DNA of 59,728 nt. Source: a virus (taxonomy: Duplodnaviria; Caudoviricetes). Positions 1 to 59,728 of this stretch are shown one piece after another. Numbering within the stretch: position 1 is the stretch's first letter; every line of letters begins with the position of its first letter. The notes under the pieces were generated by a model that worked only from the letters and a program-made list of their open reading frames with translations, had not been told where the DNA came from and ran no database searches. A program made the position numbers and the translations under genes. The stretch covers positions 1-59,728 of IMG/VR virus record IMGVR_UViG_3300046028_010391; one strand, written 5' to 3'.

Positions 1-2562
1 GTTTCATTTTTAGAAAGCGGTTCACAAAATTCAGCAATTTGGTTAGATGGTACAGACAATATGTTTGACATTTATGCCAACACAAGTCACGGTATAAGAC
101 TTAAAACCGGTGGCGACAATACTCGCTTGACCGTCACAAGTGGCGGTAACGTACTTATTGGAACTACTACGGACGCTGGTCAACTGCTTTATGTTAATGG
201 AACTTCTAGATTTAACTCAACCATTTTTAATGCTAGCCGACTTATGGTCGGAATCACATCTGATCAAACTTATGCCAGCATATTCGTGGCGGGTGATATA
301 ACTACTGGTAGTAACCAGTATGCGGTGTTATTAGACCCACAATTAAGCGGAACAACCAACTATGGTTTGCTTGCTAATGCTCGTATCAAAGCATCGCACG
401 CTGCAAGCATCGCTTATGGTGTATATATCGCTAACAATGAGATATTATCTGGTGCAAGCATAGTCAACAACTATGGATTATACATTGCTAATCAAACTAA
501 TGGCTCATCGCTAAACTATGCTTTGTACTCTGCAGGTGGAACCTCCTATTTTGCTGGTAGCGTAGGTATTGGTACTACTAGTCCATCAAATAAACTTTAC
601 GTTTCTGATACCGTAGAAGATTATGTAGCAGTAATTGAAAACCTTGGAACAGGAACAGCTAAAAACGGTTTATGGATTAAAACTGATAGTAGTTTTACTA
701 ATTCTACAGTTCTAAAAGTAACGGGTACAACTAGTGATTCTGAAACTCTTCAAGTAAACCCAGGTCAAGTAAGAATTGGACCCGGTAGCATAGGTCAGTT
801 TGACGGTACATTATTCTTAACTAGCTCAGCTGCTACAGTAGCAAACTTTGTAGCAAATAATAGTTCAGCTTTATTTATTTCCGGTTCAGGTAACATAGGT
901 ATTGGTACTACTAGTCCAACCTATACTTTAACAGTTGGTAAACAAGCAACATCTGATAATACAGACTATGCTATCGCAGTACTAAGACATGGAACTGGAG
1001 CAGCTCCAGGTTCATGGACTAGCCAACCTGCTATTTTAATAAGTGATCAAACAAACAATGGTCCTGGCACAGTAGATACTACAGGTTTATTTAGTATGCA
1101 GCTAGGTCGATTTGACTATACCGATACTGATGCAACTAATGCTAGTTTAATTAATATTACTTATGATGGAACAGTAGGTCCATTAAGAGTTGACGGTAAG
1201 GGTAATACATGGATCGGATACGATAGAGGTTCAGTACCTGTTAACACTGGTGCTTTTGGATTATTAGTACGAGGAGGTGCTTCTATCGGTAGTAATTATC
1301 AAGCTACTACTCCTCCTTCAAACGGAGCTATTATAGAGGGTAACGTAGGTATTGGTATTACTAGTTCATTCACAACTGGAGGTACAGCTAAACTATCAAT
1401 ATTAGGATCTTCAGTCATGCTTACTATGGGTGCTAGTACATCTGATTTAATGTACTTCCGTCAAGCAGGAGCCGGTGAATACCAAATTCAAACTAATAAC
1501 GGAGGAAATGACGGTAACATCCAACTTCAACCTTATGGAGGTAAAGTAGGTATTGGTACTACTACTCCACTAGCTAAACTACACGTATCAGGTGCTGCGG
1601 TTGATGATATAGGTTTATCTGTATTCCAAAACTCAGTTAACGGATTAGGAGTTTATTACCCAGCAGCTAGTTTTATTAACGTTAATGGAAATCACAGTTA
1701 TGGAATTGTAGCTGAATTTAAAACAGATAATGCTGGTACTAACGATAGACCTTCTATTTTGTTTTATGGAGCTCAAACAACTTCAAGTTGGCAAATAGGT
1801 CAAGGAAATTCACAATGGGGTACTGCTGATGCTTTTATGATAGGATACAGAGCATCAAATACCCCATCAACCTTTAGTGATTGGCCTTCTTCTTATTTTA
1901 CTGTTTTAACAGGTGGTAACGTAGGTATTGGTACTACTACCCCAAACCAGAAATTAAGTGTTGAAGGTGGTAACATTCAGCTTAATGCTAATAATGCAGC
2001 AGCTAATTATTACTTATATTTAAACAAGAAAAGCGGTCAAGATGGTGGTATATTATTTAATAGAGATAACGCTAATGATTGGCAATTAACAAACGGTGCT
2101 GGGAATGGAGATTTAATTTTTTATTCTTATGGAATCAGTAATGATGCAGTAACATTTAAAAGAGCAACAGGTAACGTAGGTATTGGAACAACCTCACCAT
2201 CATACAAACTCCAAGTCTCAGGCGCAATTGCAATAGAGAATCAAGGTACAACAACTATTGAAACAACAACCTTCTCAGGTTCACTTACCACAAACACAAA
2301 CATTGCTTCTGTTCCAACAGCATCCTTTAAAGCAGCATTCTTTGATTACTATGTTGCCTCGGGTTCAGTAAACATGAGAGCCGGAACAGTAATGGCAGTA
2401 CACAACAATTCAACCTCACGATACACAGACACAAGTACAGCCGATATCGGTACTACAGCGGCCGTAGATTTCTCAACATCTATTGTAGCCGGTAGTTTAG
2501 TATTAACAGCAAACATCTCAAGCGGAACTTGGGAAGTAAAAACAGCATATAGAGCATTATAA
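1..2562 (+). CDS. Tail fibre / receptor-binding protein, 5'-truncated by the window edge
   Basis: Frame is open from base 1 (VSFLESGSQNSAIWLDGTDN before the Met at 61). Seven GNVGIGTTxP-type repeats separate variable beta-rich modules. Lies next to neck genes. Confidence 0.8.
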   Translation, partial: VSFLESGSQNSAIWLDGTDNMFDIYANTSHGIRLKTGGDNTRLTVTSGGNVLIGTTTDAGQLLYVNGTSRFNSTIFNASRLMVGITSDQTYASIFVAGDITTGSNQYAVLLDPQLSGTTNYGLLANARIKASHAASIAYGVYIANNEILSGASIVNNYGLYIANQTNGSSLNYALYSAGGTSYFAGSVGIGTTSPSNKLYVSDTVEDYVAVIENLGTGTAKNGLWIKTDSSFTNSTVLKVTGTTSDSETLQVNPGQVRIGPGSIGQFDGTLFLTSSAATVANFVANNSSALFISGSGNIGIGTTSPTYTLTVGKQATSDNTDYAIAVLRHGTGAAPGSWTSQPAILISDQTNNGPGTVDTTGLFSMQLGRFDYTDTDATNASLINITYDGTVGPLRVDGKGNTWIGYDRGSVPVNTGAFGLLVRGGASIGSNYQATTPPSNGAIIEGNVGIGITSSFTTGGTAKLSILGSSVMLTMGASTSDLMYFRQAGAGEYQIQTNNGGNDGNIQLQPYGGKVGIGTTTPLAKLHVSGAAVDDIGLSVFQNSVNGLGVYYPAASFINVNGNHSYGIVAEFKTDNAGTNDRPSILFYGAQTTSSWQIGQGNSQWGTADAFMIGYRASNTPSTFSDWPSSYFTVLTGGNVGIGTTTPNQKLSVEGGNIQLNANNAAANYYLYLNKKSGQDGGILFNRDNANDWQLTNGAGNGDLIFYSYGISNDAVTFKRATGNVGIGTTSPSYKLQVSGAIAIENQGTTTIETTTFSGSLTTNTNIASVPTASFKAAFFDYYVASGSVNMRAGTVMAVHNNSTSRYTDTSTADIGTTAAVDFSTSIVAGSLVLTANISSGTWEVKTAYRAL
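142..2199 (+). repeat. Dispersed GGTAACGTAGGTATTGGTACTACT-like repeats (GNVGIGTT motif)
   Basis: Copies near 142, 556, 889, 1339, 1540, 1915 and 2170, conserved at DNA level, plus a diverged copy near 2608 in the next gene. Confidence 0.85.
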
Positions 2563-2574
2563 TAAAACATAGTT

Positions 2575-3132
2575 ATGGCAACAGATTACGATTTTATAGT
2601 TAGAAAAGGAAATTTAGGGGTTGGAACAGCAACTCCCGGAACTAAACTTCATGTATCCGGAGCAATTTCCGGTTCATCAATTAATTTTGGACAAACTACT
2701 TTAAATTTTTATGAAGAAGGTGTTTGGACTCCTTCTCTTGATACCACTAATAATAATTTAGGTACTGTAAACTACACTACTGATCCAGTTGGACTTTATA
2801 CTCGTATTGGAAATGTAGTTCACGCTTGGTTTGATATTGAGGTAAATGATATTACTTTAAGTGCAAACACAGGTACTGGAACTATTGATGATTTACCATA
2901 TGCTTCAAACTCAAGTATTGGAGTATTTTCCTCTTTAATAATCACTGAAGGAGGTTTATTAGGTGCAGGTGCAGCAGGTACTCAAGTTAAAGGATATATT
3001 GTTGGTGGTGAAAGTAGAATTATTATAGATTATTATGATTCTGGTGCTAATGGTTTTGGGTTAAATGGTAGATCTTTATACAATGCTGTAAATGGAGGTG
3101 TACTTTCTGGTTATATAACATATCAAGTTTAA
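2575..3132 (+). CDS. Tail-fibre-associated protein
   Basis: N-terminal GNLGVGTATP motif, then YEEGVWTP...YTRIGNVVH, typical of phage fibre C-terminal domains. GTTATG start context. Confidence 0.65.
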   Translation: MATDYDFIVRKGNLGVGTATPGTKLHVSGAISGSSINFGQTTLNFYEEGVWTPSLDTTNNNLGTVNYTTDPVGLYTRIGNVVHAWFDIEVNDITLSANTGTGTIDDLPYASNSSIGVFSSLIITEGGLLGAGAAGTQVKGYIVGGESRIIIDYYDSGANGFGLNGRSLYNAVNGGVLSGYITYQV

Positions 3133-3134
3133 TT

Positions 3135-3314
3135 ATGATCTACAGAATATTTATGCAGTTTATTCCGGGTTTAGATGATATTTGGGTAGCACAACTAGAA
3201 TCAGACGATCCGATTTACGATTACGATAATTTAGAGGAAGCAGAATTAAAAGCTGCTGAATTGCAAGCTAACGATCCAACAGGAAGACAATACAAAGTAG
3301 AACAGATAGGGTAG
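3135..3314 (+). CDS. Small hypothetical protein (59 aa), possibly fibre assembly
   Basis: Read by hand, absent from the ORF track: MIYRIFMQFIPGLDDIWVAQ...RQYKVEQIG-stop. Fills the gap between neighbours. Confidence 0.65.
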   Translation: MIYRIFMQFIPGLDDIWVAQLESDDPIYDYDNLEEAELKAAELQANDPTGRQYKVEQIG

Positions 3315-3334
3315 GACAGTTGCTTTCTTTTTTA

Positions 3335-3343
3335 ATATTTATA
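3335..3343 (+). promoter_or_regulatory. Putative late promoter ATATTTATA
   Basis: Motif recurs just upstream of structural genes. Confidence 0.7.
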
Positions 3344-3353
3344 AATAAAAAGT

Positions 3354-4550
3354 ATGGCAAACGTTCCTATTTGGCCTGGCTCATCATCATTTTTCCCTGG
3401 AGATACGCCTTTTGGTTTTTACGATAATCAATATGATTTCCAAGTTGATGCTGATAAAGTAGCAAAGTTCTGTGCTATTCGTTTAGGTTACCCTATCGAA
3501 AACGTAGAACTGCAAGCTGTAAACTTTTACACTGCTTTTGAAGAAGCAACTACAGTTTACGGCAACGAATTATACGCATATCAATTAAGAGATAACTATT
3601 TATCTTTAGAAGGTGTAACACAATCTATTGATGTTAACGACAGTATCATCACACCTTCAATGGCAAACATTGTTAGACTGTCTCAACAGTATGGTGAGGA
3701 AGCAGGAGCTGGTGGTAACGTAACTTGGCTTAAAGGTCAATTAATGCTTACAGCATCTGTTCAACAATATGACCTAAAAGCATGGGCCATTGAAAATGGA
3801 ATTTCAGGCGGTATAGAAATTAAAAACGTTTGGTATCAACCACCTCCAGCAATTAACCAATTATATTCTCCCTACATGTTAGGTCAAGGTGGAGGTGCTG
3901 GTTTAGGAGGTGTTCCTGCAGCTGGTGTTTATGGCTTTGGATATGGATACTCTAACTATCTTATGATGCCTACAAGTTACACAATGCAGAATCTTCAAGC
4001 AATTGAAATGCAAAACACTGTAACTTTATCTAACTATACCTTTAATATTATAAATAATATTATTACAGTATTCCCAGTACCTGGTACTGGAATGGGTGAT
4101 GGTGATTTTGATGGGGCAGACGGTTTAGGATATGGTGAAATCTTAGTATTCGACTTTATTAAAGTAGAAGACAGATTAAACTCAGCTGTAACAAATGGTA
4201 TAGGAAAAATTTCAAACGCCTCAAACGTTCCATACACTAACCCTAACTATAACGATATTAACTCTGTAGGTAGATCTTGGATATTTGAATACACATTAGC
4301 ATTATCTAAAGAAATGTTAGGTTACACTCGTAACAAATATTCTTCAATACCAATTCCAGGGGCAGAAGTAACATTAAATGGTGATACATTAGTTACAGCT
4401 GCTACTACAGAAAAAGAAAATTTAATTACAAGATTAAGAGAATATTTTGATTCAACATCTCGTCAAGCATTATTAGAAAGAAGATCAGCAGAATCTACTG
4501 CAAGACAAAATGAATTGAATCAATCACCAATGACAATCTTTATAGGATAA
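3354..4550 (+). CDS. Neck protein (T4 gp13-like)
   Basis: C-terminal WIFEYTLALSKEMLG...KYSSIPIPGAEVTLNG resembles the gp13 motif. Gene order fits. Confidence 0.75.
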   Translation: MANVPIWPGSSSFFPGDTPFGFYDNQYDFQVDADKVAKFCAIRLGYPIENVELQAVNFYTAFEEATTVYGNELYAYQLRDNYLSLEGVTQSIDVNDSIITPSMANIVRLSQQYGEEAGAGGNVTWLKGQLMLTASVQQYDLKAWAIENGISGGIEIKNVWYQPPPAINQLYSPYMLGQGGGAGLGGVPAAGVYGFGYGYSNYLMMPTSYTMQNLQAIEMQNTVTLSNYTFNIINNIITVFPVPGTGMGDGDFDGADGLGYGEILVFDFIKVEDRLNSAVTNGIGKISNASNVPYTNPNYNDINSVGRSWIFEYTLALSKEMLGYTRNKYSSIPIPGAEVTLNGDTLVTAATTEKENLITRLREYFDSTSRQALLERRSAESTARQNELNQSPMTIFIG

Positions 4551-5071
4551 TGGCACTATTTGGACAAGCTAGAGATATTTCAATGTTTAGATACATCAAC
4601 CGCGAGTTGATGCAAAACATTATTTCTCAACAAGTAGTATTTTATAAAGTAAACCTTACAGAAACAAAAACAAATATGTATGGTGAGGCAAATATGGGAA
4701 GAGTATTTCAACAACCTTTACTTATATATGCTTTAATCGAAACCAGCAATTTTGAAAACCCAGTTGATGATTTTGGTGTTGACTTTAAATGGAGTGTTCA
4801 ATATAGATTCTTACGAGATGATTTAGTTGACGCTAATGTTCAACCTGAGGTAGGTGACTTTATAATGTTCCAAAATGGATATTGGGAAATTGACAACGTA
4901 AACACAAGTCAATTCTTTGTAGGTAAAGATCCTGCTTATCCATATACGGATGCTAATAATGTTAACCCATTAGAAACTGATTTGAATGAGTTTGGTTACA
5001 ATGTAAGTGTAATATGTGATGCTCACTATGTACCTGCTGATCGTGTTGGAATTGTTAATCAAAGAATATAA
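4550..5071 (+). CDS. Neck / head-completion protein (gp14-like)
   Basis: Lies between gp13-like and gp15-like genes. NMYGE and PEVGDFI motifs. Confidence 0.55.
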   Translation: MALFGQARDISMFRYINRELMQNIISQQVVFYKVNLTETKTNMYGEANMGRVFQQPLLIYALIETSNFENPVDDFGVDFKWSVQYRFLRDDLVDANVQPEVGDFIMFQNGYWEIDNVNTSQFFVGKDPAYPYTDANNVNPLETDLNEFGYNVSVICDAHYVPADRVGIVNQRI

Positions 5072-5913
5072 TGGCTACTAGAAAACCGACTCCAAAAACC
5101 CAAAAAGAGATAAGCTTATCTCAACATAAGGCAACTGCTCCTGAATGGGGAAATCCAAACGATAGATTAAAGCCAAATCGCTCACAACAGGTATCGTGGA
5201 AAGGAGATGATGTAAAACCATTTAGCGTTGGTATTCAAGACATTGATGAAGCCGTTTTTTATTATTTTAATGAAGTAATTAAACCTTCAGTATTGCAAAA
5301 TGGTGAACGTTTACCTGTTCCCGTAATTTATGGTTCTCCTGAAAAATGGAAATCATATCAAAGAGATGGATTTTACCGAGATATAAAAGGTAAAATTATG
5401 GCACCTCTTATCATGTTCAAAAGAACAGATATTACAAAAAACAGAACTATTACAAACAAGTTAGACGCTAACAACCCAAACAACTATAGTGTTTCTAAAA
5501 AAAGCTATGACGCACGAAACGAATATAGTCAATTTAACGTATTAAATAACCGAACTCCTGAAATTCAATACTACGCCACAGTTGTGCCTGATTATGTTAC
5601 TATAACGTATACATGCGCGGCATTTACGTACTATGTTGAGCAACTAAACAAAATAGTTGAGGCAATTGAATATGCTTCCGATGCATACTGGGGTAATCCT
5701 GAAAGATACCAATTTAAAACAATGATCGATTCTTTTGGTTTTCAAACCGAACTAACTAACAACGACGAACGTATTATTAGAAGTACATTCGATTTAAGAA
5801 TTAACGGCTACATCATTCCAGACACATTACAGAAAGATGTAACAGCTATATCGAAATTCTCAAACACAACTCAGGTATTGATATCAGAAACTACTGTAAA
5901 TAAGCTGCCTTAA
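5071..5913 (+). CDS. Tail terminator / sheath stabiliser (gp15-like)
   Basis: VPVIYGSPEKW motif and synteny. Confidence 0.65.
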   Translation: MATRKPTPKTQKEISLSQHKATAPEWGNPNDRLKPNRSQQVSWKGDDVKPFSVGIQDIDEAVFYYFNEVIKPSVLQNGERLPVPVIYGSPEKWKSYQRDGFYRDIKGKIMAPLIMFKRTDITKNRTITNKLDANNPNNYSVSKKSYDARNEYSQFNVLNNRTPEIQYYATVVPDYVTITYTCAAFTYYVEQLNKIVEAIEYASDAYWGNPERYQFKTMIDSFGFQTELTNNDERIIRSTFDLRINGYIIPDTLQKDVTAISKFSNTTQVLISETTVNKLP

Positions 5914-5936
5914 CAGTTTTATCAATATAAGTTTTA

Positions 5937-5945
5937 ATATTTATA
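5937..5945 (+). promoter_or_regulatory. Putative late promoter ATATTTATA
   Basis: Recurrent motif, 17 nt upstream of the repeat-protein ATG. Confidence 0.7.
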
Positions 5946-5962
5946 AGAAACGTTTTTAAGGC

Positions 5963-8900
5963 ATGGCTGAAAACAGGTACAGTGGTAATAATCGATTAGA
6001 CAACCCAAACCAAGGTAGGGGTTTCTTTGATAGATCACTTGGCTTTAACAAATATAACTTACCTATCGTAACACAAGGATGGGAGGGATATGTCTTAACA
6101 ATTGATGATGAGGGTGTTGTATCGTTAGTTCAAGGAGGAGGCGGAGGAAGTGGTACAACAGGTACATCTGGTACATCAGGTACTAGCGGTACTTCAGGTT
6201 CTTCTGGTACATCAGGTATAACAGGTTCAAGTGGACAATCAGGTACAAATGGTACTTCAGGTGTAAATGGTACTTCAGGTACTTCAGGATCAACAGCAGG
6301 TACCTCAGGTACTTCTAGCTCATCTGGTACTTCTGGCACAAGTGGATCTTCTGGATCATCTGGTTCTTCAGGTAGTTCTGGTATAGAAGGTTCTTCAGGT
6401 ACAAGTGGAGGTACAAGCGGTACTTCTGGTAGCTCAGCAAGTGCTGGTTCTTCAGGTACAGCAGGTACAAGTGGATCTTCAGGTTCATCTGGTTCAGCGG
6501 GTGCTGGTGGTAATAGTGGTCAATCTGCAACTTCAGGTACAAGTGGAACATCAGGTTCTTCTGGTACAAGTGGTTTAACCTCATCGTCTGGTTCATCTGG
6601 TACATCTGGCTCTTCAGGTAGTTCAGGTTCAAATGGATCTTCTGGTATAGCAGGAAATAGTGGTCAAAGTGCTACCTCAGGAACATCAGGTTCTTCTGGT
6701 AGTACAGGTACTTCAGGTTTAGCGGCATCTTCTGGTAGTTCAGGTTCATCTGGTTCTAGTGGTAGTAGTGGTTCAAATGGTGTTTCTGGTAACAGCGGTC
6801 AATCAGCAACTTCAGGCACAAGCGGTAGCTCAGGTTCATCTGGTACCTCAGGTTTAACTGGTTCATCAGGTTCAAGTGGTACTTCAGGTTCATCAGGATC
6901 TAGTGGTTCGAATGGATCATCAGGTATTGCTGGAAATTCAGGACAAAGTGCAACTTCAGGTACTTCAGGTTCATCAGGTTCATCAGGTACTTCAGGTTTA
7001 GTAGGTTCGTCAGGCACTTCAGGCACTTCAGGATCTTCTGGTAGCTCAGGTTCAAATGGATCATCAGGTATTGCTGGAAATTCAGGACAAAGTGCAACTT
7101 CTGGTACTTCAGGTTCAAGTGGAAGTACAGGTACTTCAGGTTTAGTAGGTTCGTCAGGTACTTCAGGTTCATCAGGTAGCTCAGGAAGTTCAGGATCAAA
7201 CGGATCTTCTGGTGTATCAGGAAATAGTGGTCAAAGTGCAACCTCAGGTACAAGCGGTAGCTCAGGCAGTTCAGGTACTTCAGGTTTAGTAGGTTCAAGT
7301 GGTACTTCAGGTTCATCAGGTAGTTCAGGTACATCTGGAACAAGTGGTTCTTCAGGTGTAAACGGAAACTCAGGACAAAGTGCAACCTCAGGTACAAGTG
7401 GAAGTTCAGGTTCAACTGGTACTTCAGGTTTATCTGGATCAAGTGGTTCAGCAGGAACTTCAGGCACAAGCGGAACATCAGGTTCATCAGGTAGTTCAGG
7501 TTCATCTGGTGCAAACGGTAATAGTGGTCAAAGCGCCACTTCTGGTACTTCAGGTTCAAGTGGAAGTACAGGCACTTCAGGTTTATCTGGTATTTCAGGA
7601 TCTTCAGGCACAAATGGCACTTCAGGTACATCAGGTTCAAACGGAACAAATGGTAACTCTGGTAATAGTGGTCAATCTGCTACTTCTGGAACATCTGGTT
7701 CAAGTGGAAGCTCAGGTACTTCAGGTTTAGCCGGTAATTCTGGTACATCAGGTACTTCAGGTACATCTGGTGTTTCAGGTAGTGCAGGAACTTCAGGTAG
7801 TTCAGGTACATCAGGTACAAATGGTACTGCAGGAACTAGCGGTACATCAGATTCTTCAGGAACATCAGGTTCGTCAGGAACTTCAGGTACAGCAGGTACC
7901 TCTGGAAGTTCAGGCACAAGCGGAAGCTCAGGTAGTTCTGGTACCTCAGGTCTAGCAGGTGCTAGTGGTATATCAAATACAAGTGGTACAAGCGGTACTT
8001 CTGGTTCTTCTGGTACAAGTGGTTCAAGCGGTTCATCAGGAACTAGTGGTACTTCTGGTTCTTCAGGAACAAGTGGTAGTTCAGGAACTTCAGGTTCATC
8101 TGGAACATCTAACTCAAGTGGAACTAGTGGAAGTTCAGGTTCATCTGGTTCAACAGGTACAAATGGTACTTCAGGTGCCTCAGCAACTTCAGGTACAAGC
8201 GGTACTTCAGGATCCTCAGGATCAAATGGTGCTGCCGGTAATAGCGGTCAAAGTTCAACTTCAGGTACTTCAGGAAGCTCAGGTTCAACTGGTACTTCAG
8301 GTTTAGCAGCATCTTCTGGTACAGCAGGTACATCTGGTACATCAGGTACAAATGGCACTTCAGGTACTTCAGGTACAAGCGGTTCTTCAGGCACAAGCGG
8401 TGCTGCAGGAACTTCAGGTACAAACGGTACCTCAGGTACAAGCGGATCTTCTGGTACAAACGGTACAGCAGGAACTAGTGGTACAAGTGGTACTTCAGGT
8501 AGTTCAGGTACTTCAGGTATTGCCGGTGCAGCAGGTGCTTCAGCAGTAAGTGCTACTTCTGGTACTTCAGGTACATCTGGATCTTCAGGTACAGCAGGTA
8601 CATCAGGTTCAGCAGGTACAAGTGGAACTTCAGGTACTTCAGGTACAAATGGTACTTCAGGTACATCTGGATCTTCAGGTTCAAGTGGTGCATCTGGTAA
8701 TAGCGGTCAATCAGCAACTTCAGGCACAAGCGGAAGTTCTGGTTCAACTGGTACTTCAGGTTTATCAGGTAATGCTGGATCTTCTGGTACAAGCGGAACA
8801 AGTGGAACAAGTGGTTCTTCTGGTACAAACGGTACTTCAGGAGCAGCTGGTTCTTCAGGTACAAATGGTACATCTGGTACTTCAGGTAGTTCAGGCACAA

Positions 8901-10861
8901 ACGGTACCTCTGGAGTAGCCGGAAGTTCAGGCACTTCAGGTTCATCTGGAACATCAGGTTCTAGTGGAACCAGTGGAACTTCAGGAACTGCAGGTACTAG
9001 TGGTACAAACGGAACAAGTGGTACTTCAGGCAGTTCAGGTACTTCAGGTGTAGATGGGGGTTCAGGAGCATCAGGTACTTCAGGTACAAGCGGAACTTCA
9101 GGTTCAAGTGGTAGTAATGCATCAAGTGGTGCCGCAGGTAATAGCGGTCAGAGCTCTACTTCAGGTACTTCAGGTTCAAGTGGAAGTTCAGGCACTTCAG
9201 GTTTAGTAGGATCTTCAGGAAGAAGTGGTTCAAGCGGAACCGCAGGTACAAATGGTACCTCAGGTACATCAGGTGTAAGTGGTTCTTCAGGAACTTCAGG
9301 TGCTTCTGGAACAAACGGAACAAATGGAACATCAGGTGTATCTGCAACTTCAGGTACATCAGGATCTTCTGGTACAAGCGGAACATCAGGTACTTCAGGT
9401 TCATCAGGTACTTCAGGTTTAGCAGGTGCTAGTGGTATATCAAACACAAGCGGAACATCAGGCACTTCAGGTTCAAATGGAACTTCAGGAGCTGCAGCAA
9501 CTTCAGGTACAAATGGCACTTCAGGTGCTTCAGGTACAAACGGTACAACTGGAACTTCAGGTGTTTCTAGTACGGCAGGTACAAATGGTACAAGCGGTGC
9601 TTCAGGTACAAACGGAACAAATGGTACAAGCGGTGCTTCAGGAACTTCAGGTACAAGCGGAACTTCAGGAGCTTCAGGTACAAGTGGCACTTCAGGTGCA
9701 TCTGGTACTTCAGGTACAAATGGTACAAGTGGAACAAGTGGATCATCAGGCACTTCAGGTATAGCAGGTGCTGCTGGTTTTTCTGCAGCTAGTGCAACTT
9801 CTGGTACTTCTGGAACAAGTGGTTCTTCAGGTACAGCCGGTGCTTCAGGTGCTTCACAAACAAGTGGTACAGCTGGAACATCAGGTGCTTCTCAAACAAA
9901 TGGAACTAATGGTACTAGTGGTGCCTCAGGTACAAACGGAACAAATGGCACTTCAGGTGCTTCCGGAACAAATGGTACAAGTGGAGCTAGTGCAACAAGC
10001 GGTACTTCAGGTACAAGCGGAAGTTCTGGTACTTCAGGTCTAGCAGGTGCTAGTGGTATATCCCAAACAAGTGGTACTTCAGGCACAGCAGGTTCAAACG
10101 GTACATCAGGTAATTCAGGTACTTCAGGTACAGCTGGTAACTCAGGAGCAAGTAATACTTCAGGTACAAATGGTACTAGTGGTGCTAGTGCAACAAGCGG
10201 TACAGCCGGTACTTCAGGTTCATCTGGTACTTCGGGTGTAGATGGAGGTTCAGGTGCTTCTGGTACTTCAGGTACAAGCGGTACAAGCGGTACAGCAGGT
10301 ACTTCAGGTGCTTCAAATACTTCAGGAACAGCAGGTACCTCAGGTGCTTCAAATACATCTGGTACAGCTGGAACTAGTGGTAATTCAAGAACATCAGGTA
10401 CTGCAGGTACAAGTGGTAGTTCAGGTACTTCAGGTATTGCAGGTGCTGCAGGTTTATCAGCAGCAAGTGGTACCTCAGGTACAAGCGGTTCAGCAGGTAC
10501 TTCAGGTTTATCATTTAATGGTACCTCAGGTATTAGTGGTGGTACATTTAACAACCAACCAAACTATTTAGTTTATACAGTATCTGCAACTACAATACAG
10601 TCTGTAGACTTTGTTACAATTAACAACGCTTCAGATTTAATGCGTGTTAATGATGGTGTTAGTGGAGCTATTTTACAAACTAACCGTTTAGAAATTGATA
10701 CTCCAGGAGTTCAACCCCCAGCTAACCCACCAGCAGGAGGTAACATGGTAGATTTAGTATTTAGTAATCTTCCTCCAAACAACGTTTTAGGAGAACCAGA
10801 CTCATGGATTGAAATAATATATGCAGGAAACAGATATGCTGTTCCAGGTTATATATTCTAA
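5963..10861 (+). CDS. Giant Gly-X-Y (SGT/SGS) repeat protein, putative virion fibre or whisker
   Basis: 1632 aa. About 57-aa N-terminal and 105-aa C-terminal non-repetitive domains flank ~1470 aa of Gly-[S/T/A/N]-[S/T/A/N] triplets. C-terminus GEPDSWIEIIYAGNRYAVPGY resembles phage fibre ends. Has its own late promoter. Confidence 0.8.
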   Translation: MAENRYSGNNRLDNPNQGRGFFDRSLGFNKYNLPIVTQGWEGYVLTIDDEGVVSLVQGGGGGSGTTGTSGTSGTSGTSGSSGTSGITGSSGQSGTNGTSGVNGTSGTSGSTAGTSGTSSSSGTSGTSGSSGSSGSSGSSGIEGSSGTSGGTSGTSGSSASAGSSGTAGTSGSSGSSGSAGAGGNSGQSATSGTSGTSGSSGTSGLTSSSGSSGTSGSSGSSGSNGSSGIAGNSGQSATSGTSGSSGSTGTSGLAASSGSSGSSGSSGSSGSNGVSGNSGQSATSGTSGSSGSSGTSGLTGSSGSSGTSGSSGSSGSNGSSGIAGNSGQSATSGTSGSSGSSGTSGLVGSSGTSGTSGSSGSSGSNGSSGIAGNSGQSATSGTSGSSGSTGTSGLVGSSGTSGSSGSSGSSGSNGSSGVSGNSGQSATSGTSGSSGSSGTSGLVGSSGTSGSSGSSGTSGTSGSSGVNGNSGQSATSGTSGSSGSTGTSGLSGSSGSAGTSGTSGTSGSSGSSGSSGANGNSGQSATSGTSGSSGSTGTSGLSGISGSSGTNGTSGTSGSNGTNGNSGNSGQSATSGTSGSSGSSGTSGLAGNSGTSGTSGTSGVSGSAGTSGSSGTSGTNGTAGTSGTSDSSGTSGSSGTSGTAGTSGSSGTSGSSGSSGTSGLAGASGISNTSGTSGTSGSSGTSGSSGSSGTSGTSGSSGTSGSSGTSGSSGTSNSSGTSGSSGSSGSTGTNGTSGASATSGTSGTSGSSGSNGAAGNSGQSSTSGTSGSSGSTGTSGLAASSGTAGTSGTSGTNGTSGTSGTSGSSGTSGAAGTSGTNGTSGTSGSSGTNGTAGTSGTSGTSGSSGTSGIAGAAGASAVSATSGTSGTSGSSGTAGTSGSAGTSGTSGTSGTNGTSGTSGSSGSSGASGNSGQSATSGTSGSSGSTGTSGLSGNAGSSGTSGTSGTSGSSGTNGTSGAAGSSGTNGTSGTSGSSGTNGTSGVAGSSGTSGSSGTSGSSGTSGTSGTAGTSGTNGTSGTSGSSGTSGVDGGSGASGTSGTSGTSGSSGSNASSGAAGNSGQSSTSGTSGSSGSSGTSGLVGSSGRSGSSGTAGTNGTSGTSGVSGSSGTSGASGTNGTNGTSGVSATSGTSGSSGTSGTSGTSGSSGTSGLAGASGISNTSGTSGTSGSNGTSGAAATSGTNGTSGASGTNGTTGTSGVSSTAGTNGTSGASGTNGTNGTSGASGTSGTSGTSGASGTSGTSGASGTSGTNGTSGTSGSSGTSGIAGAAGFSAASATSGTSGTSGSSGTAGASGASQTSGTAGTSGASQTNGTNGTSGASGTNGTNGTSGASGTNGTSGASATSGTSGTSGSSGTSGLAGASGISQTSGTSGTAGSNGTSGNSGTSGTAGNSGASNTSGTNGTSGASATSGTAGTSGSSGTSGVDGGSGASGTSGTSGTSGTAGTSGASNTSGTAGTSGASNTSGTAGTSGNSRTSGTAGTSGSSGTSGIAGAAGLSAASGTSGTSGSAGTSGLSFNGTSGISGGTFNNQPNYLVYTVSATTIQSVDFVTINNASDLMRVNDGVSGAILQTNRLEIDTPGVQPPANPPAGGNMVDLVFSNLPPNNVLGEPDSWIEIIYAGNRYAVPGYIF
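6134..10545 (+). repeat. 9-bp coding tandem repeat (e.g. TCAGGTACT) with a 144-bp higher-order period
   Basis: Gln codons of the GNSGQSAT marker at 6521, 6665, 6800, 6944, 7088, 7232, 7376, 7529, 7673 (spacing 144 +/- 9). Confidence 0.95.
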
Positions 10862-10863
10862 AC

Positions 10864-10896
10864 TTGGATATTTAAAATATTTTTTATATATTTATT
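10864..10896 (+). promoter_or_regulatory. Composite promoter: TTGG-N19-TATATT overlapping ATATTTATT
   Basis: Both recurrent motifs lie upstream of the coiled-coil/glycosyltransferase genes. Confidence 0.6.
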
Positions 10897-10923
10897 GACA
10901 CAAACTGTTATTAAAATAAATTT

Positions 10924-11202
10924 ATGGCTATTAAAAAATTAACCAAAAAAGAGATCGACGCTCTTAAAGAAATCCAACAGAAAAACAATGCTATCGTAGC
11001 TGAATTTGGTAATCTTAGAATTGCTAAATTGCAACTTGAAGCTAGAGAAACTGAGCTTGTTAAGTTCTTCAATGATTTAAAAGAAGAAGAAAGTGAAATA
11101 GGTAAAACCCTTTCTGACAAGTACGGTGTTGGTACTATCAACATTGAAAACGGCGAATTTATTCCCGCCGAGACTGAAGGTACAGAAAAAGCTTCATTCT
11201 AA
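10924..11202 (+). CDS. Small coiled-coil protein, paralog of 15332..15580
   Basis: Heptad helix ending KYGVGTINIENGEF. Confidence 0.75.
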   Translation: MAIKKLTKKEIDALKEIQQKNNAIVAEFGNLRIAKLQLEARETELVKFFNDLKEEESEIGKTLSDKYGVGTINIENGEFIPAETEGTEKASF

Positions 11203-11220
11203 TTTTACTTAACAAAGGTT

Positions 11221-13212
11221 ATGGAGAAACTACTATATGTAGCGCCTCATTTATCAACTGGGGGATTACCTCAGTATTTAACTAAAAAAATTGAACTATT
11301 AAAAGATAGTTATGAAATTTATTTGGTTGAATGGGTTGATTGTACAGGAGGTGTATTAGTAGTTACTCGTAATAAAATTGTAAAGCTTGTCGACCCCGAC
11401 AAGTTTTTTACTTTAGGAGAAAATAAACACGAACTTATCGATATTATAAATAAAGTTCAACCCGATATTGTTCATTTAGAAGAAATTCCTGAATTCTTTA
11501 TGGACTTTGAGGTTGCTAAAAAACTTTATACAAAGGAAAGAAAGTATAAAATCGTAGAAACATCTCACGATTCATCTTACGATACAACTCAAAAGAAATT
11601 CTTTCCCGATAAGTTCATGTTTGTCTCTGAATGGCAGGTTCAACAATACAAAGACATAGATATTCCTAAAGTAGTTGTATACTACCCTATCGAATATGTT
11701 GAACGCCCTGATAGAACAGAAGCATTAAAGAAATTAGGATTAGACCCAAGTAAAAAACATATTTTACATATTGGACTATTTACCCCACGTAAAAATCAGG
11801 CTGAATTTTTTGAATATGCTAAAGCATTGTCCCAATATGAATTCCATTGTGTAGGTAATCAAGCAGATAATTTTAAACATTATTGGGAACCGTTAATGAA
11901 TAACAAACCCAATAATTTAACCTGGTGGAATGAACGTACAGATGTAGATGCTTTCTATCAGGCAATGGATTTGTTTTTATTTACGTCTCGTGGTACAAAC
12001 AATGATAAAGAAACAATGCCTTTAGTAATTAGAGAGGCAGTTTCATACCAAATACCAGTTTTAATATATAATCTTCCAGTTTACCTTAATTATTGGGATG
12101 ATTATAATGTAAATTACTTAGATTTTACAGATTTTTCTTATAATTTAAGTTTAATTGAATCTACTTTACATTATGTAAATAAACCTAAGATTGAAGAAGA
12201 AGCAGTTGTAATTTCAACATACCCAATGTTAGAATCAATTTCTAAAACTACAGAGGAATGTATCAAATCTATTCAATCATCTGGTAGAAAGGTTATATTA
12301 ACATCACACATCCCAGTTTCGGAAAAGTTACAAGAACTTGCTGATTATTATGTTTATGATAAAAATAATCTTTTAACAAAACATACTTACTATCAATACA
12401 CATGGTTTGATTTTGGTAATTGGAGAGTAGATTTATTGTTAAATGGAGAAGATAATGACATTTATCATGGACCAGCAGTTTATACAAATTATTATAATGC
12501 TGCTGCATTAGCTCAAGATTTAGGTATTAAAAAATTATACTTTTTAAATTATGATTATTATCTATCTAACCCTAAATTTTTAGATGATATATCTCAAATC
12601 CTAGACCAGAAAAAAGCATATGTTGGTTTTAAAAAAGAACAAGAAGGTAATACAGTAATTACTTACTTTTTAGCATCAACACCTAAATTCTATCTTGACC
12701 ATTTCCCATCAATATCTACTTCAGAAGAGTACGATAGTTTAATGACAAAATGGGGTAGTGAATCTAATGGTTTAGAAAATTTAACATACCATACATTTAA
12801 CCAAAACAAAGATCAGGTATATTGGGAAGATGAACCTAATTTTACTAAATTAATAGGTGAAAATTTTGAACATAAAGATTATTCAAGAGTAGAATATTTT
12901 TCAGTATTACCTGTTAAAAATCATGATAATCAATTTGCAGTATTTTTAAGTATAGCTAATTCAGTTGATAATAGAGATATTGAAATTTCTGTATACGAGG
13001 ATGATCAAATGTTATTTGATGAAACGATAAAAGTGTTAGGTAAAGTATCTTGGTTTAGACAGGTATTCTTTAATCCTGAAAAAACATATAAAATATATTA
13101 TCATGCTCACGATAGGCATAATCAAAAACTTGTTGAACGTAAACAGATTATAGTAAATAAGGATTATTACGATAATAAACTAAATAAAAACGGATTCTTA
13201 ACACTAAAATGA
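11221..13212 (+). CDS. Two-domain glycosyltransferase (N-terminal GT-B/GT4-like plus a second domain)
   Basis: PHLSTGGLPQY, GLFTPRKNQ, DLFLFTS...ETMPLVIREA. The C-terminal half has VILTSH and FLNYDY, suggesting a second GT-like domain. Confidence 0.8.
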   Translation: MEKLLYVAPHLSTGGLPQYLTKKIELLKDSYEIYLVEWVDCTGGVLVVTRNKIVKLVDPDKFFTLGENKHELIDIINKVQPDIVHLEEIPEFFMDFEVAKKLYTKERKYKIVETSHDSSYDTTQKKFFPDKFMFVSEWQVQQYKDIDIPKVVVYYPIEYVERPDRTEALKKLGLDPSKKHILHIGLFTPRKNQAEFFEYAKALSQYEFHCVGNQADNFKHYWEPLMNNKPNNLTWWNERTDVDAFYQAMDLFLFTSRGTNNDKETMPLVIREAVSYQIPVLIYNLPVYLNYWDDYNVNYLDFTDFSYNLSLIESTLHYVNKPKIEEEAVVISTYPMLESISKTTEECIKSIQSSGRKVILTSHIPVSEKLQELADYYVYDKNNLLTKHTYYQYTWFDFGNWRVDLLLNGEDNDIYHGPAVYTNYYNAAALAQDLGIKKLYFLNYDYYLSNPKFLDDISQILDQKKAYVGFKKEQEGNTVITYFLASTPKFYLDHFPSISTSEEYDSLMTKWGSESNGLENLTYHTFNQNKDQVYWEDEPNFTKLIGENFEHKDYSRVEYFSVLPVKNHDNQFAVFLSIANSVDNRDIEISVYEDDQMLFDETIKVLGKVSWFRQVFFNPEKTYKIYYHAHDRHNQKLVERKQIIVNKDYYDNKLNKNGFLTLK

Positions 13213-14156
13213 AAATTTGCCAAGTAAACCCAGGTTGCGGAATTCCAATCCCACCTCCAGCATGGGGTGCGGTTGAAAAAATTGTATGGGAATTTACTTG
13301 TAATCTTAAACAATTAGGTCACGAGGTAGATATTAAATGGGCTAGTGAAGTACAATCAGGTGAATATGATTTAGTAATGGTACACGTTGCTAATCTAGCA
13401 TTAGAATTAGCAGATCGAGGAATACCTTATGTATTTCAACACCATGATCATCATGCTTATCATTATGGTAAAAACTCAGATGTTTACAAACAAAACAGAC
13501 AAGCAATGGAGCGTTCGGTATTTTCATTGGTACCGGCTCGTTATCTTGTAGAATATTTTAATTTACCAAATGTACATTATTTTTCACATGGTGTAAATAC
13601 AGATACATTTTATCCTAACGAAACACCTCCATTAGCACATAATTTATTAATGTTAGCAAATAATGGTTTAGGTGGATACGGTTCATATGATAGAAAAGGA
13701 TTTGAATTAGGTGTTAAAATAGCAATGGCCCGTAATTTACCTATTACAATTGTTGGTCCTAAAAATAATGAAAATTGGTTTGAAGAAAATTCATGGGTAT
13801 ATGGTTATCCAAAATTGTCAATTATATATGAACCTTCGAATGAAACTCTAAGACAAATTTATACCTCATATACTATATTTTTACATCCCTCAGAATTAGA
13901 AGCTGGGCACCCTAATTTAACTTTGTTAGAAGCTGCCGCTTGTGGTTTACCTATTTTGGGTTGGATAGAAACAGATACTACATTCCACGGGTTATGGAGA
14001 GCACCAAGAGATTTTAATGAAATGTTGCGTGGGTTAGATACAATAATTAATGAATATGGTCATTACCGTCAACGAGCATTACAGACAGCAAATGAATTAT
14101 CTTGGTTAAATCGTTCTAAAGAATTAATAATATTACATGAAAGATATTTTAATTAA
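13209..14156 (+). CDS. Glycosyltransferase family 4
   Basis: IPPPAWGAVEK N-terminus, HGVNTDTF, DRKG, FLHPSELEAGHPNLTLLEAAACGLP. Confidence 0.9.
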   Translation: MKICQVNPGCGIPIPPPAWGAVEKIVWEFTCNLKQLGHEVDIKWASEVQSGEYDLVMVHVANLALELADRGIPYVFQHHDHHAYHYGKNSDVYKQNRQAMERSVFSLVPARYLVEYFNLPNVHYFSHGVNTDTFYPNETPPLAHNLLMLANNGLGGYGSYDRKGFELGVKIAMARNLPITIVGPKNNENWFEENSWVYGYPKLSIIYEPSNETLRQIYTSYTIFLHPSELEAGHPNLTLLEAAACGLPILGWIETDTTFHGLWRAPRDFNEMLRGLDTIINEYGHYRQRALQTANELSWLNRSKELIILHERYFN

Positions 14157-15330
14157 AGAATATTCAAATACAAAAATATTAAATATTGAAAGTAAAAAAC
14201 CACAAAATACTTTTAATGTTAATTTTGTTAATGGTGCCTTTTTAGAAGTTTTAGGTCCTTTAGAAGGAGAATATAATGTAAAATTTATTAATCGTAAAAC
14301 AAATCGTGTAATGCACGAAAGTACGATTAATAATAATATGTGGACCCGTACTAACATTAAATACTGCGTTAATTGGCGTGTAGAAGTTTATAGTAACGGC
14401 GATTTAGTATTTGAACATAATTGGGATCCAAAAGGAAAACGCGTTTATATACACATTGATTCTGGTGCGATGGGTGATACTTTAGCATGGTTCCCTTACA
14501 TTGAAGAATTCAGAAAAACATTTATGTGTGAGGTAATTTGCTCAACATTCCACAATGAATGGTTCGAAGGAAATTATCCTAATATTGAATTTGTAAAACC
14601 TGGATTTCAAGTAGATAACATTTATGCGATGTATAGTATTGGATGGTTTTACGATGGTAAAAAAGTTGTGTTTGATAAAATTCCAATTGATTTTAAAAAA
14701 TATCCTTTACAACAAACAGCAAGCGAAATTTTAGGGTTAAAATATTCTGAAGTTAAACCTATTATAAATTCACCAAAATCTAAAACAGATATTGAAGGTG
14801 ATTATGTTGTAATAGCCCCACATGCTTCGGCTCACGCTAAGTATTGGAATCACAAAGGTGGTTGGCAAACAGTAATCGATTATTTGAATGATAAAGGTTA
14901 TAAAGTTGTAATGATTACACAAGAACCTTTAGGTGATGAATGGCATGATTCTAAATTAGGAGGTACTTTAACTGGAGTAATTAATAAAACCGGAGATTTA
15001 CCATTACAAGATAGAATGATCGATATCCGTGATGCAAAAGCATTTATAGGAGTAGGTAGTGGATTAAGTTGGTTATCTTGGTCTTTAAACACACCAACAA
15101 TTATGATTTCAGGATTTAGTTACCCATACACTGAATTTCAAGAATGCGAACGTGTTTACCCTGAAGATCCTAAAACATGTAAAGGATGTTTTAACCGCAA
15201 ATGGTTAGATCCAGGAGATTGGGAATGGTGCCCAGATTATAAAGATACTCCGCGACATTTTGAATGCACAAAAACAATAGAATCCTCTCAAGTAATTAAT
15301 TCTCTTAATAGAATACTTAATATTTATTAA
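14137..15330 (+). CDS. TibC/Aah-like (autotransporter O-heptosyltransferase family) protein glycosyltransferase
   Basis: N-terminal beta domain, SGAMGDTLAWFPY, FIGVGSGLSWLSW, ISGFSYPYTEF, and four Cys (CKGCFN...WCP...FECTK) matching the iron-finger of this family. Confidence 0.8.
   Translation: MKDILIKEYSNTKILNIESKKPQNTFNVNFVNGAFLEVLGPLEGEYNVKFINRKTNRVMHESTINNNMWTRTNIKYCVNWRVEVYSNGDLVFEHNWDPKGKRVYIHIDSGAMGDTLAWFPYIEEFRKTFMCEVICSTFHNEWFEGNYPNIEFVKPGFQVDNIYAMYSIGWFYDGKKVVFDKIPIDFKKYPLQQTASEILGLKYSEVKPIINSPKSKTDIEGDYVVIAPHASAHAKYWNHKGGWQTVIDYLNDKGYKVVMITQEPLGDEWHDSKLGGTLTGVINKTGDLPLQDRMIDIRDAKAFIGVGSGLSWLSWSLNTPTIMISGFSYPYTEFQECERVYPEDPKTCKGCFNRKWLDPGDWEWCPDYKDTPRHFECTKTIESSQVINSLNRILNIY
15320..15328 (+). 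promoter_or_regulatory. Putative late promoter variant ATATTTATT
   Basis: Overlaps the end of the GT gene, only 3 nt before the next ATG. Confidence 0.4.
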
Positions 15331-15331
15331 T

Positions 15332-15580
15332 ATGGAAAATAAAGTTCTAGCACCAGAAGAGTTATCTAAGTTACAAGAATTAAATAATAAACGAGGAGAT
15401 TTGATCGAAAAGTTTGGAGTGATTGAAATTAATATACAAGATCTTGAACTTCAAAAAGAACAACTAATCGAAGAGTTATCACAAATTAAAAAGGCCGAAT
15501 TAGAAATTGGTGCTTTGTTACAACAAAAATATGGTGATGCGAACATAAATTTATCCACGGGAGAAATAGTCCCAAGGTAA
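15332..15580 (+). CDS. Small coiled-coil protein, paralog of 10924..11202
   Basis: Aligns end to end with the paralog, ending KYGDANINLSTGEI. Confidence 0.75.
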   Translation: MENKVLAPEELSKLQELNNKRGDLIEKFGVIEINIQDLELQKEQLIEELSQIKKAELEIGALLQQKYGDANINLSTGEIVPR

Positions 15581-15599
15581 TATTTTGAAAAGACTTAAC

Positions 15600-15608
15600 A
15601 TATTTATA
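15600..15608 (+). promoter_or_regulatory. Putative late promoter ATATTTATA
   Basis: Upstream of the tail sheath gene. Confidence 0.7.
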
Positions 15609-15633
15609 ACAAAACATTAATTAACATCTAACA

Positions 15634-17367
15634 ATGGCAGAAACATTAATATCTCCTGGTGTCTTAGCGCTTGAAAACGACCAGTCATTTATTACCCAGC
15701 AGCCAGTTACTGTAGGGGCCTCACTTATTGGTCCAACAGTTAAAGGCCCGGTTGAAGTTCCTACAATCGTTACTTCATACAGCGATTATCAAAATAAATT
15801 TGGTACTACTTTCTTAAGTGCTAGCCAAGTTTATACTTATTTTACCTCTATTGCAGCTTACAATTACTTTGCAAATGGTGGTCAAACATTATTGGTATCA
15901 AGAGTAGTAACAGGTTCATTCACAAGCGCAACAACAGCTACAGGTTCAGGTACTCCTATTTATGCAAGTGCATCTGTAGAAGCTTTAGTATTTAAAACTA
16001 TTTCACAAGGTGCTATCATGAACAATACGGGTAGCATGGACGTAAGTGGTTCATTAATTTCTGGCTCTATTGATAATATTAGATGGCAAATTACAAATTC
16101 TGATACAGCATCAGGTACATTTAGTTTATTAGTTAGACAGGGTAATGATAACGCTAATACTCCTATTGTATTAGAAAGTTGGACTAATTTATCAATGGAC
16201 CCAACAGCTCCTAATTACGTATCTAAAGTAATTGGTGACCAATATAAACAATATAACTCAGTAGATAACCAAGTAGAAGTAGTTGGTACTTATTCTAATG
16301 CTTCAAGATACGTTTACGTTTCTTCAGTATTAACTCCAACCCCATTCTATTTTGATAATACTGGTATAGCAAAAGCGCAATACACATCTTCAATCCCTGT
16401 AAATGCTTCCGGATCATTCGGTGCTGCTACTGGTGCTTTATTCGTTGGTGGAGGTGCTAAATACTATAACAGCATTGTTTCAGGTGTAAATAACATTCAA
16501 GGTTTGAACACAGCAAGTTACACTAACATGATTAACTTGATGGCAAATGCTGATGATTACAGATACAACGTATTATTAACTCCTGGTTTATTTGCTTCAG
16601 AAGGTCCTTTAGGTGCTTCAGGTGTAAATACAATTATCTCTAATACTCAAAATAGAGGTGATGCAATTTACGTAAATGATTTAGTACCTTATAGCTCAAG
16701 TATTTCAGCTACAACATCTGCTGCAAACGCTAAAAATAGTTCATATGCTGCTGCTTACTGGCCTTGGGTTCAAACAATCGATCCAGATTCAGCTCAATTA
16801 GTATGGGTACCAGCTTCAACTATGATTGGTGGTGTTTATGCATATAACGATTCAGTAAGTGAGCCATGGTTCGCACCTGCTGGTATTAACAGAGGTGGAT
16901 TAGGTAGCGTAGTAAGAGCTGAAAAGAAATTATCTCAAGCTAACCGCGATACTTTATACTTAAACAAAGTTAACCCAATCGCTACATTCCCTGGTATTGG
17001 TACTGTAGTATACGGTCAGAAAACACTTCAAACAACTGCATCAGCACTTGATCGTGTTAACGTTCGTAGATTATTAATTGCTCTTAAGTCTTACATTTCT
17101 CAAGTAGCTCAAAACTTAGTATTCGAACAAAATACTATCTCTACAAGAAATAGCTTCTTAAGTCAAGTTAACCCATACTTAGAATCAGTACAACAACGTC
17201 AAGGTTTGTACGCGTTTAAAGTAGTAATGGACAGTTCAAACAACACTCCAGACGTAATTGATAGAAACCAGTTAGTAGGTCAGATTTATCTACAACCAAC
17301 TAAGACTGCTGAATTCATTTACTTGGATTTCAACATCTTACCTACTGGAGCAACTTTCCCAGCGTAA
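15634..17367 (+). CDS. Contractile tail sheath protein (gp18-like)
   Basis: SPGV N-terminus, PWFAPAGINRG, GQKTLQ...LDRVNVRRLL, FEQN, PTKTAEFI. Confidence 0.95.
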   Translation: MAETLISPGVLALENDQSFITQQPVTVGASLIGPTVKGPVEVPTIVTSYSDYQNKFGTTFLSASQVYTYFTSIAAYNYFANGGQTLLVSRVVTGSFTSATTATGSGTPIYASASVEALVFKTISQGAIMNNTGSMDVSGSLISGSIDNIRWQITNSDTASGTFSLLVRQGNDNANTPIVLESWTNLSMDPTAPNYVSKVIGDQYKQYNSVDNQVEVVGTYSNASRYVYVSSVLTPTPFYFDNTGIAKAQYTSSIPVNASGSFGAATGALFVGGGAKYYNSIVSGVNNIQGLNTASYTNMINLMANADDYRYNVLLTPGLFASEGPLGASGVNTIISNTQNRGDAIYVNDLVPYSSSISATTSAANAKNSSYAAAYWPWVQTIDPDSAQLVWVPASTMIGGVYAYNDSVSEPWFAPAGINRGGLGSVVRAEKKLSQANRDTLYLNKVNPIATFPGIGTVVYGQKTLQTTASALDRVNVRRLLIALKSYISQVAQNLVFEQNTISTRNSFLSQVNPYLESVQQRQGLYAFKVVMDSSNNTPDVIDRNQLVGQIYLQPTKTAEFIYLDFNILPTGATFPA

Positions 17368-17382
17368 TTTTTTAAAAGTTGA

Positions 17383-17391
17383 ATATTTATA
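17383..17391 (+). promoter_or_regulatory. Putative late promoter ATATTTATA
   Basis: Upstream of the tail tube gene. Confidence 0.7.
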
Positions 17392-17406
17392 ACAAAATAA
17401 AATAAA

Positions 17407-17895
17407 ATGGCAGTATTAGATCCAAACGAAATATTTTTCACAGCCTTTGAACCAAAACAGGCAAACCGATTCATCATGTATATTGATGGTATTCCTGCTT
17501 ATGAAATTAAAGGTGTTGGTGCTGTAACACTAACTCAAGGTACAGTAGCTTTAAACCACATTAACGTACAACGTTATGTTAAAGGTAAAACAACTTGGGG
17601 CCCTATTCAGTTTACATTGTTTGATCCTATCACTCCTTCAGGTGCTCAGGCAGTAATGGAATGGGTACGTTTACACCATGAATCAGTAACTGGTAGAGAT
17701 GGTTACAGTGATTTCTACAAGAAAGATTTAACTTTCGATGTATTAGGACCTGTAGGCGATATCGTATCAGAATGGATTATTAAAGGTGCTCTTATTACTG
17801 AAGCTAACTTCGGTGATTATAACTGGGATACTGAAAACACTGCTGTAAACATTACTATGACAGTTCAACCAGACTACTGTGTATTGAACTTCTAA
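17407..17895 (+). CDS. Tail tube protein (gp19-like)
   Basis: Follows sheath, 162 aa. FEPKQANRF, W-x-IQFTLFD, YKKDLTF, WIIKGA. Confidence 0.85.
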   Translation: MAVLDPNEIFFTAFEPKQANRFIMYIDGIPAYEIKGVGAVTLTQGTVALNHINVQRYVKGKTTWGPIQFTLFDPITPSGAQAVMEWVRLHHESVTGRDGYSDFYKKDLTFDVLGPVGDIVSEWIIKGALITEANFGDYNWDTENTAVNITMTVQPDYCVLNF

Positions 17896-17914
17896 TCAGT
17901 AAAAATAAATTTAA

Positions 17915-17948
17915 AAGAGCTCGCGATTTTTCGCGAGCTTCTTTTTTT
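17915..17948 (+). terminator. Intrinsic terminator
   Basis: AGCTCGCGA-TTTT-TCGCGAGCT stem followed by TCTTTTTTT. Confidence 0.85.
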
Positions 17949-17953
17949 CTCAT

Positions 17954-17962
17954 ATATTTATA
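17954..17962 (+). promoter_or_regulatory. Putative late promoter ATATTTATA
   Basis: Directly after the terminator, upstream of the gp26-like gene. Confidence 0.7.
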
Positions 17963-17990
17963 TACGACAATAAAGTTATAAAAATAATCT

Positions 17991-18734
17991 ATGGAAGAAA
18001 ATAAATTTAAGTTACCAACGGAGGTTGTAGAATTACCTTCAAAAGGTTTGTTATATCCTGAAGGAAATCTTCTTCGTGAAGGTAAAGTGGAAATGAAATA
18101 CATGACCGCAAAAGAAGAAGATATTCTTACTAATCAAAACTATATTAGACAAGGTACAGTAATTGATAAATTACTTAGTTCTTTAATTATTAGTAAAATT
18201 AATTACAACGATCTTTTAGTTGGTGATAAAAATGCTATTATGATAGCAGCACGTATTCTTTCATACGGAGCTAACTATGAATTTATGTATGATGGTCAAA
18301 AACAAAATGTTGACTTAAGTACTCTTGAACATAAACCTTTACATTCTGAAGTAACAAATAGTGGTAAAAATGAATTTAGCTTTACTTTACCAGAAACGGG
18401 TAATGTTGTTACTTTTAAATTGATTAATCACGGTGATGAAATTAAGATTGAAGATGAAATTAAAGGTTTAAAGAAAATTAATAAAGATAATGCTAACGAA
18501 GTTACTGTAAGACTTAGCCACATTATAACTTCAATTAATGGATCATCTGAAAAGAAAGATATTAGAGATTTCGTTAATAATTATTTTTTAGCTAAAGATG
18601 CTAGAGCATTTAGAGCATATTATAACGAAATATCCCCAGACATAAACTTAAAAGTAGTATTAACCGATTCAGATGGCGTAGAGGAGGACGTAGATCTACC
18701 GATCGGGATTAACTTTTTTTGGCCTGACGCCTGA
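17991..18734 (+). CDS. Baseplate hub / tail assembly chaperone (gp26-like)
   Basis: ELPSKG, MTAKEEDIL, GDKNAIMIAARILSYG, C-terminal NFFWP. Lies between tube and tape measure. Confidence 0.75.
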   Translation: MEENKFKLPTEVVELPSKGLLYPEGNLLREGKVEMKYMTAKEEDILTNQNYIRQGTVIDKLLSSLIISKINYNDLLVGDKNAIMIAARILSYGANYEFMYDGQKQNVDLSTLEHKPLHSEVTNSGKNEFSFTLPETGNVVTFKLINHGDEIKIEDEIKGLKKINKDNANEVTVRLSHIITSINGSSEKKDIRDFVNNYFLAKDARAFRAYYNEISPDINLKVVLTDSDGVEEDVDLPIGINFFWPDA

Positions 18735-18984
18735 GTATAGAGTAAGTTTATTCGACCAAATCCATGAAATAGTATTTTTTGGTAAAGGAGGTTATGACTG
18801 GAATACAGTTTATAACATGCCTATTTGGTTAAGAAACTTTACTTTTAAACGAATTAAAGAATTTTATGAGGAAACTAACAGCAATACTAATACAGTAGAA
18901 CAATCAATTGCTGCGATGAAATCAGCGGGAACTGATAAAAAAGTAAATGTTCCATCATATGTTACAAAGGCGTCAAAAAAATGA
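18715..18984 (+). CDS. Overlapping +1-frame ORF (gp51-like), probably reached by frameshift
   Basis: Read by hand: FFGLTPEYRVSLFDQIHEIVFFGKGGYDWNTVYNMPIWLR...KASKK-stop. No ATG until 18817. T7 run at 18714-18720. Confidence 0.65.
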   Translation, partial: FFGLTPEYRVSLFDQIHEIVFFGKGGYDWNTVYNMPIWLRNFTFKRIKEFYEETNSNTNTVEQSIAAMKSAGTDKKVNVPSYVTKASKK

Positions 18985-18992
18985 CGCCTTTT
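18966..18992 (+). terminator. Hairpin terminator
   Basis: AAAGGCGTCA-AAAAAA-TGACGCCTTT followed by T. It overlaps the stop of the +1-frame ORF. Confidence 0.7.
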
Positions 18993-18993
18993 A

Positions 18994-19002
18994 ATATTTA
19001 TA
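18994..19002 (+). promoter_or_regulatory. Putative late promoter ATATTTATA
   Basis: Upstream of the tape measure gene. Confidence 0.7.
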
Positions 19003-19018
19003 ATAAATAATCTCCTTA

Positions 19019-21421
19019 ATGGCAAAAAAAGTAGGCGACTTAAACGAAGGTGAAATCAAAAAGATTAGACAAGAATCTATTGGTCTGTTAAATGACTTAG
19101 ATTCTATTGGAAAAAGCATCAATTCTAATCTTCAGAAAGTTAGTCAGCTAACAGGAGAAAGTACTGCAGGTTTCAAAGAAAGTTTTAATGCTGCTAAATC
19201 ATTAGGTGATGCATTAGCTAAAGTAGATTCTGAAACCTTAAAATCCAAAAAACAGCAAGCCACATTCCAGGATAAAGTCCGTAAAGCTCAAGAAGAAGCT
19301 ACTAAATTAGAAGCTAAAGCTTCTCGTTTAAGAGCAGAAGCTGTAAACTTTACTAAAGAACAAGCAAAAGAAGCTTATCGTGTAGCTAGAGGATATGAAG
19401 ATGGTGCTGAAAGATTAAGAGATCAAGCTAAAGCAGCTGGAAAAGTTACTGACCAATTTGAAAAATTAAACAAACAAACTAAAATCTTTGATGATATGGC
19501 TGAGTTTACTCAGCAAATCCCAGGATTAAGTAAAGTTTTAGGTGATTTTCAAAGAGCATCAGATGCTGCTCGTGAAGCTGCTTCCGAAGGTGGTAGTGCT
19601 TTAGCAGCTGGTGGAAAAGAATTAGCAGGATTAGCAGGAAAAGCAATAGCTGCTTTTGCAGTAGGAAATTTTGTTAAAGCAGTTGTTGACTTAGATGAAA
19701 GAACAACATCAGCTGCTCGTAATTTAAACATGAGTAGAGACCAAGCTAGTAAATTAGCTATGAGTCTTAATGATGCTGCAGTAAACGGAATTACAGGTAA
19801 AGACGCTCAAGCAGCTCTTGAACAATTTGCTAACACTTTAGGAACTACAGCTGCTATTAGTGCTGAAGATGCTGTTAACTTTGCTACAATGACCAAACAA
19901 TTAGGTTTGGCCGTTAATGAAGCATCACAATTAGAAACATTATCTTTAGCAATAGGTCAAAGTTCTAAATCTATTACTCAAAATATAATAGGTGAAGTTA
20001 GATTTAGTAATTATAGAAACAAAGCGGCCGTAGATTATAAAAAAGTTTTAAAAGATGTAGGTAATGCTAATGCTGCTATTTTACTTAGTGTTAAAGGACA
20101 AGGTAAAAGTTTAGGTGATGCTGGTGCTGCAGCAAGAAGATTAGGTTTAGATTTAAATAAAGTAGATGCTATTGCTGGTAGTTTACTTAATTTTGAAGAA
20201 TCTATTGCAGGAGAATTAGAAGCTGAATTACTTACTGGTAAAGATTTAAATTTAGAAGAAGCAAGAAGATTTGCTCTTAACAATGATATAGCTGGGTTAA
20301 CAGCAGAAATTGCTAAAAACGTAGGTAATGCCGAACAATTCGGTAAAATGAATCGTTTACAACAGGAAGCAATTGCTAAATCTGTTGGAATGACTCGTGA
20401 AGAATTAGCTGCTTCTTTAATGGAACAAGAAGCTCTTACTAGATTAGGAGCTAAAGATGCTAAAGAACGAGATGCTAAAGTTGAAGCTGAAATGCAATCA
20501 ATTGAAGCTCTTAGAAAACAAGGTAAATTTTCTGAAGCTGAAGCCGCAAGAAAACAACTAGTAGATAAATTAGGTTCAGATGAATTAATTCGTCAAAGAG
20601 AAAATAGATCATTAGCTGAATTACAATTAGAAGCTAGCCAAAAAATGGCTGAATCTATGGATAATTTAGCAAGTAAAGTTCTCCCTAATATGCAATCATT
20701 AATGCAAAAAATAGTTGAACATGCTGATTCATTAGCTAAAATATTAACTATTGTTGGTGGTGTTGTTTTATTTAGTAAAGTTGCTAAAATGTTTTCTCAA
20801 TTTGGAAAAATAGCTGAATTTGCTAAAGGTATAGGTAAATTTTTAGGATTTGGAGAAAAAGCAACTGGAAAAGTTACTCAAGCTGTTATGAAAGAAACGG
20901 GTAAAACAGTATCAGGAGCAGCGGCACAATCCGCTGTTAAAGCAGGTACAGCAACCGCTGCAAAAACTACAGCAAAAGTAGGAGCCAAAACATTAGGCAA
21001 ATCAGTACTTAAAAAAATCCCAATTATTGGTGCTTTAGCAGGTATTGGATTTGGTTTAAGTCGTTTAGCTGATGGAGATATATTAGGAGCAGCAGGTGAA
21101 GTAGCTTCAGGATTAGCAGGTACTATTCCAGGATTCGGAACAGCAGCTTCAATAGGTATAGATACAGCATTAGCCGCAAGAGATATTAAAAAATCTTCAA
21201 GTATAGATTCTAGTGAAACACCAATGGCTACAGGAGGCATTGTTACTAGACCAACTAGAGCAATAGTTGGTGAAGCTGGAACAGAAGCGGTAATTCCTCT
21301 TGACAAATTTTATGCTAAATTAGACGAACTTATAGCTACTGTAAAACAAGGAGGAAACATATACTTAGATGGAACTAAAGTAGGTACAGCCATGTCTGTA
21401 AGTACTTATAGAGTTCAATAA
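19019..21421 (+). CDS. Tape measure protein
   Basis: Long Ala/Lys/Glu-rich helical protein after the chaperone. C-terminal MATGGIVTRPTRAIVGEAGTEAVIPL. Confidence 0.8.
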   Translation: MAKKVGDLNEGEIKKIRQESIGLLNDLDSIGKSINSNLQKVSQLTGESTAGFKESFNAAKSLGDALAKVDSETLKSKKQQATFQDKVRKAQEEATKLEAKASRLRAEAVNFTKEQAKEAYRVARGYEDGAERLRDQAKAAGKVTDQFEKLNKQTKIFDDMAEFTQQIPGLSKVLGDFQRASDAAREAASEGGSALAAGGKELAGLAGKAIAAFAVGNFVKAVVDLDERTTSAARNLNMSRDQASKLAMSLNDAAVNGITGKDAQAALEQFANTLGTTAAISAEDAVNFATMTKQLGLAVNEASQLETLSLAIGQSSKSITQNIIGEVRFSNYRNKAAVDYKKVLKDVGNANAAILLSVKGQGKSLGDAGAAARRLGLDLNKVDAIAGSLLNFEESIAGELEAELLTGKDLNLEEARRFALNNDIAGLTAEIAKNVGNAEQFGKMNRLQQEAIAKSVGMTREELAASLMEQEALTRLGAKDAKERDAKVEAEMQSIEALRKQGKFSEAEAARKQLVDKLGSDELIRQRENRSLAELQLEASQKMAESMDNLASKVLPNMQSLMQKIVEHADSLAKILTIVGGVVLFSKVAKMFSQFGKIAEFAKGIGKFLGFGEKATGKVTQAVMKETGKTVSGAAAQSAVKAGTATAAKTTAKVGAKTLGKSVLKKIPIIGALAGIGFGLSRLADGDILGAAGEVASGLAGTIPGFGTAASIGIDTALAARDIKKSSSIDSSETPMATGGIVTRPTRAIVGEAGTEAVIPLDKFYAKLDELIATVKQGGNIYLDGTKVGTAMSVSTYRVQ

Positions 21422-21425
21422 CTTA

Positions 21426-21434
21426 ATATTTATA
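21426..21434 (+). promoter_or_regulatory. Putative late promoter ATATTTATA
   Basis: Upstream of the baseplate genes. Confidence 0.7.
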
Positions 21435-21444
21435 ATAAAAAACT

Positions 21445-21687
21445 ATGGGACTATTAGATTTACTTAAAAAGGGTTCACAGTTAACTCAATGGGATGGTAA
21501 AAATCCTCAACCATTTGATAATGCTACTCAATACCAAAAAGGTTTAGCTACATCACAATTGGATTTAGATGGTAAAACACCTCTTGCTTACGACAGACTG
21601 ACCCAATACCAAAAAAGTTTAGCGGTATCACAATTAGATTTAGACGGAAAAACTCCACCAAAATATTTGGATAATCCTCCTAAATAA
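21445..21687 (+). CDS. Small protein with ~25-aa internal repeats
   Basis: SQL(T/D)...DGK(N/T)P occurs three times. TAATG coupling to the next gene. Confidence 0.7.
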   Translation: MGLLDLLKKGSQLTQWDGKNPQPFDNATQYQKGLATSQLDLDGKTPLAYDRLTQYQKSLAVSQLDLDGKTPPKYLDNPPK

Positions 21688-23450
21688 TGCCTTTAATAAA
21701 TCTAAAAACTGATCTTAAATCCCTAAGATACGGGAAGGATACTCTTGGAGGAGGGTATAGTGGGCAACCCTATATTCAAACTCCTATCCCTGAAAGCTTT
21801 AATGATTTAGGAGCACGTGAAGATTTTATTTTACGAGGTGGTATTAATGCTATAACAGATTCCGCAACTGATATTAAACGTTTGGGGAAAATGTTTACAG
21901 ATACTAAATCCCCAAACGGATTACTTTTTATTGCAAAACAACAATTATTATCTCGTACAGCTCCCCGTACACAAACTAGCGGTATTTTAAATGAAGGTGT
22001 ATATTCACCTTTGAATACATTAGCTCAAGCAGGTGCAATAGCATTTGGTGGTCATTTAAATAAACAAGGAGAAAATCCTTTTGCAGAAACAGGTGCTTAT
22101 TCTTATAATAATAACTTATACTTTAATAAAGTAAAACCAAATCCAAATAGCCCTGAAGAATCTAAAGAAAATAATAGATTAGTTAGTTTATTAACAGCTA
22201 ATACACAACAAAGAGTACTACAAAGAGAAGGATTTAGAATTAATGATGGTATAAATGTTTTAGATTATAATGGAGGCCCAGGTTCTACTTTAGGTGTAGG
22301 ACGAACAGGTATAAGATATATGTCTGATTCGTCTTTAACCTTATTAAAGAAAAAACCTACTTTATTCTCTACACAACAGAATACCTGGACATATAGTTCA
22401 GTTTTAGTTTCTACTCCATATTCAACAGTAACTCCTTTACCTGATGGAGGTTCTCAAAACCTTCCAGGCCCAACTAAACAAGGTTCTTTAGCATCACCTA
22501 AAATTCAAGATTTTAGAGCTGTATTAAGAACACAAATTCAAGGTCAAGATAGACAAACTGCAGAAAACGCAGGTGCTTTATCTTTATCCCCAGGATATGT
22601 TAACAATAATGGACCTCTTGATTTAAGAACCAATTATGGACAACCCGGACAAAGAGGTGGTAAAAGTTATGCTAACTATTCTTTAGGAGTTTTAGATACT
22701 AATGGTGCCGGTATCCCACAACCAGGTACTGCAAAACCATTAGACCAAATCAATGCATTACCTATCTACAGAAGTGAAAATGTAGATACTTCACAACCTG
22801 TAAACGATTTAGTTAAATTTAGAATTGCTGTTATAGATAACGACAGTCCTAATTTTAAAACGTTTATGCACTTTAGAGCACTTTTAGGACCTATGTCTGA
22901 TTCATACAGTTCAACATGGAACGGTATTAGTTATTTAGGTAGAGGTGAACAATTTTATACTTATGGTGGGTTTACTCGTCAAATTTCATTATCTTGGACA
23001 GTTGCAGCCCAATCAAAAGCTGAACTTATTCCAATGTATAAAAAATTAAATTATCTAGCTTCAACCTTAACCCCAGACTATGGGTCTAATGGTTATATGA
23101 AAGGTAATTTAGTTCAATTAACAGTTGGTGGCTACTTATACGAACAACCAGGATTTATAACTTCTTTATCTTATGAAATTCAAGAAGATACACCTTGGGA
23201 AATAGGAATAGGTGTAACCCCCGGTTCGGAAGATGGGACAGTAAAAGAATTACCACACATTATTAGAGTTACAGGATTCTCATTTACACCAATCCAAAAT
23301 TTTATTCCTTCTTTACAAGATAACACATTTGCCGGAATTAATAATACTGGATTAGCTAACTCTTACGGAGATGAAAGATATATAGCATTAGCTAATGGAT
23401 TAAATAATGAAAATAGTAACTATAATTTCCTAGACACTTCAGCTGAATAA
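21687..23450 (+). CDS. Baseplate / tail-tube initiator-like protein
   Basis: C-terminal FRALLGPMSDSYSSTW...YLGRGEQFYTYGGFTRQISLSW tube-like domain. Position in tail operon. Confidence 0.55.
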   Translation: MPLINLKTDLKSLRYGKDTLGGGYSGQPYIQTPIPESFNDLGAREDFILRGGINAITDSATDIKRLGKMFTDTKSPNGLLFIAKQQLLSRTAPRTQTSGILNEGVYSPLNTLAQAGAIAFGGHLNKQGENPFAETGAYSYNNNLYFNKVKPNPNSPEESKENNRLVSLLTANTQQRVLQREGFRINDGINVLDYNGGPGSTLGVGRTGIRYMSDSSLTLLKKKPTLFSTQQNTWTYSSVLVSTPYSTVTPLPDGGSQNLPGPTKQGSLASPKIQDFRAVLRTQIQGQDRQTAENAGALSLSPGYVNNNGPLDLRTNYGQPGQRGGKSYANYSLGVLDTNGAGIPQPGTAKPLDQINALPIYRSENVDTSQPVNDLVKFRIAVIDNDSPNFKTFMHFRALLGPMSDSYSSTWNGISYLGRGEQFYTYGGFTRQISLSWTVAAQSKAELIPMYKKLNYLASTLTPDYGSNGYMKGNLVQLTVGGYLYEQPGFITSLSYEIQEDTPWEIGIGVTPGSEDGTVKELPHIIRVTGFSFTPIQNFIPSLQDNTFAGINNTGLANSYGDERYIALANGLNNENSNYNFLDTSAE

Positions 23451-23749
23451 TGAATAGATATCAAAACATACCTAAAATAAAAATTGATGGAAATTTAGTT
23501 TACCAAACATCTAAATATCCTGAGGTACCTCTATCAGTAAATGATATTTATGTTTATACTGTTCAGGGAGATAGATTTGATACCTTAGCTCAACAGTATT
23601 ATAGTAATAGCTCGTTATGGTGGGTTATTTCAATAGCAAATTCCGATAAACTTAATCAAAGTACATTAGTAATCCCTGAAGGATTACAGATTAGAATCCC
23701 CTCAACTTACGCAAATGTTGTAAGAGATTTTAACATATTAAATGCCTAA
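23450..23749 (+). CDS. LysM / tail-X-like baseplate protein
   Basis: GDRFDTLAQQYYSNSSLWWVISIAN...GLQIRIP. Confidence 0.8.
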   Translation: MNRYQNIPKIKIDGNLVYQTSKYPEVPLSVNDIYVYTVQGDRFDTLAQQYYSNSSLWWVISIANSDKLNQSTLVIPEGLQIRIPSTYANVVRDFNILNA

Positions 23750-23752
23750 AAT

Positions 23753-26575
23753 ATGAGTAATATAATAGGAGAAGGTTTTGATCCAAAAATAATAGATCAA
23801 ATAAAAGTCCGTCAAAAAATTTATGGTTCTAAAAATAGAAATAATGAACAACTTTCATATTTAAATGCTAGAACAGGTTGGTGTAAATTAATTTCTTCTG
23901 TTGATATTGAAAATGTTAATGATCCTAATCTTAGAGGTATAAAAGTACAACCGGGAGCTAATTCATTTGAATTTGCTTCTCAATTTGTATTGTTTAATGG
24001 TACTTCAAAAAACAACATCACCTTAGATAATGATAAAAACTTTGTAAGCAGTGAAATAGTACAAAGATCAGGTGTGTGGCCAGGGACTGGTAATTATAAT
24101 GATTATGCTTACGGTTTAGGGGGTAATGAGTTTGGTTTAAGACCAATGCCTGGTATTATTCAAGCATCAACTAAAAGTGAAAACCGAGGTTCTTTAAGAA
24201 CTTCTACTATTAATATCAAAGCTCACAGTAGAGAACAATTTGATATAATTGATTTATTATATCTTCGATTAGGATTTACTATGTTATTAGAATGGGGCAA
24301 TAGTTCTTATTTTGACAATAATGAAAATTACATTAATGACAACCCTCACAGTCTAGCAGATGATTTCCTTTTAGGAAAAATAAAATACGAAAATTTTCCT
24401 CAAAAAATTAGAGAAAAAATATTAGCATCTAATGGTAATTACGATGCTGTTGTAGGTAAAGTAGTTAATTTTAACTGGACGTTTAATAGAGACGGAAGTT
24501 ATGATATAACTCTTATCCTAAGAAGTATGGGAGATGTAATTGAATCTCTTACAACTAATATTATACTCCCAGGTAAACCAGTAGTTAATACCCCCAAACC
24601 AGTAGGTGAAGAATCTTCAGCTCAACAATTTATTAGAGCTCAAGCTAATGTACATTCATTAGGAACTTGGTTATTTAAAAACCAACAACTCTTATCACCT
24701 AAACCAGGAAATAATGCTGGTCAATCTTTTTTAATAGAACAAGATAAAATTGATAGTCCTATTTTTAGTGGATACGATGATAAAGCTACCCCATCAGTTA
24801 CTTTTTTCAAACAATCTTATACTGGAGGGGTTGTTGGAAACCAATACTATGTTAAGTTAGCAACTTTATTAGGATGGATTCAAACTAATGTAATTCCATA
24901 TATAGAAGATCCTGAAGTAAAATTACTTAAAATAAATAATAGAGTTAAAGATAATATAATTTATTGTTTAGACAGACAAACTAGTACTGATCCTCGAGTT
25001 TTATTGTTTAAACGTGGTTTTACGTTTAGTAATGGAGATAAAGTAGAATTTGCAGGTGTATGTGATGATTTTTTTGTTACTGAACCTAAAGGATTAAAAA
25101 ACAAGTATGGTTATATAATGAATGCTTATTTTAATATGGTGTTCATTTTGTATAAAATGCAAAGTTTAATAAACTCATCAACAGGTAAAGTAGGTTTATT
25201 AGATTTTCTAAATTCTATAGCATATGGTTGGAACCAATCAACAGGATATTTTAATCAATTAGAATTTGTTGTTGATCCTGATTTAAATGAAATCAAATTA
25301 ATTGACCAAACCGTAATACCTGAAAAAGAATCATTTTTAAGTAATAATGATTTAGTAGTATTTGATGTTTATGGTTATTACGATAGAAAAGGTGATTCAC
25401 ATAGTGGATTTATTCGAGATATAAATTTTACAACTACAATATCTCCTAATTTAGCTACTATGTTAACTGTAGGAGCACAAGCAAACGGATATGTTGTAGG
25501 ACAAGATGCTACAGCATTATCTCGAATGAACAGTGGATTAAAAGATAGATTTAAATCTACTATCTATGCTTCAACCGCACAGAAAAACCAAGAATACACA
25601 GCTGAATCTTTACAAAAAGAATATCAAGATCAAATTTTTGCATTCAACACATATTTAAGAGAATTAGGATCTTTGAATGGAGGTGCTCCTACCTTTAATA
25701 CAATAGCCGTTGATGCTTTTAATAGTGCTGCTCGTACATTCTATGAGTATGACCAAGCATCACAAACTATAAATGCAACTAAAACAAATAAATTTGCTGC
25801 TTCTCCAAACAGTGGATTTTTACCATTTGACTTATCCTTAACAATGGATGGACTTTCGGGTATGAAAATTTATCAAAAGTTTACTATTGATACTTCATAT
25901 TTACCTTCAAACTATCCAACCGCTCTAGAATTTATTATTCGTAGTATTAATCATACTATTTCTGGAAATGAATGGGTAACTCAAATTGAATCATTTGCTA
26001 TTCCTAAGAATCCATTTGGTTCAATAGAAGGAAGTAGTCCTGTGGCTGCAGCATCACAACGTGAAGATACTAGAGGAACAACCCAATCAACAGCCGGAAC
26101 ACCAAACGCTGATAGATTAAGAACAATCTTAACAAGTTTAGGATACCTTGAAAAAGGTAGAGAATTGTCTAATGGTGGAGACATTTCAAGTGATCTAGTA
26201 GATTATGCAGCTTCAGTATTTAGAGAAATTAAAAGACAAATTCCAAGTTTAACAATTACAGTAACTGGAGGTAATGATGCTTACCACCAGAGATTATCTT
26301 ATAAATCTTCCCACACATTAGGTCAAGGATTAGATTTTACAATTTCACCTTTAACAACAGCTAATAAAAATGCAGTTGATAAAATATTAGGTGGATTTGC
26401 CGCTGGTAATCAAAATAAAATAGTTAGTTTTATTAATGAATATGATTACCCATCATCCAAATCAACTGCAGGTCACTTCCATATTAGAATAGGTGGTAAA
26501 GTTGAAAGTACAAGAATTGCTACATTTATAGCTCAAGCAAAGAAAGGACAGTTAACAACTTATACAATAGCATAA
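23753..26575 (+). CDS. Baseplate hub protein with C-terminal Zn-peptidase (M15/LAS-like) domain
   Basis: Large tail-operon protein. C-terminal SSHTLGQGLDF (H-x6-D) and GHFHI (HxH). Confidence 0.6.
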   Translation: MSNIIGEGFDPKIIDQIKVRQKIYGSKNRNNEQLSYLNARTGWCKLISSVDIENVNDPNLRGIKVQPGANSFEFASQFVLFNGTSKNNITLDNDKNFVSSEIVQRSGVWPGTGNYNDYAYGLGGNEFGLRPMPGIIQASTKSENRGSLRTSTINIKAHSREQFDIIDLLYLRLGFTMLLEWGNSSYFDNNENYINDNPHSLADDFLLGKIKYENFPQKIREKILASNGNYDAVVGKVVNFNWTFNRDGSYDITLILRSMGDVIESLTTNIILPGKPVVNTPKPVGEESSAQQFIRAQANVHSLGTWLFKNQQLLSPKPGNNAGQSFLIEQDKIDSPIFSGYDDKATPSVTFFKQSYTGGVVGNQYYVKLATLLGWIQTNVIPYIEDPEVKLLKINNRVKDNIIYCLDRQTSTDPRVLLFKRGFTFSNGDKVEFAGVCDDFFVTEPKGLKNKYGYIMNAYFNMVFILYKMQSLINSSTGKVGLLDFLNSIAYGWNQSTGYFNQLEFVVDPDLNEIKLIDQTVIPEKESFLSNNDLVVFDVYGYYDRKGDSHSGFIRDINFTTTISPNLATMLTVGAQANGYVVGQDATALSRMNSGLKDRFKSTIYASTAQKNQEYTAESLQKEYQDQIFAFNTYLRELGSLNGGAPTFNTIAVDAFNSAARTFYEYDQASQTINATKTNKFAASPNSGFLPFDLSLTMDGLSGMKIYQKFTIDTSYLPSNYPTALEFIIRSINHTISGNEWVTQIESFAIPKNPFGSIEGSSPVAAASQREDTRGTTQSTAGTPNADRLRTILTSLGYLEKGRELSNGGDISSDLVDYAASVFREIKRQIPSLTITVTGGNDAYHQRLSYKSSHTLGQGLDFTISPLTTANKNAVDKILGGFAAGNQNKIVSFINEYDYPSSKSTAGHFHIRIGGKVESTRIATFIAQAKKGQLTTYTIA

Positions 26576-26576
26576 A

Positions 26577-27236
26577 ATGTATTATCCTAAATCCCAAATA
26601 AAAACTAATTTATACACCAATGGGGATGAGTATGTTATTGAATTAACAAAATCTCCATACTCGGGATATTATTACTTAACAAGTACCGGAATAGCATATA
26701 CTGGAAAAACTCCTAATGATAGACCTAATCAAAAATTAATCAAGGTTGAACAAGTAGTATCTGAAACCTTTACATTACCAATAAACCCGAATGTAACAGC
26801 TACTATTTTATCCTCAGATAACCCAGGAGCATTAGATACAGTATCTTTTTCAAATTATACATCAGTATTAAATTATGCCACTTTAAAAAATATAAACATA
26901 TTTAACCCTCCTGTTAAACTATTACCATATTATTCCCCAGTACAACCAACATCACAAGACTATCAAAACGGAGAATTTCAAAGATACTTCGTTAAAAAAA
27001 CAAATGGTATTGTTTATATCGAAATAAACCAAGATCAGTTTGCTAAATTAGAAGCTAAAGATCCCCAAATTGAATTTTCACTTTATGAACCATTTACTAT
27101 AACTTGGGTATTAACGGGAGATAAAGAACAAGTAGCTAAAACAAATAGAAACATAGTAGAATTAGCTGAAAAAAGAAATCGTTTACCTAAATTTGGAGAA
27201 TACCTAAAACTTGATTACCTTAAATACTATAAGTAA
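26577..27236 (+). CDS. Hypothetical protein, last gene of the tail module
   Basis: Tightly packed long ORF. Confidence 0.7.
   Translation: MYYPKSQIKTNLYTNGDEYVIELTKSPYSGYYYLTSTGIAYTGKTPNDRPNQKLIKVEQVVSETFTLPINPNVTATILSSDNPGALDTVSFSNYTSVLNYATLKNINIFNPPVKLLPYYSPVQPTSQDYQNGEFQRYFVKKTNGIVYIEINQDQFAKLEAKDPQIEFSLYEPFTITWVLTGDKEQVAKTNRNIVELAEKRNRLPKFGEYLKLDYLKYYK
27193..27221 (+). promoter_or_regulatory. Putative promoter TTGG-N19-TACCTT
   Basis: Same spacing as the other copies. Sits at the start of the replication module. Confidence 0.45.
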
Positions 27237-27250
27237 AAAGGTTATATTAA

Positions 27251-28531
27251 ATGTTTTGGTTAATAGAGACGGAAGAGCAGATTAATTATTTAATTAGTAG
27301 GGAATATAAAGAAGCATTTATAGAAATTATTCCGCTACACGATAAAGTACATCCTGCTTTAAATGATGTATCCTTAGTTTATTTTAGACCGTCTATAGAA
27401 ACAAAAGGATTTATGTTATGTATTGACCATAGCGAGACTTTAAGTATTAATAAGACGCTAATAAACGCGTTGCTACAAGGAATAGAATGGTTGTGGGTAC
27501 GCGATAAGAAAAACGCATTATATTATTTTCAAATTAAGGGCCTGCGCGACGTAAACATACTCACTCCTCCGTATATACAAGACCAAACACCAACCCACAC
27601 ATACTTTAATAACAAATATCCGGATTATCAAAAAACCAACAAACTTGTGCCGGTAGTTAAGCATTACGAGGTATGTGAACATATTTATAATAAAGTAAAA
27701 CCACATTTTACAAAGGATTTACCCGCGTATTTTGATTTTTACAACAACAAAACCACACTCTCATTCTTTGGAATCGAGAAAAACGGAATAAACATAGATG
27801 AAACAGTTTTTGATCAACACTTTAAACCAACTATCAAACAGCATTCAATTGCAGATGGTAAAGTTTTCACCAGTTACAATCTTTTTACAACAACACGTAG
27901 ACCAAGCAACTCTTTTAATGGCATCAATTTTGCCGCACTAAATAAAGATAATGGCGCAAGGGGGAGCTTCATATCGAGTCATGAGTTTGTGGAGCTTGAT
28001 ATTAGTGCATACCACCCTCATCTTGCTGCTCGTTTGGTTGCCGTGGATTTTAGTGGACAGGATGTACACCAAGTCTTCGCGGACCTCTACGGAACGAGTT
28101 ATCAAGAAGCCAAAGAGCTCACGTTTAAGCAGCTATACGGAGGCGTTTTTAAAGAGTATGCGCACCTTGAATTTTTTCAAAAAGTAAGTAAATTTATTGA
28201 TGATAACTGGAAAGAGTTTAATAACTCGGGACAAGTTATTGTGCCAAATTCAAGTTATTGCTTTAAAAAGAGTGAGCTGGATAATATGAATCCGCAAAAG
28301 TTGTTTAATTATATTTTACAAAACTTGGAAACGGCAACTAATGTTTGTATATTAATGGAAATACATAAGTTGTTAAGAGGCAAAAATACTAAGTTAGTAT
28401 TATATACGTACGATAGTTTTTTATTCGATTACGACGCGAGTGAAAATTTAATTGAGGAAATAAAAGATATTTTTAAAAATAAAGAATTACAAATAAAGGT
28501 TAAGCATGGAAGCAGTTATGACTTTAAATAA
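27251..28531 (+). CDS. Minimal family-A DNA polymerase-like protein
   Basis: TTRRPSN, motif A ELDISAYHP, motif B AKELTFKQLYGG, NYILQNLET, motif C YTYDS. Only 426 aa. Confidence 0.75.
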   Translation: MFWLIETEEQINYLISREYKEAFIEIIPLHDKVHPALNDVSLVYFRPSIETKGFMLCIDHSETLSINKTLINALLQGIEWLWVRDKKNALYYFQIKGLRDVNILTPPYIQDQTPTHTYFNNKYPDYQKTNKLVPVVKHYEVCEHIYNKVKPHFTKDLPAYFDFYNNKTTLSFFGIEKNGINIDETVFDQHFKPTIKQHSIADGKVFTSYNLFTTTRRPSNSFNGINFAALNKDNGARGSFISSHEFVELDISAYHPHLAARLVAVDFSGQDVHQVFADLYGTSYQEAKELTFKQLYGGVFKEYAHLEFFQKVSKFIDDNWKEFNNSGQVIVPNSSYCFKKSELDNMNPQKLFNYILQNLETATNVCILMEIHKLLRGKNTKLVLYTYDSFLFDYDASENLIEEIKDIFKNKELQIKVKHGSSYDFK

Positions 28532-28964
28532 TCATTACGATATTTATTGGGAGAAAACTCAATTAAATATTAAAGATTTGAACAACAAGTTATTTTGTAC
28601 GTTTGTTGCAGAGGATGTCCTTGATGATATGGTAAACAGCATCGCGGATGCATACACTATAATGTATAATAAAATGTTTGTGTTATTTGTTAAAAGCACA
28701 GGCGAATATGTTATTACTTATAATGTAGACCAGGGCAATGTAGATAATATCCCTCACAACACAATCCTAGTACATAGAAAAAAAGAAACGAATACGTTAT
28801 ACACAATTAACGCTCTTAACACATTGATTAAATCATTAAATGGTGGTGTAGTAGATCCAGCATTTAGAGTGAATTGGCAACATTACAAGAATTGTATTTT
28901 GTTGACTAACACAAATGAATTAAGACAATTAAACACAAAAGTTTACAAAATTGTTGAACTTTAA
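28518..28964 (+). CDS. Hypothetical phage protein
   Basis: GTTATG start context. ILVHRKKETNTLYTINALN segment. Confidence 0.7.
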   Translation: MTLNNHYDIYWEKTQLNIKDLNNKLFCTFVAEDVLDDMVNSIADAYTIMYNKMFVLFVKSTGEYVITYNVDQGNVDNIPHNTILVHRKKETNTLYTINALNTLIKSLNGGVVDPAFRVNWQHYKNCILLTNTNELRQLNTKVYKIVEL

Positions 28965-28965
28965 T

Positions 28966-28994
28966 TTGGTAAAGCACCAAATAGTTATTATATT
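28966..28994 (+). promoter_or_regulatory. Promoter TTGG-N19-TATATT
   Basis: Intergenic, upstream of the SSB gene. Confidence 0.7.
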
Positions 28995-29021
28995 AATATC
29001 ACAAACAAAATTTGATTAGTT

Positions 29022-29849
29022 ATGGACTTAAATGAAATGCGAAATCGACTGTCTTCAATGCAGTCAAAGCAATCTGGTAAAGGCAGCGGAGAGAAAAAAT
29101 CTGTCTTTTGGAAACCCTCAGTAGGTAAGCAAGTAGTTCGAGTTGTACCATCTAAGTACAACAAGAAAAACCCATTTACCGAAATGTATTTCCATTATGG
29201 TATTGGAAAAAATACTATGGTATCTCCAATCAATTGGGGTGAAAAAGACCCAATCGTAGAATTTGCAAAACAATTGCGTAGTACTAGTGACAAGGAAAAC
29301 TGGCGTATGGCTAAAAAGCTTGATCCAAAAATGCGTATCTTTGTTCCTATTGTAGTTCGCGGTGAAGAAAGCGAAGGAGTAAAATTGTGGCAGTTTGGTA
29401 AGGAATTGTATATGGATTTCTTGAACCTTGCTGACAACGAAGATGTTGGTGATTTTACCGACGTAATGAATGGTCGTGATATTACATTGACCACTGTAGG
29501 TCCTGAGGTAACAGGTACAAACTACAACAAAACCACTATCATGCCTAAAGTTAAAGAAACTTTGTTGGCCGATGATAAAGCAACTATTGAAGCATTGCTT
29601 TCAAATCAACCTAATCCTATGGAAGTATTTAAAAAATATCCATATGATGAAATGAAGACAGCTCTCCAAGAATGGTTGTCTCCTGAAGACGAATATTCTG
29701 AAGGTGATATTATCGATGATGAAAAGGAAGAAGTTGTAGAAAAACCTGCTAAAGCTTATTCACTTAAGACCCCTGCGGCTGAAAAAGTAAGTAAGGCAGA
29801 TAAGTTTGATGCTTTGTTCGACGAAGAAGATAACGACTTACCTTTCTAA
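29022..29849 (+). CDS. Single-stranded DNA-binding protein (gp32-like)
   Basis: FWKP...VRVVP, VKLWQFGK, GRDITL, acidic tail ending DLPF. Confidence 0.85.
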   Translation: MDLNEMRNRLSSMQSKQSGKGSGEKKSVFWKPSVGKQVVRVVPSKYNKKNPFTEMYFHYGIGKNTMVSPINWGEKDPIVEFAKQLRSTSDKENWRMAKKLDPKMRIFVPIVVRGEESEGVKLWQFGKELYMDFLNLADNEDVGDFTDVMNGRDITLTTVGPEVTGTNYNKTTIMPKVKETLLADDKATIEALLSNQPNPMEVFKKYPYDEMKTALQEWLSPEDEYSEGDIIDDEKEEVVEKPAKAYSLKTPAAEKVSKADKFDALFDEEDNDLPF

Positions 29850-29860
29850 TTTAAACACAC

Positions 29861-30943
29861 ATGGCAAGAAGTAAAAAAAGCGAATCGCTAACGGCTGCTC
29901 TATCCTCTGAACTTAGATCTAAATTTGATTTGACTAAGTTTAAGGAGAAAAAAATGCTTAACTCAAATGTAAAGTTTAAAGAGCAAAAATGGATTCCACT
30001 GAGTCCTGCCTTCCAGGAGGTAACATCAGTACCAGGGATTCCAATGGGCCACATTGTACTTCTTCGCGGACACAGTGATACAGGTAAAACAACCGCTATG
30101 ATTGAAGCAGCGGTTTCAGCCCAAAAAATGGGCGTTTTACCTGTGTTCATTGTAACTGAGATGAAATGGAATTGGGAACATGCTGTCCAAATGGGTCTTC
30201 ATGTAAATGAGATTGTAGACGAAGAAACAGGTGAAATTTTAAATTACGAAGGTAATTTCATTTATGTTGACCGTGAAACTCTACACACTATTGAAGACGT
30301 AGCAGCATTTGTTTTAGATTTGTTAGACGAACAGAAAAAAGGTAATCTACCTTATGATCTATTGTTCCTTTGGGATTCAATTGGTTCAATTCCTTGTGAA
30401 ATGTCTGTTAAATCAAACAAAAATAACAACGAATGGAATGCTGGAGCAATGTCAACCCAATTTGGTAACAATGTTAACCAGAAAATTACATTATCACGTA
30501 AAGAATCATCACCACACACTAATACACTAGTATGTGTTAATAAAGTGTGGACTGCAAAAGCAGAAGTACCTATGGGTCAACCTAAGTTGATGAACAAAGG
30601 TGGATTTGCAATGTGGTTTGATGCTACGTTCGTAGTAACATTTGGTAATATTTCAAATGCAGGTACATCTAAAATCAAAGCGATTAAAGATGGTAAGCAA
30701 GTTGAATTTGCTAAACGTACAAACATCCAGATTGATAAAAACCACATTAATGGTGTTCAATCAAGAGGAAAAATTATTATGACTCCACACGGATTCATTA
30801 ACGATACTGATAAGGAACTTAAATCATATAAAGATGCACACGCATCAGAATGGATGAAAGTACTTGGAGGTATGGATTTCGATATTTTTGAGGAACAAGA
30901 CAATTTTGAACCTGAAAATATCTTTACACAAGAACCAGATTAA
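29861..30943 (+). CDS. uvsX: RecA/UvsX-like recombinase
   Basis: Walker A GHSDTGKTT, LFLWDSIGS. Next to SSB. Confidence 0.85.
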   Translation: MARSKKSESLTAALSSELRSKFDLTKFKEKKMLNSNVKFKEQKWIPLSPAFQEVTSVPGIPMGHIVLLRGHSDTGKTTAMIEAAVSAQKMGVLPVFIVTEMKWNWEHAVQMGLHVNEIVDEETGEILNYEGNFIYVDRETLHTIEDVAAFVLDLLDEQKKGNLPYDLLFLWDSIGSIPCEMSVKSNKNNNEWNAGAMSTQFGNNVNQKITLSRKESSPHTNTLVCVNKVWTAKAEVPMGQPKLMNKGGFAMWFDATFVVTFGNISNAGTSKIKAIKDGKQVEFAKRTNIQIDKNHINGVQSRGKIIMTPHGFINDTDKELKSYKDAHASEWMKVLGGMDFDIFEEQDNFEPENIFTQEPD

Positions 30944-30944
30944 T

Positions 30945-31982
30945 ATGAAAAGAAAAGAATTGCTTAAACTCCTTGATAATCTTGAGGAGCAGGAAACAGT
31001 CTCCTCAAATCGTTACGATCGTGTACTTTTAATTGATGGTTTAAATTTGTTTTTTAGAAATTTTGCCATGATGAATATAGTAAACCCTCAAGGAGTACAC
31101 GTGGGTGGTTTAGGTGGTTTTATTCGCTCATTAGGATCTTTAATTAATCAAATCCAACCTACATCTGTGTTTGTAGTATTCGACGGGATTGGTTCTTCCA
31201 CAAATAGGAAGAACCTACTCCCCGAGTACAAATCAGGTCGTAATCAACACAGAATTACAAACTGGGAAGTATTTGAGGATTTAGAGGATGAAGATGATGC
31301 TAAGATTAATCAAATAGTTCGTATTGCTCATTATTTAAAGTGTTTACCTGTTAAAACGGTTGCAATTGATAAAGCAGAAGCAGACGATATTATAGCGTAT
31401 TATAGCGATTATCTCCCTTCAACACATGGTTCCAAGGTTTTTATAGTATCATCGGATAAAGACTTTATACAACTGGTAAATGACGATGTTATTGTGTATC
31501 GTCCAATCGAAAAAGAATATTATACTAAAGATACTGTTAAAGAAAAATTCGGTGTATTGGCCGAAAACTTTATTTTGTATAAAATGCTACTTGGAGACAA
31601 TTCAGATAAAGTAGCAGGTGTAAAAGGGTTAGGAGCTAAAGGTTTATTCAAGAAATTCCCTGAATTATCTACTGATATATTAACATTAGATGACATTTTT
31701 AGTATATCAGAAGCTAAGTATAAAGAACATGTTATTTATTCTCGCATCGCTTTTGAACGCGATAGATTAGAACAAAATTACAAAATTATGAACTTAAAAA
31801 AACCTTTATTGGATGATGATGATAAAGAGTTTTTGAGGGAATTTGCTGAAGATGATACTTTAGTTTTGAATACTGAAGCTTTTTTACGATTTTACCACGA
31901 TGATGGTTTAGGTCATTTAATCAAGAATGTTGAGTTTTGGATTAATGACACATTTAAAGTATTAAATAGTTTTAGAAAATAA
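30945..31982 (+). CDS. 5'-3' exonuclease / T4 RNase H-like flap endonuclease
   Basis: LIDGLNLFFR, VVFDG, YKSGR, EADDII, SSDKDFIQL, GDNSDKVAGVKGLG. Start taken at ATG 30945. Confidence 0.9.
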   Translation: MKRKELLKLLDNLEEQETVSSNRYDRVLLIDGLNLFFRNFAMMNIVNPQGVHVGGLGGFIRSLGSLINQIQPTSVFVVFDGIGSSTNRKNLLPEYKSGRNQHRITNWEVFEDLEDEDDAKINQIVRIAHYLKCLPVKTVAIDKAEADDIIAYYSDYLPSTHGSKVFIVSSDKDFIQLVNDDVIVYRPIEKEYYTKDTVKEKFGVLAENFILYKMLLGDNSDKVAGVKGLGAKGLFKKFPELSTDILTLDDIFSISEAKYKEHVIYSRIAFERDRLEQNYKIMNLKKPLLDDDDKEFLREFAEDDTLVLNTEAFLRFYHDDGLGHLIKNVEFWINDTFKVLNSFRK

Positions 31983-31987
31983 GTTAT

Positions 31988-33361
31988 ATGACATTAAGTA
32001 ATCTTTCGCAGTACGGTATTGGCTTTCAAATTAAAGTCTTATCTTCACTTTTAACACACAAAGAGTTTTTGCTTAACATCCACGATGTTATTAGTGAAGA
32101 ATATTTTGATAATCAGGCACACCGTTGGATTATTAAAGAAATTTTAAAGTATTACCAAAAATACCACACTACACCTTCAATGGATGTTTTGAAGGTAGAA
32201 TTGAAAAAAATTGACAACGAAGTACTTCAAGTATCTATTAAAGAACAACTTCGCGAAGCTTATAAAGCATCAGATGAGGATCTCAAATATGTTGAAGAAG
32301 AATTTAGCAATTTTTGTAAAAACCAGCAACTTAAGAAAGCGTTGTTAACAAGCGTAGATTTTTTAAATGCGGGAGACTATGACTCAATTCGTTCATTAAT
32401 TGATAACGCACTTAAATCCGGTCAAGACAAAAATGTTGGTCACGAATATAACAAAGATGTTGAATCTCGTTATAGAGAAGATCACAGAGTTGTAGTACCT
32501 TGTCCTTGGGAATCATTTAATATGCTACTTCAGGGTGGTTTAGGAAATGGTGATTTTGGTTTGATTTTTGGTAATCCTGGTGGTGGTAAATCTTGGACAC
32601 TTATTGCATTAGGTGGCTATGCTGTTAAGATGGGTTATAATGTTCTTCACTATACACTTGAATTAGGTGAAGATTATGTTGGACGTCGTTATGATGCTTT
32701 CTTTACTAATATTCCTGTAAATAAAATTACAGAACAAAAGAATAGAGGTAAAGTAGAAGAAACAGTAGAAACTTTACAAGGCCAATTGATTATTAAAGAA
32801 TATTCACCTGGAAAAGCATCAATGTCAACTATTGAATCACATATTAAAAAGTGTATTGATCAAGATTTCAAACCAGATTTGGTTATTATCGACTATGTAG
32901 ATCTTCTTCGCTCTAAAAAGACAAATCGTGAGCGTAAAGACGAAATAGATGATATTTATGTAAGCACAAAAGCTTTGGCTCGCGAGTTAAATATTCCTGT
33001 ATGGTCTGTTTCACAAGTAAACCGAGCTGGTGCAAAAGATGATGTAATTGAAGGCGATAAAGCGGCCGGTTCTTATGATAAAATCATGATTACCGATGTA
33101 GCTATATCCCTTTCACGTAAACGTCAAGATAAAGTTAACGGCACAGGAAGATTTCACATTATGAAAAATAGATATGGTATGGATGGTATGACTTTTAATG
33201 TTAAGGCAGATACATCTACTGGTCATTTTGAAGTCTCAGAACGTATTGAAGATGATGAAGAAGAAACAACAACAACAACTTCTAAATCACCCGTTTTTTC
33301 TACTATAGATGCTGTAGATAAAAAAGAGTTGCGAAATAAATTTTTTGAACTTAACTCCTAA
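31988..33361 (+). CDS. DnaB-like replicative helicase (gp41-like)
   Basis: GNPGGGKS, HYTLEL, IIDYVDLL, SQVNR, KNRYG. Confidence 0.92.
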   Translation: MTLSNLSQYGIGFQIKVLSSLLTHKEFLLNIHDVISEEYFDNQAHRWIIKEILKYYQKYHTTPSMDVLKVELKKIDNEVLQVSIKEQLREAYKASDEDLKYVEEEFSNFCKNQQLKKALLTSVDFLNAGDYDSIRSLIDNALKSGQDKNVGHEYNKDVESRYREDHRVVVPCPWESFNMLLQGGLGNGDFGLIFGNPGGGKSWTLIALGGYAVKMGYNVLHYTLELGEDYVGRRYDAFFTNIPVNKITEQKNRGKVEETVETLQGQLIIKEYSPGKASMSTIESHIKKCIDQDFKPDLVIIDYVDLLRSKKTNRERKDEIDDIYVSTKALARELNIPVWSVSQVNRAGAKDDVIEGDKAAGSYDKIMITDVAISLSRKRQDKVNGTGRFHIMKNRYGMDGMTFNVKADTSTGHFEVSERIEDDEEETTTTTSKSPVFSTIDAVDKKELRNKFFELNS

Positions 33362-33370
33362 TTAAAAATT

Positions 33371-34348
33371 ATGACAAATATTATAAAACCTCGGTTAGTG
33401 TACAAACCATTTGAGTACCAAGAAGCAGCCGATTACTGGCTTAAACAACAACAAGCACACTGGCTTCACACAGAAGTACCAATGATGTCGGATTTAACAG
33501 ACTGGAATTCAAATTTAAACGCAACTGAAAAAAATATTATTGGTTCTATTTTAAAAGGATTTGCTCAAACCGAAACCGTTGTAAATGATTATTGGTCAGG
33601 ACTAGTAACAAAATGGTTTCGTAAACCTGAAATTATTATGATGGCTACAACATTTGGTGCGTTTGAAACAATCCACGCTGAAGCTTATTCATTGTTGAAC
33701 GAAACTTTAGGTCTTGATAATTTTGATGAATTTTTGGAAGATGAAGCTACAATGGCTAAAATTGAAAATTTGATGAATGTAAGAGATAGTTTTCAAGGTG
33801 AAACAGATTGGCATGAAGTAGCAAAATCATTAGCAATATTCTCAGCATTTACTGAAGGCGTTAATTTGTTCTCTTCGTTCGCAGTATTATTAAGTTTTAA
33901 AATGCGTAATAAACTTAAAGGTGTAGGCCAAATTGTTGAATGGTCTATCCGAGACGAATCATTACATTCAGAAGCTGGATGTTGGTTATTTAGAACATTA
34001 GTTCAAGAAAATCCAAAACTTAAAACTCAAGAACTTGAAGCCGCTATTAATGAAGCAGCATTACTTTCTCTTAAACTTGAGCTTGATTTTATCAATAAGG
34101 TTTATGAACTTGGTGATTTGGAAGGTTGTTCACAATACGATTTAGAACACTTTATTAAAAATAGAGTAAATACTAAATTAGGTGATTTAGGATATAAACC
34201 AATTATTTCAAATGTAGACATGACCGCAGTAGAAAGAATGAAATGGTTTGATCATCTATCAGCAGGTAAACAACATACTGATTTCTTTGCAAATCGTGTA
34301 ACTAATTATTCAAAAGGTCATTTAACTTGGGACGAATCAATTTTTTAA
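33371..34348 (+). CDS. nrdB: Ribonucleotide reductase class I beta subunit
   Basis: FAQTE, ETIHAEAY, TEGVNLFSSF, RDESLH, DFF. Confidence 0.95.
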   Translation: MTNIIKPRLVYKPFEYQEAADYWLKQQQAHWLHTEVPMMSDLTDWNSNLNATEKNIIGSILKGFAQTETVVNDYWSGLVTKWFRKPEIIMMATTFGAFETIHAEAYSLLNETLGLDNFDEFLEDEATMAKIENLMNVRDSFQGETDWHEVAKSLAIFSAFTEGVNLFSSFAVLLSFKMRNKLKGVGQIVEWSIRDESLHSEAGCWLFRTLVQENPKLKTQELEAAINEAALLSLKLELDFINKVYELGDLEGCSQYDLEHFIKNRVNTKLGDLGYKPIISNVDMTAVERMKWFDHLSAGKQHTDFFANRVTNYSKGHLTWDESIF

Positions 34349-34354
34349 CAAATA

Positions 34355-36064
34355 ATGGACAATAATTTATCAATAGACTATACACAATGGGAGCGTGGAA
34401 AAGACTATCCCGAATATTTTGATGAAGTAGCTCTTAGTACTATTTCTAAAGGTTACTTACTCCCAGGTGAAACTCCTAAAAAAGCATATAGAAGAGTAGC
34501 ACACGCTGTGGCGATGCGTATAAATCGTCCTGACTTAGAAAATAAATTTTTTAAATACATTTGGAATGGCTGGATTGGATTGGCTAGCCCTGTACTCTCG
34601 AACACAGGAACAGACCGCGGATTGCCGATCAGCTGCTTTGGCATCGATACTCCGGATTCAATCAGAGGTATTGGCCTTACAAACGCTGAACTCATGCGAC
34701 TTACCTCTTACGGAGGTGGAGTTGGAATCTCCCTCTCAAGAATTAGAGGTAGAGGATCAAACATTACCGGAAACGGAAAATCAGAAGGAGTAGTTCCTTG
34801 GGCTAAAATTTATGATTCAACTATTATTGCCACCAATCAAGGTTCAGTACGTAGAGGAGCAGCATCTGTAAACTTAGATATTAATCACGTTGATATCAAA
34901 GAATTTTTACAGATTCGTAGACCTAAAGGTGATCCAAACCGTCAGTGTCTTAACCTTCATCAATGTGTAGTTGTTGACGATGCGTTTATGAAGCGCTTAA
35001 ATGATCGCGACAGCGAAGCTATGTCATTGTGGCTTGAAATACTTAAATCACGTGTAGAGACGGGTGAACCATACATTATGTTTAAGGATAACGTCAATAA
35101 AGACAATCCTCTAGCATACAGAATGAATAACTTAGATGTTTCTATGACTAATATCTGTACTGAAATTACACTTCATACAGACGAGGAACATTCATTTATT
35201 TGCTGTTTAAGTTCACTTAATTTAGCTAAGTATGATGAGTGGAAAAACACAGATGTAGTTGAAACTGCAATCTATTTCCTGGATGGTGTAATGGAAGAAT
35301 TCATCCAGAAAACAAATGGTAAAGAATCTATGATTCGCTCACATCGTCACGCTAAAAAAGGACGTGCACTTGGTTTAGGTGTAATGGGTTGGCACACGTT
35401 CTTACAACAAAAGAACCTACCATTTAACTCAATTGCTTCTACAGCTTGGACACATACTATTTTTAGCCAAATTAAAACACAAGCTGAGGCTGCATCTCGT
35501 AAACTAGCAGTTGAGTATGGTGAACCACTTTGGTGTAAAGGTACAGGTATGAGAAATACTCATTTATTAGCTATTGCTCCTACAGTATCAAATTCACGTA
35601 TTAATGCTTGTTCAGCAGGTATTGAACCCCAACCAGCAAACGTTTACGTATTTAATGGTGCTAAAGGAACATTTATTGTTAAAAACCCTGAATTAGAGGC
35701 ATTACTTGAATCTAAAGGTAAAAATAACAGTAAAGTATGGGATCAGATTTTAGCAGATAATGGTTCAGTACAAAACCTATCTCACGAGATTTTATCTGAT
35801 GATGAAAAGGAAATTTTCTTAACATTCCCAGAAATCAACCAGTTGGCTTTAGTTCAACAAGCAGCAGTTCGTCAACGTTATATTGACCAAACTCAATCAC
35901 TTAACCTTTCATTTGACCCAACTGATTCACCAAAATGGATTAATCAGGTGCATATGGAAAGTTGGAAATTAGGAATCAAAACATTATATTACCTACGCAC
36001 AGACTCAGTTATTAAAGGTGATTTAGGTTCACGAACTGTAGACTGTGTCGCTTGTGATGGATAA
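34355..36064 (+). CDS. nrdA: Ribonucleotide reductase class I alpha subunit, no ATP cone
   Basis: PISCF, RRGA, TNICTEI, CCLSS, AIAPT, KTLYYLR, C-terminal CVACDG. Confidence 0.95.
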   Translation: MDNNLSIDYTQWERGKDYPEYFDEVALSTISKGYLLPGETPKKAYRRVAHAVAMRINRPDLENKFFKYIWNGWIGLASPVLSNTGTDRGLPISCFGIDTPDSIRGIGLTNAELMRLTSYGGGVGISLSRIRGRGSNITGNGKSEGVVPWAKIYDSTIIATNQGSVRRGAASVNLDINHVDIKEFLQIRRPKGDPNRQCLNLHQCVVVDDAFMKRLNDRDSEAMSLWLEILKSRVETGEPYIMFKDNVNKDNPLAYRMNNLDVSMTNICTEITLHTDEEHSFICCLSSLNLAKYDEWKNTDVVETAIYFLDGVMEEFIQKTNGKESMIRSHRHAKKGRALGLGVMGWHTFLQQKNLPFNSIASTAWTHTIFSQIKTQAEAASRKLAVEYGEPLWCKGTGMRNTHLLAIAPTVSNSRINACSAGIEPQPANVYVFNGAKGTFIVKNPELEALLESKGKNNSKVWDQILADNGSVQNLSHEILSDDEKEIFLTFPEINQLALVQQAAVRQRYIDQTQSLNLSFDPTDSPKWINQVHMESWKLGIKTLYYLRTDSVIKGDLGSRTVDCVACDG

Positions 36065-36066
36065 AA

Positions 36067-36075
36067 ATATTTATT
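36067..36075 (+). promoter_or_regulatory. Putative late promoter variant ATATTTATT
   Basis: In the 14-bp gap before the membrane protein gene. Confidence 0.45.
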
Positions 36076-36078
36076 ATT

Positions 36079-37407
36079 ATGTTTAAAAATTTAAAAGACA
36101 GATTATTTCCAGCATTAATAGCACTCTCCGCCCTGTCAGTGTCTGCTTCGGCCGCTTTCTATTCGGTTAGCGGCCTTAGCAAACTCTTTGCTGGGGCTAG
36201 TTTAGAGGTTATTATAATGGCTTCATCTCTTGAGGTTGCTAAATTAGTTATAGCTTCTTTACTTTATCAATATTGGGGTAAAATTAATAAAACCTTAAAA
36301 GTTTATCTTACAGTAGCATGTGCTGTGTTAATTTTAATTACTTCAATGGGTATTTATGGTTTCTTATCGTCCGCGTATCAAGAAACCGCTAATAAAGATA
36401 ATTTAGTAACCCAACAAGTTGAAGCATTAGAAACTAAAAAGAAATTATACGAGGGTACTCGAGATAATATTCTTAAAGAAAAGCAATCATTAGCTGAGTT
36501 AAAAGGTACATTATCTAAAGGTTCAACTACTCAATATACAGATAAAAATGGTAATTTAGTAGTTAGATCAAATAACGCTACTGTAAAACAAATTGAATCA
36601 GCTAATAAATCAGATGATGCTTTAACAAATAAACTAGATGTAGCTAATGATTCTATATTTAGTTTAGAAACCCAAATTCTAGAAGTTAGAACTAAAGGTG
36701 AAACCACTAGTGAATTAGGTCCACTTAAATACCTTTCAGAACTAACTGGGGTTGAAATGAACCGAATTATTAACTGGCTACTTTTAGTAATTATCTTTGT
36801 ATTTGATCCTTTAGCTATTGCTTTAGTAATTGCTGCTAACTTTGCTTTTGCTCAACTACGTCCTAAAAAAGAATATCCACTAGAGGAACAAGTAGAGGAT
36901 ATGAGAAAAGTAGTTGACGCTTATGATACTTTACAAGACGAAATAGAAGATAATGAAGGGACTGATATCTATACTGAAGATGAATTAAAAGATTGGGATT
37001 CAACTTTAATGGATGGTTTAGAAGATCTAACATGGGATGAATACGGTAACCCAACACCTAACATTTATGATGAAGATCCTAATTCACCTGTAAATCTAGA
37101 TTTAGATGGTGATGGAATTGTTGAAGAAGAAGAAATACAACAAGTATTTGATCAAGCCGACACTAATGATGATGGAGTAATAGATGAACAAGAAGCCAAA
37201 GCAGCTAATTTAGATTTAGAAACAGCCCACAAATTAAATGACGTTACCAAAGCACTAGAAGAACTAGAAAAACTAAACAGAGAAAACAACTATGACTTCC
37301 AGTGGAAAAAAGATAAAATGTCTGAAGAATTAAATAATATTAAAAAATTCTTACTACAACAGTTTAAAGATAAGAATAAAGACGAGGATACAATAACCTA
37401 CTTTTAA
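36079..37407 (+). CDS. Membrane protein with coiled coil and C-terminal EF-hand pair
   Basis: Three N-terminal hydrophobic helices, coiled coil, further TM helix (IIFVFDPLAIAL), acidic tail with DLDGDGIVEEEE and DTNDDGVIDEQE. Confidence 0.75.
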   Translation: MFKNLKDRLFPALIALSALSVSASAAFYSVSGLSKLFAGASLEVIIMASSLEVAKLVIASLLYQYWGKINKTLKVYLTVACAVLILITSMGIYGFLSSAYQETANKDNLVTQQVEALETKKKLYEGTRDNILKEKQSLAELKGTLSKGSTTQYTDKNGNLVVRSNNATVKQIESANKSDDALTNKLDVANDSIFSLETQILEVRTKGETTSELGPLKYLSELTGVEMNRIINWLLLVIIFVFDPLAIALVIAANFAFAQLRPKKEYPLEEQVEDMRKVVDAYDTLQDEIEDNEGTDIYTEDELKDWDSTLMDGLEDLTWDEYGNPTPNIYDEDPNSPVNLDLDGDGIVEEEEIQQVFDQADTNDDGVIDEQEAKAANLDLETAHKLNDVTKALEELEKLNRENNYDFQWKKDKMSEELNNIKKFLLQQFKDKNKDEDTITYF

Positions 37408-37433
37408 AAAAAGGAGCGCTTAATTGCGCTCCT
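37406..37433 (-). terminator. Intrinsic terminator between convergent genes
   Basis: AGGAGCGC-TTAATT-GCGCTCCT with an A7 run on its left, i.e. a U-tract on the minus strand. Confidence 0.75.
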
Positions 37434-37635
37434 CTCTATTTGTTACTGATACGGCTATAATTTTATTATATTCATCCAACGTTAATTTAGTTCGAGTAAC
37501 TATAACAACGTGGTCCTCATAAATCAATGCTTGTCTGGTTGTTTTGGGAGTCTCACTTACTTTATGAGCTATAAAATTAGTTGAAGAACAAGCAGTCATA
37601 ACTAACGCAACCCCAATTAATAATAGTTTTTTCAT
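37420..37635 (-). CDS. Small lipoprotein
   Basis: MKKLLLIGVALVMTAC lipobox. The only credible minus-strand gene, with its own promoter motif and terminator. Confidence 0.75.
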   Translation of the reverse strand: MKKLLLIGVALVMTACSSTNFIAHKVSETPKTTRQALIYEDHVVIVTRTKLTLDEYNKIIAVSVTNREERN

Positions 37636-37672
37636 TTTGTTTTTGGTTTTAGGGTTAAACTAATATTACGTG

Positions 37673-37681
37673 TATAAATAT
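37673..37681 (-). promoter_or_regulatory. Putative late promoter ATATTTATA on the minus strand
   Basis: TATAAATAT on the + strand. Orientation flips with the minus-strand gene. Confidence 0.7.
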
Positions 37682-37683
37682 TA

Positions 37684-37722
37684 GTCATTTTAACGTCATT
37701 TCAAATTCATAAAAAACGTCAT
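37684..37722 (+). promoter_or_regulatory. Four (G/T)TCAT direct repeats at 11/11/12-bp spacing (Pho-box-like)
   Basis: GTCAT 37684, GTCAT 37695, TTCAT 37706, GTCAT 37718, between divergent promoters. Confidence 0.5.
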
Positions 37723-37731
37723 ATTAAAAAT

Positions 37732-37760
37732 TTGGCTCCCCGAAATCTCGTTTGTATATT
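37732..37760 (+). promoter_or_regulatory. Promoter TTGG-N19-TATATT
   Basis: Intergenic, upstream of the small-gene cluster. Confidence 0.7.
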
Positions 37761-37782
37761 TACCATATAAGGAATTAAGGTT

Positions 37783-38013
37783 ATGATGAATCAAGAAGAA
37801 ATTTACCAAGCAGAACAAGAATTAGCTCGTTTTAATGAGTTGATGAGTAAAGAAATTCTCAATCAAGAGGAGTATGAGTTTTGTAAAGCATGGGATGCTG
37901 AAGAAGCTAAAAATTTGTTCCACAATAGTTGGAATAATACCTACCTCAATTTGAATGTTTATTCTGAGGTTGAAAAAGAAGAGTTTGATTTAAAAATGGA
38001 AATTGGATTTTAA
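37783..38013 (+). CDS. Hypothetical protein
   Basis: GTTATG start downstream of a promoter. Confidence 0.7.
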   Translation: MMNQEEIYQAEQELARFNELMSKEILNQEEYEFCKAWDAEEAKNLFHNSWNNTYLNLNVYSEVEKEEFDLKMEIGF

Positions 38014-38017
38014 GGTT

Positions 38018-38224
38018 ATGGAAGTAAGAGTAAGTTTATTAATGCAAAGCCACTTAAGTGATGCATTGTTTGAAATGAGTCTTCCAAACCGAGGTCTTGC
38101 ATCCGAACGTTTAGAGTTTGTAAAATGGATGGTTCATATGTTTCCCGATACTAATGTAAAGGTTGATGCTGATGTAGTTTACAAACAGTTTAAATTAAAA
38201 CAACAAGTAAATTTGGAAAATTAA
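38018..38224 (+). CDS. Hypothetical protein
   Basis: GTTATG start at 38018 preferred over the upstream TTG. Confidence 0.65.
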   Translation: MEVRVSLLMQSHLSDALFEMSLPNRGLASERLEFVKWMVHMFPDTNVKVDADVVYKQFKLKQQVNLEN

Positions 38225-38241
38225 AAAATTATTATTATATT
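38213..38241 (+). promoter_or_regulatory. Promoter TTGG-N19-TATATT
   Basis: Exact spacing, upstream of 38256. Confidence 0.7.
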
Positions 38242-38255
38242 TAAATAAAAAAGTT

Positions 38256-38462
38256 ATGACACACGAAGAATTCGAAAACCAACAACTCGACAAAATCAAT
38301 CACATCATCGATATCAATAATGCTATTGGTGAAGTATGGGCTTATCATCCCGAAAATCCAAATCGAATTGATCCTGTTCAATATCATGCTATTTTAGTTG
38401 CGAAGCTGGAACAAATGGAACAGGAATTGAAGGAGTTTGAAGCACAATATGGCACAGTATAG
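38256..38462 (+). CDS. Hypothetical protein
   Basis: GTTATG start. WAYHPENP motif. Confidence 0.7.
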   Translation: MTHEEFENQQLDKINHIIDINNAIGEVWAYHPENPNRIDPVQYHAILVAKLEQMEQELKEFEAQYGTV

Positions 38463-39045
38463 TTTTCTTAAAGGAACTAGTATTAAACACAGTCGAGAGG
38501 TTGTTATGAAGCATATTAATAAGCTTCAACCTCTCAACTATAACAAATTTATGTGGTGGCGTACACATACTGATAAAGTTGTACCTCTTGGTAAACGTGC
38601 ACCACTTAAAGATCGTATTTTGAATGGTGATTTTAATCCATCATCATATTTCTGGCAAGCACAATTATCTTTGTATACTGCTTTAGACAAAATTAATCTG
38701 GAAACCGATGACCATCAGAAACAAGTTGAAATGTTACAACTTGATATGGCTCGTCATAAACGATTGATGGAGGATTTTGAAAAAGAAGAACCTGCACGTT
38801 TAGAAGCTTTGTATGATGCCTTTACAGTTGCATTTAAGGTTACTCGTGAAGAATTAGAAGAAAAATTTCTTAATTGGCCGGGTGATATTTTGAGTTTTTA
38901 TAATCATGCTTGTGAATTTATGCACACTACCCCAGCTGAAAATAGAAAAAACATGAGAGGTCGTCCTAAAAAAGTACAACCTGTACAAGTTCAAAATAAA
39001 CTAAAACGTGGGAGAGGACGTCCTCGTAAAAATGAAATGTTTTAA
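38449..39045 (+). CDS. Hypothetical protein with C-terminal AT-hook-like motifs
   Basis: RGRPKK and KRGRGRPRK near the C-terminus. Confidence 0.7.
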   Translation: MAQYSFLKGTSIKHSREVVMKHINKLQPLNYNKFMWWRTHTDKVVPLGKRAPLKDRILNGDFNPSSYFWQAQLSLYTALDKINLETDDHQKQVEMLQLDMARHKRLMEDFEKEEPARLEALYDAFTVAFKVTREELEEKFLNWPGDILSFYNHACEFMHTTPAENRKNMRGRPKKVQPVQVQNKLKRGRGRPRKNEMF

Positions 39046-39047
39046 AA

Positions 39048-39197
39048 ATGATAGAAATTATTAGACATAGTTTAGGATTTTGTGGTGAACATTGGCATCC
39101 AAATCTTTTTACAGTTTTAGCAGGTAGTCTTGGAATCCTACCAGGAATTAATTATATTTATTTCAAATATATTAAACGTTATGAAAAAAAGAATTAA
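39048..39197 (+). CDS. Small hypothetical protein (49 aa), possibly membrane-anchored
   Basis: Read by hand: MIEIIRHSLGFCGEHWHPNLFTVLAGSLGILPGINYIYFKYIKRYEKKN. Confidence 0.55.
   Translation: MIEIIRHSLGFCGEHWHPNLFTVLAGSLGILPGINYIYFKYIKRYEKKN
39130..39158 (+). promoter_or_regulatory. Promoter TTGG-N19-TATATT
   Basis: Exact spacing, upstream of the TGT-fold gene, within the small ORF. Confidence 0.55.
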
Positions 39198-39978
39198 GGT
39201 TTCACATGAAGTCCCCTTTAGTTTATTGGATTATAGTCGTGAATTTAATGATTATGACTATTGTTTACCCCACCTATTAGATCAAAATGAAGAATATTTG
39301 GCTTATTTTAAACAAGCCAAAGCAGATGGACGTTATATTATAATGGACAATTCACTTCATGAATTGGGTGAAGCTTATGATTCAAATCGTTTATGGCACT
39401 GGATAAACGAACTACAACCAAATGAATTTATTGTACCTGATGTTTGGGAAAATAAAACTCAAAGTGTTGTAAATGCTCGTCAGTGGATTAAATATGAGTA
39501 CCCTGAAAACACTACTCCAGTAGCAGTAGTTCAAGCACAAACACTTCATGAAGCATTTGAATGTACTCAAACATATAAAGATTTAGGTTATAAGAAAATG
39601 GCATATTCGTATGGTGCTTCTTACTATAATGATGTTTGTGTTCATCCTAATAAACATTTAGGTAAAGCACTTGGTCGTGTTTATGTAATTTCAACTTTGT
39701 ATAAACAAGGAGTTTTATCGCCTAATGATCGAGTACATCTATTAGGTTGTCAAGTACCTCAAGAATTTGGTTGGTATGAAGGTATTGAATGTATTGAATC
39801 AATTGATACTTCAAATCCAATTATGGCAGCACTAGATGGTAATGCTATTAATTTCTTTGGCCTAACAGAAAAACCAGAAGCAAATATGAATAATTTCCAA
39901 GAATTACCTTCAGAAGATATTGATTTGGATCTTATTGATAATAATGTTGAAATATTTCGTTTAATTAATAATCTATAA
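39181..39978 (+). CDS. tRNA-guanine-transglycosylase-fold protein (DpdA-like 7-deazaguanine insertase)
   Basis: IIMDNSLHE, IVPDV, PVAVVQ, RVHLLG, ESIDTSNP. Heads the que gene cluster. Confidence 0.7.
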   Translation: MKKRIKVSHEVPFSLLDYSREFNDYDYCLPHLLDQNEEYLAYFKQAKADGRYIIMDNSLHELGEAYDSNRLWHWINELQPNEFIVPDVWENKTQSVVNARQWIKYEYPENTTPVAVVQAQTLHEAFECTQTYKDLGYKKMAYSYGASYYNDVCVHPNKHLGKALGRVYVISTLYKQGVLSPNDRVHLLGCQVPQEFGWYEGIECIESIDTSNPIMAALDGNAINFFGLTEKPEANMNNFQELPSEDIDLDLIDNNVEIFRLINNL

Positions 39979-39981
39979 GTT

Positions 39982-40227
39982 ATGAACACACAAACCGAAT
40001 ATAAATCATTGTTTGATTATCTAGGGCATGCCGCTGGTAGTGATCTAGGAAAACAAGTAGCTGCCGCAGCATCAGCTGAAAAAGTAAGAATTGCTGTAAA
40101 ATATGTTCAAAATTCTAAATATAAAGGAGACATTTTAATGTATCCTATTGATTGGTTAGATTATTACTTTTCTAAAAAAGAAACAAAACAAGATGAATCA
40201 GATGAATCATATGAACTCCCCTTCTAA
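39982..40227 (+). CDS. Hypothetical protein
   Basis: GTTATG start. SLFDYLGHAAG motif, ends ELPF. Confidence 0.7.
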   Translation: MNTQTEYKSLFDYLGHAAGSDLGKQVAAAASAEKVRIAVKYVQNSKYKGDILMYPIDWLDYYFSKKETKQDESDESYELPF

Positions 40228-40360
40228 AACAACTCAAGAAATAAATCCTGTTTGGGAAGCAGAAATTAAAAAAGTTTTAGACGAACTTTGGAAAAATCGT
40301 TTTAATTTAAGTTTGAAAAACGTAGAACTTCTACGTAGATTATCTAATAAAAAATATTAA
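40211..40360 (+). CDS. Small hypothetical protein (49 aa)
   Basis: Read by hand: MNSPSKTTQEINPVWEAEIKKVLDELWKNRF... Fills the gap to queC. Confidence 0.5.
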   Translation: MNSPSKTTQEINPVWEAEIKKVLDELWKNRFNLSLKNVELLRRLSNKKY

Positions 40361-40361
40361 T

Positions 40362-41177
40362 ATGAATAAACAAGCAGTATTGTCACTAAGTGGAGGTATG
40401 GACAGCTCCACATTGTTGCTTCATCTACTCGCCAATGGCTATGAAGTGACAGCACTGTCTTTTGACTATGGTCAAAAACATAGAGTTGAACTTGAGCGTG
40501 CTCAAGATTTAGTAAACTATCTAAATTCTCAATGTACCGATAACAATTGTTATGGTGGATGTAAGATTAAATATCAAGTAATTAAACTTGATGGTTTGAG
40601 TCAACTACTTAATTCATCACTTGTAACAGGTGGAGATGAAGTACCTGAAGGTCACTATGCTGAAGAAAATATGAAGGCAACAGTTGTACCTAATCGTAAT
40701 AAAATCTTTAGTTCAATTATTCAAGCAGTAGCTTTAAGTATAGCAAACAAAACCAATTCAGAGGTTAAAATTGCTTTAGGAGTACATAGCGGAGATCATT
40801 CAATTTACCCAGATTGTACGGATGAATGGAGAAAATCAGATGAAATAGCATTTAAAACAGGAAATTGGGATTCACATCTAGTAAATTATTATGTTCCCTA
40901 TATGGAAGGAAATAAATTTACTATTCTACAAGATGGAGAAAAATGTTGTAAACAATTAAGTCTTGATTTTAACGAAATATATAAACGTACAAATACATCT
41001 TATAAACCATACCCTTCAGGAAACTCTGATTATATGTCTGCTTCAAGTGTTGAACGTGTAGAAGCATTTATTGCTTTAGGTCGTCCTGATCCTGTAACTT
41101 ATGAAGATGAAGATGGTATTGCTTCATGGGATAAAGTAGTTGCTCATGTATCTAAAGTACTAGCTAGCCATGAGTGA
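40362..41177 (+). CDS. queC: 7-cyano-7-deazaguanine synthase
   Basis: SLSGGMDS, FDYGQKH, VVPNRN, YPDC. Confidence 0.92.
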   Translation: MNKQAVLSLSGGMDSSTLLLHLLANGYEVTALSFDYGQKHRVELERAQDLVNYLNSQCTDNNCYGGCKIKYQVIKLDGLSQLLNSSLVTGGDEVPEGHYAEENMKATVVPNRNKIFSSIIQAVALSIANKTNSEVKIALGVHSGDHSIYPDCTDEWRKSDEIAFKTGNWDSHLVNYYVPYMEGNKFTILQDGEKCCKQLSLDFNEIYKRTNTSYKPYPSGNSDYMSASSVERVEAFIALGRPDPVTYEDEDGIASWDKVVAHVSKVLASHE

Positions 41178-41454
41178 TGGAATCACCGAAGCTCGTAGAG
41201 GTACTTACTTTAAAAACGATAAATACAATAAAAGTATAATTAATTGGGAATTACATCAGAAAATGAATAATAAAAAATCTAAAATAGATAAAGATTTTAA
41301 ACATATGCCTAACCAAAAATGGCACAAAATTATAAGTTTTATCAAATCAGGGGTTAGAATTGTAGGTTACGGACTTATCCCATTTAATTTGGTAGTTGCA
41401 ACAATTGTACTTATCTTTAGTGAAGTTATTGGCATTGTTGAAGAATTAGTATGA
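41170..41454 (+). CDS. Hypothetical protein with hydrophobic C-terminus
   Basis: Overlapping start/stop packing. Confidence 0.6.
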   Translation: MSDGITEARRGTYFKNDKYNKSIINWELHQKMNNKKSKIDKDFKHMPNQKWHKIISFIKSGVRIVGYGLIPFNLVVATIVLIFSEVIGIVEELV

Positions 41455-41657
41455 CACGTAGACCCTATAGAAAGTCGGTTCCATTCCAAGAAATGTATGT
41501 TATTATAAACCAAAATGGAGAAGTATTTACAGGATTAAAAAAAGGTTACCCTGAGTATTCTTGGGATTGGTCACAAGCAAAACCACTATTTATAGAGAAC
41601 ACAAAATACCTGTTAAGAGAAACAGGGACAGAATTAATCAAAGAATCAGAATTATGA
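41451..41657 (+). CDS. Hypothetical protein
   Basis: ATGA overlaps on both sides. Confidence 0.6.
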   Translation: MTRRPYRKSVPFQEMYVIINQNGEVFTGLKKGYPEYSWDWSQAKPLFIENTKYLLRETGTELIKESEL

Positions 41658-41899
41658 AACAAGTATATTACTTTTCGGCTAGTTGGTGTCAACCGTGCCA
41701 AACACTTGGCCCTATCATGGAACAAGTATCTCAACAAGTTCATGTTGAAAAAATTAACGTAGATTATGAAGCCGACCTTATCACAAAATATGGTGTTAGA
41801 AATATTCCCACTGTAATACTCGTGGAAAATGGTCAAGAAGTTCGTAGATTTACTGGAGCAAGAAATTTTAACGACGTAATGAATTTTATCAATGGGTAG
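41654..41899 (+). CDS. Thioredoxin
   Basis: FSASWCQPC, YGVRNIPT. Start at ATG 41654. Confidence 0.9.
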   Translation: MKQVYYFSASWCQPCQTLGPIMEQVSQQVHVEKINVDYEADLITKYGVRNIPTVILVENGQEVRRFTGARNFNDVMNFING

Positions 41900-42356
41900 T
41901 TTTAGATCAACAAAAGTATTTGACGGTTACTCAACTGTATTTCGTCAATGGAGAGCCGATGGAACTCATTGTCAGTTTCTCCATGGTTATGGAGTATCAT
42001 TTAAAGTATGGTTTGAAGGTGAACTTGATGAACGTAATTGGGTTTGGGATTTTGGAGGTATGAAACGTGCTAAAGGTACTATTGATGGAATGAATCCTAA
42101 AGCATGGATGGATTATATGTTTGACCATACTACAATTGTTGCTGAAGATGATCCATATTTAGAAAAATTTAAAGAAATGTGGAAAGATGGTATTATTCAA
42201 CTTCGTATCATTCCAGCAGTAGGAGCAGAACAATTTTCAAACTACCTTTGGGTGAAACTAAATAACTTTATTCAAGAAGAAACTGATGGACGTGTAAGAG
42301 TAGTTCAAGTTGAATTTAGAGAACATGAAAAAAATACAGCATTTTATAAAGGATAA
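41892..42356 (+). CDS. queD: 6-carboxy-5,6,7,8-tetrahydropterin synthase
   Basis: HCQFLHGY, DFG, FDHT, E-x-x-KN. Next to queE. Confidence 0.88.
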   Translation: MGSFRSTKVFDGYSTVFRQWRADGTHCQFLHGYGVSFKVWFEGELDERNWVWDFGGMKRAKGTIDGMNPKAWMDYMFDHTTIVAEDDPYLEKFKEMWKDGIIQLRIIPAVGAEQFSNYLWVKLNNFIQEETDGRVRVVQVEFREHEKNTAFYKG

Positions 42357-42358
42357 TT

Positions 42359-43141
42359 ATGGCACTAGGTAGAATCGAAGATTATAGTAAAAAGCTCCCA
42401 ATCGTTGAGCTTTATACCTGCGTACAATCAGAAGGTAGTAGAGCAGGTCGTCCAACAGTAGCAATTAGAACTACAGGTTGTACTCACCGTTGTTATTTTG
42501 GTGAAGGTGGATGGTGTGACTCTTGGTACACGAGTATCCACCCAGAAAAAGGTAAATTTAACTTCCAGGATATTGTAAACATTTACGATGCACACCCTGA
42601 AATTACAGAAATGATGCTTACAGGTGGTTCACCCACAATGCATCCTGCTTTAGTAAATGAATTAACTCACTTTGCTAATGAAAGAGGAATTATTATTACT
42701 ATTGAAACTGAAGGATCTCATTTCTTAGAAACTGACCATCCTATTGGTCTTATTAGTTTTAGTCCTAAATTTAAAAATTCAGTCCCTGTATTAGGAGTAC
42801 TTACACCTCAAGGTTCAGTTACAGATCAAAAGATGATTGACAAACATAATAGCTTACGTTTAAATAAAGATGCTATTAAAAAATCTATGGAATATCATTC
42901 TGATTACCATATGAAAGTTGTAGTCAACCCAATTGAAGATCCTGAAACATGGAATGAAATTAAATCATTCTTGGATGAATTAGAAGTACCTAAGAATAAA
43001 ATTTGGATTATGCCTCCTGGAGATAACCGCCAAGAATTGATTCGAGTTTATCCTATGGTAATTGACTGGTGTACTAAAAATTATTATAATTTCACTGGTC
43101 GTGAACACATCATTGCCTTTGATACTAAGCGCGAAGTTTAA
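42359..43141 (+). CDS. queE: 7-carboxy-7-deazaguanine synthase (radical SAM)
   Basis: VQSEGSRAG, RTTGCTHRC...WCDS, LTGGSP, IETEG, SPK. Confidence 0.9.
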   Translation: MALGRIEDYSKKLPIVELYTCVQSEGSRAGRPTVAIRTTGCTHRCYFGEGGWCDSWYTSIHPEKGKFNFQDIVNIYDAHPEITEMMLTGGSPTMHPALVNELTHFANERGIIITIETEGSHFLETDHPIGLISFSPKFKNSVPVLGVLTPQGSVTDQKMIDKHNSLRLNKDAIKKSMEYHSDYHMKVVVNPIEDPETWNEIKSFLDELEVPKNKIWIMPPGDNRQELIRVYPMVIDWCTKNYYNFTGREHIIAFDTKREV

Positions 43142-43149
43142 TATTTATT
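43141..43149 (+). promoter_or_regulatory. Putative late promoter variant ATATTTATT
   Basis: Directly upstream of the nuclease ATG. Confidence 0.45.
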
Positions 43150-43154
43150 CTCAT

Positions 43155-43748
43155 ATGAGAAAAAGTATTTTATTATTTATTTCGTTACTATTATCAGTAA
43201 CGTCTTTTGCACAAGTTCTTAGAGATAGTATTCATTGGAATACTCCTTATTATACAATCATCTATTCTGAGGTATTAGAACAACCTAAAGCTATTTGGTA
43301 CACGGTTGCTTGTCCTGATGGAACAGCATCACGAGCAGGAATGGATTTTTACACAGAACCTGGTATTAAAACATCAGACAATGCTGATTATGTAAATAAT
43401 GAATGGGATAAAGGTCATATGGCACCTGCAGCGTCTTTAAATTGTAATAAAAATATGCTATGGGAAACCTTTAATTACATGAATTCAGCATTGCAACAAC
43501 AATCTTTAAACAGAGGTGTTTGGAAAAAGCTTGAAATACAAGAGCGTATTTGGGCCCAAACATCTCATGTTGAAGTTTATATTAGAGTTGAATTTGATAA
43601 AGTACCTAAAAGAGTTCCTACAAACGCTGCTATTCCAAAAGGATTTTATAAAGAACTTAAAATAGGAAATACAAAACGCTGTTACTATTTTCCAAATGTA
43701 GCTCCTACTACAAATGAATTAGAAAAATTTAAATGTAATTGTAGATGA
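43155..43748 (+). CDS. Exported DNA/RNA non-specific (NucA/EndA-type) endonuclease
   Basis: Signal peptide MRKSILLFISLLLSVTSFA-Q. DKGHMAPAA, TFNYMN, LNRGVWKKLE, IPKGFYK. Confidence 0.85.
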   Translation: MRKSILLFISLLLSVTSFAQVLRDSIHWNTPYYTIIYSEVLEQPKAIWYTVACPDGTASRAGMDFYTEPGIKTSDNADYVNNEWDKGHMAPAASLNCNKNMLWETFNYMNSALQQQSLNRGVWKKLEIQERIWAQTSHVEVYIRVEFDKVPKRVPTNAAIPKGFYKELKIGNTKRCYYFPNVAPTTNELEKFKCNCR

Positions 43749-44026
43749 ATAAAAAATTATTGGTTGAAAACTTAGAAAATAAACAAAATGTAATTTTGTT
43801 TTTTAACTCATCACATTGTGGAGCTTGTCAAACAGCAAAACCCATTGTTGAAAAAATTGTAAAATCTAAAAAAGATTATTTATATTCTAATATTACAGAA
43901 GGATCATCAGATTCAGAACAATTAGAAAAATTTTGTGGTGTTGAGTTTTATCCAACACTAGTTATCATTGAAAATGGTAAAGTAAAAAGGTATGTTGGTT
44001 TAAAACAATTGAATGAAATAAAATGA
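43745..44026 (+). CDS. Thioredoxin-like protein
   Basis: HCGAC, VEFYPTL. Confidence 0.8.
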   Translation: MNKKLLVENLENKQNVILFFNSSHCGACQTAKPIVEKIVKSKKDYLYSNITEGSSDSEQLEKFCGVEFYPTLVIIENGKVKRYVGLKQLNEIK

Positions 44027-44529
44027 AACAAGTATTATTTACTGAATTAGAATTACAAAACAAAGTAGGCGAAATTGCCTACAACATTAAAAAACAAGAA
44101 CACGATTTTCCTCCCGTGTTTATATGCGTTTTAAACGGCGCATTTATGTTCTTTACGGATTTAGTGAAGCGGATGGATGAATGCGAAATAGACTTTATAC
44201 GCGCGAAATCATACGAGGGAATCACACAGAGCACAGTCAAAATTACTAAATCTATTGAAATTGATATTTCAAGAAAAGACGTTTATCTTGTAGATGATAT
44301 TTACGATACAGGAGAAACAATGAAAGAACTTACTAATCATCTTAAATTATACGATCCTCGATCAATCACTCCAGTTACTTTATTTAAACGTTGGAGCGCA
44401 AAACATCCTGATTTAATTTATGGATTTGAATTGTATGATGAGGCCTGGCTTGTAGGTTATGGTTTAGATAATGAAAAAGGTCTCCAACGAAATCTTAAAC
44501 ATATTCTTGGAATCCCAAGAGAAGATTAA
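44023..44529 (+). CDS. hpt: Hypoxanthine/guanine phosphoribosyltransferase-like protein
   Basis: VLNGAFMF, KSY, LVDDIYDTG PRPP loop, VGYGLD. Confidence 0.88.
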   Translation: MKQVLFTELELQNKVGEIAYNIKKQEHDFPPVFICVLNGAFMFFTDLVKRMDECEIDFIRAKSYEGITQSTVKITKSIEIDISRKDVYLVDDIYDTGETMKELTNHLKLYDPRSITPVTLFKRWSAKHPDLIYGFELYDEAWLVGYGLDNEKGLQRNLKHILGIPRED

Positions 44530-44535
44530 TATATT
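44507..44535 (+). promoter_or_regulatory. Promoter TTGG-N19-TATATT
   Basis: Exact spacing, upstream of folE. Confidence 0.65.
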
Positions 44536-44551
44536 ATATAAAAATTAAGTT

Positions 44552-45256
44552 ATGGAAAATATCGAAAATAAGCGTCGTAAAAAACACGAAAACATTGAGT
44601 GTGTTCCTGTTGGATATGCTAATGGTGTTGCACCTGGTTTCCCATTTACCGATAGGGAAAAAGACAAAATGATTGAAGAAGCAGCCGAAGCGTTTGGTCA
44701 GTTTCTTGATGCCTTAAAATGTGATTGGAGAAACGACCCTAATTCAATGGAAACACCTCGTCGTGTAGCTAAAGCATATGTGAATGATTTGTGGAAAGGT
44801 CGTTACAACAACTTTACAGAAATTACTTCATTCCCTTCAGATGGTTATGATGGGATTATCATTGAACGTAACATTCAGCTTACTTCAATGTGCTCACATC
44901 ACCACCAAACAATTCGTGGTGTAGTACATATTGGTTATGTAGCTGGAAATGAAGGTCAAGTAATTGGTTTGTCTAAACTAAACCGAATTGTAGAACATTT
45001 TGGTCGTCGAGGTGCTATCCAAGAACAACTCACTTCAGCTATTCACCAAGCAGTAGATAAAGTATGTGAAGCAAATCGTGGTGTAATTGTAACTGTAGTA
45101 GCAACTCACAACTGTGTATCTTGCCGAGGTATTAATCACCAAGGTGCAGCAATGGTAACTACTAAAGCATCAGGTGTGTTTATGGAAAACGACAATCAAG
45201 CACGTAAAGAATTCTTTGATTCATTGAAAATTAATAACGGTCATATTTCAATTTAA
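44552..45256 (+). CDS. folE: GTP cyclohydrolase I
   Basis: ETPRRVAK, SMCSHH, GLSKLNR, IQEQLT, HNCVSCRG. Confidence 0.95.
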   Translation: MENIENKRRKKHENIECVPVGYANGVAPGFPFTDREKDKMIEEAAEAFGQFLDALKCDWRNDPNSMETPRRVAKAYVNDLWKGRYNNFTEITSFPSDGYDGIIIERNIQLTSMCSHHHQTIRGVVHIGYVAGNEGQVIGLSKLNRIVEHFGRRGAIQEQLTSAIHQAVDKVCEANRGVIVTVVATHNCVSCRGINHQGAAMVTTKASGVFMENDNQARKEFFDSLKINNGHISI

Positions 45257-45261
45257 TAGTT

Positions 45262-45747
45262 ATGAGTGATAAACAAAATTACGTACCCTTTGTAAGCGAG
45301 GTTGAAGAGTTCAACAGCTTAATGAATAAACCCAACAACTATGAACCATCCATACCACACAATCGAGCTGAATGGGAGTTTGTATATAACTTCGTTCTCG
45401 AAGAACTTGAAGAATATAAACAAGCTTGCGAACGTGGAGACATCGTTGAAGTTTTGGACGCATTGTGCGACATTACTTATGTATCCCTTGGGAACGGTGC
45501 TATGCTTCATGGTCTTAAGGATAAAGTTTGGCCGGCTTATATGGAAGTGCAGGCGTCAAATTTATCAAAAGCTTGTTCTACACAAGAAGAGGCAGAAGAA
45601 ACTGTTAAAATTCGCTCCAACGAACAAGGTGAACTTTGTCATTGGGAGCAGGTTGGTGACAAGTATGTTGTATATCGTACTAGAGACCGTAAAGTCATAA
45701 AGTCGATTAATTACTTTAAACCAAATCTTAAGCAGTTTTTTGAATAA
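45262..45747 (+). CDS. MazG-like / PRA-PH family NTP pyrophosphohydrolase
   Basis: EELEEY...EVLDALCDITYV...EVQASNLSK. Confidence 0.8.
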   Translation: MSDKQNYVPFVSEVEEFNSLMNKPNNYEPSIPHNRAEWEFVYNFVLEELEEYKQACERGDIVEVLDALCDITYVSLGNGAMLHGLKDKVWPAYMEVQASNLSKACSTQEEAEETVKIRSNEQGELCHWEQVGDKYVVYRTRDRKVIKSINYFKPNLKQFFE

Positions 45748-48350
45748 TGTACCAATCCATCTACTACGATAGAGAGGAATACCAGTACTATTTAAGAGAT
45801 GACAAAAGGGGTTGGAAGGTATTTAATTACCAACCAACCCACTATGTTGCTGATCCTGACGGTGAACTAGAAACTCTTGATGGCACTAGAGTATCGCCCA
45901 TCAAAAAGATTGATTGGAAAGATCCTAAATATTATGAAAAGGATGTAGATAAAAATACTAGAGTATTAGTAGATTTTTATTACGAATCAGATGATACTCC
46001 AACTCATCATAATTTAGTTTATCTTGATATCGAGTGTGAAATTGCTGGAGCACTTACCCCCGAAAACATTAAGGATCCTAAAGGTAAAATTACATCTGTA
46101 GCTTTATATGATAACAATAGTAAAAAATATTACTGTTTGTTATTAGATGAAAAGAAATCATTTAAAGATGTAATCGAAGAAAATAAAGAAGTTATCCCAT
46201 ATGCTTCTGAAAAAGACTTACTTAACGGATTTCTTGATCTATGGATTAAATTAGATCCTACTATCATTTCAGGATGGAATAGTGAATTCTTTGATATTCC
46301 TTATTTATACTATCGTATTTCTAAAGTATTAAGTGAAGATTTAGCCCAATACTTATCTCCTATTCGTAAAGTTAAACCTACAGTAATGTTTGATGCTGGG
46401 GCAATGACTGAATTTGTAGTTGTAGGTGGTATTAATCACTTGGATTACATGAACTTGTTTAAAAAGTTTATTACTAAACAAGAGCCAAGTTATGCGTTAG
46501 GTAATATTGGAGAGAAGTATGTTAAATTAGGTAAAATTGACTATAAAGGATCACTTGACAGACTATTCCAGGAAGATATAGAAAAATTTATTGAATATAA
46601 CCTTCGAGACGTTGAAATTATTGTTGAGCTAGAAAAATCACTTAAGTTTATTGATTTAACAGTTACAATTTCTCATTTATGTCATACAACTTACGAGTCA
46701 ATTTATTATTCAACAGTATTGAATGATGGAGCTATTTTAACTTATCTAAAACGTAAAGGAATTGTATCTCCTAATAAACCTACTACATATAATCCTGCAC
46801 TTAAAGAAATTAAGGAAGAATATGCTGGAGGTTATTTAAAAGATCCGGTACCTGGTCTGTATGAATGGGTTATTGACCTCGATTTTACTTCGTTATATCC
46901 ATCAATTATTCGCTCTCTCAATATGGGTATTGAAACATTAGTAGGACGCGTTGTAAACCGCGATAAATTCGATAATCAATGGTCTTTGCGCGAGTTAAAG
47001 GCAATGGATCCTAATAAAGTAATCGAAATTGAAAAAGTAAAACGAGATAGATCATTAGTTCGTTCTGAAGTTAAAGTAAAAGATATTATAGAATTAATAG
47101 AAGAAAGTAATCTAATAATCTCAGCACCTGGAGTAATATTCCGTAAGGATAAATCAAGTGTTGTATGTGAAATTTTATCTGACTGGTTTGCTAAACGTCA
47201 AGAATATAAGGCGTTAATGAAAAAAGCATATAAAGTTGATAAAGACCCGGTTATGGGAGAGTTTTATAATAAACGTCAACACGCGTATAAAATTAAATTA
47301 AACGACGTTTATGGTGTATTTGCTATTAATGGTTGGAGATACACTGATGGACATAAATTTATTAGTAAAGCTATTACACTTACTGGTCAAAGATTAACTC
47401 AAGAGTCTATTAAATTTGTTAATAAATGGATGAATGAACAACTAAATACCAAAGATGTTGATTATATTGTCACTTCAGACACAGACTCATTGTTTATTCA
47501 AGTAAAAGATCTAATTTTATCTCGTAACCCAGAATTAAAAGATGCTGATCAAGATACTATTGTAAAAGCTGTACTTGAAGTTGCTACTGAGGTACAAAAG
47601 TTAGCAAACGATAATCTACATATTTTAGTTCAAGACTTATTTAATGTTAAGTACCCTGACGAACCACATTATTTTGAATTAAAACAAGAGGTTGTACTTG
47701 ATAGAGGTTACTTTGCTGGTAAGCGTAGATATGCTCAACATATTGTAAATAAAGAAGGTGTACCTGTAGATGAATTAGATATGAAGGGTTTGGATTTGAT
47801 GAAATCGAATTTCCCTCCACTATTTAGAAAGTTTGGTGAACATATTTTAAATGAAATTATGTTTGGTACTTCTAAAGCTAGTATTGATAAGCAAGTCCTT
47901 GAATTTAGAGAATCACTTAGAACAGTTGGTTGGGAACAAATTATGAAACCTACTGGATTAAAGAAAATGAGTGAATATATCGCTTCAGGCCCTACAGCAG
48001 GTGAAATATTTTCTAAATTAGGTTTAAAATGTCCTATTAATACTAAAGCAGCTATCTACTATAATGACCTACTTCGTTTTAAAGGATTAGATAAAAAATA
48101 CCCAACATTTCAAATAGGAGATAAAATGTACATTGGATACCTAAAGGAAAATCCGTATCGTATCGATGTGATTGGTTTTAATGGATATAATGATCCTCCA
48201 GAAATTATGGAATTTATCGAAAAATATATCGATAGAGATGGATTATTTGACTCTGTTATGAAAAACAAATTAGAAGGCATATACCAAGACCTTAAATGGG
48301 GTATGCCAGTATTTAATAAAAAAATAAATAAATTCTTTATATTCGAATAA
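45747..48350 (+). CDS. Family-B DNA polymerase (gp43-like)
   Basis: Exo motifs LDIE, GWNSEFFDIPY, YNLRD. Pol motifs DFTSLYPS, KIKLNDVYG, DTDS, KRRY. Confidence 0.95.
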   Translation: MYQSIYYDREEYQYYLRDDKRGWKVFNYQPTHYVADPDGELETLDGTRVSPIKKIDWKDPKYYEKDVDKNTRVLVDFYYESDDTPTHHNLVYLDIECEIAGALTPENIKDPKGKITSVALYDNNSKKYYCLLLDEKKSFKDVIEENKEVIPYASEKDLLNGFLDLWIKLDPTIISGWNSEFFDIPYLYYRISKVLSEDLAQYLSPIRKVKPTVMFDAGAMTEFVVVGGINHLDYMNLFKKFITKQEPSYALGNIGEKYVKLGKIDYKGSLDRLFQEDIEKFIEYNLRDVEIIVELEKSLKFIDLTVTISHLCHTTYESIYYSTVLNDGAILTYLKRKGIVSPNKPTTYNPALKEIKEEYAGGYLKDPVPGLYEWVIDLDFTSLYPSIIRSLNMGIETLVGRVVNRDKFDNQWSLRELKAMDPNKVIEIEKVKRDRSLVRSEVKVKDIIELIEESNLIISAPGVIFRKDKSSVVCEILSDWFAKRQEYKALMKKAYKVDKDPVMGEFYNKRQHAYKIKLNDVYGVFAINGWRYTDGHKFISKAITLTGQRLTQESIKFVNKWMNEQLNTKDVDYIVTSDTDSLFIQVKDLILSRNPELKDADQDTIVKAVLEVATEVQKLANDNLHILVQDLFNVKYPDEPHYFELKQEVVLDRGYFAGKRRYAQHIVNKEGVPVDELDMKGLDLMKSNFPPLFRKFGEHILNEIMFGTSKASIDKQVLEFRESLRTVGWEQIMKPTGLKKMSEYIASGPTAGEIFSKLGLKCPINTKAAIYYNDLLRFKGLDKKYPTFQIGDKMYIGYLKENPYRIDVIGFNGYNDPPEIMEFIEKYIDRDGLFDSVMKNKLEGIYQDLKWGMPVFNKKINKFFIFE

Positions 48351-48353
48351 GTT

Positions 48354-49094
48354 ATGATTAATAAACTAGATTTAACTTCAGTTATTTCAAAATACTACCT
48401 AAATGGTATGGTAGAAGCAGTTAAATGGGATATCCATGATGAAAATATGGTTATCAAATTTAATGCACCTACAAAAGATATGATTGGTCGTGTTGAATTT
48501 AAAGGAATGCCTCTTGAAGATTCAACTATTGCCATTAGTAATACTACTCAATTAAATAAATTAATTGGTATTACAAGTGGTTATTTAGAATTGAAATATG
48601 AAAAAATTAATAAATTTATTACTAAATTAATTATTGCTGATAATCAATTTACTCTTAATTATGCTCTAGCGGATACAATGATTATCCCTAAAGCCGGTGA
48701 ATTAGGAGATATTGGTGAATGGAATATTGAAGCACCTTTAGATAATGAAAGTATTAATGCTATTGTTAGAGCAAAATCAGCATTAGCTGAAAGTGAAACA
48801 GTAGTTATTAAACCACACGAAAATGCTGATGGTGAATTTCAAATTGAAATGCAATTTGGTGGTAATGTAGAACATGCTAATAAAGTATCATTCTATATCC
48901 CCAATGCTCAAACTAATGAGCTACCAGATGACTTTAAAGAACATTACAATTCAAATATGATTAAAGAAATTATGTATTGTAATAAGGATATGGTAGGAGG
49001 TAGTATTAGTATTAATTTAGAAGGTATTATGAAATTAGAATTTGAAAACGATTCAGTAAAAAGTATTTACTATCTAGTATCAAAAGAAATCTAG
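48354..49094 (+). CDS. Sliding clamp (gp45-like)
   Basis: 246 aa directly after PolB. C-terminal GIMKLEF...SIYYLV. Confidence 0.65.
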   Translation: MINKLDLTSVISKYYLNGMVEAVKWDIHDENMVIKFNAPTKDMIGRVEFKGMPLEDSTIAISNTTQLNKLIGITSGYLELKYEKINKFITKLIIADNQFTLNYALADTMIIPKAGELGDIGEWNIEAPLDNESINAIVRAKSALAESETVVIKPHENADGEFQIEMQFGGNVEHANKVSFYIPNAQTNELPDDFKEHYNSNMIKEIMYCNKDMVGGSISINLEGIMKLEFENDSVKSIYYLVSKEI

Positions 49095-49144
49095 TAGTAT
49101 ATGTATAATCATATATTAAGTTATTAAAAAATTAAACCTTAGGG

Positions 49145-49173
49145 TTGGTTATATTAAAAAAAGTTCGTATATT
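49145..49173 (+). promoter_or_regulatory. Promoter TTGG-N19-TATATT
   Basis: Intergenic, upstream of the chaperonin operon. Confidence 0.7.
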
Positions 49174-49190
49174 AACGGAAATAAAAAGTT

Positions 49191-49505
49191 ATGGCTAAAG
49201 AAGAATTCTCATCTCTCACAATCATTCGTGACCCCAAAATTGAACCTTATTTTATAGGTAAGGATTCGTACTGTTACACTATCTATGAAACTGTTACTCC
49301 AGATACTAAGTATACTGAAGACAACAAACCTGGTAAAGAATATACCAAGTCACTAGGTCATTACAGTAATTTTGGAAATTGTCTTAAAGTAATTGCTCGT
49401 TTGAAAACGGATGATAAACAAAATTACGGTTCGATTCAAGATTACCTCGAAACGTATTCACAAACAGAAAATCTTATTAATCAATTAGTTAAAGTTAAAA
49501 TTTAA
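49191..49505 (+). CDS. Hypothetical protein
   Basis: GTTATG start. Confidence 0.7.
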   Translation: MAKEEFSSLTIIRDPKIEPYFIGKDSYCYTIYETVTPDTKYTEDNKPGKEYTKSLGHYSNFGNCLKVIARLKTDDKQNYGSIQDYLETYSQTENLINQLVKVKI

Positions 49506-49507
49506 AT

Positions 49508-51414
<1,907 letters not shown>

Positions 51415-51425
51415 ATTTAGGTAGT

Positions 51426-51614
51426 ATGCAGGACGCAGTAGGTCTCATAGGCACAGTAGTACAAATTAAAGAAGTTAACTACAGAATCAAAGAATTTTAC
51501 TTTGTACCTGGAACTAATTATTTGTATGTCGGTTTAACCCATGATGAAATTACAACAGTAAACTGGAGTTATGAGAACCTACTGCCCTACCTAATTGAAC
51601 AAATAAAGTTATGA
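51426..51614 (+). CDS. Hypothetical protein
   Basis: Packed ORF. Confidence 0.55.
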   Translation: MQDAVGLIGTVVQIKEVNYRIKEFYFVPGTNYLYVGLTHDEITTVNWSYENLLPYLIEQIKL

Positions 51615-51871
51615 AAACAGAAATCCAAGAAAAATTAATTGAATTTGCTCAACGTGTCCCTCCTGGTGATCGTTGGCAAGTAATGCATGTTAATACTGTT
51701 CAAAATGGTTTAACAGAAGCATTAGAAGCTTATTATCAAGCCGTAGTTACAAAACCTCAAGCATTTCGTTTAGATTTGGCTCAAGGAAAACTTTATGGTA
51801 TCTTCAACAATGAAGTAGAAGTTAAAGAACCAGAACCAAAGAAATATAACATTTATGGGGAACTCGAGTAA
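51611..51871 (+). CDS. Hypothetical protein
   Basis: GTTATG start. RVPPGDRW motif. Confidence 0.65.
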   Translation: MKTEIQEKLIEFAQRVPPGDRWQVMHVNTVQNGLTEALEAYYQAVVTKPQAFRLDLAQGKLYGIFNNEVEVKEPEPKKYNIYGELE

Positions 51872-52796
51872 GAAAGCACATACACTTTGGGTTGAGAAAT
51901 ATCGTAGTTCTAACCTAGATTCGTATGTTGGAAATGAAAATATCAAAAAAACAATCCAACAATATCTAGATCAAAATGACATTCAAAATTTTATTTTCTA
52001 TGGTCCAGCTGGCACTGGCAAAACTACTCTTGCTAAGCTCATTGTTAATAATCTTGATTGCGATTATCTCTATATTAACGCTTCCGATGAGCGTGGTATT
52101 GAAACTATTAGAGATAAGGTACAAGGTTTCGCGTCTGTCGCATCTTTTAAGCCGCTCAAAGTTATCATCTTGGACGAGGCTGATTTCCTTACTATACAAG
52201 CTCAAGCATCGCTCCGAAATATAATTGAAACATTTTCACGTACAACACGTTTTATTTTAACTTGTAATTTTGTTGAACGTATTATTGATCCACTTCAATC
52301 ACGTTGTCAAGTACTTAAAATTGTACCTCCTTCAAAATCTGATATTGCAAAACACGTAGCTGGTATTTTAGAACAAGAAGAAGTTGAATACGAAATTGAT
52401 AATTTAAAAATTGTTGTAAATCAGTTTTATCCTGATCTTCGTAAAATGCTTAACACATTTCAAATGAGTGTTAAGGATAATAAGATAGTAATTGATAAAT
52501 CAGTACTTGTTTCAAATAGTTATATGAATCAGGTATTAAAAGAATTACAACAGAAATCACCTAACTGGAGAACTATTCGACAAATTATTGCCGATTCAAA
52601 TTCTAGCGATTTTGACGAGTTATATAAGTTTCTATATGATTCATCAAGCGAATTCGCCCCAGGCAATGAAGGTATGGTAGCTATTTATATAAACGAATAT
52701 TCTTACCAATCACAATTTCGTATTGATAAAGAGATTAATTGCATGGCTTTAATTTCTCGTTTGATTGAATTAGCTAAACCACAACTACTTAAATGA
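51855..52796 (+). CDS. Clamp loader large subunit (gp44/RFC-like AAA+)
   Basis: WVEKYR, GPAGTGKTT, INASDERGI, ILDEAD, LQSRC. Confidence 0.95.
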   Translation: MGNSSKKAHTLWVEKYRSSNLDSYVGNENIKKTIQQYLDQNDIQNFIFYGPAGTGKTTLAKLIVNNLDCDYLYINASDERGIETIRDKVQGFASVASFKPLKVIILDEADFLTIQAQASLRNIIETFSRTTRFILTCNFVERIIDPLQSRCQVLKIVPPSKSDIAKHVAGILEQEEVEYEIDNLKIVVNQFYPDLRKMLNTFQMSVKDNKIVIDKSVLVSNSYMNQVLKELQQKSPNWRTIRQIIADSNSSDFDELYKFLYDSSSEFAPGNEGMVAIYINEYSYQSQFRIDKEINCMALISRLIELAKPQLLK

Positions 52797-53197
52797 TGGA
52801 TCTAATTTCAACTCACCCCGTTAAAAAACTCGATTTAGGGTTTCATGGAAACTTATTTGGTGGAAAACTATTAAGTTGGATTGATGCTGCTGTTGCTGCT
52901 TATGCTATGGAAAAATGCCATAGTAAAAATATGATCACAGTAGCTATTGATAAATGTGTATTCGAAAAACCAGCTAAAGAAGGTAATTTGATTAAAATAT
53001 ACGCTTGTATGTCTAAAATAGGAACAACATCAGCTACTTTTAATGTAGAAGCTAGAACATACAATGTGTTTAGAGGTGATGAAGAAGTTGTTTTAAAAAC
53101 TCACATGACATTTGTTAGAGTAGACGATGAAGGAACACCAATTCCAGTCTCAGAACAAGTAAAACGTTTATTTAAAACACCAGACTCAAAATTGTGA
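52793..53197 (+). CDS. HotDog-fold acyl-CoA thioesterase
   Basis: HGNLFGGKLLSWID, IGTTS, TFVRVD. Confidence 0.85.
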   Translation: MMDLISTHPVKKLDLGFHGNLFGGKLLSWIDAAVAAYAMEKCHSKNMITVAIDKCVFEKPAKEGNLIKIYACMSKIGTTSATFNVEARTYNVFRGDEEVVLKTHMTFVRVDDEGTPIPVSEQVKRLFKTPDSKL

Positions 53198-53406
53198 GAC
53201 ATTTCATAGTATATCTTTTAACTTGGATATCAAGTAACTTGTCCATACCGTTCTGGATGATAGGACATGTTCATTTAACTATGAATGTATACCAAGACAT
53301 ACATGAAATCCTTATGTCATTTGGTATGAATATTATTGTAGCAATAGGATTTTACTTAGATTATAAAAAATATAAAAATGAGCAAACAACAACAAATGAA
53401 TCTTAA
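53194..53406 (+). CDS. Small membrane protein
   Basis: Two hydrophobic stretches. GTG start. Confidence 0.55.
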   Translation: MRHFIVYLLTWISSNLSIPFWMIGHVHLTMNVYQDIHEILMSFGMNIIVAIGFYLDYKKYKNEQTTTNES

Positions 53407-53623
53407 TATTGATATTAAGAACACTCGCCCCGTATTGTCACCTGAAGGCAATGCTGTATTTCAAGAAGGTGTAATCCTTCGTAAAGTATCTCGTTTTGTA
53501 ACTGGTACTTCTGAAGATGGAATTATTCCTGTTCCCTGTTTTTTTGATGTAGTTACTGGTAAAGTATTAGTAGAATTGCTTCCTAAAGAACTAAGAGACG
53601 AGTTCAGTGATGAAAATATTTGA
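53378..53623 (+). CDS. Hypothetical phage protein
   Basis: LRKVSRFVTGT motif. Packed with clamp loader genes. Confidence 0.65.
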   Translation: MSKQQQMNLNIDIKNTRPVLSPEGNAVFQEGVILRKVSRFVTGTSEDGIIPVPCFFDVVTGKVLVELLPKELRDEFSDENI

Positions 53624-54032
53624 TTGGCTTGATCAGATAACATACCATAAAAAATCTTGGGAAGATTTTACCGAAGATCAACAAGAATCGTTTAATTCTT
53701 ACATGGTTCACCGGTTTTTGAGTATGTATGAGGGATATATTGATATCACAAATGTTGTGCAAAAATTTCCTCTTACTGAAAAAAAACTAATATATAATAC
53801 CTACCGTTCCATGATCCCAAAGAAAAAAATGTTTCTGAAGTACATCAAATCCTCCAAGAAAAAAACACCACAAACTGTGTTAGAACACGTTGCAAATTAT
53901 TTTACTATCTCCCTTGGAGAAGCCGAAGAATATACTTATATTCTCCGAAAAGAAGGTGTTCATGCAATTTTGTTTGAACAAGGAGTACAAGAAAAAGAAA
54001 TAAATAAGTTATTAAAAGATTTAGTTTTATGA
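53610..54032 (+). CDS. Clamp loader small subunit (gp62-like)
   Basis: IFDWLDQI...FNSYMVHRFLSM...FLKYIK. Near the gp44-like gene. Confidence 0.7.
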   Translation: MKIFDWLDQITYHKKSWEDFTEDQQESFNSYMVHRFLSMYEGYIDITNVVQKFPLTEKKLIYNTYRSMIPKKKMFLKYIKSSKKKTPQTVLEHVANYFTISLGEAEEYTYILRKEGVHAILFEQGVQEKEINKLLKDLVL

Positions 54033-54406
54033 TCACAGAAAATACAGGTTACGATTATACTGGAACTCAAAAAGCAATTACGGATTTTGAAAAAACATAT
54101 CCTACACTTGCTGAGGCATTTAAAGAAACACAAAAAGAACAATACGAACTTTTTGCTCAAAAAATGATGGATTATGGTTTGAGTAATATTGCTCTTGGTT
54201 CACCACTTGAAGATGCTGAAGATATTAATCTATCGTTGACTGGTATTTGGTTGCGTTGTAATGACAAAATAAACCGCTTAAAAAACATGTTAAAGCGTAA
54301 AGGTCGTAATTACGTTCAAGACGAACCAATGATCGATAGTTTTATTGACATTTCTAACTACGGCATTATCGCTCAGTTAGTAATGAAGGGTAAATGGAAA
54401 AAATAA
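54029..54406 (+). CDS. DUF1599 / nucleotide-modification-associated domain 1-like protein
   Basis: KMMDYG, RCNDKINRL, DSFIDISNYGII. Confidence 0.75.
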   Translation: MITENTGYDYTGTQKAITDFEKTYPTLAEAFKETQKEQYELFAQKMMDYGLSNIALGSPLEDAEDINLSLTGIWLRCNDKINRLKNMLKRKGRNYVQDEPMIDSFIDISNYGIIAQLVMKGKWKK

Positions 54407-54996
54407 AATTTAGTTTTGTTATACCTTGCTGGGAGCAGACACATTTATTAAAGTGTTTGCTTCAAAGCATTTGGTGTCAAACTTATACTAATTGGGAAGT
54501 TATTTTAGTACATGATGGTCCAAATCCCTCACACGAAAAAGCTTTAGGAGACCTAATAGGTAATTCTAGATTCAAATATACAAATACAGAAGTAAGATAT
54601 GGTTATTGGGGTCACTACGGTAGAGAAGTGGGTACTCAATTAGCAACAGGTGATTGGATTATTCATACAAATGATGATAATTACTTTATGCCTATTCTCC
54701 TCGAAGAAATCAATTCAGAAATCATTAGGAATCCTGAAGCTAATTTCGTATATTGGGAGATGATTTTAGGAAAATATAGCAATGTTCATAGTCATAATAA
54801 AAAAGATTATGGACATTTTGTTCCTAAAATTAAACACAGTTATATTGATTGGGGCCAATTTGCAACAAAAAGTGAAGTTATAAAAAAATATTCAATAAAT
54901 AAACACGAGGCAGCAGCTGATGGAACATTAGTAGAAAATATGAAACACGAGTTAAATCCTGTTTTTATTGACAAGTGTTTATTTGTACACAATTAA
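54394..54996 (+). CDS. Glycosyltransferase family 2
   Basis: FSFVIP, QTYTNWEVILVHDG, HTNDDNY. Confidence 0.85.
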   Translation: MEKIKFSFVIPCWEQTHLLKCLLQSIWCQTYTNWEVILVHDGPNPSHEKALGDLIGNSRFKYTNTEVRYGYWGHYGREVGTQLATGDWIIHTNDDNYFMPILLEEINSEIIRNPEANFVYWEMILGKYSNVHSHNKKDYGHFVPKIKHSYIDWGQFATKSEVIKKYSINKHEAAADGTLVENMKHELNPVFIDKCLFVHN

Positions 54997-54999
54997 GTT

Positions 55000-55953
55000 T
55001 TGGCTAAAAAGAAAAAAATACCACAAATAGTAAAGCAGATTAAAAATCAACCTTTACGAGAAATGAATTATGCCTTTGAAAAGGCAGTTTCATATAGTCA
55101 ATTTTCTGTGTTTCAAAGTTGCCCTCGCAAATGGTCTTTACAGTATAGAGACGGTCATTACACGTCTGAACAATCGATTCACATGACCTTCGGGACGGCG
55201 TTACATGAGGCAATACAACATTATATAACAACTATATACGAGGTTAGTGGTGCTGCAGCAGACCGGATTGATTTAAAAGAATATTTTGAAGAACGATTCA
55301 GAGAAACTTATTTAAAAGATTACAAATCAAATAATAATACTCATTTTAGTAACTCAATTGAAATGAATGAGTTTTTTGAAGATGGTTTATCTATTTTAGA
55401 TTTTTTAAAGAAAAGACGAAATGGATATTTTGGAAAAAAAGGTTGGCATCTAATAGGATGTGAGTTACCTCTTATGGTTAATCCTAATCCTCAATATCCA
55501 AACATTTTATATAAAGGGTATTTAGACGTAGTATTATACAATGAAACTTTCAATAAGATTAAGATCCTTGATATTAAAACTTCTACTAAAGGTTGGAGTG
55601 ATAAGGAAAAGAAGGATGAAGTAAAACAATTTCAATTAATTCTTTATAAGAAATTCTTTGCTCAACAATTTAACGTTCCTGTAGATGATATTGAAATAGA
55701 ATTCTTTATTGTAAAACGTAAAATCTGGGAAAATAGTGATTTCCCAATCCCACGAATACAAGAATTTAAACCAGCTTCAGGTAAAGTAAAATTAAATAAA
55801 GCATATAATGCTATTAATGAATTTATTGGAGAAGTATTTAATGCCGATGGTTCTCATAATTCCAGAAACCATCACCCACAACCTTCAGCACATAATTGTA
55901 GGTTCTGTCCTTTTAAAAATAATAAAGAGCTTTGCGATAAGGGATTAACTTAA
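55000..55953 (+). CDS. PD-(D/E)XK Cas4/AddB-like exonuclease
   Basis: SYSQ...CPRKW, FGTALHE, GYLD, ILDIKT, QLILY, C-terminal CRFCPF...C. TTG start. Confidence 0.85.
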   Translation: MAKKKKIPQIVKQIKNQPLREMNYAFEKAVSYSQFSVFQSCPRKWSLQYRDGHYTSEQSIHMTFGTALHEAIQHYITTIYEVSGAAADRIDLKEYFEERFRETYLKDYKSNNNTHFSNSIEMNEFFEDGLSILDFLKKRRNGYFGKKGWHLIGCELPLMVNPNPQYPNILYKGYLDVVLYNETFNKIKILDIKTSTKGWSDKEKKDEVKQFQLILYKKFFAQQFNVPVDDIEIEFFIVKRKIWENSDFPIPRIQEFKPASGKVKLNKAYNAINEFIGEVFNADGSHNSRNHHPQPSAHNCRFCPFKNNKELCDKGLT

Positions 55954-55965
55954 GGATCTCTTTAT

Positions 55966-55974
55966 ATATTTATA
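55966..55974 (+). promoter_or_regulatory. Putative late promoter ATATTTATA
   Basis: Upstream of the RHH and glycosyltransferase genes. Confidence 0.6.
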
Positions 55975-55998
55975 TATGATAATTAAATAATAAAAGCT

Positions 55999-56184
55999 AT
56001 GAGTAAAAAAGATATGACACTAACCTCTGTTAAAGTACAGAGCGAGTTGTTTGAGAATTTTAAAATCTCTTGCGTAAAATACAAATTTTCCCTACAAAAG
56101 CTTGCTGATCGAGCTATTCATTTGTATCTTACCGATGACGATTTTAGAAAAAAAATTCACAATCACAACAACCTAGACGTTTAA
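55999..56184 (+). CDS. Ribbon-helix-helix-like DNA-binding protein
   Basis: LTSVKV strand followed by two helices (ELFENFK, SLQKLADRAIHLY). Confidence 0.55.
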   Translation: MSKKDMTLTSVKVQSELFENFKISCVKYKFSLQKLADRAIHLYLTDDDFRKKIHNHNNLDV

Positions 56185-56205
56185 AAAAACAACAAATTTA
56201 GTTAC

Positions 56206-57642
56206 ATGAATAATAGTTTTGAACACTTGCCAAAAGAGCAAAGGAAAAAGATCTTACTTATTTGTGACGATATCCGAGTTCATTCGGGGATTGCAACAGT
56301 AGGTAGAGAAATTGTAATTCACACCTCCCATCATTTCAATTGGGTAAACATTGGTGGAGCAGTAAAACACCCAGAAGAAGGTAAACGTTTAGATCTTTCA
56401 GAATCTACAAACGTAAATGCAGGTATTGATGATTCTTCAGTAATTATGTATCCAGTTACAGGATACGGTACTCCAGAATTAGTTCGTCACTTAATTAAAG
56501 CTGAACAACCTGATGCTATTATGTTGATTACTGATCCTCGTTACTTTACATGGTTGTTTGCTATTGAAAATGAAATCCGTAAACACATTCCTATTGCTTA
56601 CTTAAACATTTGGGATGACTATCCAGCACCTCACTACAATAAAGCATTTTATGAGGCATGTGATTTGTTGATGGGTATTTCAAAACAAACAGTAAACATC
56701 AATAAACTTGTATTACGAGATAAAGCGGAAAGTAGAATTTTACGTTATGTTCCTCACGGTTTGAATAATGATATTTTTAAACCTTTGAGTAAAGAAGATG
56801 AACAATTAAAAGAATTTAAAAAGAAATTATTCCAAGGTAAAGAATATGATTTTGTTTTGTTCTTTAACTCTAGAAATATTCGCCGCAAACAAATTCCAGA
56901 TGCGATGTTAGCTTATAGATACTTTATTGATAAATTGTCTATTGAACAAGCTAAAAAATGTGCATTTGTACTTCATACCGAATTAGTAAGTGAACACGGT
57001 ACAGATCTCCCAGCAGTTCAAGAATTGATTTTAAATGGAGAACAATACAATGTAATTTATACTGGAGATCGTTTTGATGCTAATGGAATGAATTTATTGT
57101 ATAACAGCTGTGATGCTCAGATTTTGTTAACATCAAATGAAGGTTGGGGATTAAGTTTAACGGAAGCTATGTTATGTGGTTTACCTATTATTGCTAACGT
57201 AACAGGTGGTATGCAAGATCAAATGCGTTTTGAATTTGAAGATGGTACTTGGATTGATTTTGATGCAGATTTCCCTTCAAATCATAACGGAACCTATAAA
57301 AAACACGGTAAATGGGCTTTCCCAGTATATCCAACAAATCGTTCATTAGTTGGTTCACCACCAACACCTTATATTTGGGATGATAGATGCACCTCAGAAG
57401 ATGCAGCTGAACAAATTATGGCTGTTTATAATTTAGGTAAAGAAGGTCGTGAAGAAGTAGGTTTAGCTGGCCGTGAATGGGCTATTGGTGATGAAGCTGG
57501 ATTTACAGCAAAACACCAAGCATCAAGAGTTATTGAAGCATTTAATACACTATTTGAAACTTGGAAACCGAGAGAAAAATATGAATTAATTAATGTTAAT
57601 CAAGTAGAAGATAGAATTGTAAACCATAAATTGTTATATTAA
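56206..57642 (+). CDS. Glycosyltransferase family 4
   Basis: HSGIA, VPHG, RNIRRK, NEGWGLSLTEAMLCGLP. Confidence 0.88.
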   Translation: MNNSFEHLPKEQRKKILLICDDIRVHSGIATVGREIVIHTSHHFNWVNIGGAVKHPEEGKRLDLSESTNVNAGIDDSSVIMYPVTGYGTPELVRHLIKAEQPDAIMLITDPRYFTWLFAIENEIRKHIPIAYLNIWDDYPAPHYNKAFYEACDLLMGISKQTVNINKLVLRDKAESRILRYVPHGLNNDIFKPLSKEDEQLKEFKKKLFQGKEYDFVLFFNSRNIRRKQIPDAMLAYRYFIDKLSIEQAKKCAFVLHTELVSEHGTDLPAVQELILNGEQYNVIYTGDRFDANGMNLLYNSCDAQILLTSNEGWGLSLTEAMLCGLPIIANVTGGMQDQMRFEFEDGTWIDFDADFPSNHNGTYKKHGKWAFPVYPTNRSLVGSPPTPYIWDDRCTSEDAAEQIMAVYNLGKEGREEVGLAGREWAIGDEAGFTAKHQASRVIEAFNTLFETWKPREKYELINVNQVEDRIVNHKLLY

Positions 57643-58949
57643 TGAAACCGTTATTTGTAATAAGTTCTCCTTTTGACACCTATAGTGGCTATGGTGCTCG
57701 TTCAAGAGATTTAATTAAAGCCATTGTAGAATCTGATAAATATAATGTAAGATTGATTTCCCAACGTTGGGGAGGTACACCGTTTGGATTTTGTGAAGAT
57801 AATCCAGAATGGAAATTTCTTTTAGATCTACAACTCCCTAATAATCAACTTCCTAAACAACCAGAAATTTGGGCTCAGGTAACTGTACCTAATGAATTCC
57901 AACCAGTAGGAAAATATAATATTGGTTTTACAGCTGGTATTGAAACTACTTTATGTGCACCTGAATGGATTGAAGGATGTAACAGAATGGATCTTAACAT
58001 TGTTTCTTCAGAACATTCTAAAAAAGTATTTGTAGATTCTAAATATGAAAAAAGAAACAAACAAACAAATGTTCTTGAAGGTACAATTGAATTATCTAAA
58101 CCTATGGAAGTGTTGTTTGAAGGAGCAAACACAGACATTTACAAAGTTATTGAATCTCACCAAGTTAAAACTATTAATTTAGATTCAATTAAAGAAAAAT
58201 TTGCATATTTGTTTGTAGGTCACTGGATTACAGGTGATTTTAATGAAGATAGAAAGAATGTAAGTTTGTTAGTTAAAGCATTTTATGAAGTATTTAAAAA
58301 CAAACAAAACAAACCAGCACTTATCTTAAAAACTTCTCAAGTAGGTGCCTCTTATATGGACCGAGAAGAAATTCTTAAAAAGATTAAACAAATTCTTAAA
58401 ACTGTAAACTCTAAAAATGTACCTAATGTTTATTTGTTACATGGAGAATTTACAGATGTAGAAATGAATGAATTATATAATCATTCTAAAGTAAAAGCTA
58501 TGGTTAGTTTAACTAAAGGTGAAGGTTTTGGTCGTCCACTACTTGAATTTAGTTTGACTAAAAAGCCAATTATTACTACAGGATGGTCTGGACATATGGA
58601 TTTCTTGAATCCCGATTTTGTAAATCTAATTCAAGGTCAATTAACAAATGTACATGAAAGCGCTGCTAATCAGTTTCTATTAAAAGATTCTCAATGGTTC
58701 TCAGCAGACCATGGTCAAGTAGGTTACTTCCTTAAGGATGTATTTGAAAATTATAAAAACTATACTGACAAAGCAAAACGCCAAGCATATTATAGTAAAT
58801 CCAACTTTAGTTGGGATAAAATGAAGGAAAAAATTGATACTATTTTAACAGATAATATCCCTGAGTTTCCTAAAGAAGTAAGTTTAAAACTACCTTCACT
58901 GAAAAAAATCGAAATGCCAAAACTTAAAAAAGTAGAACAAAATGGATAA
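57642..58949 (+). CDS. Glycosyltransferase family 4
   Basis: SGYGARSR, DRKN, KGEGFGRPLLEF. Confidence 0.88.
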   Translation: MKPLFVISSPFDTYSGYGARSRDLIKAIVESDKYNVRLISQRWGGTPFGFCEDNPEWKFLLDLQLPNNQLPKQPEIWAQVTVPNEFQPVGKYNIGFTAGIETTLCAPEWIEGCNRMDLNIVSSEHSKKVFVDSKYEKRNKQTNVLEGTIELSKPMEVLFEGANTDIYKVIESHQVKTINLDSIKEKFAYLFVGHWITGDFNEDRKNVSLLVKAFYEVFKNKQNKPALILKTSQVGASYMDREEILKKIKQILKTVNSKNVPNVYLLHGEFTDVEMNELYNHSKVKAMVSLTKGEGFGRPLLEFSLTKKPIITTGWSGHMDFLNPDFVNLIQGQLTNVHESAANQFLLKDSQWFSADHGQVGYFLKDVFENYKNYTDKAKRQAYYSKSNFSWDKMKEKIDTILTDNIPEFPKEVSLKLPSLKKIEMPKLKKVEQNG

Positions 58950-59397
58950 TCTAATTGTATGCGCACATTGTGGCTCAGATGCCTGCTATGTTGATGAAGT
59001 GAATCAAGATATTAAAACTTATTTTTGTTATGGGTGTGGTTTTCAAACTAACTCATTAATGAAAGAAGGTGAAACATTTTTTGAAGAACAAATTTCCATA
59101 CTTCCTGAATTGTATAAGGATTTATTAGGTAAAGATGATGATGGTCACGTTTGGATGCCTTCATCAGTAAATGTTCCTACCCAAGGTATGATATTTGCTA
59201 ATGGTCCCTCTAAAGATCAATGGGGATGGGGAGCTGTTAAAGCAGTTCCTGTTACTGAAGAGGAAAAAGAAAAATATCCTATTAAAAACCAACCAGGAAA
59301 ATTTTACGAGTGGAGAATGGATATGACTACTCTTCAAATGTTCCCTGAACGTGATTTTATAGAAGCTCTTTCTTATATTGGTGTTTTACCTGAATAA
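58942..59397 (+). CDS. Hypothetical protein with Zn-ribbon-like motifs
   Basis: CAHCGSDAC and CYGCG. Confidence 0.7.
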   Translation: MDNLIVCAHCGSDACYVDEVNQDIKTYFCYGCGFQTNSLMKEGETFFEEQISILPELYKDLLGKDDDGHVWMPSSVNVPTQGMIFANGPSKDQWGWGAVKAVPVTEEEKEKYPIKNQPGKFYEWRMDMTTLQMFPERDFIEALSYIGVLPE

Positions 59398-59408
59398 AAA
59401 TAAAATTT

Positions 59409-59728
59409 ATGAAAAAAATATGGTACGCTCCCTATAAGTTTGAATCTTATGGAGAAGAAGAAATTAAAGCAGTAGAAGAATCACTCCGCTCAGGATGGTT
59501 AGGTGGACAAGGTCCTAAATCAGTTGAATTTGAAGAAAAAATTGCTAAACGATTTGGTAAAAAATATGGTGTATTTGTTAACTCAGGTTCATCAGCATGT
59601 TTGTTAGCTATTGCCGCTTTGAATTTACCTAAAGGATGTAAAATTATTACTCCGGCTTGTACATTTTCAACCACATTGGCTCCTATTATTCAATTAGGTT
59701 ATAAACCTAAATTTGTAGATGTAGGATT
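59409..59728 (+). CDS. DegT/DnrJ/EryC1/StrS-family PLP-dependent NDP-sugar enzyme, 3'-truncated
   Basis: Read by hand: EEEIKAV...SGWL...FEEKIA...FVNSGSSA...ITPACTFSTT...PKFVDV. Runs off the window. Confidence 0.88.
   Translation, partial: MKKIWYAPYKFESYGEEEIKAVEESLRSGWLGGQGPKSVEFEEKIAKRFGKKYGVFVNSGSSACLLAIAALNLPKGCKIITPACTFSTTLAPIIQLGYKPKFVDVG

Follow-up and report, generated by a model that had tools for sequence, protein, structure and literature searches.

The window analysed here is a stretch of 59,728 nucleotides from the virus record IMGVR_UViG_3300046028_010391 (Duplodnaviria; Caudoviricetes), assembled as one contig with an estimated completeness of 37 %. Positions 39181-48350 harbour a gene cluster entirely on the + strand, in which families were assigned by Pfam, PHROGs and NCBIfam profile searches. 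These searches confirmed the co-oriented set that an earlier note on this DNA had listed: a TGT-fold gene, queC, queD, queE, folE, an Hpt-like phosphoribosyltransferase (PRTase) gene, a MazG-like gene and a PolB gene. The TGT-fold gene (39181..39978), assigned by tblastn and fold, is preceded on the same strand by a gene for an AT-hook protein (38449..39045; C-terminal GRPKK and RGRGRPRK motifs, weak Pfam AT_hook match) and followed by a small conserved ORF (39982..40227) that has tblastn homologues in 51 of 81 loci (80 DpdA3 loci plus immuto) and no family match. Next come genes for a 7-cyano-7-deazaguanine synthase-like QueC (40362..41177; Pfam QueC 3.9e-37; phrog_1550; TIGR00364 6e-36, below the curated cut-off), a 6-carboxytetrahydropterin synthase-like QueD (41892..42356; Pfam PTPS 3.1e-13; phrog_2389 1.4e-38) and a radical SAM, CDG synthase-like QueE (42359..43141; phrog_2076 1.2e-47; TIGR03365 6e-14). 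The Hpt-like 6-oxopurine PRTase gene (44023..44529; Pfam Pribosyltran 1.8e-21; TIGR01203 3.9e-35) ends 23 nt upstream of folE, whose product, GTP cyclohydrolase I, starts the pathway (44552..45256; Pfam GTP_cyclohydroI 2.5e-43; NF006824 3.6e-43). The cluster closes with an all-alpha NTP pyrophosphatase of MazG-like type whose C-terminal extension is conserved (45262..45747; Pfam PRA-PH 2.2e-9, above cut-off; phrog_671 1.7e-25) and a T4-like family B DNA polymerase (45747..48350; phrog_262 2e-161; Pfam DNA_pol_B plus exonuclease domain). The stop codon of the former shares one base with the start codon of the latter (gaaTAATGtac), an overlap also seen earlier.

Several genes interleaved with the cluster had been missing from the earlier list, namely two thioredoxins, a nuclease and several small ORFs. 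Thioredoxin 1 (41561..41899; Pfam Thioredoxin 2.1e-17) was found in most related loci. The non-specific DNA/RNA endonuclease (43062..43748; Pfam Endonuclease_NS 4.5e-22) is a variable passenger present in a minority of them, and is followed by thioredoxin 2 (43745..44026; Pfam Thioredoxin 2.9e-10). RNR subunits and the two thioredoxins are encoded beside or inside the cluster.

The window had been described as lacking queF and gat-queC, and this description holds. A six-frame search of the window for queF gave one weak match (E 0.005), located inside folE, a T-fold relative, and the queC product consists of the QueC domain without an amidotransferase domain. With an estimated 37 % of the genome on the contig, a gene missing from the window may still exist in the phage. 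Five near-complete relatives did not contain a real queF either; four gave no match and one a weak match coinciding with folE. Since queF is absent, preQ1 derivatives are not expected, and the inserted base would be at the preQ0/ADG/CDG level rather than fdPreQ1.

Sequence and model together identify the TGT-fold protein as a predicted DpdA3-type guanine transglycosylase, a minimal TGT barrel that keeps the conserved Asp residues. The gene matched immuto DpdA (2e-44), CP220 gp056 (6e-29) and phiST CGPG_00065 (6e-6) in tblastn; its ORF can be extended to a TTG at 39130, and homologues start at the ATG at 39181. The AF2 model has a mean pLDDT of 97.5. Top Foldseek matches were all TGT, ArcTGT or DpdA (including DpdA 7ui4), and VIA-align gave Z scores of 17-18 with 230-236 of 265 residues aligned. 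The homologues share D56, D87, R166 and H186 without exception, and D209 almost without exception. Cys and His are absent from the final 50 residues; the Zn subdomain is missing, and TGT and DpdA exceed the protein in length by 100-150 residues. The enzyme appears to be universal in these phages: in all five records without dpdA3 within 8 kb of the MazG-like gene it was found elsewhere. Gene sets of this type for replacing guanine with a 7-deazaguanine have already been described. In the DpdA3 phages CP220, phiST and immuto 100 % of dG is reported to be replaced (Hutinet et al. 2023, PMC10516641). By analogy, high-level replacement of G is likely in the present phage as well, because its TGT-fold protein is of the DpdA3 type. 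Full replacement by a base exchanger that acts after replication is, however, unproven.

In the route proposed in the earlier note, the PRTase and/or the TGT-fold protein make a deazaguanine nucleotide, the pyrophosphatase depletes dGTP and PolB incorporates the analogue. Spelled out for the PRTase, the enzyme would join PRPP to preQ0, CDG or ADG, the phage RNR would reduce the product, which would then be phosphorylated, the MazG-like enzyme would remove dGTP, a selective PolB would incorporate the analogue and DpdA3 would have a secondary role, for instance patching residual G. Chemical precedent exists: TubE is described as a purine PRTase specific for CDG, using PRPP and CDG (PMC6112128), and a PF00156 enzyme is reported in toyocamycin clusters (preprint 10.64898/2026.04.15.718813). 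The RNR and thioredoxin genes also suit this route, as does the presence of a PRTase in 53 of the 64 de-duplicated loci on which the PRTase, folE and MazG neighbourhood counts are based. In 45 of these 53, however, the gene sits at most 150 nt before or after folE, and not with the last steps of the pathway. Among 28 loci that cover queE-folE, 12 carry an Hpt-like and 9 a Gpt-like enzyme, while 7 carry neither; 122 ORFs from these seven loci were scanned with Pfam, and none matched PF00156. Nor was a PRTase found elsewhere in any of five whole records without one in the cluster, including records of 166 kb with terminal repeats (100 % complete) and 155 kb (95 % complete), or in the fully modified CP220. 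The PRTase is thus an accessory of the cluster, linked to folE.

The class of the enzyme points in the same direction. It looks like an ordinary 6-oxopurine PRTase; its best match in the PDB is an HGXPRT (2.4e-25), and the alignment includes the PRPP and Ser-Tyr loops as well as the Lys and the aromatic stacking residue. The PRTases of phiST and immuto are Gpt-like and have only the PRPP loop in common with the Hpt-like type, which indicates that two families, both in 6-oxopurine classes, were recruited into the same slot. Furthermore, the 'GTP cyclohydrolases' (~300 aa) of Vibrio phage VpKK5 (Queuovirinae) and Pseudomonas phage Baskent_P4_1 have a Gpt-like domain at the N-terminus, its PRPP loop intact; the gene order of Baskent_P4_1 is that described for iggy. 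Queuovirinae phage iggy is reported to contain dPreQ0 at GA sites only, amounting to 16.5 % of G (PMC10484667). Such partial modification of a GA motif must take place after replication, as a motif cannot arise from the nucleotide pool; the argument for the FolE-fused PRTase rests on iggy, of the same subfamily, with VpKK5 and Baskent_P4_1 known by their genes. Together with the universal DpdA3 and an interchangeable polymerase (see below), these data make a PRTase entry into the nucleotide pool very improbable, even though, judged by sequence, the TubE precedent leaves 7-deazaguanine as a possible substrate. Salvage of guanine towards GTP for FolE fits the PRTase best, so that the simpler alternative of the same note, an Hpt that recycles guanine, appears the better reading. 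The PRTase and FolE steps would not be consecutive, since conversion of GMP to GTP takes two kinases.

The MazG-like gene is far more constant, being found in 63 of the 64 loci, usually directly after folE (at most 700 nt downstream in 50 of 64). Its product shares at least 79 % identity with the best 120 database matches, while for DpdA3 most of the 80 retained loci show 54-66 % and only 8 reach 75-94 %; the MazG-like protein is conserved far more strongly than DpdA3 and its other neighbours. E47, E48, E51, D66, D70, C105, C126 and H127 are invariant. The model has a pLDDT of 72, and its structural neighbours MazG, HisE and DR2231 are not significant. It is quite possible, if somewhat short of an even chance, that this enzyme is simply the dUTPase or a house-cleaning pyrophosphatase of the phage, with no special link to guanine. 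Indeed, a trimeric dUTPase (PF00692) was found in none of the five near-complete relatives, nor in the rest of the genome of the closest one, and DR2231, a weak neighbour in sequence and structure (E 0.6-2, not significant), is MazG-like and was crystallised together with dUMP and dUMPNPP. More remote homologues, 38 % and 30 % identical, come from phages in which no deazaguanine genes lie close by, showing that the family is not specific to the pathway. The dUTPase reading is at odds with the fixed position after folE, which in phiST is taken by a sequence-unrelated MazG-like gene, and with the exceptional conservation, and it leaves the invariant Cys/Cys/His C-terminal extension unexplained. 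The adjacent polymerase is not inherited together with the pathway and its family is interchangeable: immuto combines an annotated family A polymerase, with no PolB match in the locus examined, with a 76 % identical MazG, which shows that PolB is not specific to the pathway. Of the G-replacement scheme in the earlier note, the gene set, the probable high substitution (given the DpdA3 type) and the tie between NTP pyrophosphatase and cluster are supported; the PRTase entry and the selective PolB are not.

The constancy of the MazG-like gene also bears on the level at which DpdA3 works. Following T4-like logic, the MazG-like enzyme could convert dGTP to dGMP, DpdA3 would replace the guanine of the free deoxynucleotide by the 7-deazaguanine base, phosphorylation by a kinase and NDK would yield the triphosphate for the polymerase, and the PRTase would recycle the released guanine. 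In each of the three cultured lineages with full replacement an NTP/phosphohydrolase gene does accompany DpdA3, inside the cluster or next to it, and the family differs every time: MazG-type in immuto, the unrelated MazG-like type in phiST and an HD-domain protein adjoining DpdA3 in CP220. The gene orders HD/P-loop, DpdA3, Tmk-like in CP220 and MazG, DpdA3, DpdN (PF00551 formyltransferase family), Tmk-like in immuto agree with such a scheme, as do DpdA3-DpdN fusions and the small, Zn-less DpdA3 itself. To our knowledge all complete base replacements of known route are pre-replicative, which counts in its favour; we know of no characterised TGT-superfamily enzyme that acts on anything other than a polynucleotide, which counts against it. 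Attempts to modify DNA with DpdA3 in E. coli are reported to have failed, and ADG nucleoside to occur in infected cells (PMC10516641), both in keeping with this scheme. However, the five near-complete relatives contain no real thymidylate kinase, the closest having only two generic P-loop ORFs (AAA_28 and Zeta_toxin-like) far from the cluster, and the distant MazG relatives lie outside deazaguanine loci. In addition, AT-hook homologues, present in 60 of 80 DpdA3 loci, are the commonest upstream neighbours of dpdA3 (22 abut or overlap it and another 8 are no more than 200 nt away), hinting at action on DNA; no P-loop was found in the AT-hook protein of the window. Exchange at the nucleotide level is considered unlikely.

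The preferred reading, which we consider probable, is that an uncultured T4-like myovirus, a relative of Flavobacterium phage immuto, carries a DpdA3-type 7-deazaguanine module with a guanine-salvage PRTase. Starting from GTP, FolE, QueD, QueE and QueC would produce a 7-deazaguanine base at the level given above, which DpdA3 would insert in exchange for guanine; in line with the published proposal we infer that it does so on DNA, as we infer the inserted base and what the PRTase and MazG-like enzyme act on. Most or all dG would be replaced, protecting against restriction; the gene identities, fold and co-occurrence come from the present analysis and the 100 % replacement in relatives from the literature. 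As a helper, the PRTase may convert free guanine, released by the exchange and/or from degraded host nucleic acid, to GMP, from which host kinases would make the GTP that the adjacent FolE uses. The MazG-like enzyme would be a constant companion acting on some nucleotide and PolB an ordinary phage replicase. Some observations speak against this reading. The hydrolase in all three cultured lineages also fits dGTP depletion, which would be counter-productive if dG must be polymerised first, and the thymidylate-kinase-like gene beside or near dpdA3 in CP220 and immuto hints at nucleotide-level chemistry; the reported failure of DpdA3 in E. coli counts here too.

Z-genome (2-aminoadenine) phages, with PurZ, MazZ, DatZ and DpoZ, likewise encode base synthesis and an NTP pyrophosphatase beside the polymerase, and in the present cluster the MazG-type enzyme is constant. 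Here, however, a predicted base-exchange enzyme, DpdA3, is universal, the polymerase is not co-inherited, and none of the encoded enzymes is known to make the modified base on a nucleotide. The tubercidin and toyocamycin clusters (TubE/ToyH), compared by their descriptions, also encode a PF00156 enzyme with FolE/QueD/QueE(/QueC) homologues, but are described without a transglycosylase and with GMP reductase, decarboxylase or adenylosuccinate enzymes and a phosphatase, none of which was seen here (10.64898/2026.04.15.718813). Queuovirinae-type preQ0/DpdA clusters (iggy, CAjan; VpKK5; Baskent_P4_1) share FolE/QueD/QueE/QueC, a TGT-family transglycosylase adjoining the polymerase and a 6-oxopurine PRTase module on FolE. 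They differ in the DpdA subfamily, in the fusion of PRTase and FolE, in the lack of a MazG-like gene between queE and polymerase in two loci examined and, for iggy and CAjan, in the partial, motif-specific modification reported (PMC10484667). Campylobacter phage CP220 (Firehammervirus, dADG) and Cellulophaga phage phiST (dDG), both with complete dG replacement according to PMC10516641, have DpdA3 homologues of 33 % and 23 % identity and the FolE/QueD/QueE core. CP220 has no PRTase and its DpdA3 is flanked by the HD/P-loop protein and Tmk-like gene; phiST has DpdL and lacks QueC, and its PRTase lies ~17 kb from dpdA3. Unlike in immuto, genes for QueF, DpdN and a Tmk-like protein were not seen in the window, whose PRTase and polymerase are of other families. 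The two are alike in DpdA3 (35 % identical), QueD, QueE and FolE (60-73 %) and the MazG-type pyrophosphatase (76.5 %), in a 6-oxopurine PRTase beside folE and in GroES/GroEL downstream of the polymerase.

All the genes that the earlier note had assembled into a 7-deazaguanine cluster were recovered, co-oriented on the + strand. The TGT-fold gene, here named dpdA3 (39181-39978; identified by tblastn to DpdA3 phages and by fold), is followed by queC (40362-41177), queD (41892-42356), queE (42359-43141), a gene for an Hpt-like 6-oxopurine phosphoribosyltransferase (PRTase; 44023-44529; family HMMs and PDB matches), folE (44552-45256), a gene for a MazG-like NTP pyrophosphatase of the PRA-PH family (45262-45747; Pfam PRA-PH) and the gene for the family B polymerase PolB (45747-48350; family HMMs). 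Interspersed among these are genes for two thioredoxins and an Endonuclease_NS nuclease, together with small ORFs. As had been noted, the PolB gene begins within the MazG stop codon, with one base in common (TAATG); the same overlap occurs in the closest relatives L002 and L007, with variable spacing elsewhere. FolE, QueD, QueE and QueC were each detected by Pfam, PHROGs and NCBIfam, so that co-encoded synthesis of a 7-deazaguanine base is present. Their NCBIfam scores fall below the equivalog cut-offs, which marks them as divergent phage versions. The absence of queF and gat-queC from the window was also confirmed: the single weak queF match falls inside folE, and the window QueC has no amidotransferase domain. 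Nor was a real queF found in five near-complete relatives of the window's clade.

The window is a fragment (IMG/VR estimate of 37% completeness) of a low-GC phage, with a G+C of ~30-36% over its 59.7 kb outside a collagen-repeat gene. Its T4-like genes encode tail sheath, baseplate, gp32-like and UvsX/RecA-like proteins, a DnaB-like helicase, class I ribonucleotide reductase (RNR) subunits, PolB, clamp loader and GroES/GroEL. The collagen-repeat gene (5963-10861; G+C 46-48% vs ~33%) encodes a 1,632-aa protein consisting mostly of collagen triple-helix repeats (Pfam 1e-161), probably a fibre protein. Several glycosyltransferases and a DegT-type aminotransferase are encoded at 11221-15330 and 56206-59726; in the closest relative (L182, G006; 2698-10867) such genes run into a dTDP-sugar/epimerase/methyltransferase cassette. 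Judged by gene families, they constitute a sugar pathway, the target of which would be the virion or DNA. A 125-aa ORF (54029-54406) matching DUF1599, 'nucleotide modification associated domain 1' (7.9e-6), adjoins a family 2 glycosyltransferase and a PD-(D/E)XK nuclease. A 442-aa ORF (36079-37407) between the RNR large subunit and the cluster gave weak EF-hand matches only. Homologues of this ORF were found by tblastn in 57 of 81 loci, and its likeness to the cut immuto_85 gene reaches 69% identity over 101 residues.

By tblastn, with matches covering 70-93% of the query, the window TGT-fold protein is 35% identical to the protein annotated as 'DNA guanine transglycosylase' in Flavobacterium phage immuto (2e-44), 33% identical to the hypothetical protein gp056 of Campylobacter phage CP220, which relatives of that phage share (6e-29), and 23% identical to the hypothetical protein CGPG_00065 of Cellulophaga phage phiST (6e-6). 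Pfam and NCBIfam gave no match for it. The DpdA3 subfamily was founded on the proteins of CP220, phiST and immuto (Hutinet et al. 2023, PMC10516641), and the sequence comparison places the window protein in the same subfamily. The family comprises 1,503 representative clusters at E <= 0.001. An alignment of the window protein with 111 of the best 150 of these matches, truncated and fused ones excluded, yielded an AlphaFold2 model with a mean pLDDT of 97.5. All top Foldseek matches of this model are TGT, archaeosine TGT or the bacterial DNA preQ0 insertase DpdA (7ui4), with a probability of 1.00, and VIA-align superposed 230-236 of the 265 residues on TGT-type structures (Z 17.6-17.8, rmsd about 3.1-3.2). 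The model thus predicts the (beta/alpha)8 TGT fold. D56, D87, R166 and H186 are invariant in the alignment and D209 is near-invariant; the conserved aspartates sit in the motifs LDNS, PDV and DTSNP, the last of which holds D209. By comparison with known TGT motifs, these aspartates are candidates for the nucleophile and the general acid/base. In a profile search the HLLG...D-T-S-x-P stretch aligned with DpdA 7ui4 (E 0.016).

The window protein (265 aa) is 100-150 residues shorter than its TGT and DpdA structural matches. We take the canonical zinc site of TGT enzymes to be the C-terminal Cys/His cluster; the last 50 residues of the window DpdA3 contain neither Cys nor His, so that this site cannot exist in it. 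Net charge was considered as a sign against DNA binding and discarded: the family median pI is 5.5 (n = 112), and the DpdA of Vibrio phage VpKK5 is acidic too (pI 5.1), which makes the charge of DpdA3 uninformative. Among 12 longer DpdA3 matches scanned for fusions, two carry a GIY-YIG/NUMOD homing endonuclease, two a DpdN formyltransferase and eight nothing. In relatives, dpdA3 and polB have such GIY-YIG/NUMOD modules either as fusions or as insertions next to them (the database relatives P0004 and P0035; locus L045, 16220-16942), and in L045 PolB appears split.

The neighbours of dpdA3 give hints in two directions. Upstream, 38449-39045 encodes a protein of ~200 aa with two C-terminal AT-hooks, of unassigned family and without a P-loop, for which the ESM Atlas returned only an unnamed viral cluster at 0.75. 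Homologues are present in 60 of 80 DpdA3 loci; 22 of them adjoin or overlap dpdA3, and another 8 are no more than 200 nt away from it. In locus L079 the two genes are separate, with one in-frame stop between them. Such a DNA-binding neighbour hints that DpdA3 acts on DNA, and the AT-hook protein might direct the Zn-less enzyme to its DNA target. The predicted complex of the two proteins scored 0.29 against a mark of 0.32 and counts neither way. A thymidylate-kinase-like (Tmk-like) gene lies beside or near dpdA3 in CP220 and immuto; together with the DpdA3-DpdN fusions it hints at nucleotide-level chemistry. In five near-complete relatives of the window's clade no real thymidylate kinase was found; the search gave only weak P-loop matches (14-17.5 bits, below cut-off) in ~305-aa ORFs, which are probably clamp loader genes.

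The window PRTase matched 59 PDB sequences, the best being an HGXPRT (2.4e-25). Its PRPP loop (DDIYDTG), Ser-Tyr loop, Lys and stacking aromatic align with those of solved HG(X)PRTs; we assume the usual roles for these residues, namely a catalytic Ser-Tyr loop, an O6-binding Lys and an aromatic stacking residue. The protein thus carries the sequence signature of a type I 6-oxopurine PRTase, while its TIGR01203 score of 121 bits, below the curated 150, falls short of what NCBI requires of an equivalog. The PRTases of the immuto type and of phiST are Gpt-like (NF006613, xanthine/guanine PRTase) and 30% identical to each other. Likeness between the Hpt-like and Gpt-like enzymes is limited to the PRPP loop, which indicates that two 6-oxopurine PRTase families were both recruited to the same place beside folE.

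Co-occurrence was followed in two sets of loci, one anchored on DpdA3 (relatives on 142 viral contigs; 80 loci kept, 54-94% identity) and one on MazG (144 viral contigs; 80 loci kept, 74-91% identity). Among the 28 DpdA3-anchored loci with both queE and folE, 12 have an Hpt-like PRTase, nine one of the immuto type and seven neither. No Pfam Pribosyltran match was found among 122 + strand ORFs of 300-1700 nt, drawn from the 175 non-nested ORFs of these seven loci. Nor was a PRTase found in the whole records of five of the PRTase-less loci, which include one of 166 kb with terminal repeats (100% complete) and one of 155 kb (95% complete). The enzyme is thus common, yet dispensable where DpdA3, the base-synthesis genes, MazG and PolB are kept. 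It is present in 37 of 39 MazG-anchored loci with at least 7 kb upstream. When both sets were merged, de-duplicated by folE sequence and restricted to loci with 1.5 kb on each side of folE (n = 64), 53 loci had a PRTase (35 Hpt-like, 18 Gpt-like), in 45 of the 53 no more than 150 nt upstream or downstream of folE.

The Gpt-like type was found in only 40 of 50,697 phage records, among them four of immuto and five of the phiST group. In 13 annotated records of 42-64 kb, belonging to phages of Vibrio, Sphingomonas, Stenotrophomonas and Pseudomonas, the match lies under a gene annotated as GTP cyclohydrolase; one further related Vibrio record is unannotated. Two of the 13 were examined, Vibrio phage VpKK5 of the Queuovirinae (L176:6998-7900) and Pseudomonas phage Baskent_P4_1 (L175:6971-7864). 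In both, the gene encodes a two-domain protein of ~300 aa, a Gpt-like PRTase joined to FolE, with the cyclohydrolase domain at residues ~117-296. The N-terminal ~116 residues, a domain missed by the Pfam Pribosyltran model in both fusions, are 27-28% identical to the immuto PRTase, have an intact PRPP loop and share with it the motif W-V-V-F-P-W-E. The gene order of both phages, queE-queC-queD-folE-(dpdA)-polymerase, is the one described for Queuovirinae in the iggy paper (PMC10484667). For iggy itself, modification was read as dPreQ0 on 16.5% of G, in a GA motif (PMC10484667). A sequence motif cannot come from the nucleotide pool, so that modification of the iggy type is post-replicative.

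The favoured reading of the window PRTase is that of a guanine-salvage helper, which would feed the guanine nucleotide pool behind FolE's GTP. The tie to folE, the GTP-consuming first step, the fusion to FolE in a lineage whose member iggy is modified after replication, the ordinary-looking active-site loops and the dispensability of the enzyme all fit it. The same four facts speak for the simpler alternative of the earlier note, in which Hpt recycles guanine, and make its proposed entry of a deazaguanine into the nucleotide pool through the PRTase less probable. The salvaged guanine would be set free by the base exchange itself and/or by the breakdown of host nucleic acid. A genome of ~160 kb at ~33% G+C contains, by arithmetic, about 50,000 G, each modified base requiring one GTP precursor, and a guanine-recycling loop, if true, would explain how so many modified bases per genome can be afforded. 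Tubercidin biosynthesis involves a purine PRTase, TubE, with PRPP and CDG as its substrates (PMC6112128), and by this analogy the sequence leaves room for a 7-deazaguanine substrate of the window enzyme. Companion tailoring enzymes of TubE/ToyH-type clusters were not seen in the window.

The MazG-like protein matches Pfam PRA-PH at 38 bits (cut-off 21.3). E47, E48, E51, D66 and D70 are invariant in its alignment and E63 near-invariant, presumably forming the metal-binding motif of all-alpha NTP pyrophosphatases; its sequence assigns it to that superfamily (MazG/HisE/dimeric dUTPase). It has a strongly conserved C-terminal extension (residues 95-161) with invariant C105, C126 and H127, which to our knowledge is not typical of MazG or HisE and may bind a metal or serve in substrate recognition. 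PDB sequence and profile searches yielded no significant match: DR2231 appeared at E 0.75 and 2, and a match to Noc (E 0.012) was rejected as spurious. The structural model reached a pLDDT of 72, and Foldseek found no match for it at E <= 0.001, its neighbours (MazG-related, HisE, DR2231) being not significant. The protein is 76.5% identical to that of immuto, compared with 35% for DpdA3, and has 6,852 database relatives, of which the best 120 are all at least 79% identical. FolE adjoins MazG in 63 of 67 loci with at least 1.5 kb upstream, and DpdA3 was located elsewhere in all five records in which it was absent within 8 kb of MazG. In the 64-locus census MazG is present in 63, lying at most 700 nt downstream of folE in 50.

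This usual position after folE would fit a role special to the deazaguanine pathway. In phiST a sequence-unrelated MazG-like gene occupies the same position, and in CP220 an HD/P-loop phosphohydrolase adjoins DpdA3. In contrast to the window, no MazG-like gene separates queE from the polymerase in the two Queuovirinae-type clusters examined, although an HD hydrolase is encoded ~5 kb upstream in Baskent_P4_1. The HMMs PF12643, PF08761 and PF01503 were also run on CP220, phiST, VpKK5 and Baskent_P4_1, but they missed the annotated MazG-like gene of phiST, the positive control, which renders their Queuovirinae-type negatives meaningless. An ordinary role, for instance as a dUTPase, would fit the lack of a trimeric dUTPase in all five near-complete relatives and in the rest of the closest relative's genome (105 ORFs scanned). 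It would also fit the occurrence of remoter MazG homologues (38% and 30%) in phages without deazaguanine genes nearby.

PolB follows MazG in 60 of 65 loci with at least 3 kb downstream. The polymerase of immuto, in contrast, is annotated as family A, and its 24.8 kb locus contains no PolB match. Six immuto-like viral loci (L146, L149, L151, L153, L160, L161) likewise have no PolB match; they keep MazG (75-77% identity) and carry QueF, DpdN and Tmk homologues. By these comparisons the deazaguanine pathway is not tied to PolB, and a PolB that selects the analogue, as the earlier note had supposed, is disfavoured. The proposed check on gene co-occurrence gave a divided result: MazG and folE are near-constant partners, whereas the PRTase is dispensable and PolB is not tied to the pathway.

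A pre-replicative replacement of G by another route is conceivable, and we consider it unlikely. DpdA3 would then be a deoxynucleotide transglycosylase supplied with dGMP by MazG, and no modifier of DNA. The pyrophosphatase would convert dGTP to dGMP, on which DpdA3 would exchange the guanine for a 7-deazaguanine; kinases would raise the product to the triphosphate and any polymerase could incorporate it, while the PRTase would return the expelled guanine to GTP for FolE. If true, this would be contrary to the published proposal, and no TGT-fold enzyme before DpdA3 would have had a free nucleotide as its substrate. In the literature searched there is no experimental proof of how DpdA3 phages reach 100%, and no discussion of the PRTase-folE tie, the near-invariant MazG or the AT-hook neighbour. 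A full-text search found no paper that deals, for the deazaguanines of phages, with a PRTase or with a route ahead of replication, and neither the DpdA3 paper (PMC10516641) nor the iggy paper (PMC10484667) contains the term 'phosphoribosyl'. A test of DpdA3 in E. coli was attempted by Hutinet et al. and failed (PMC10516641). The regularities of PRTase-folE, MazG and AT-hook gene jointly reduce the choice between pre- and post-replicative modification to three enzyme assays. The phage group concerned is abundant, uncultured and aquatic, with the 142 viral contigs and 6,852 MazG-like relatives as its measure.

Among known systems, Z-genome phages have a dedicated polymerase co-inherited with the base-synthesis genes, a trait from which the present cluster differs. 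The cluster is a further example of the DpdA3 kind already described. No viruses other than DpdA3 phages are known to replace every guanine with a 7-deazaguanine, the fully modified cultured ones being CP220 with dADG, phiST with dDG and immuto with fdPreQ1 (PMC10516641). By analogy with them, high-level replacement of G with a base at the preQ0/ADG/CDG level is likely in the phage of the window, whereas the pool route through the PRTase and a selective PolB is disfavoured.
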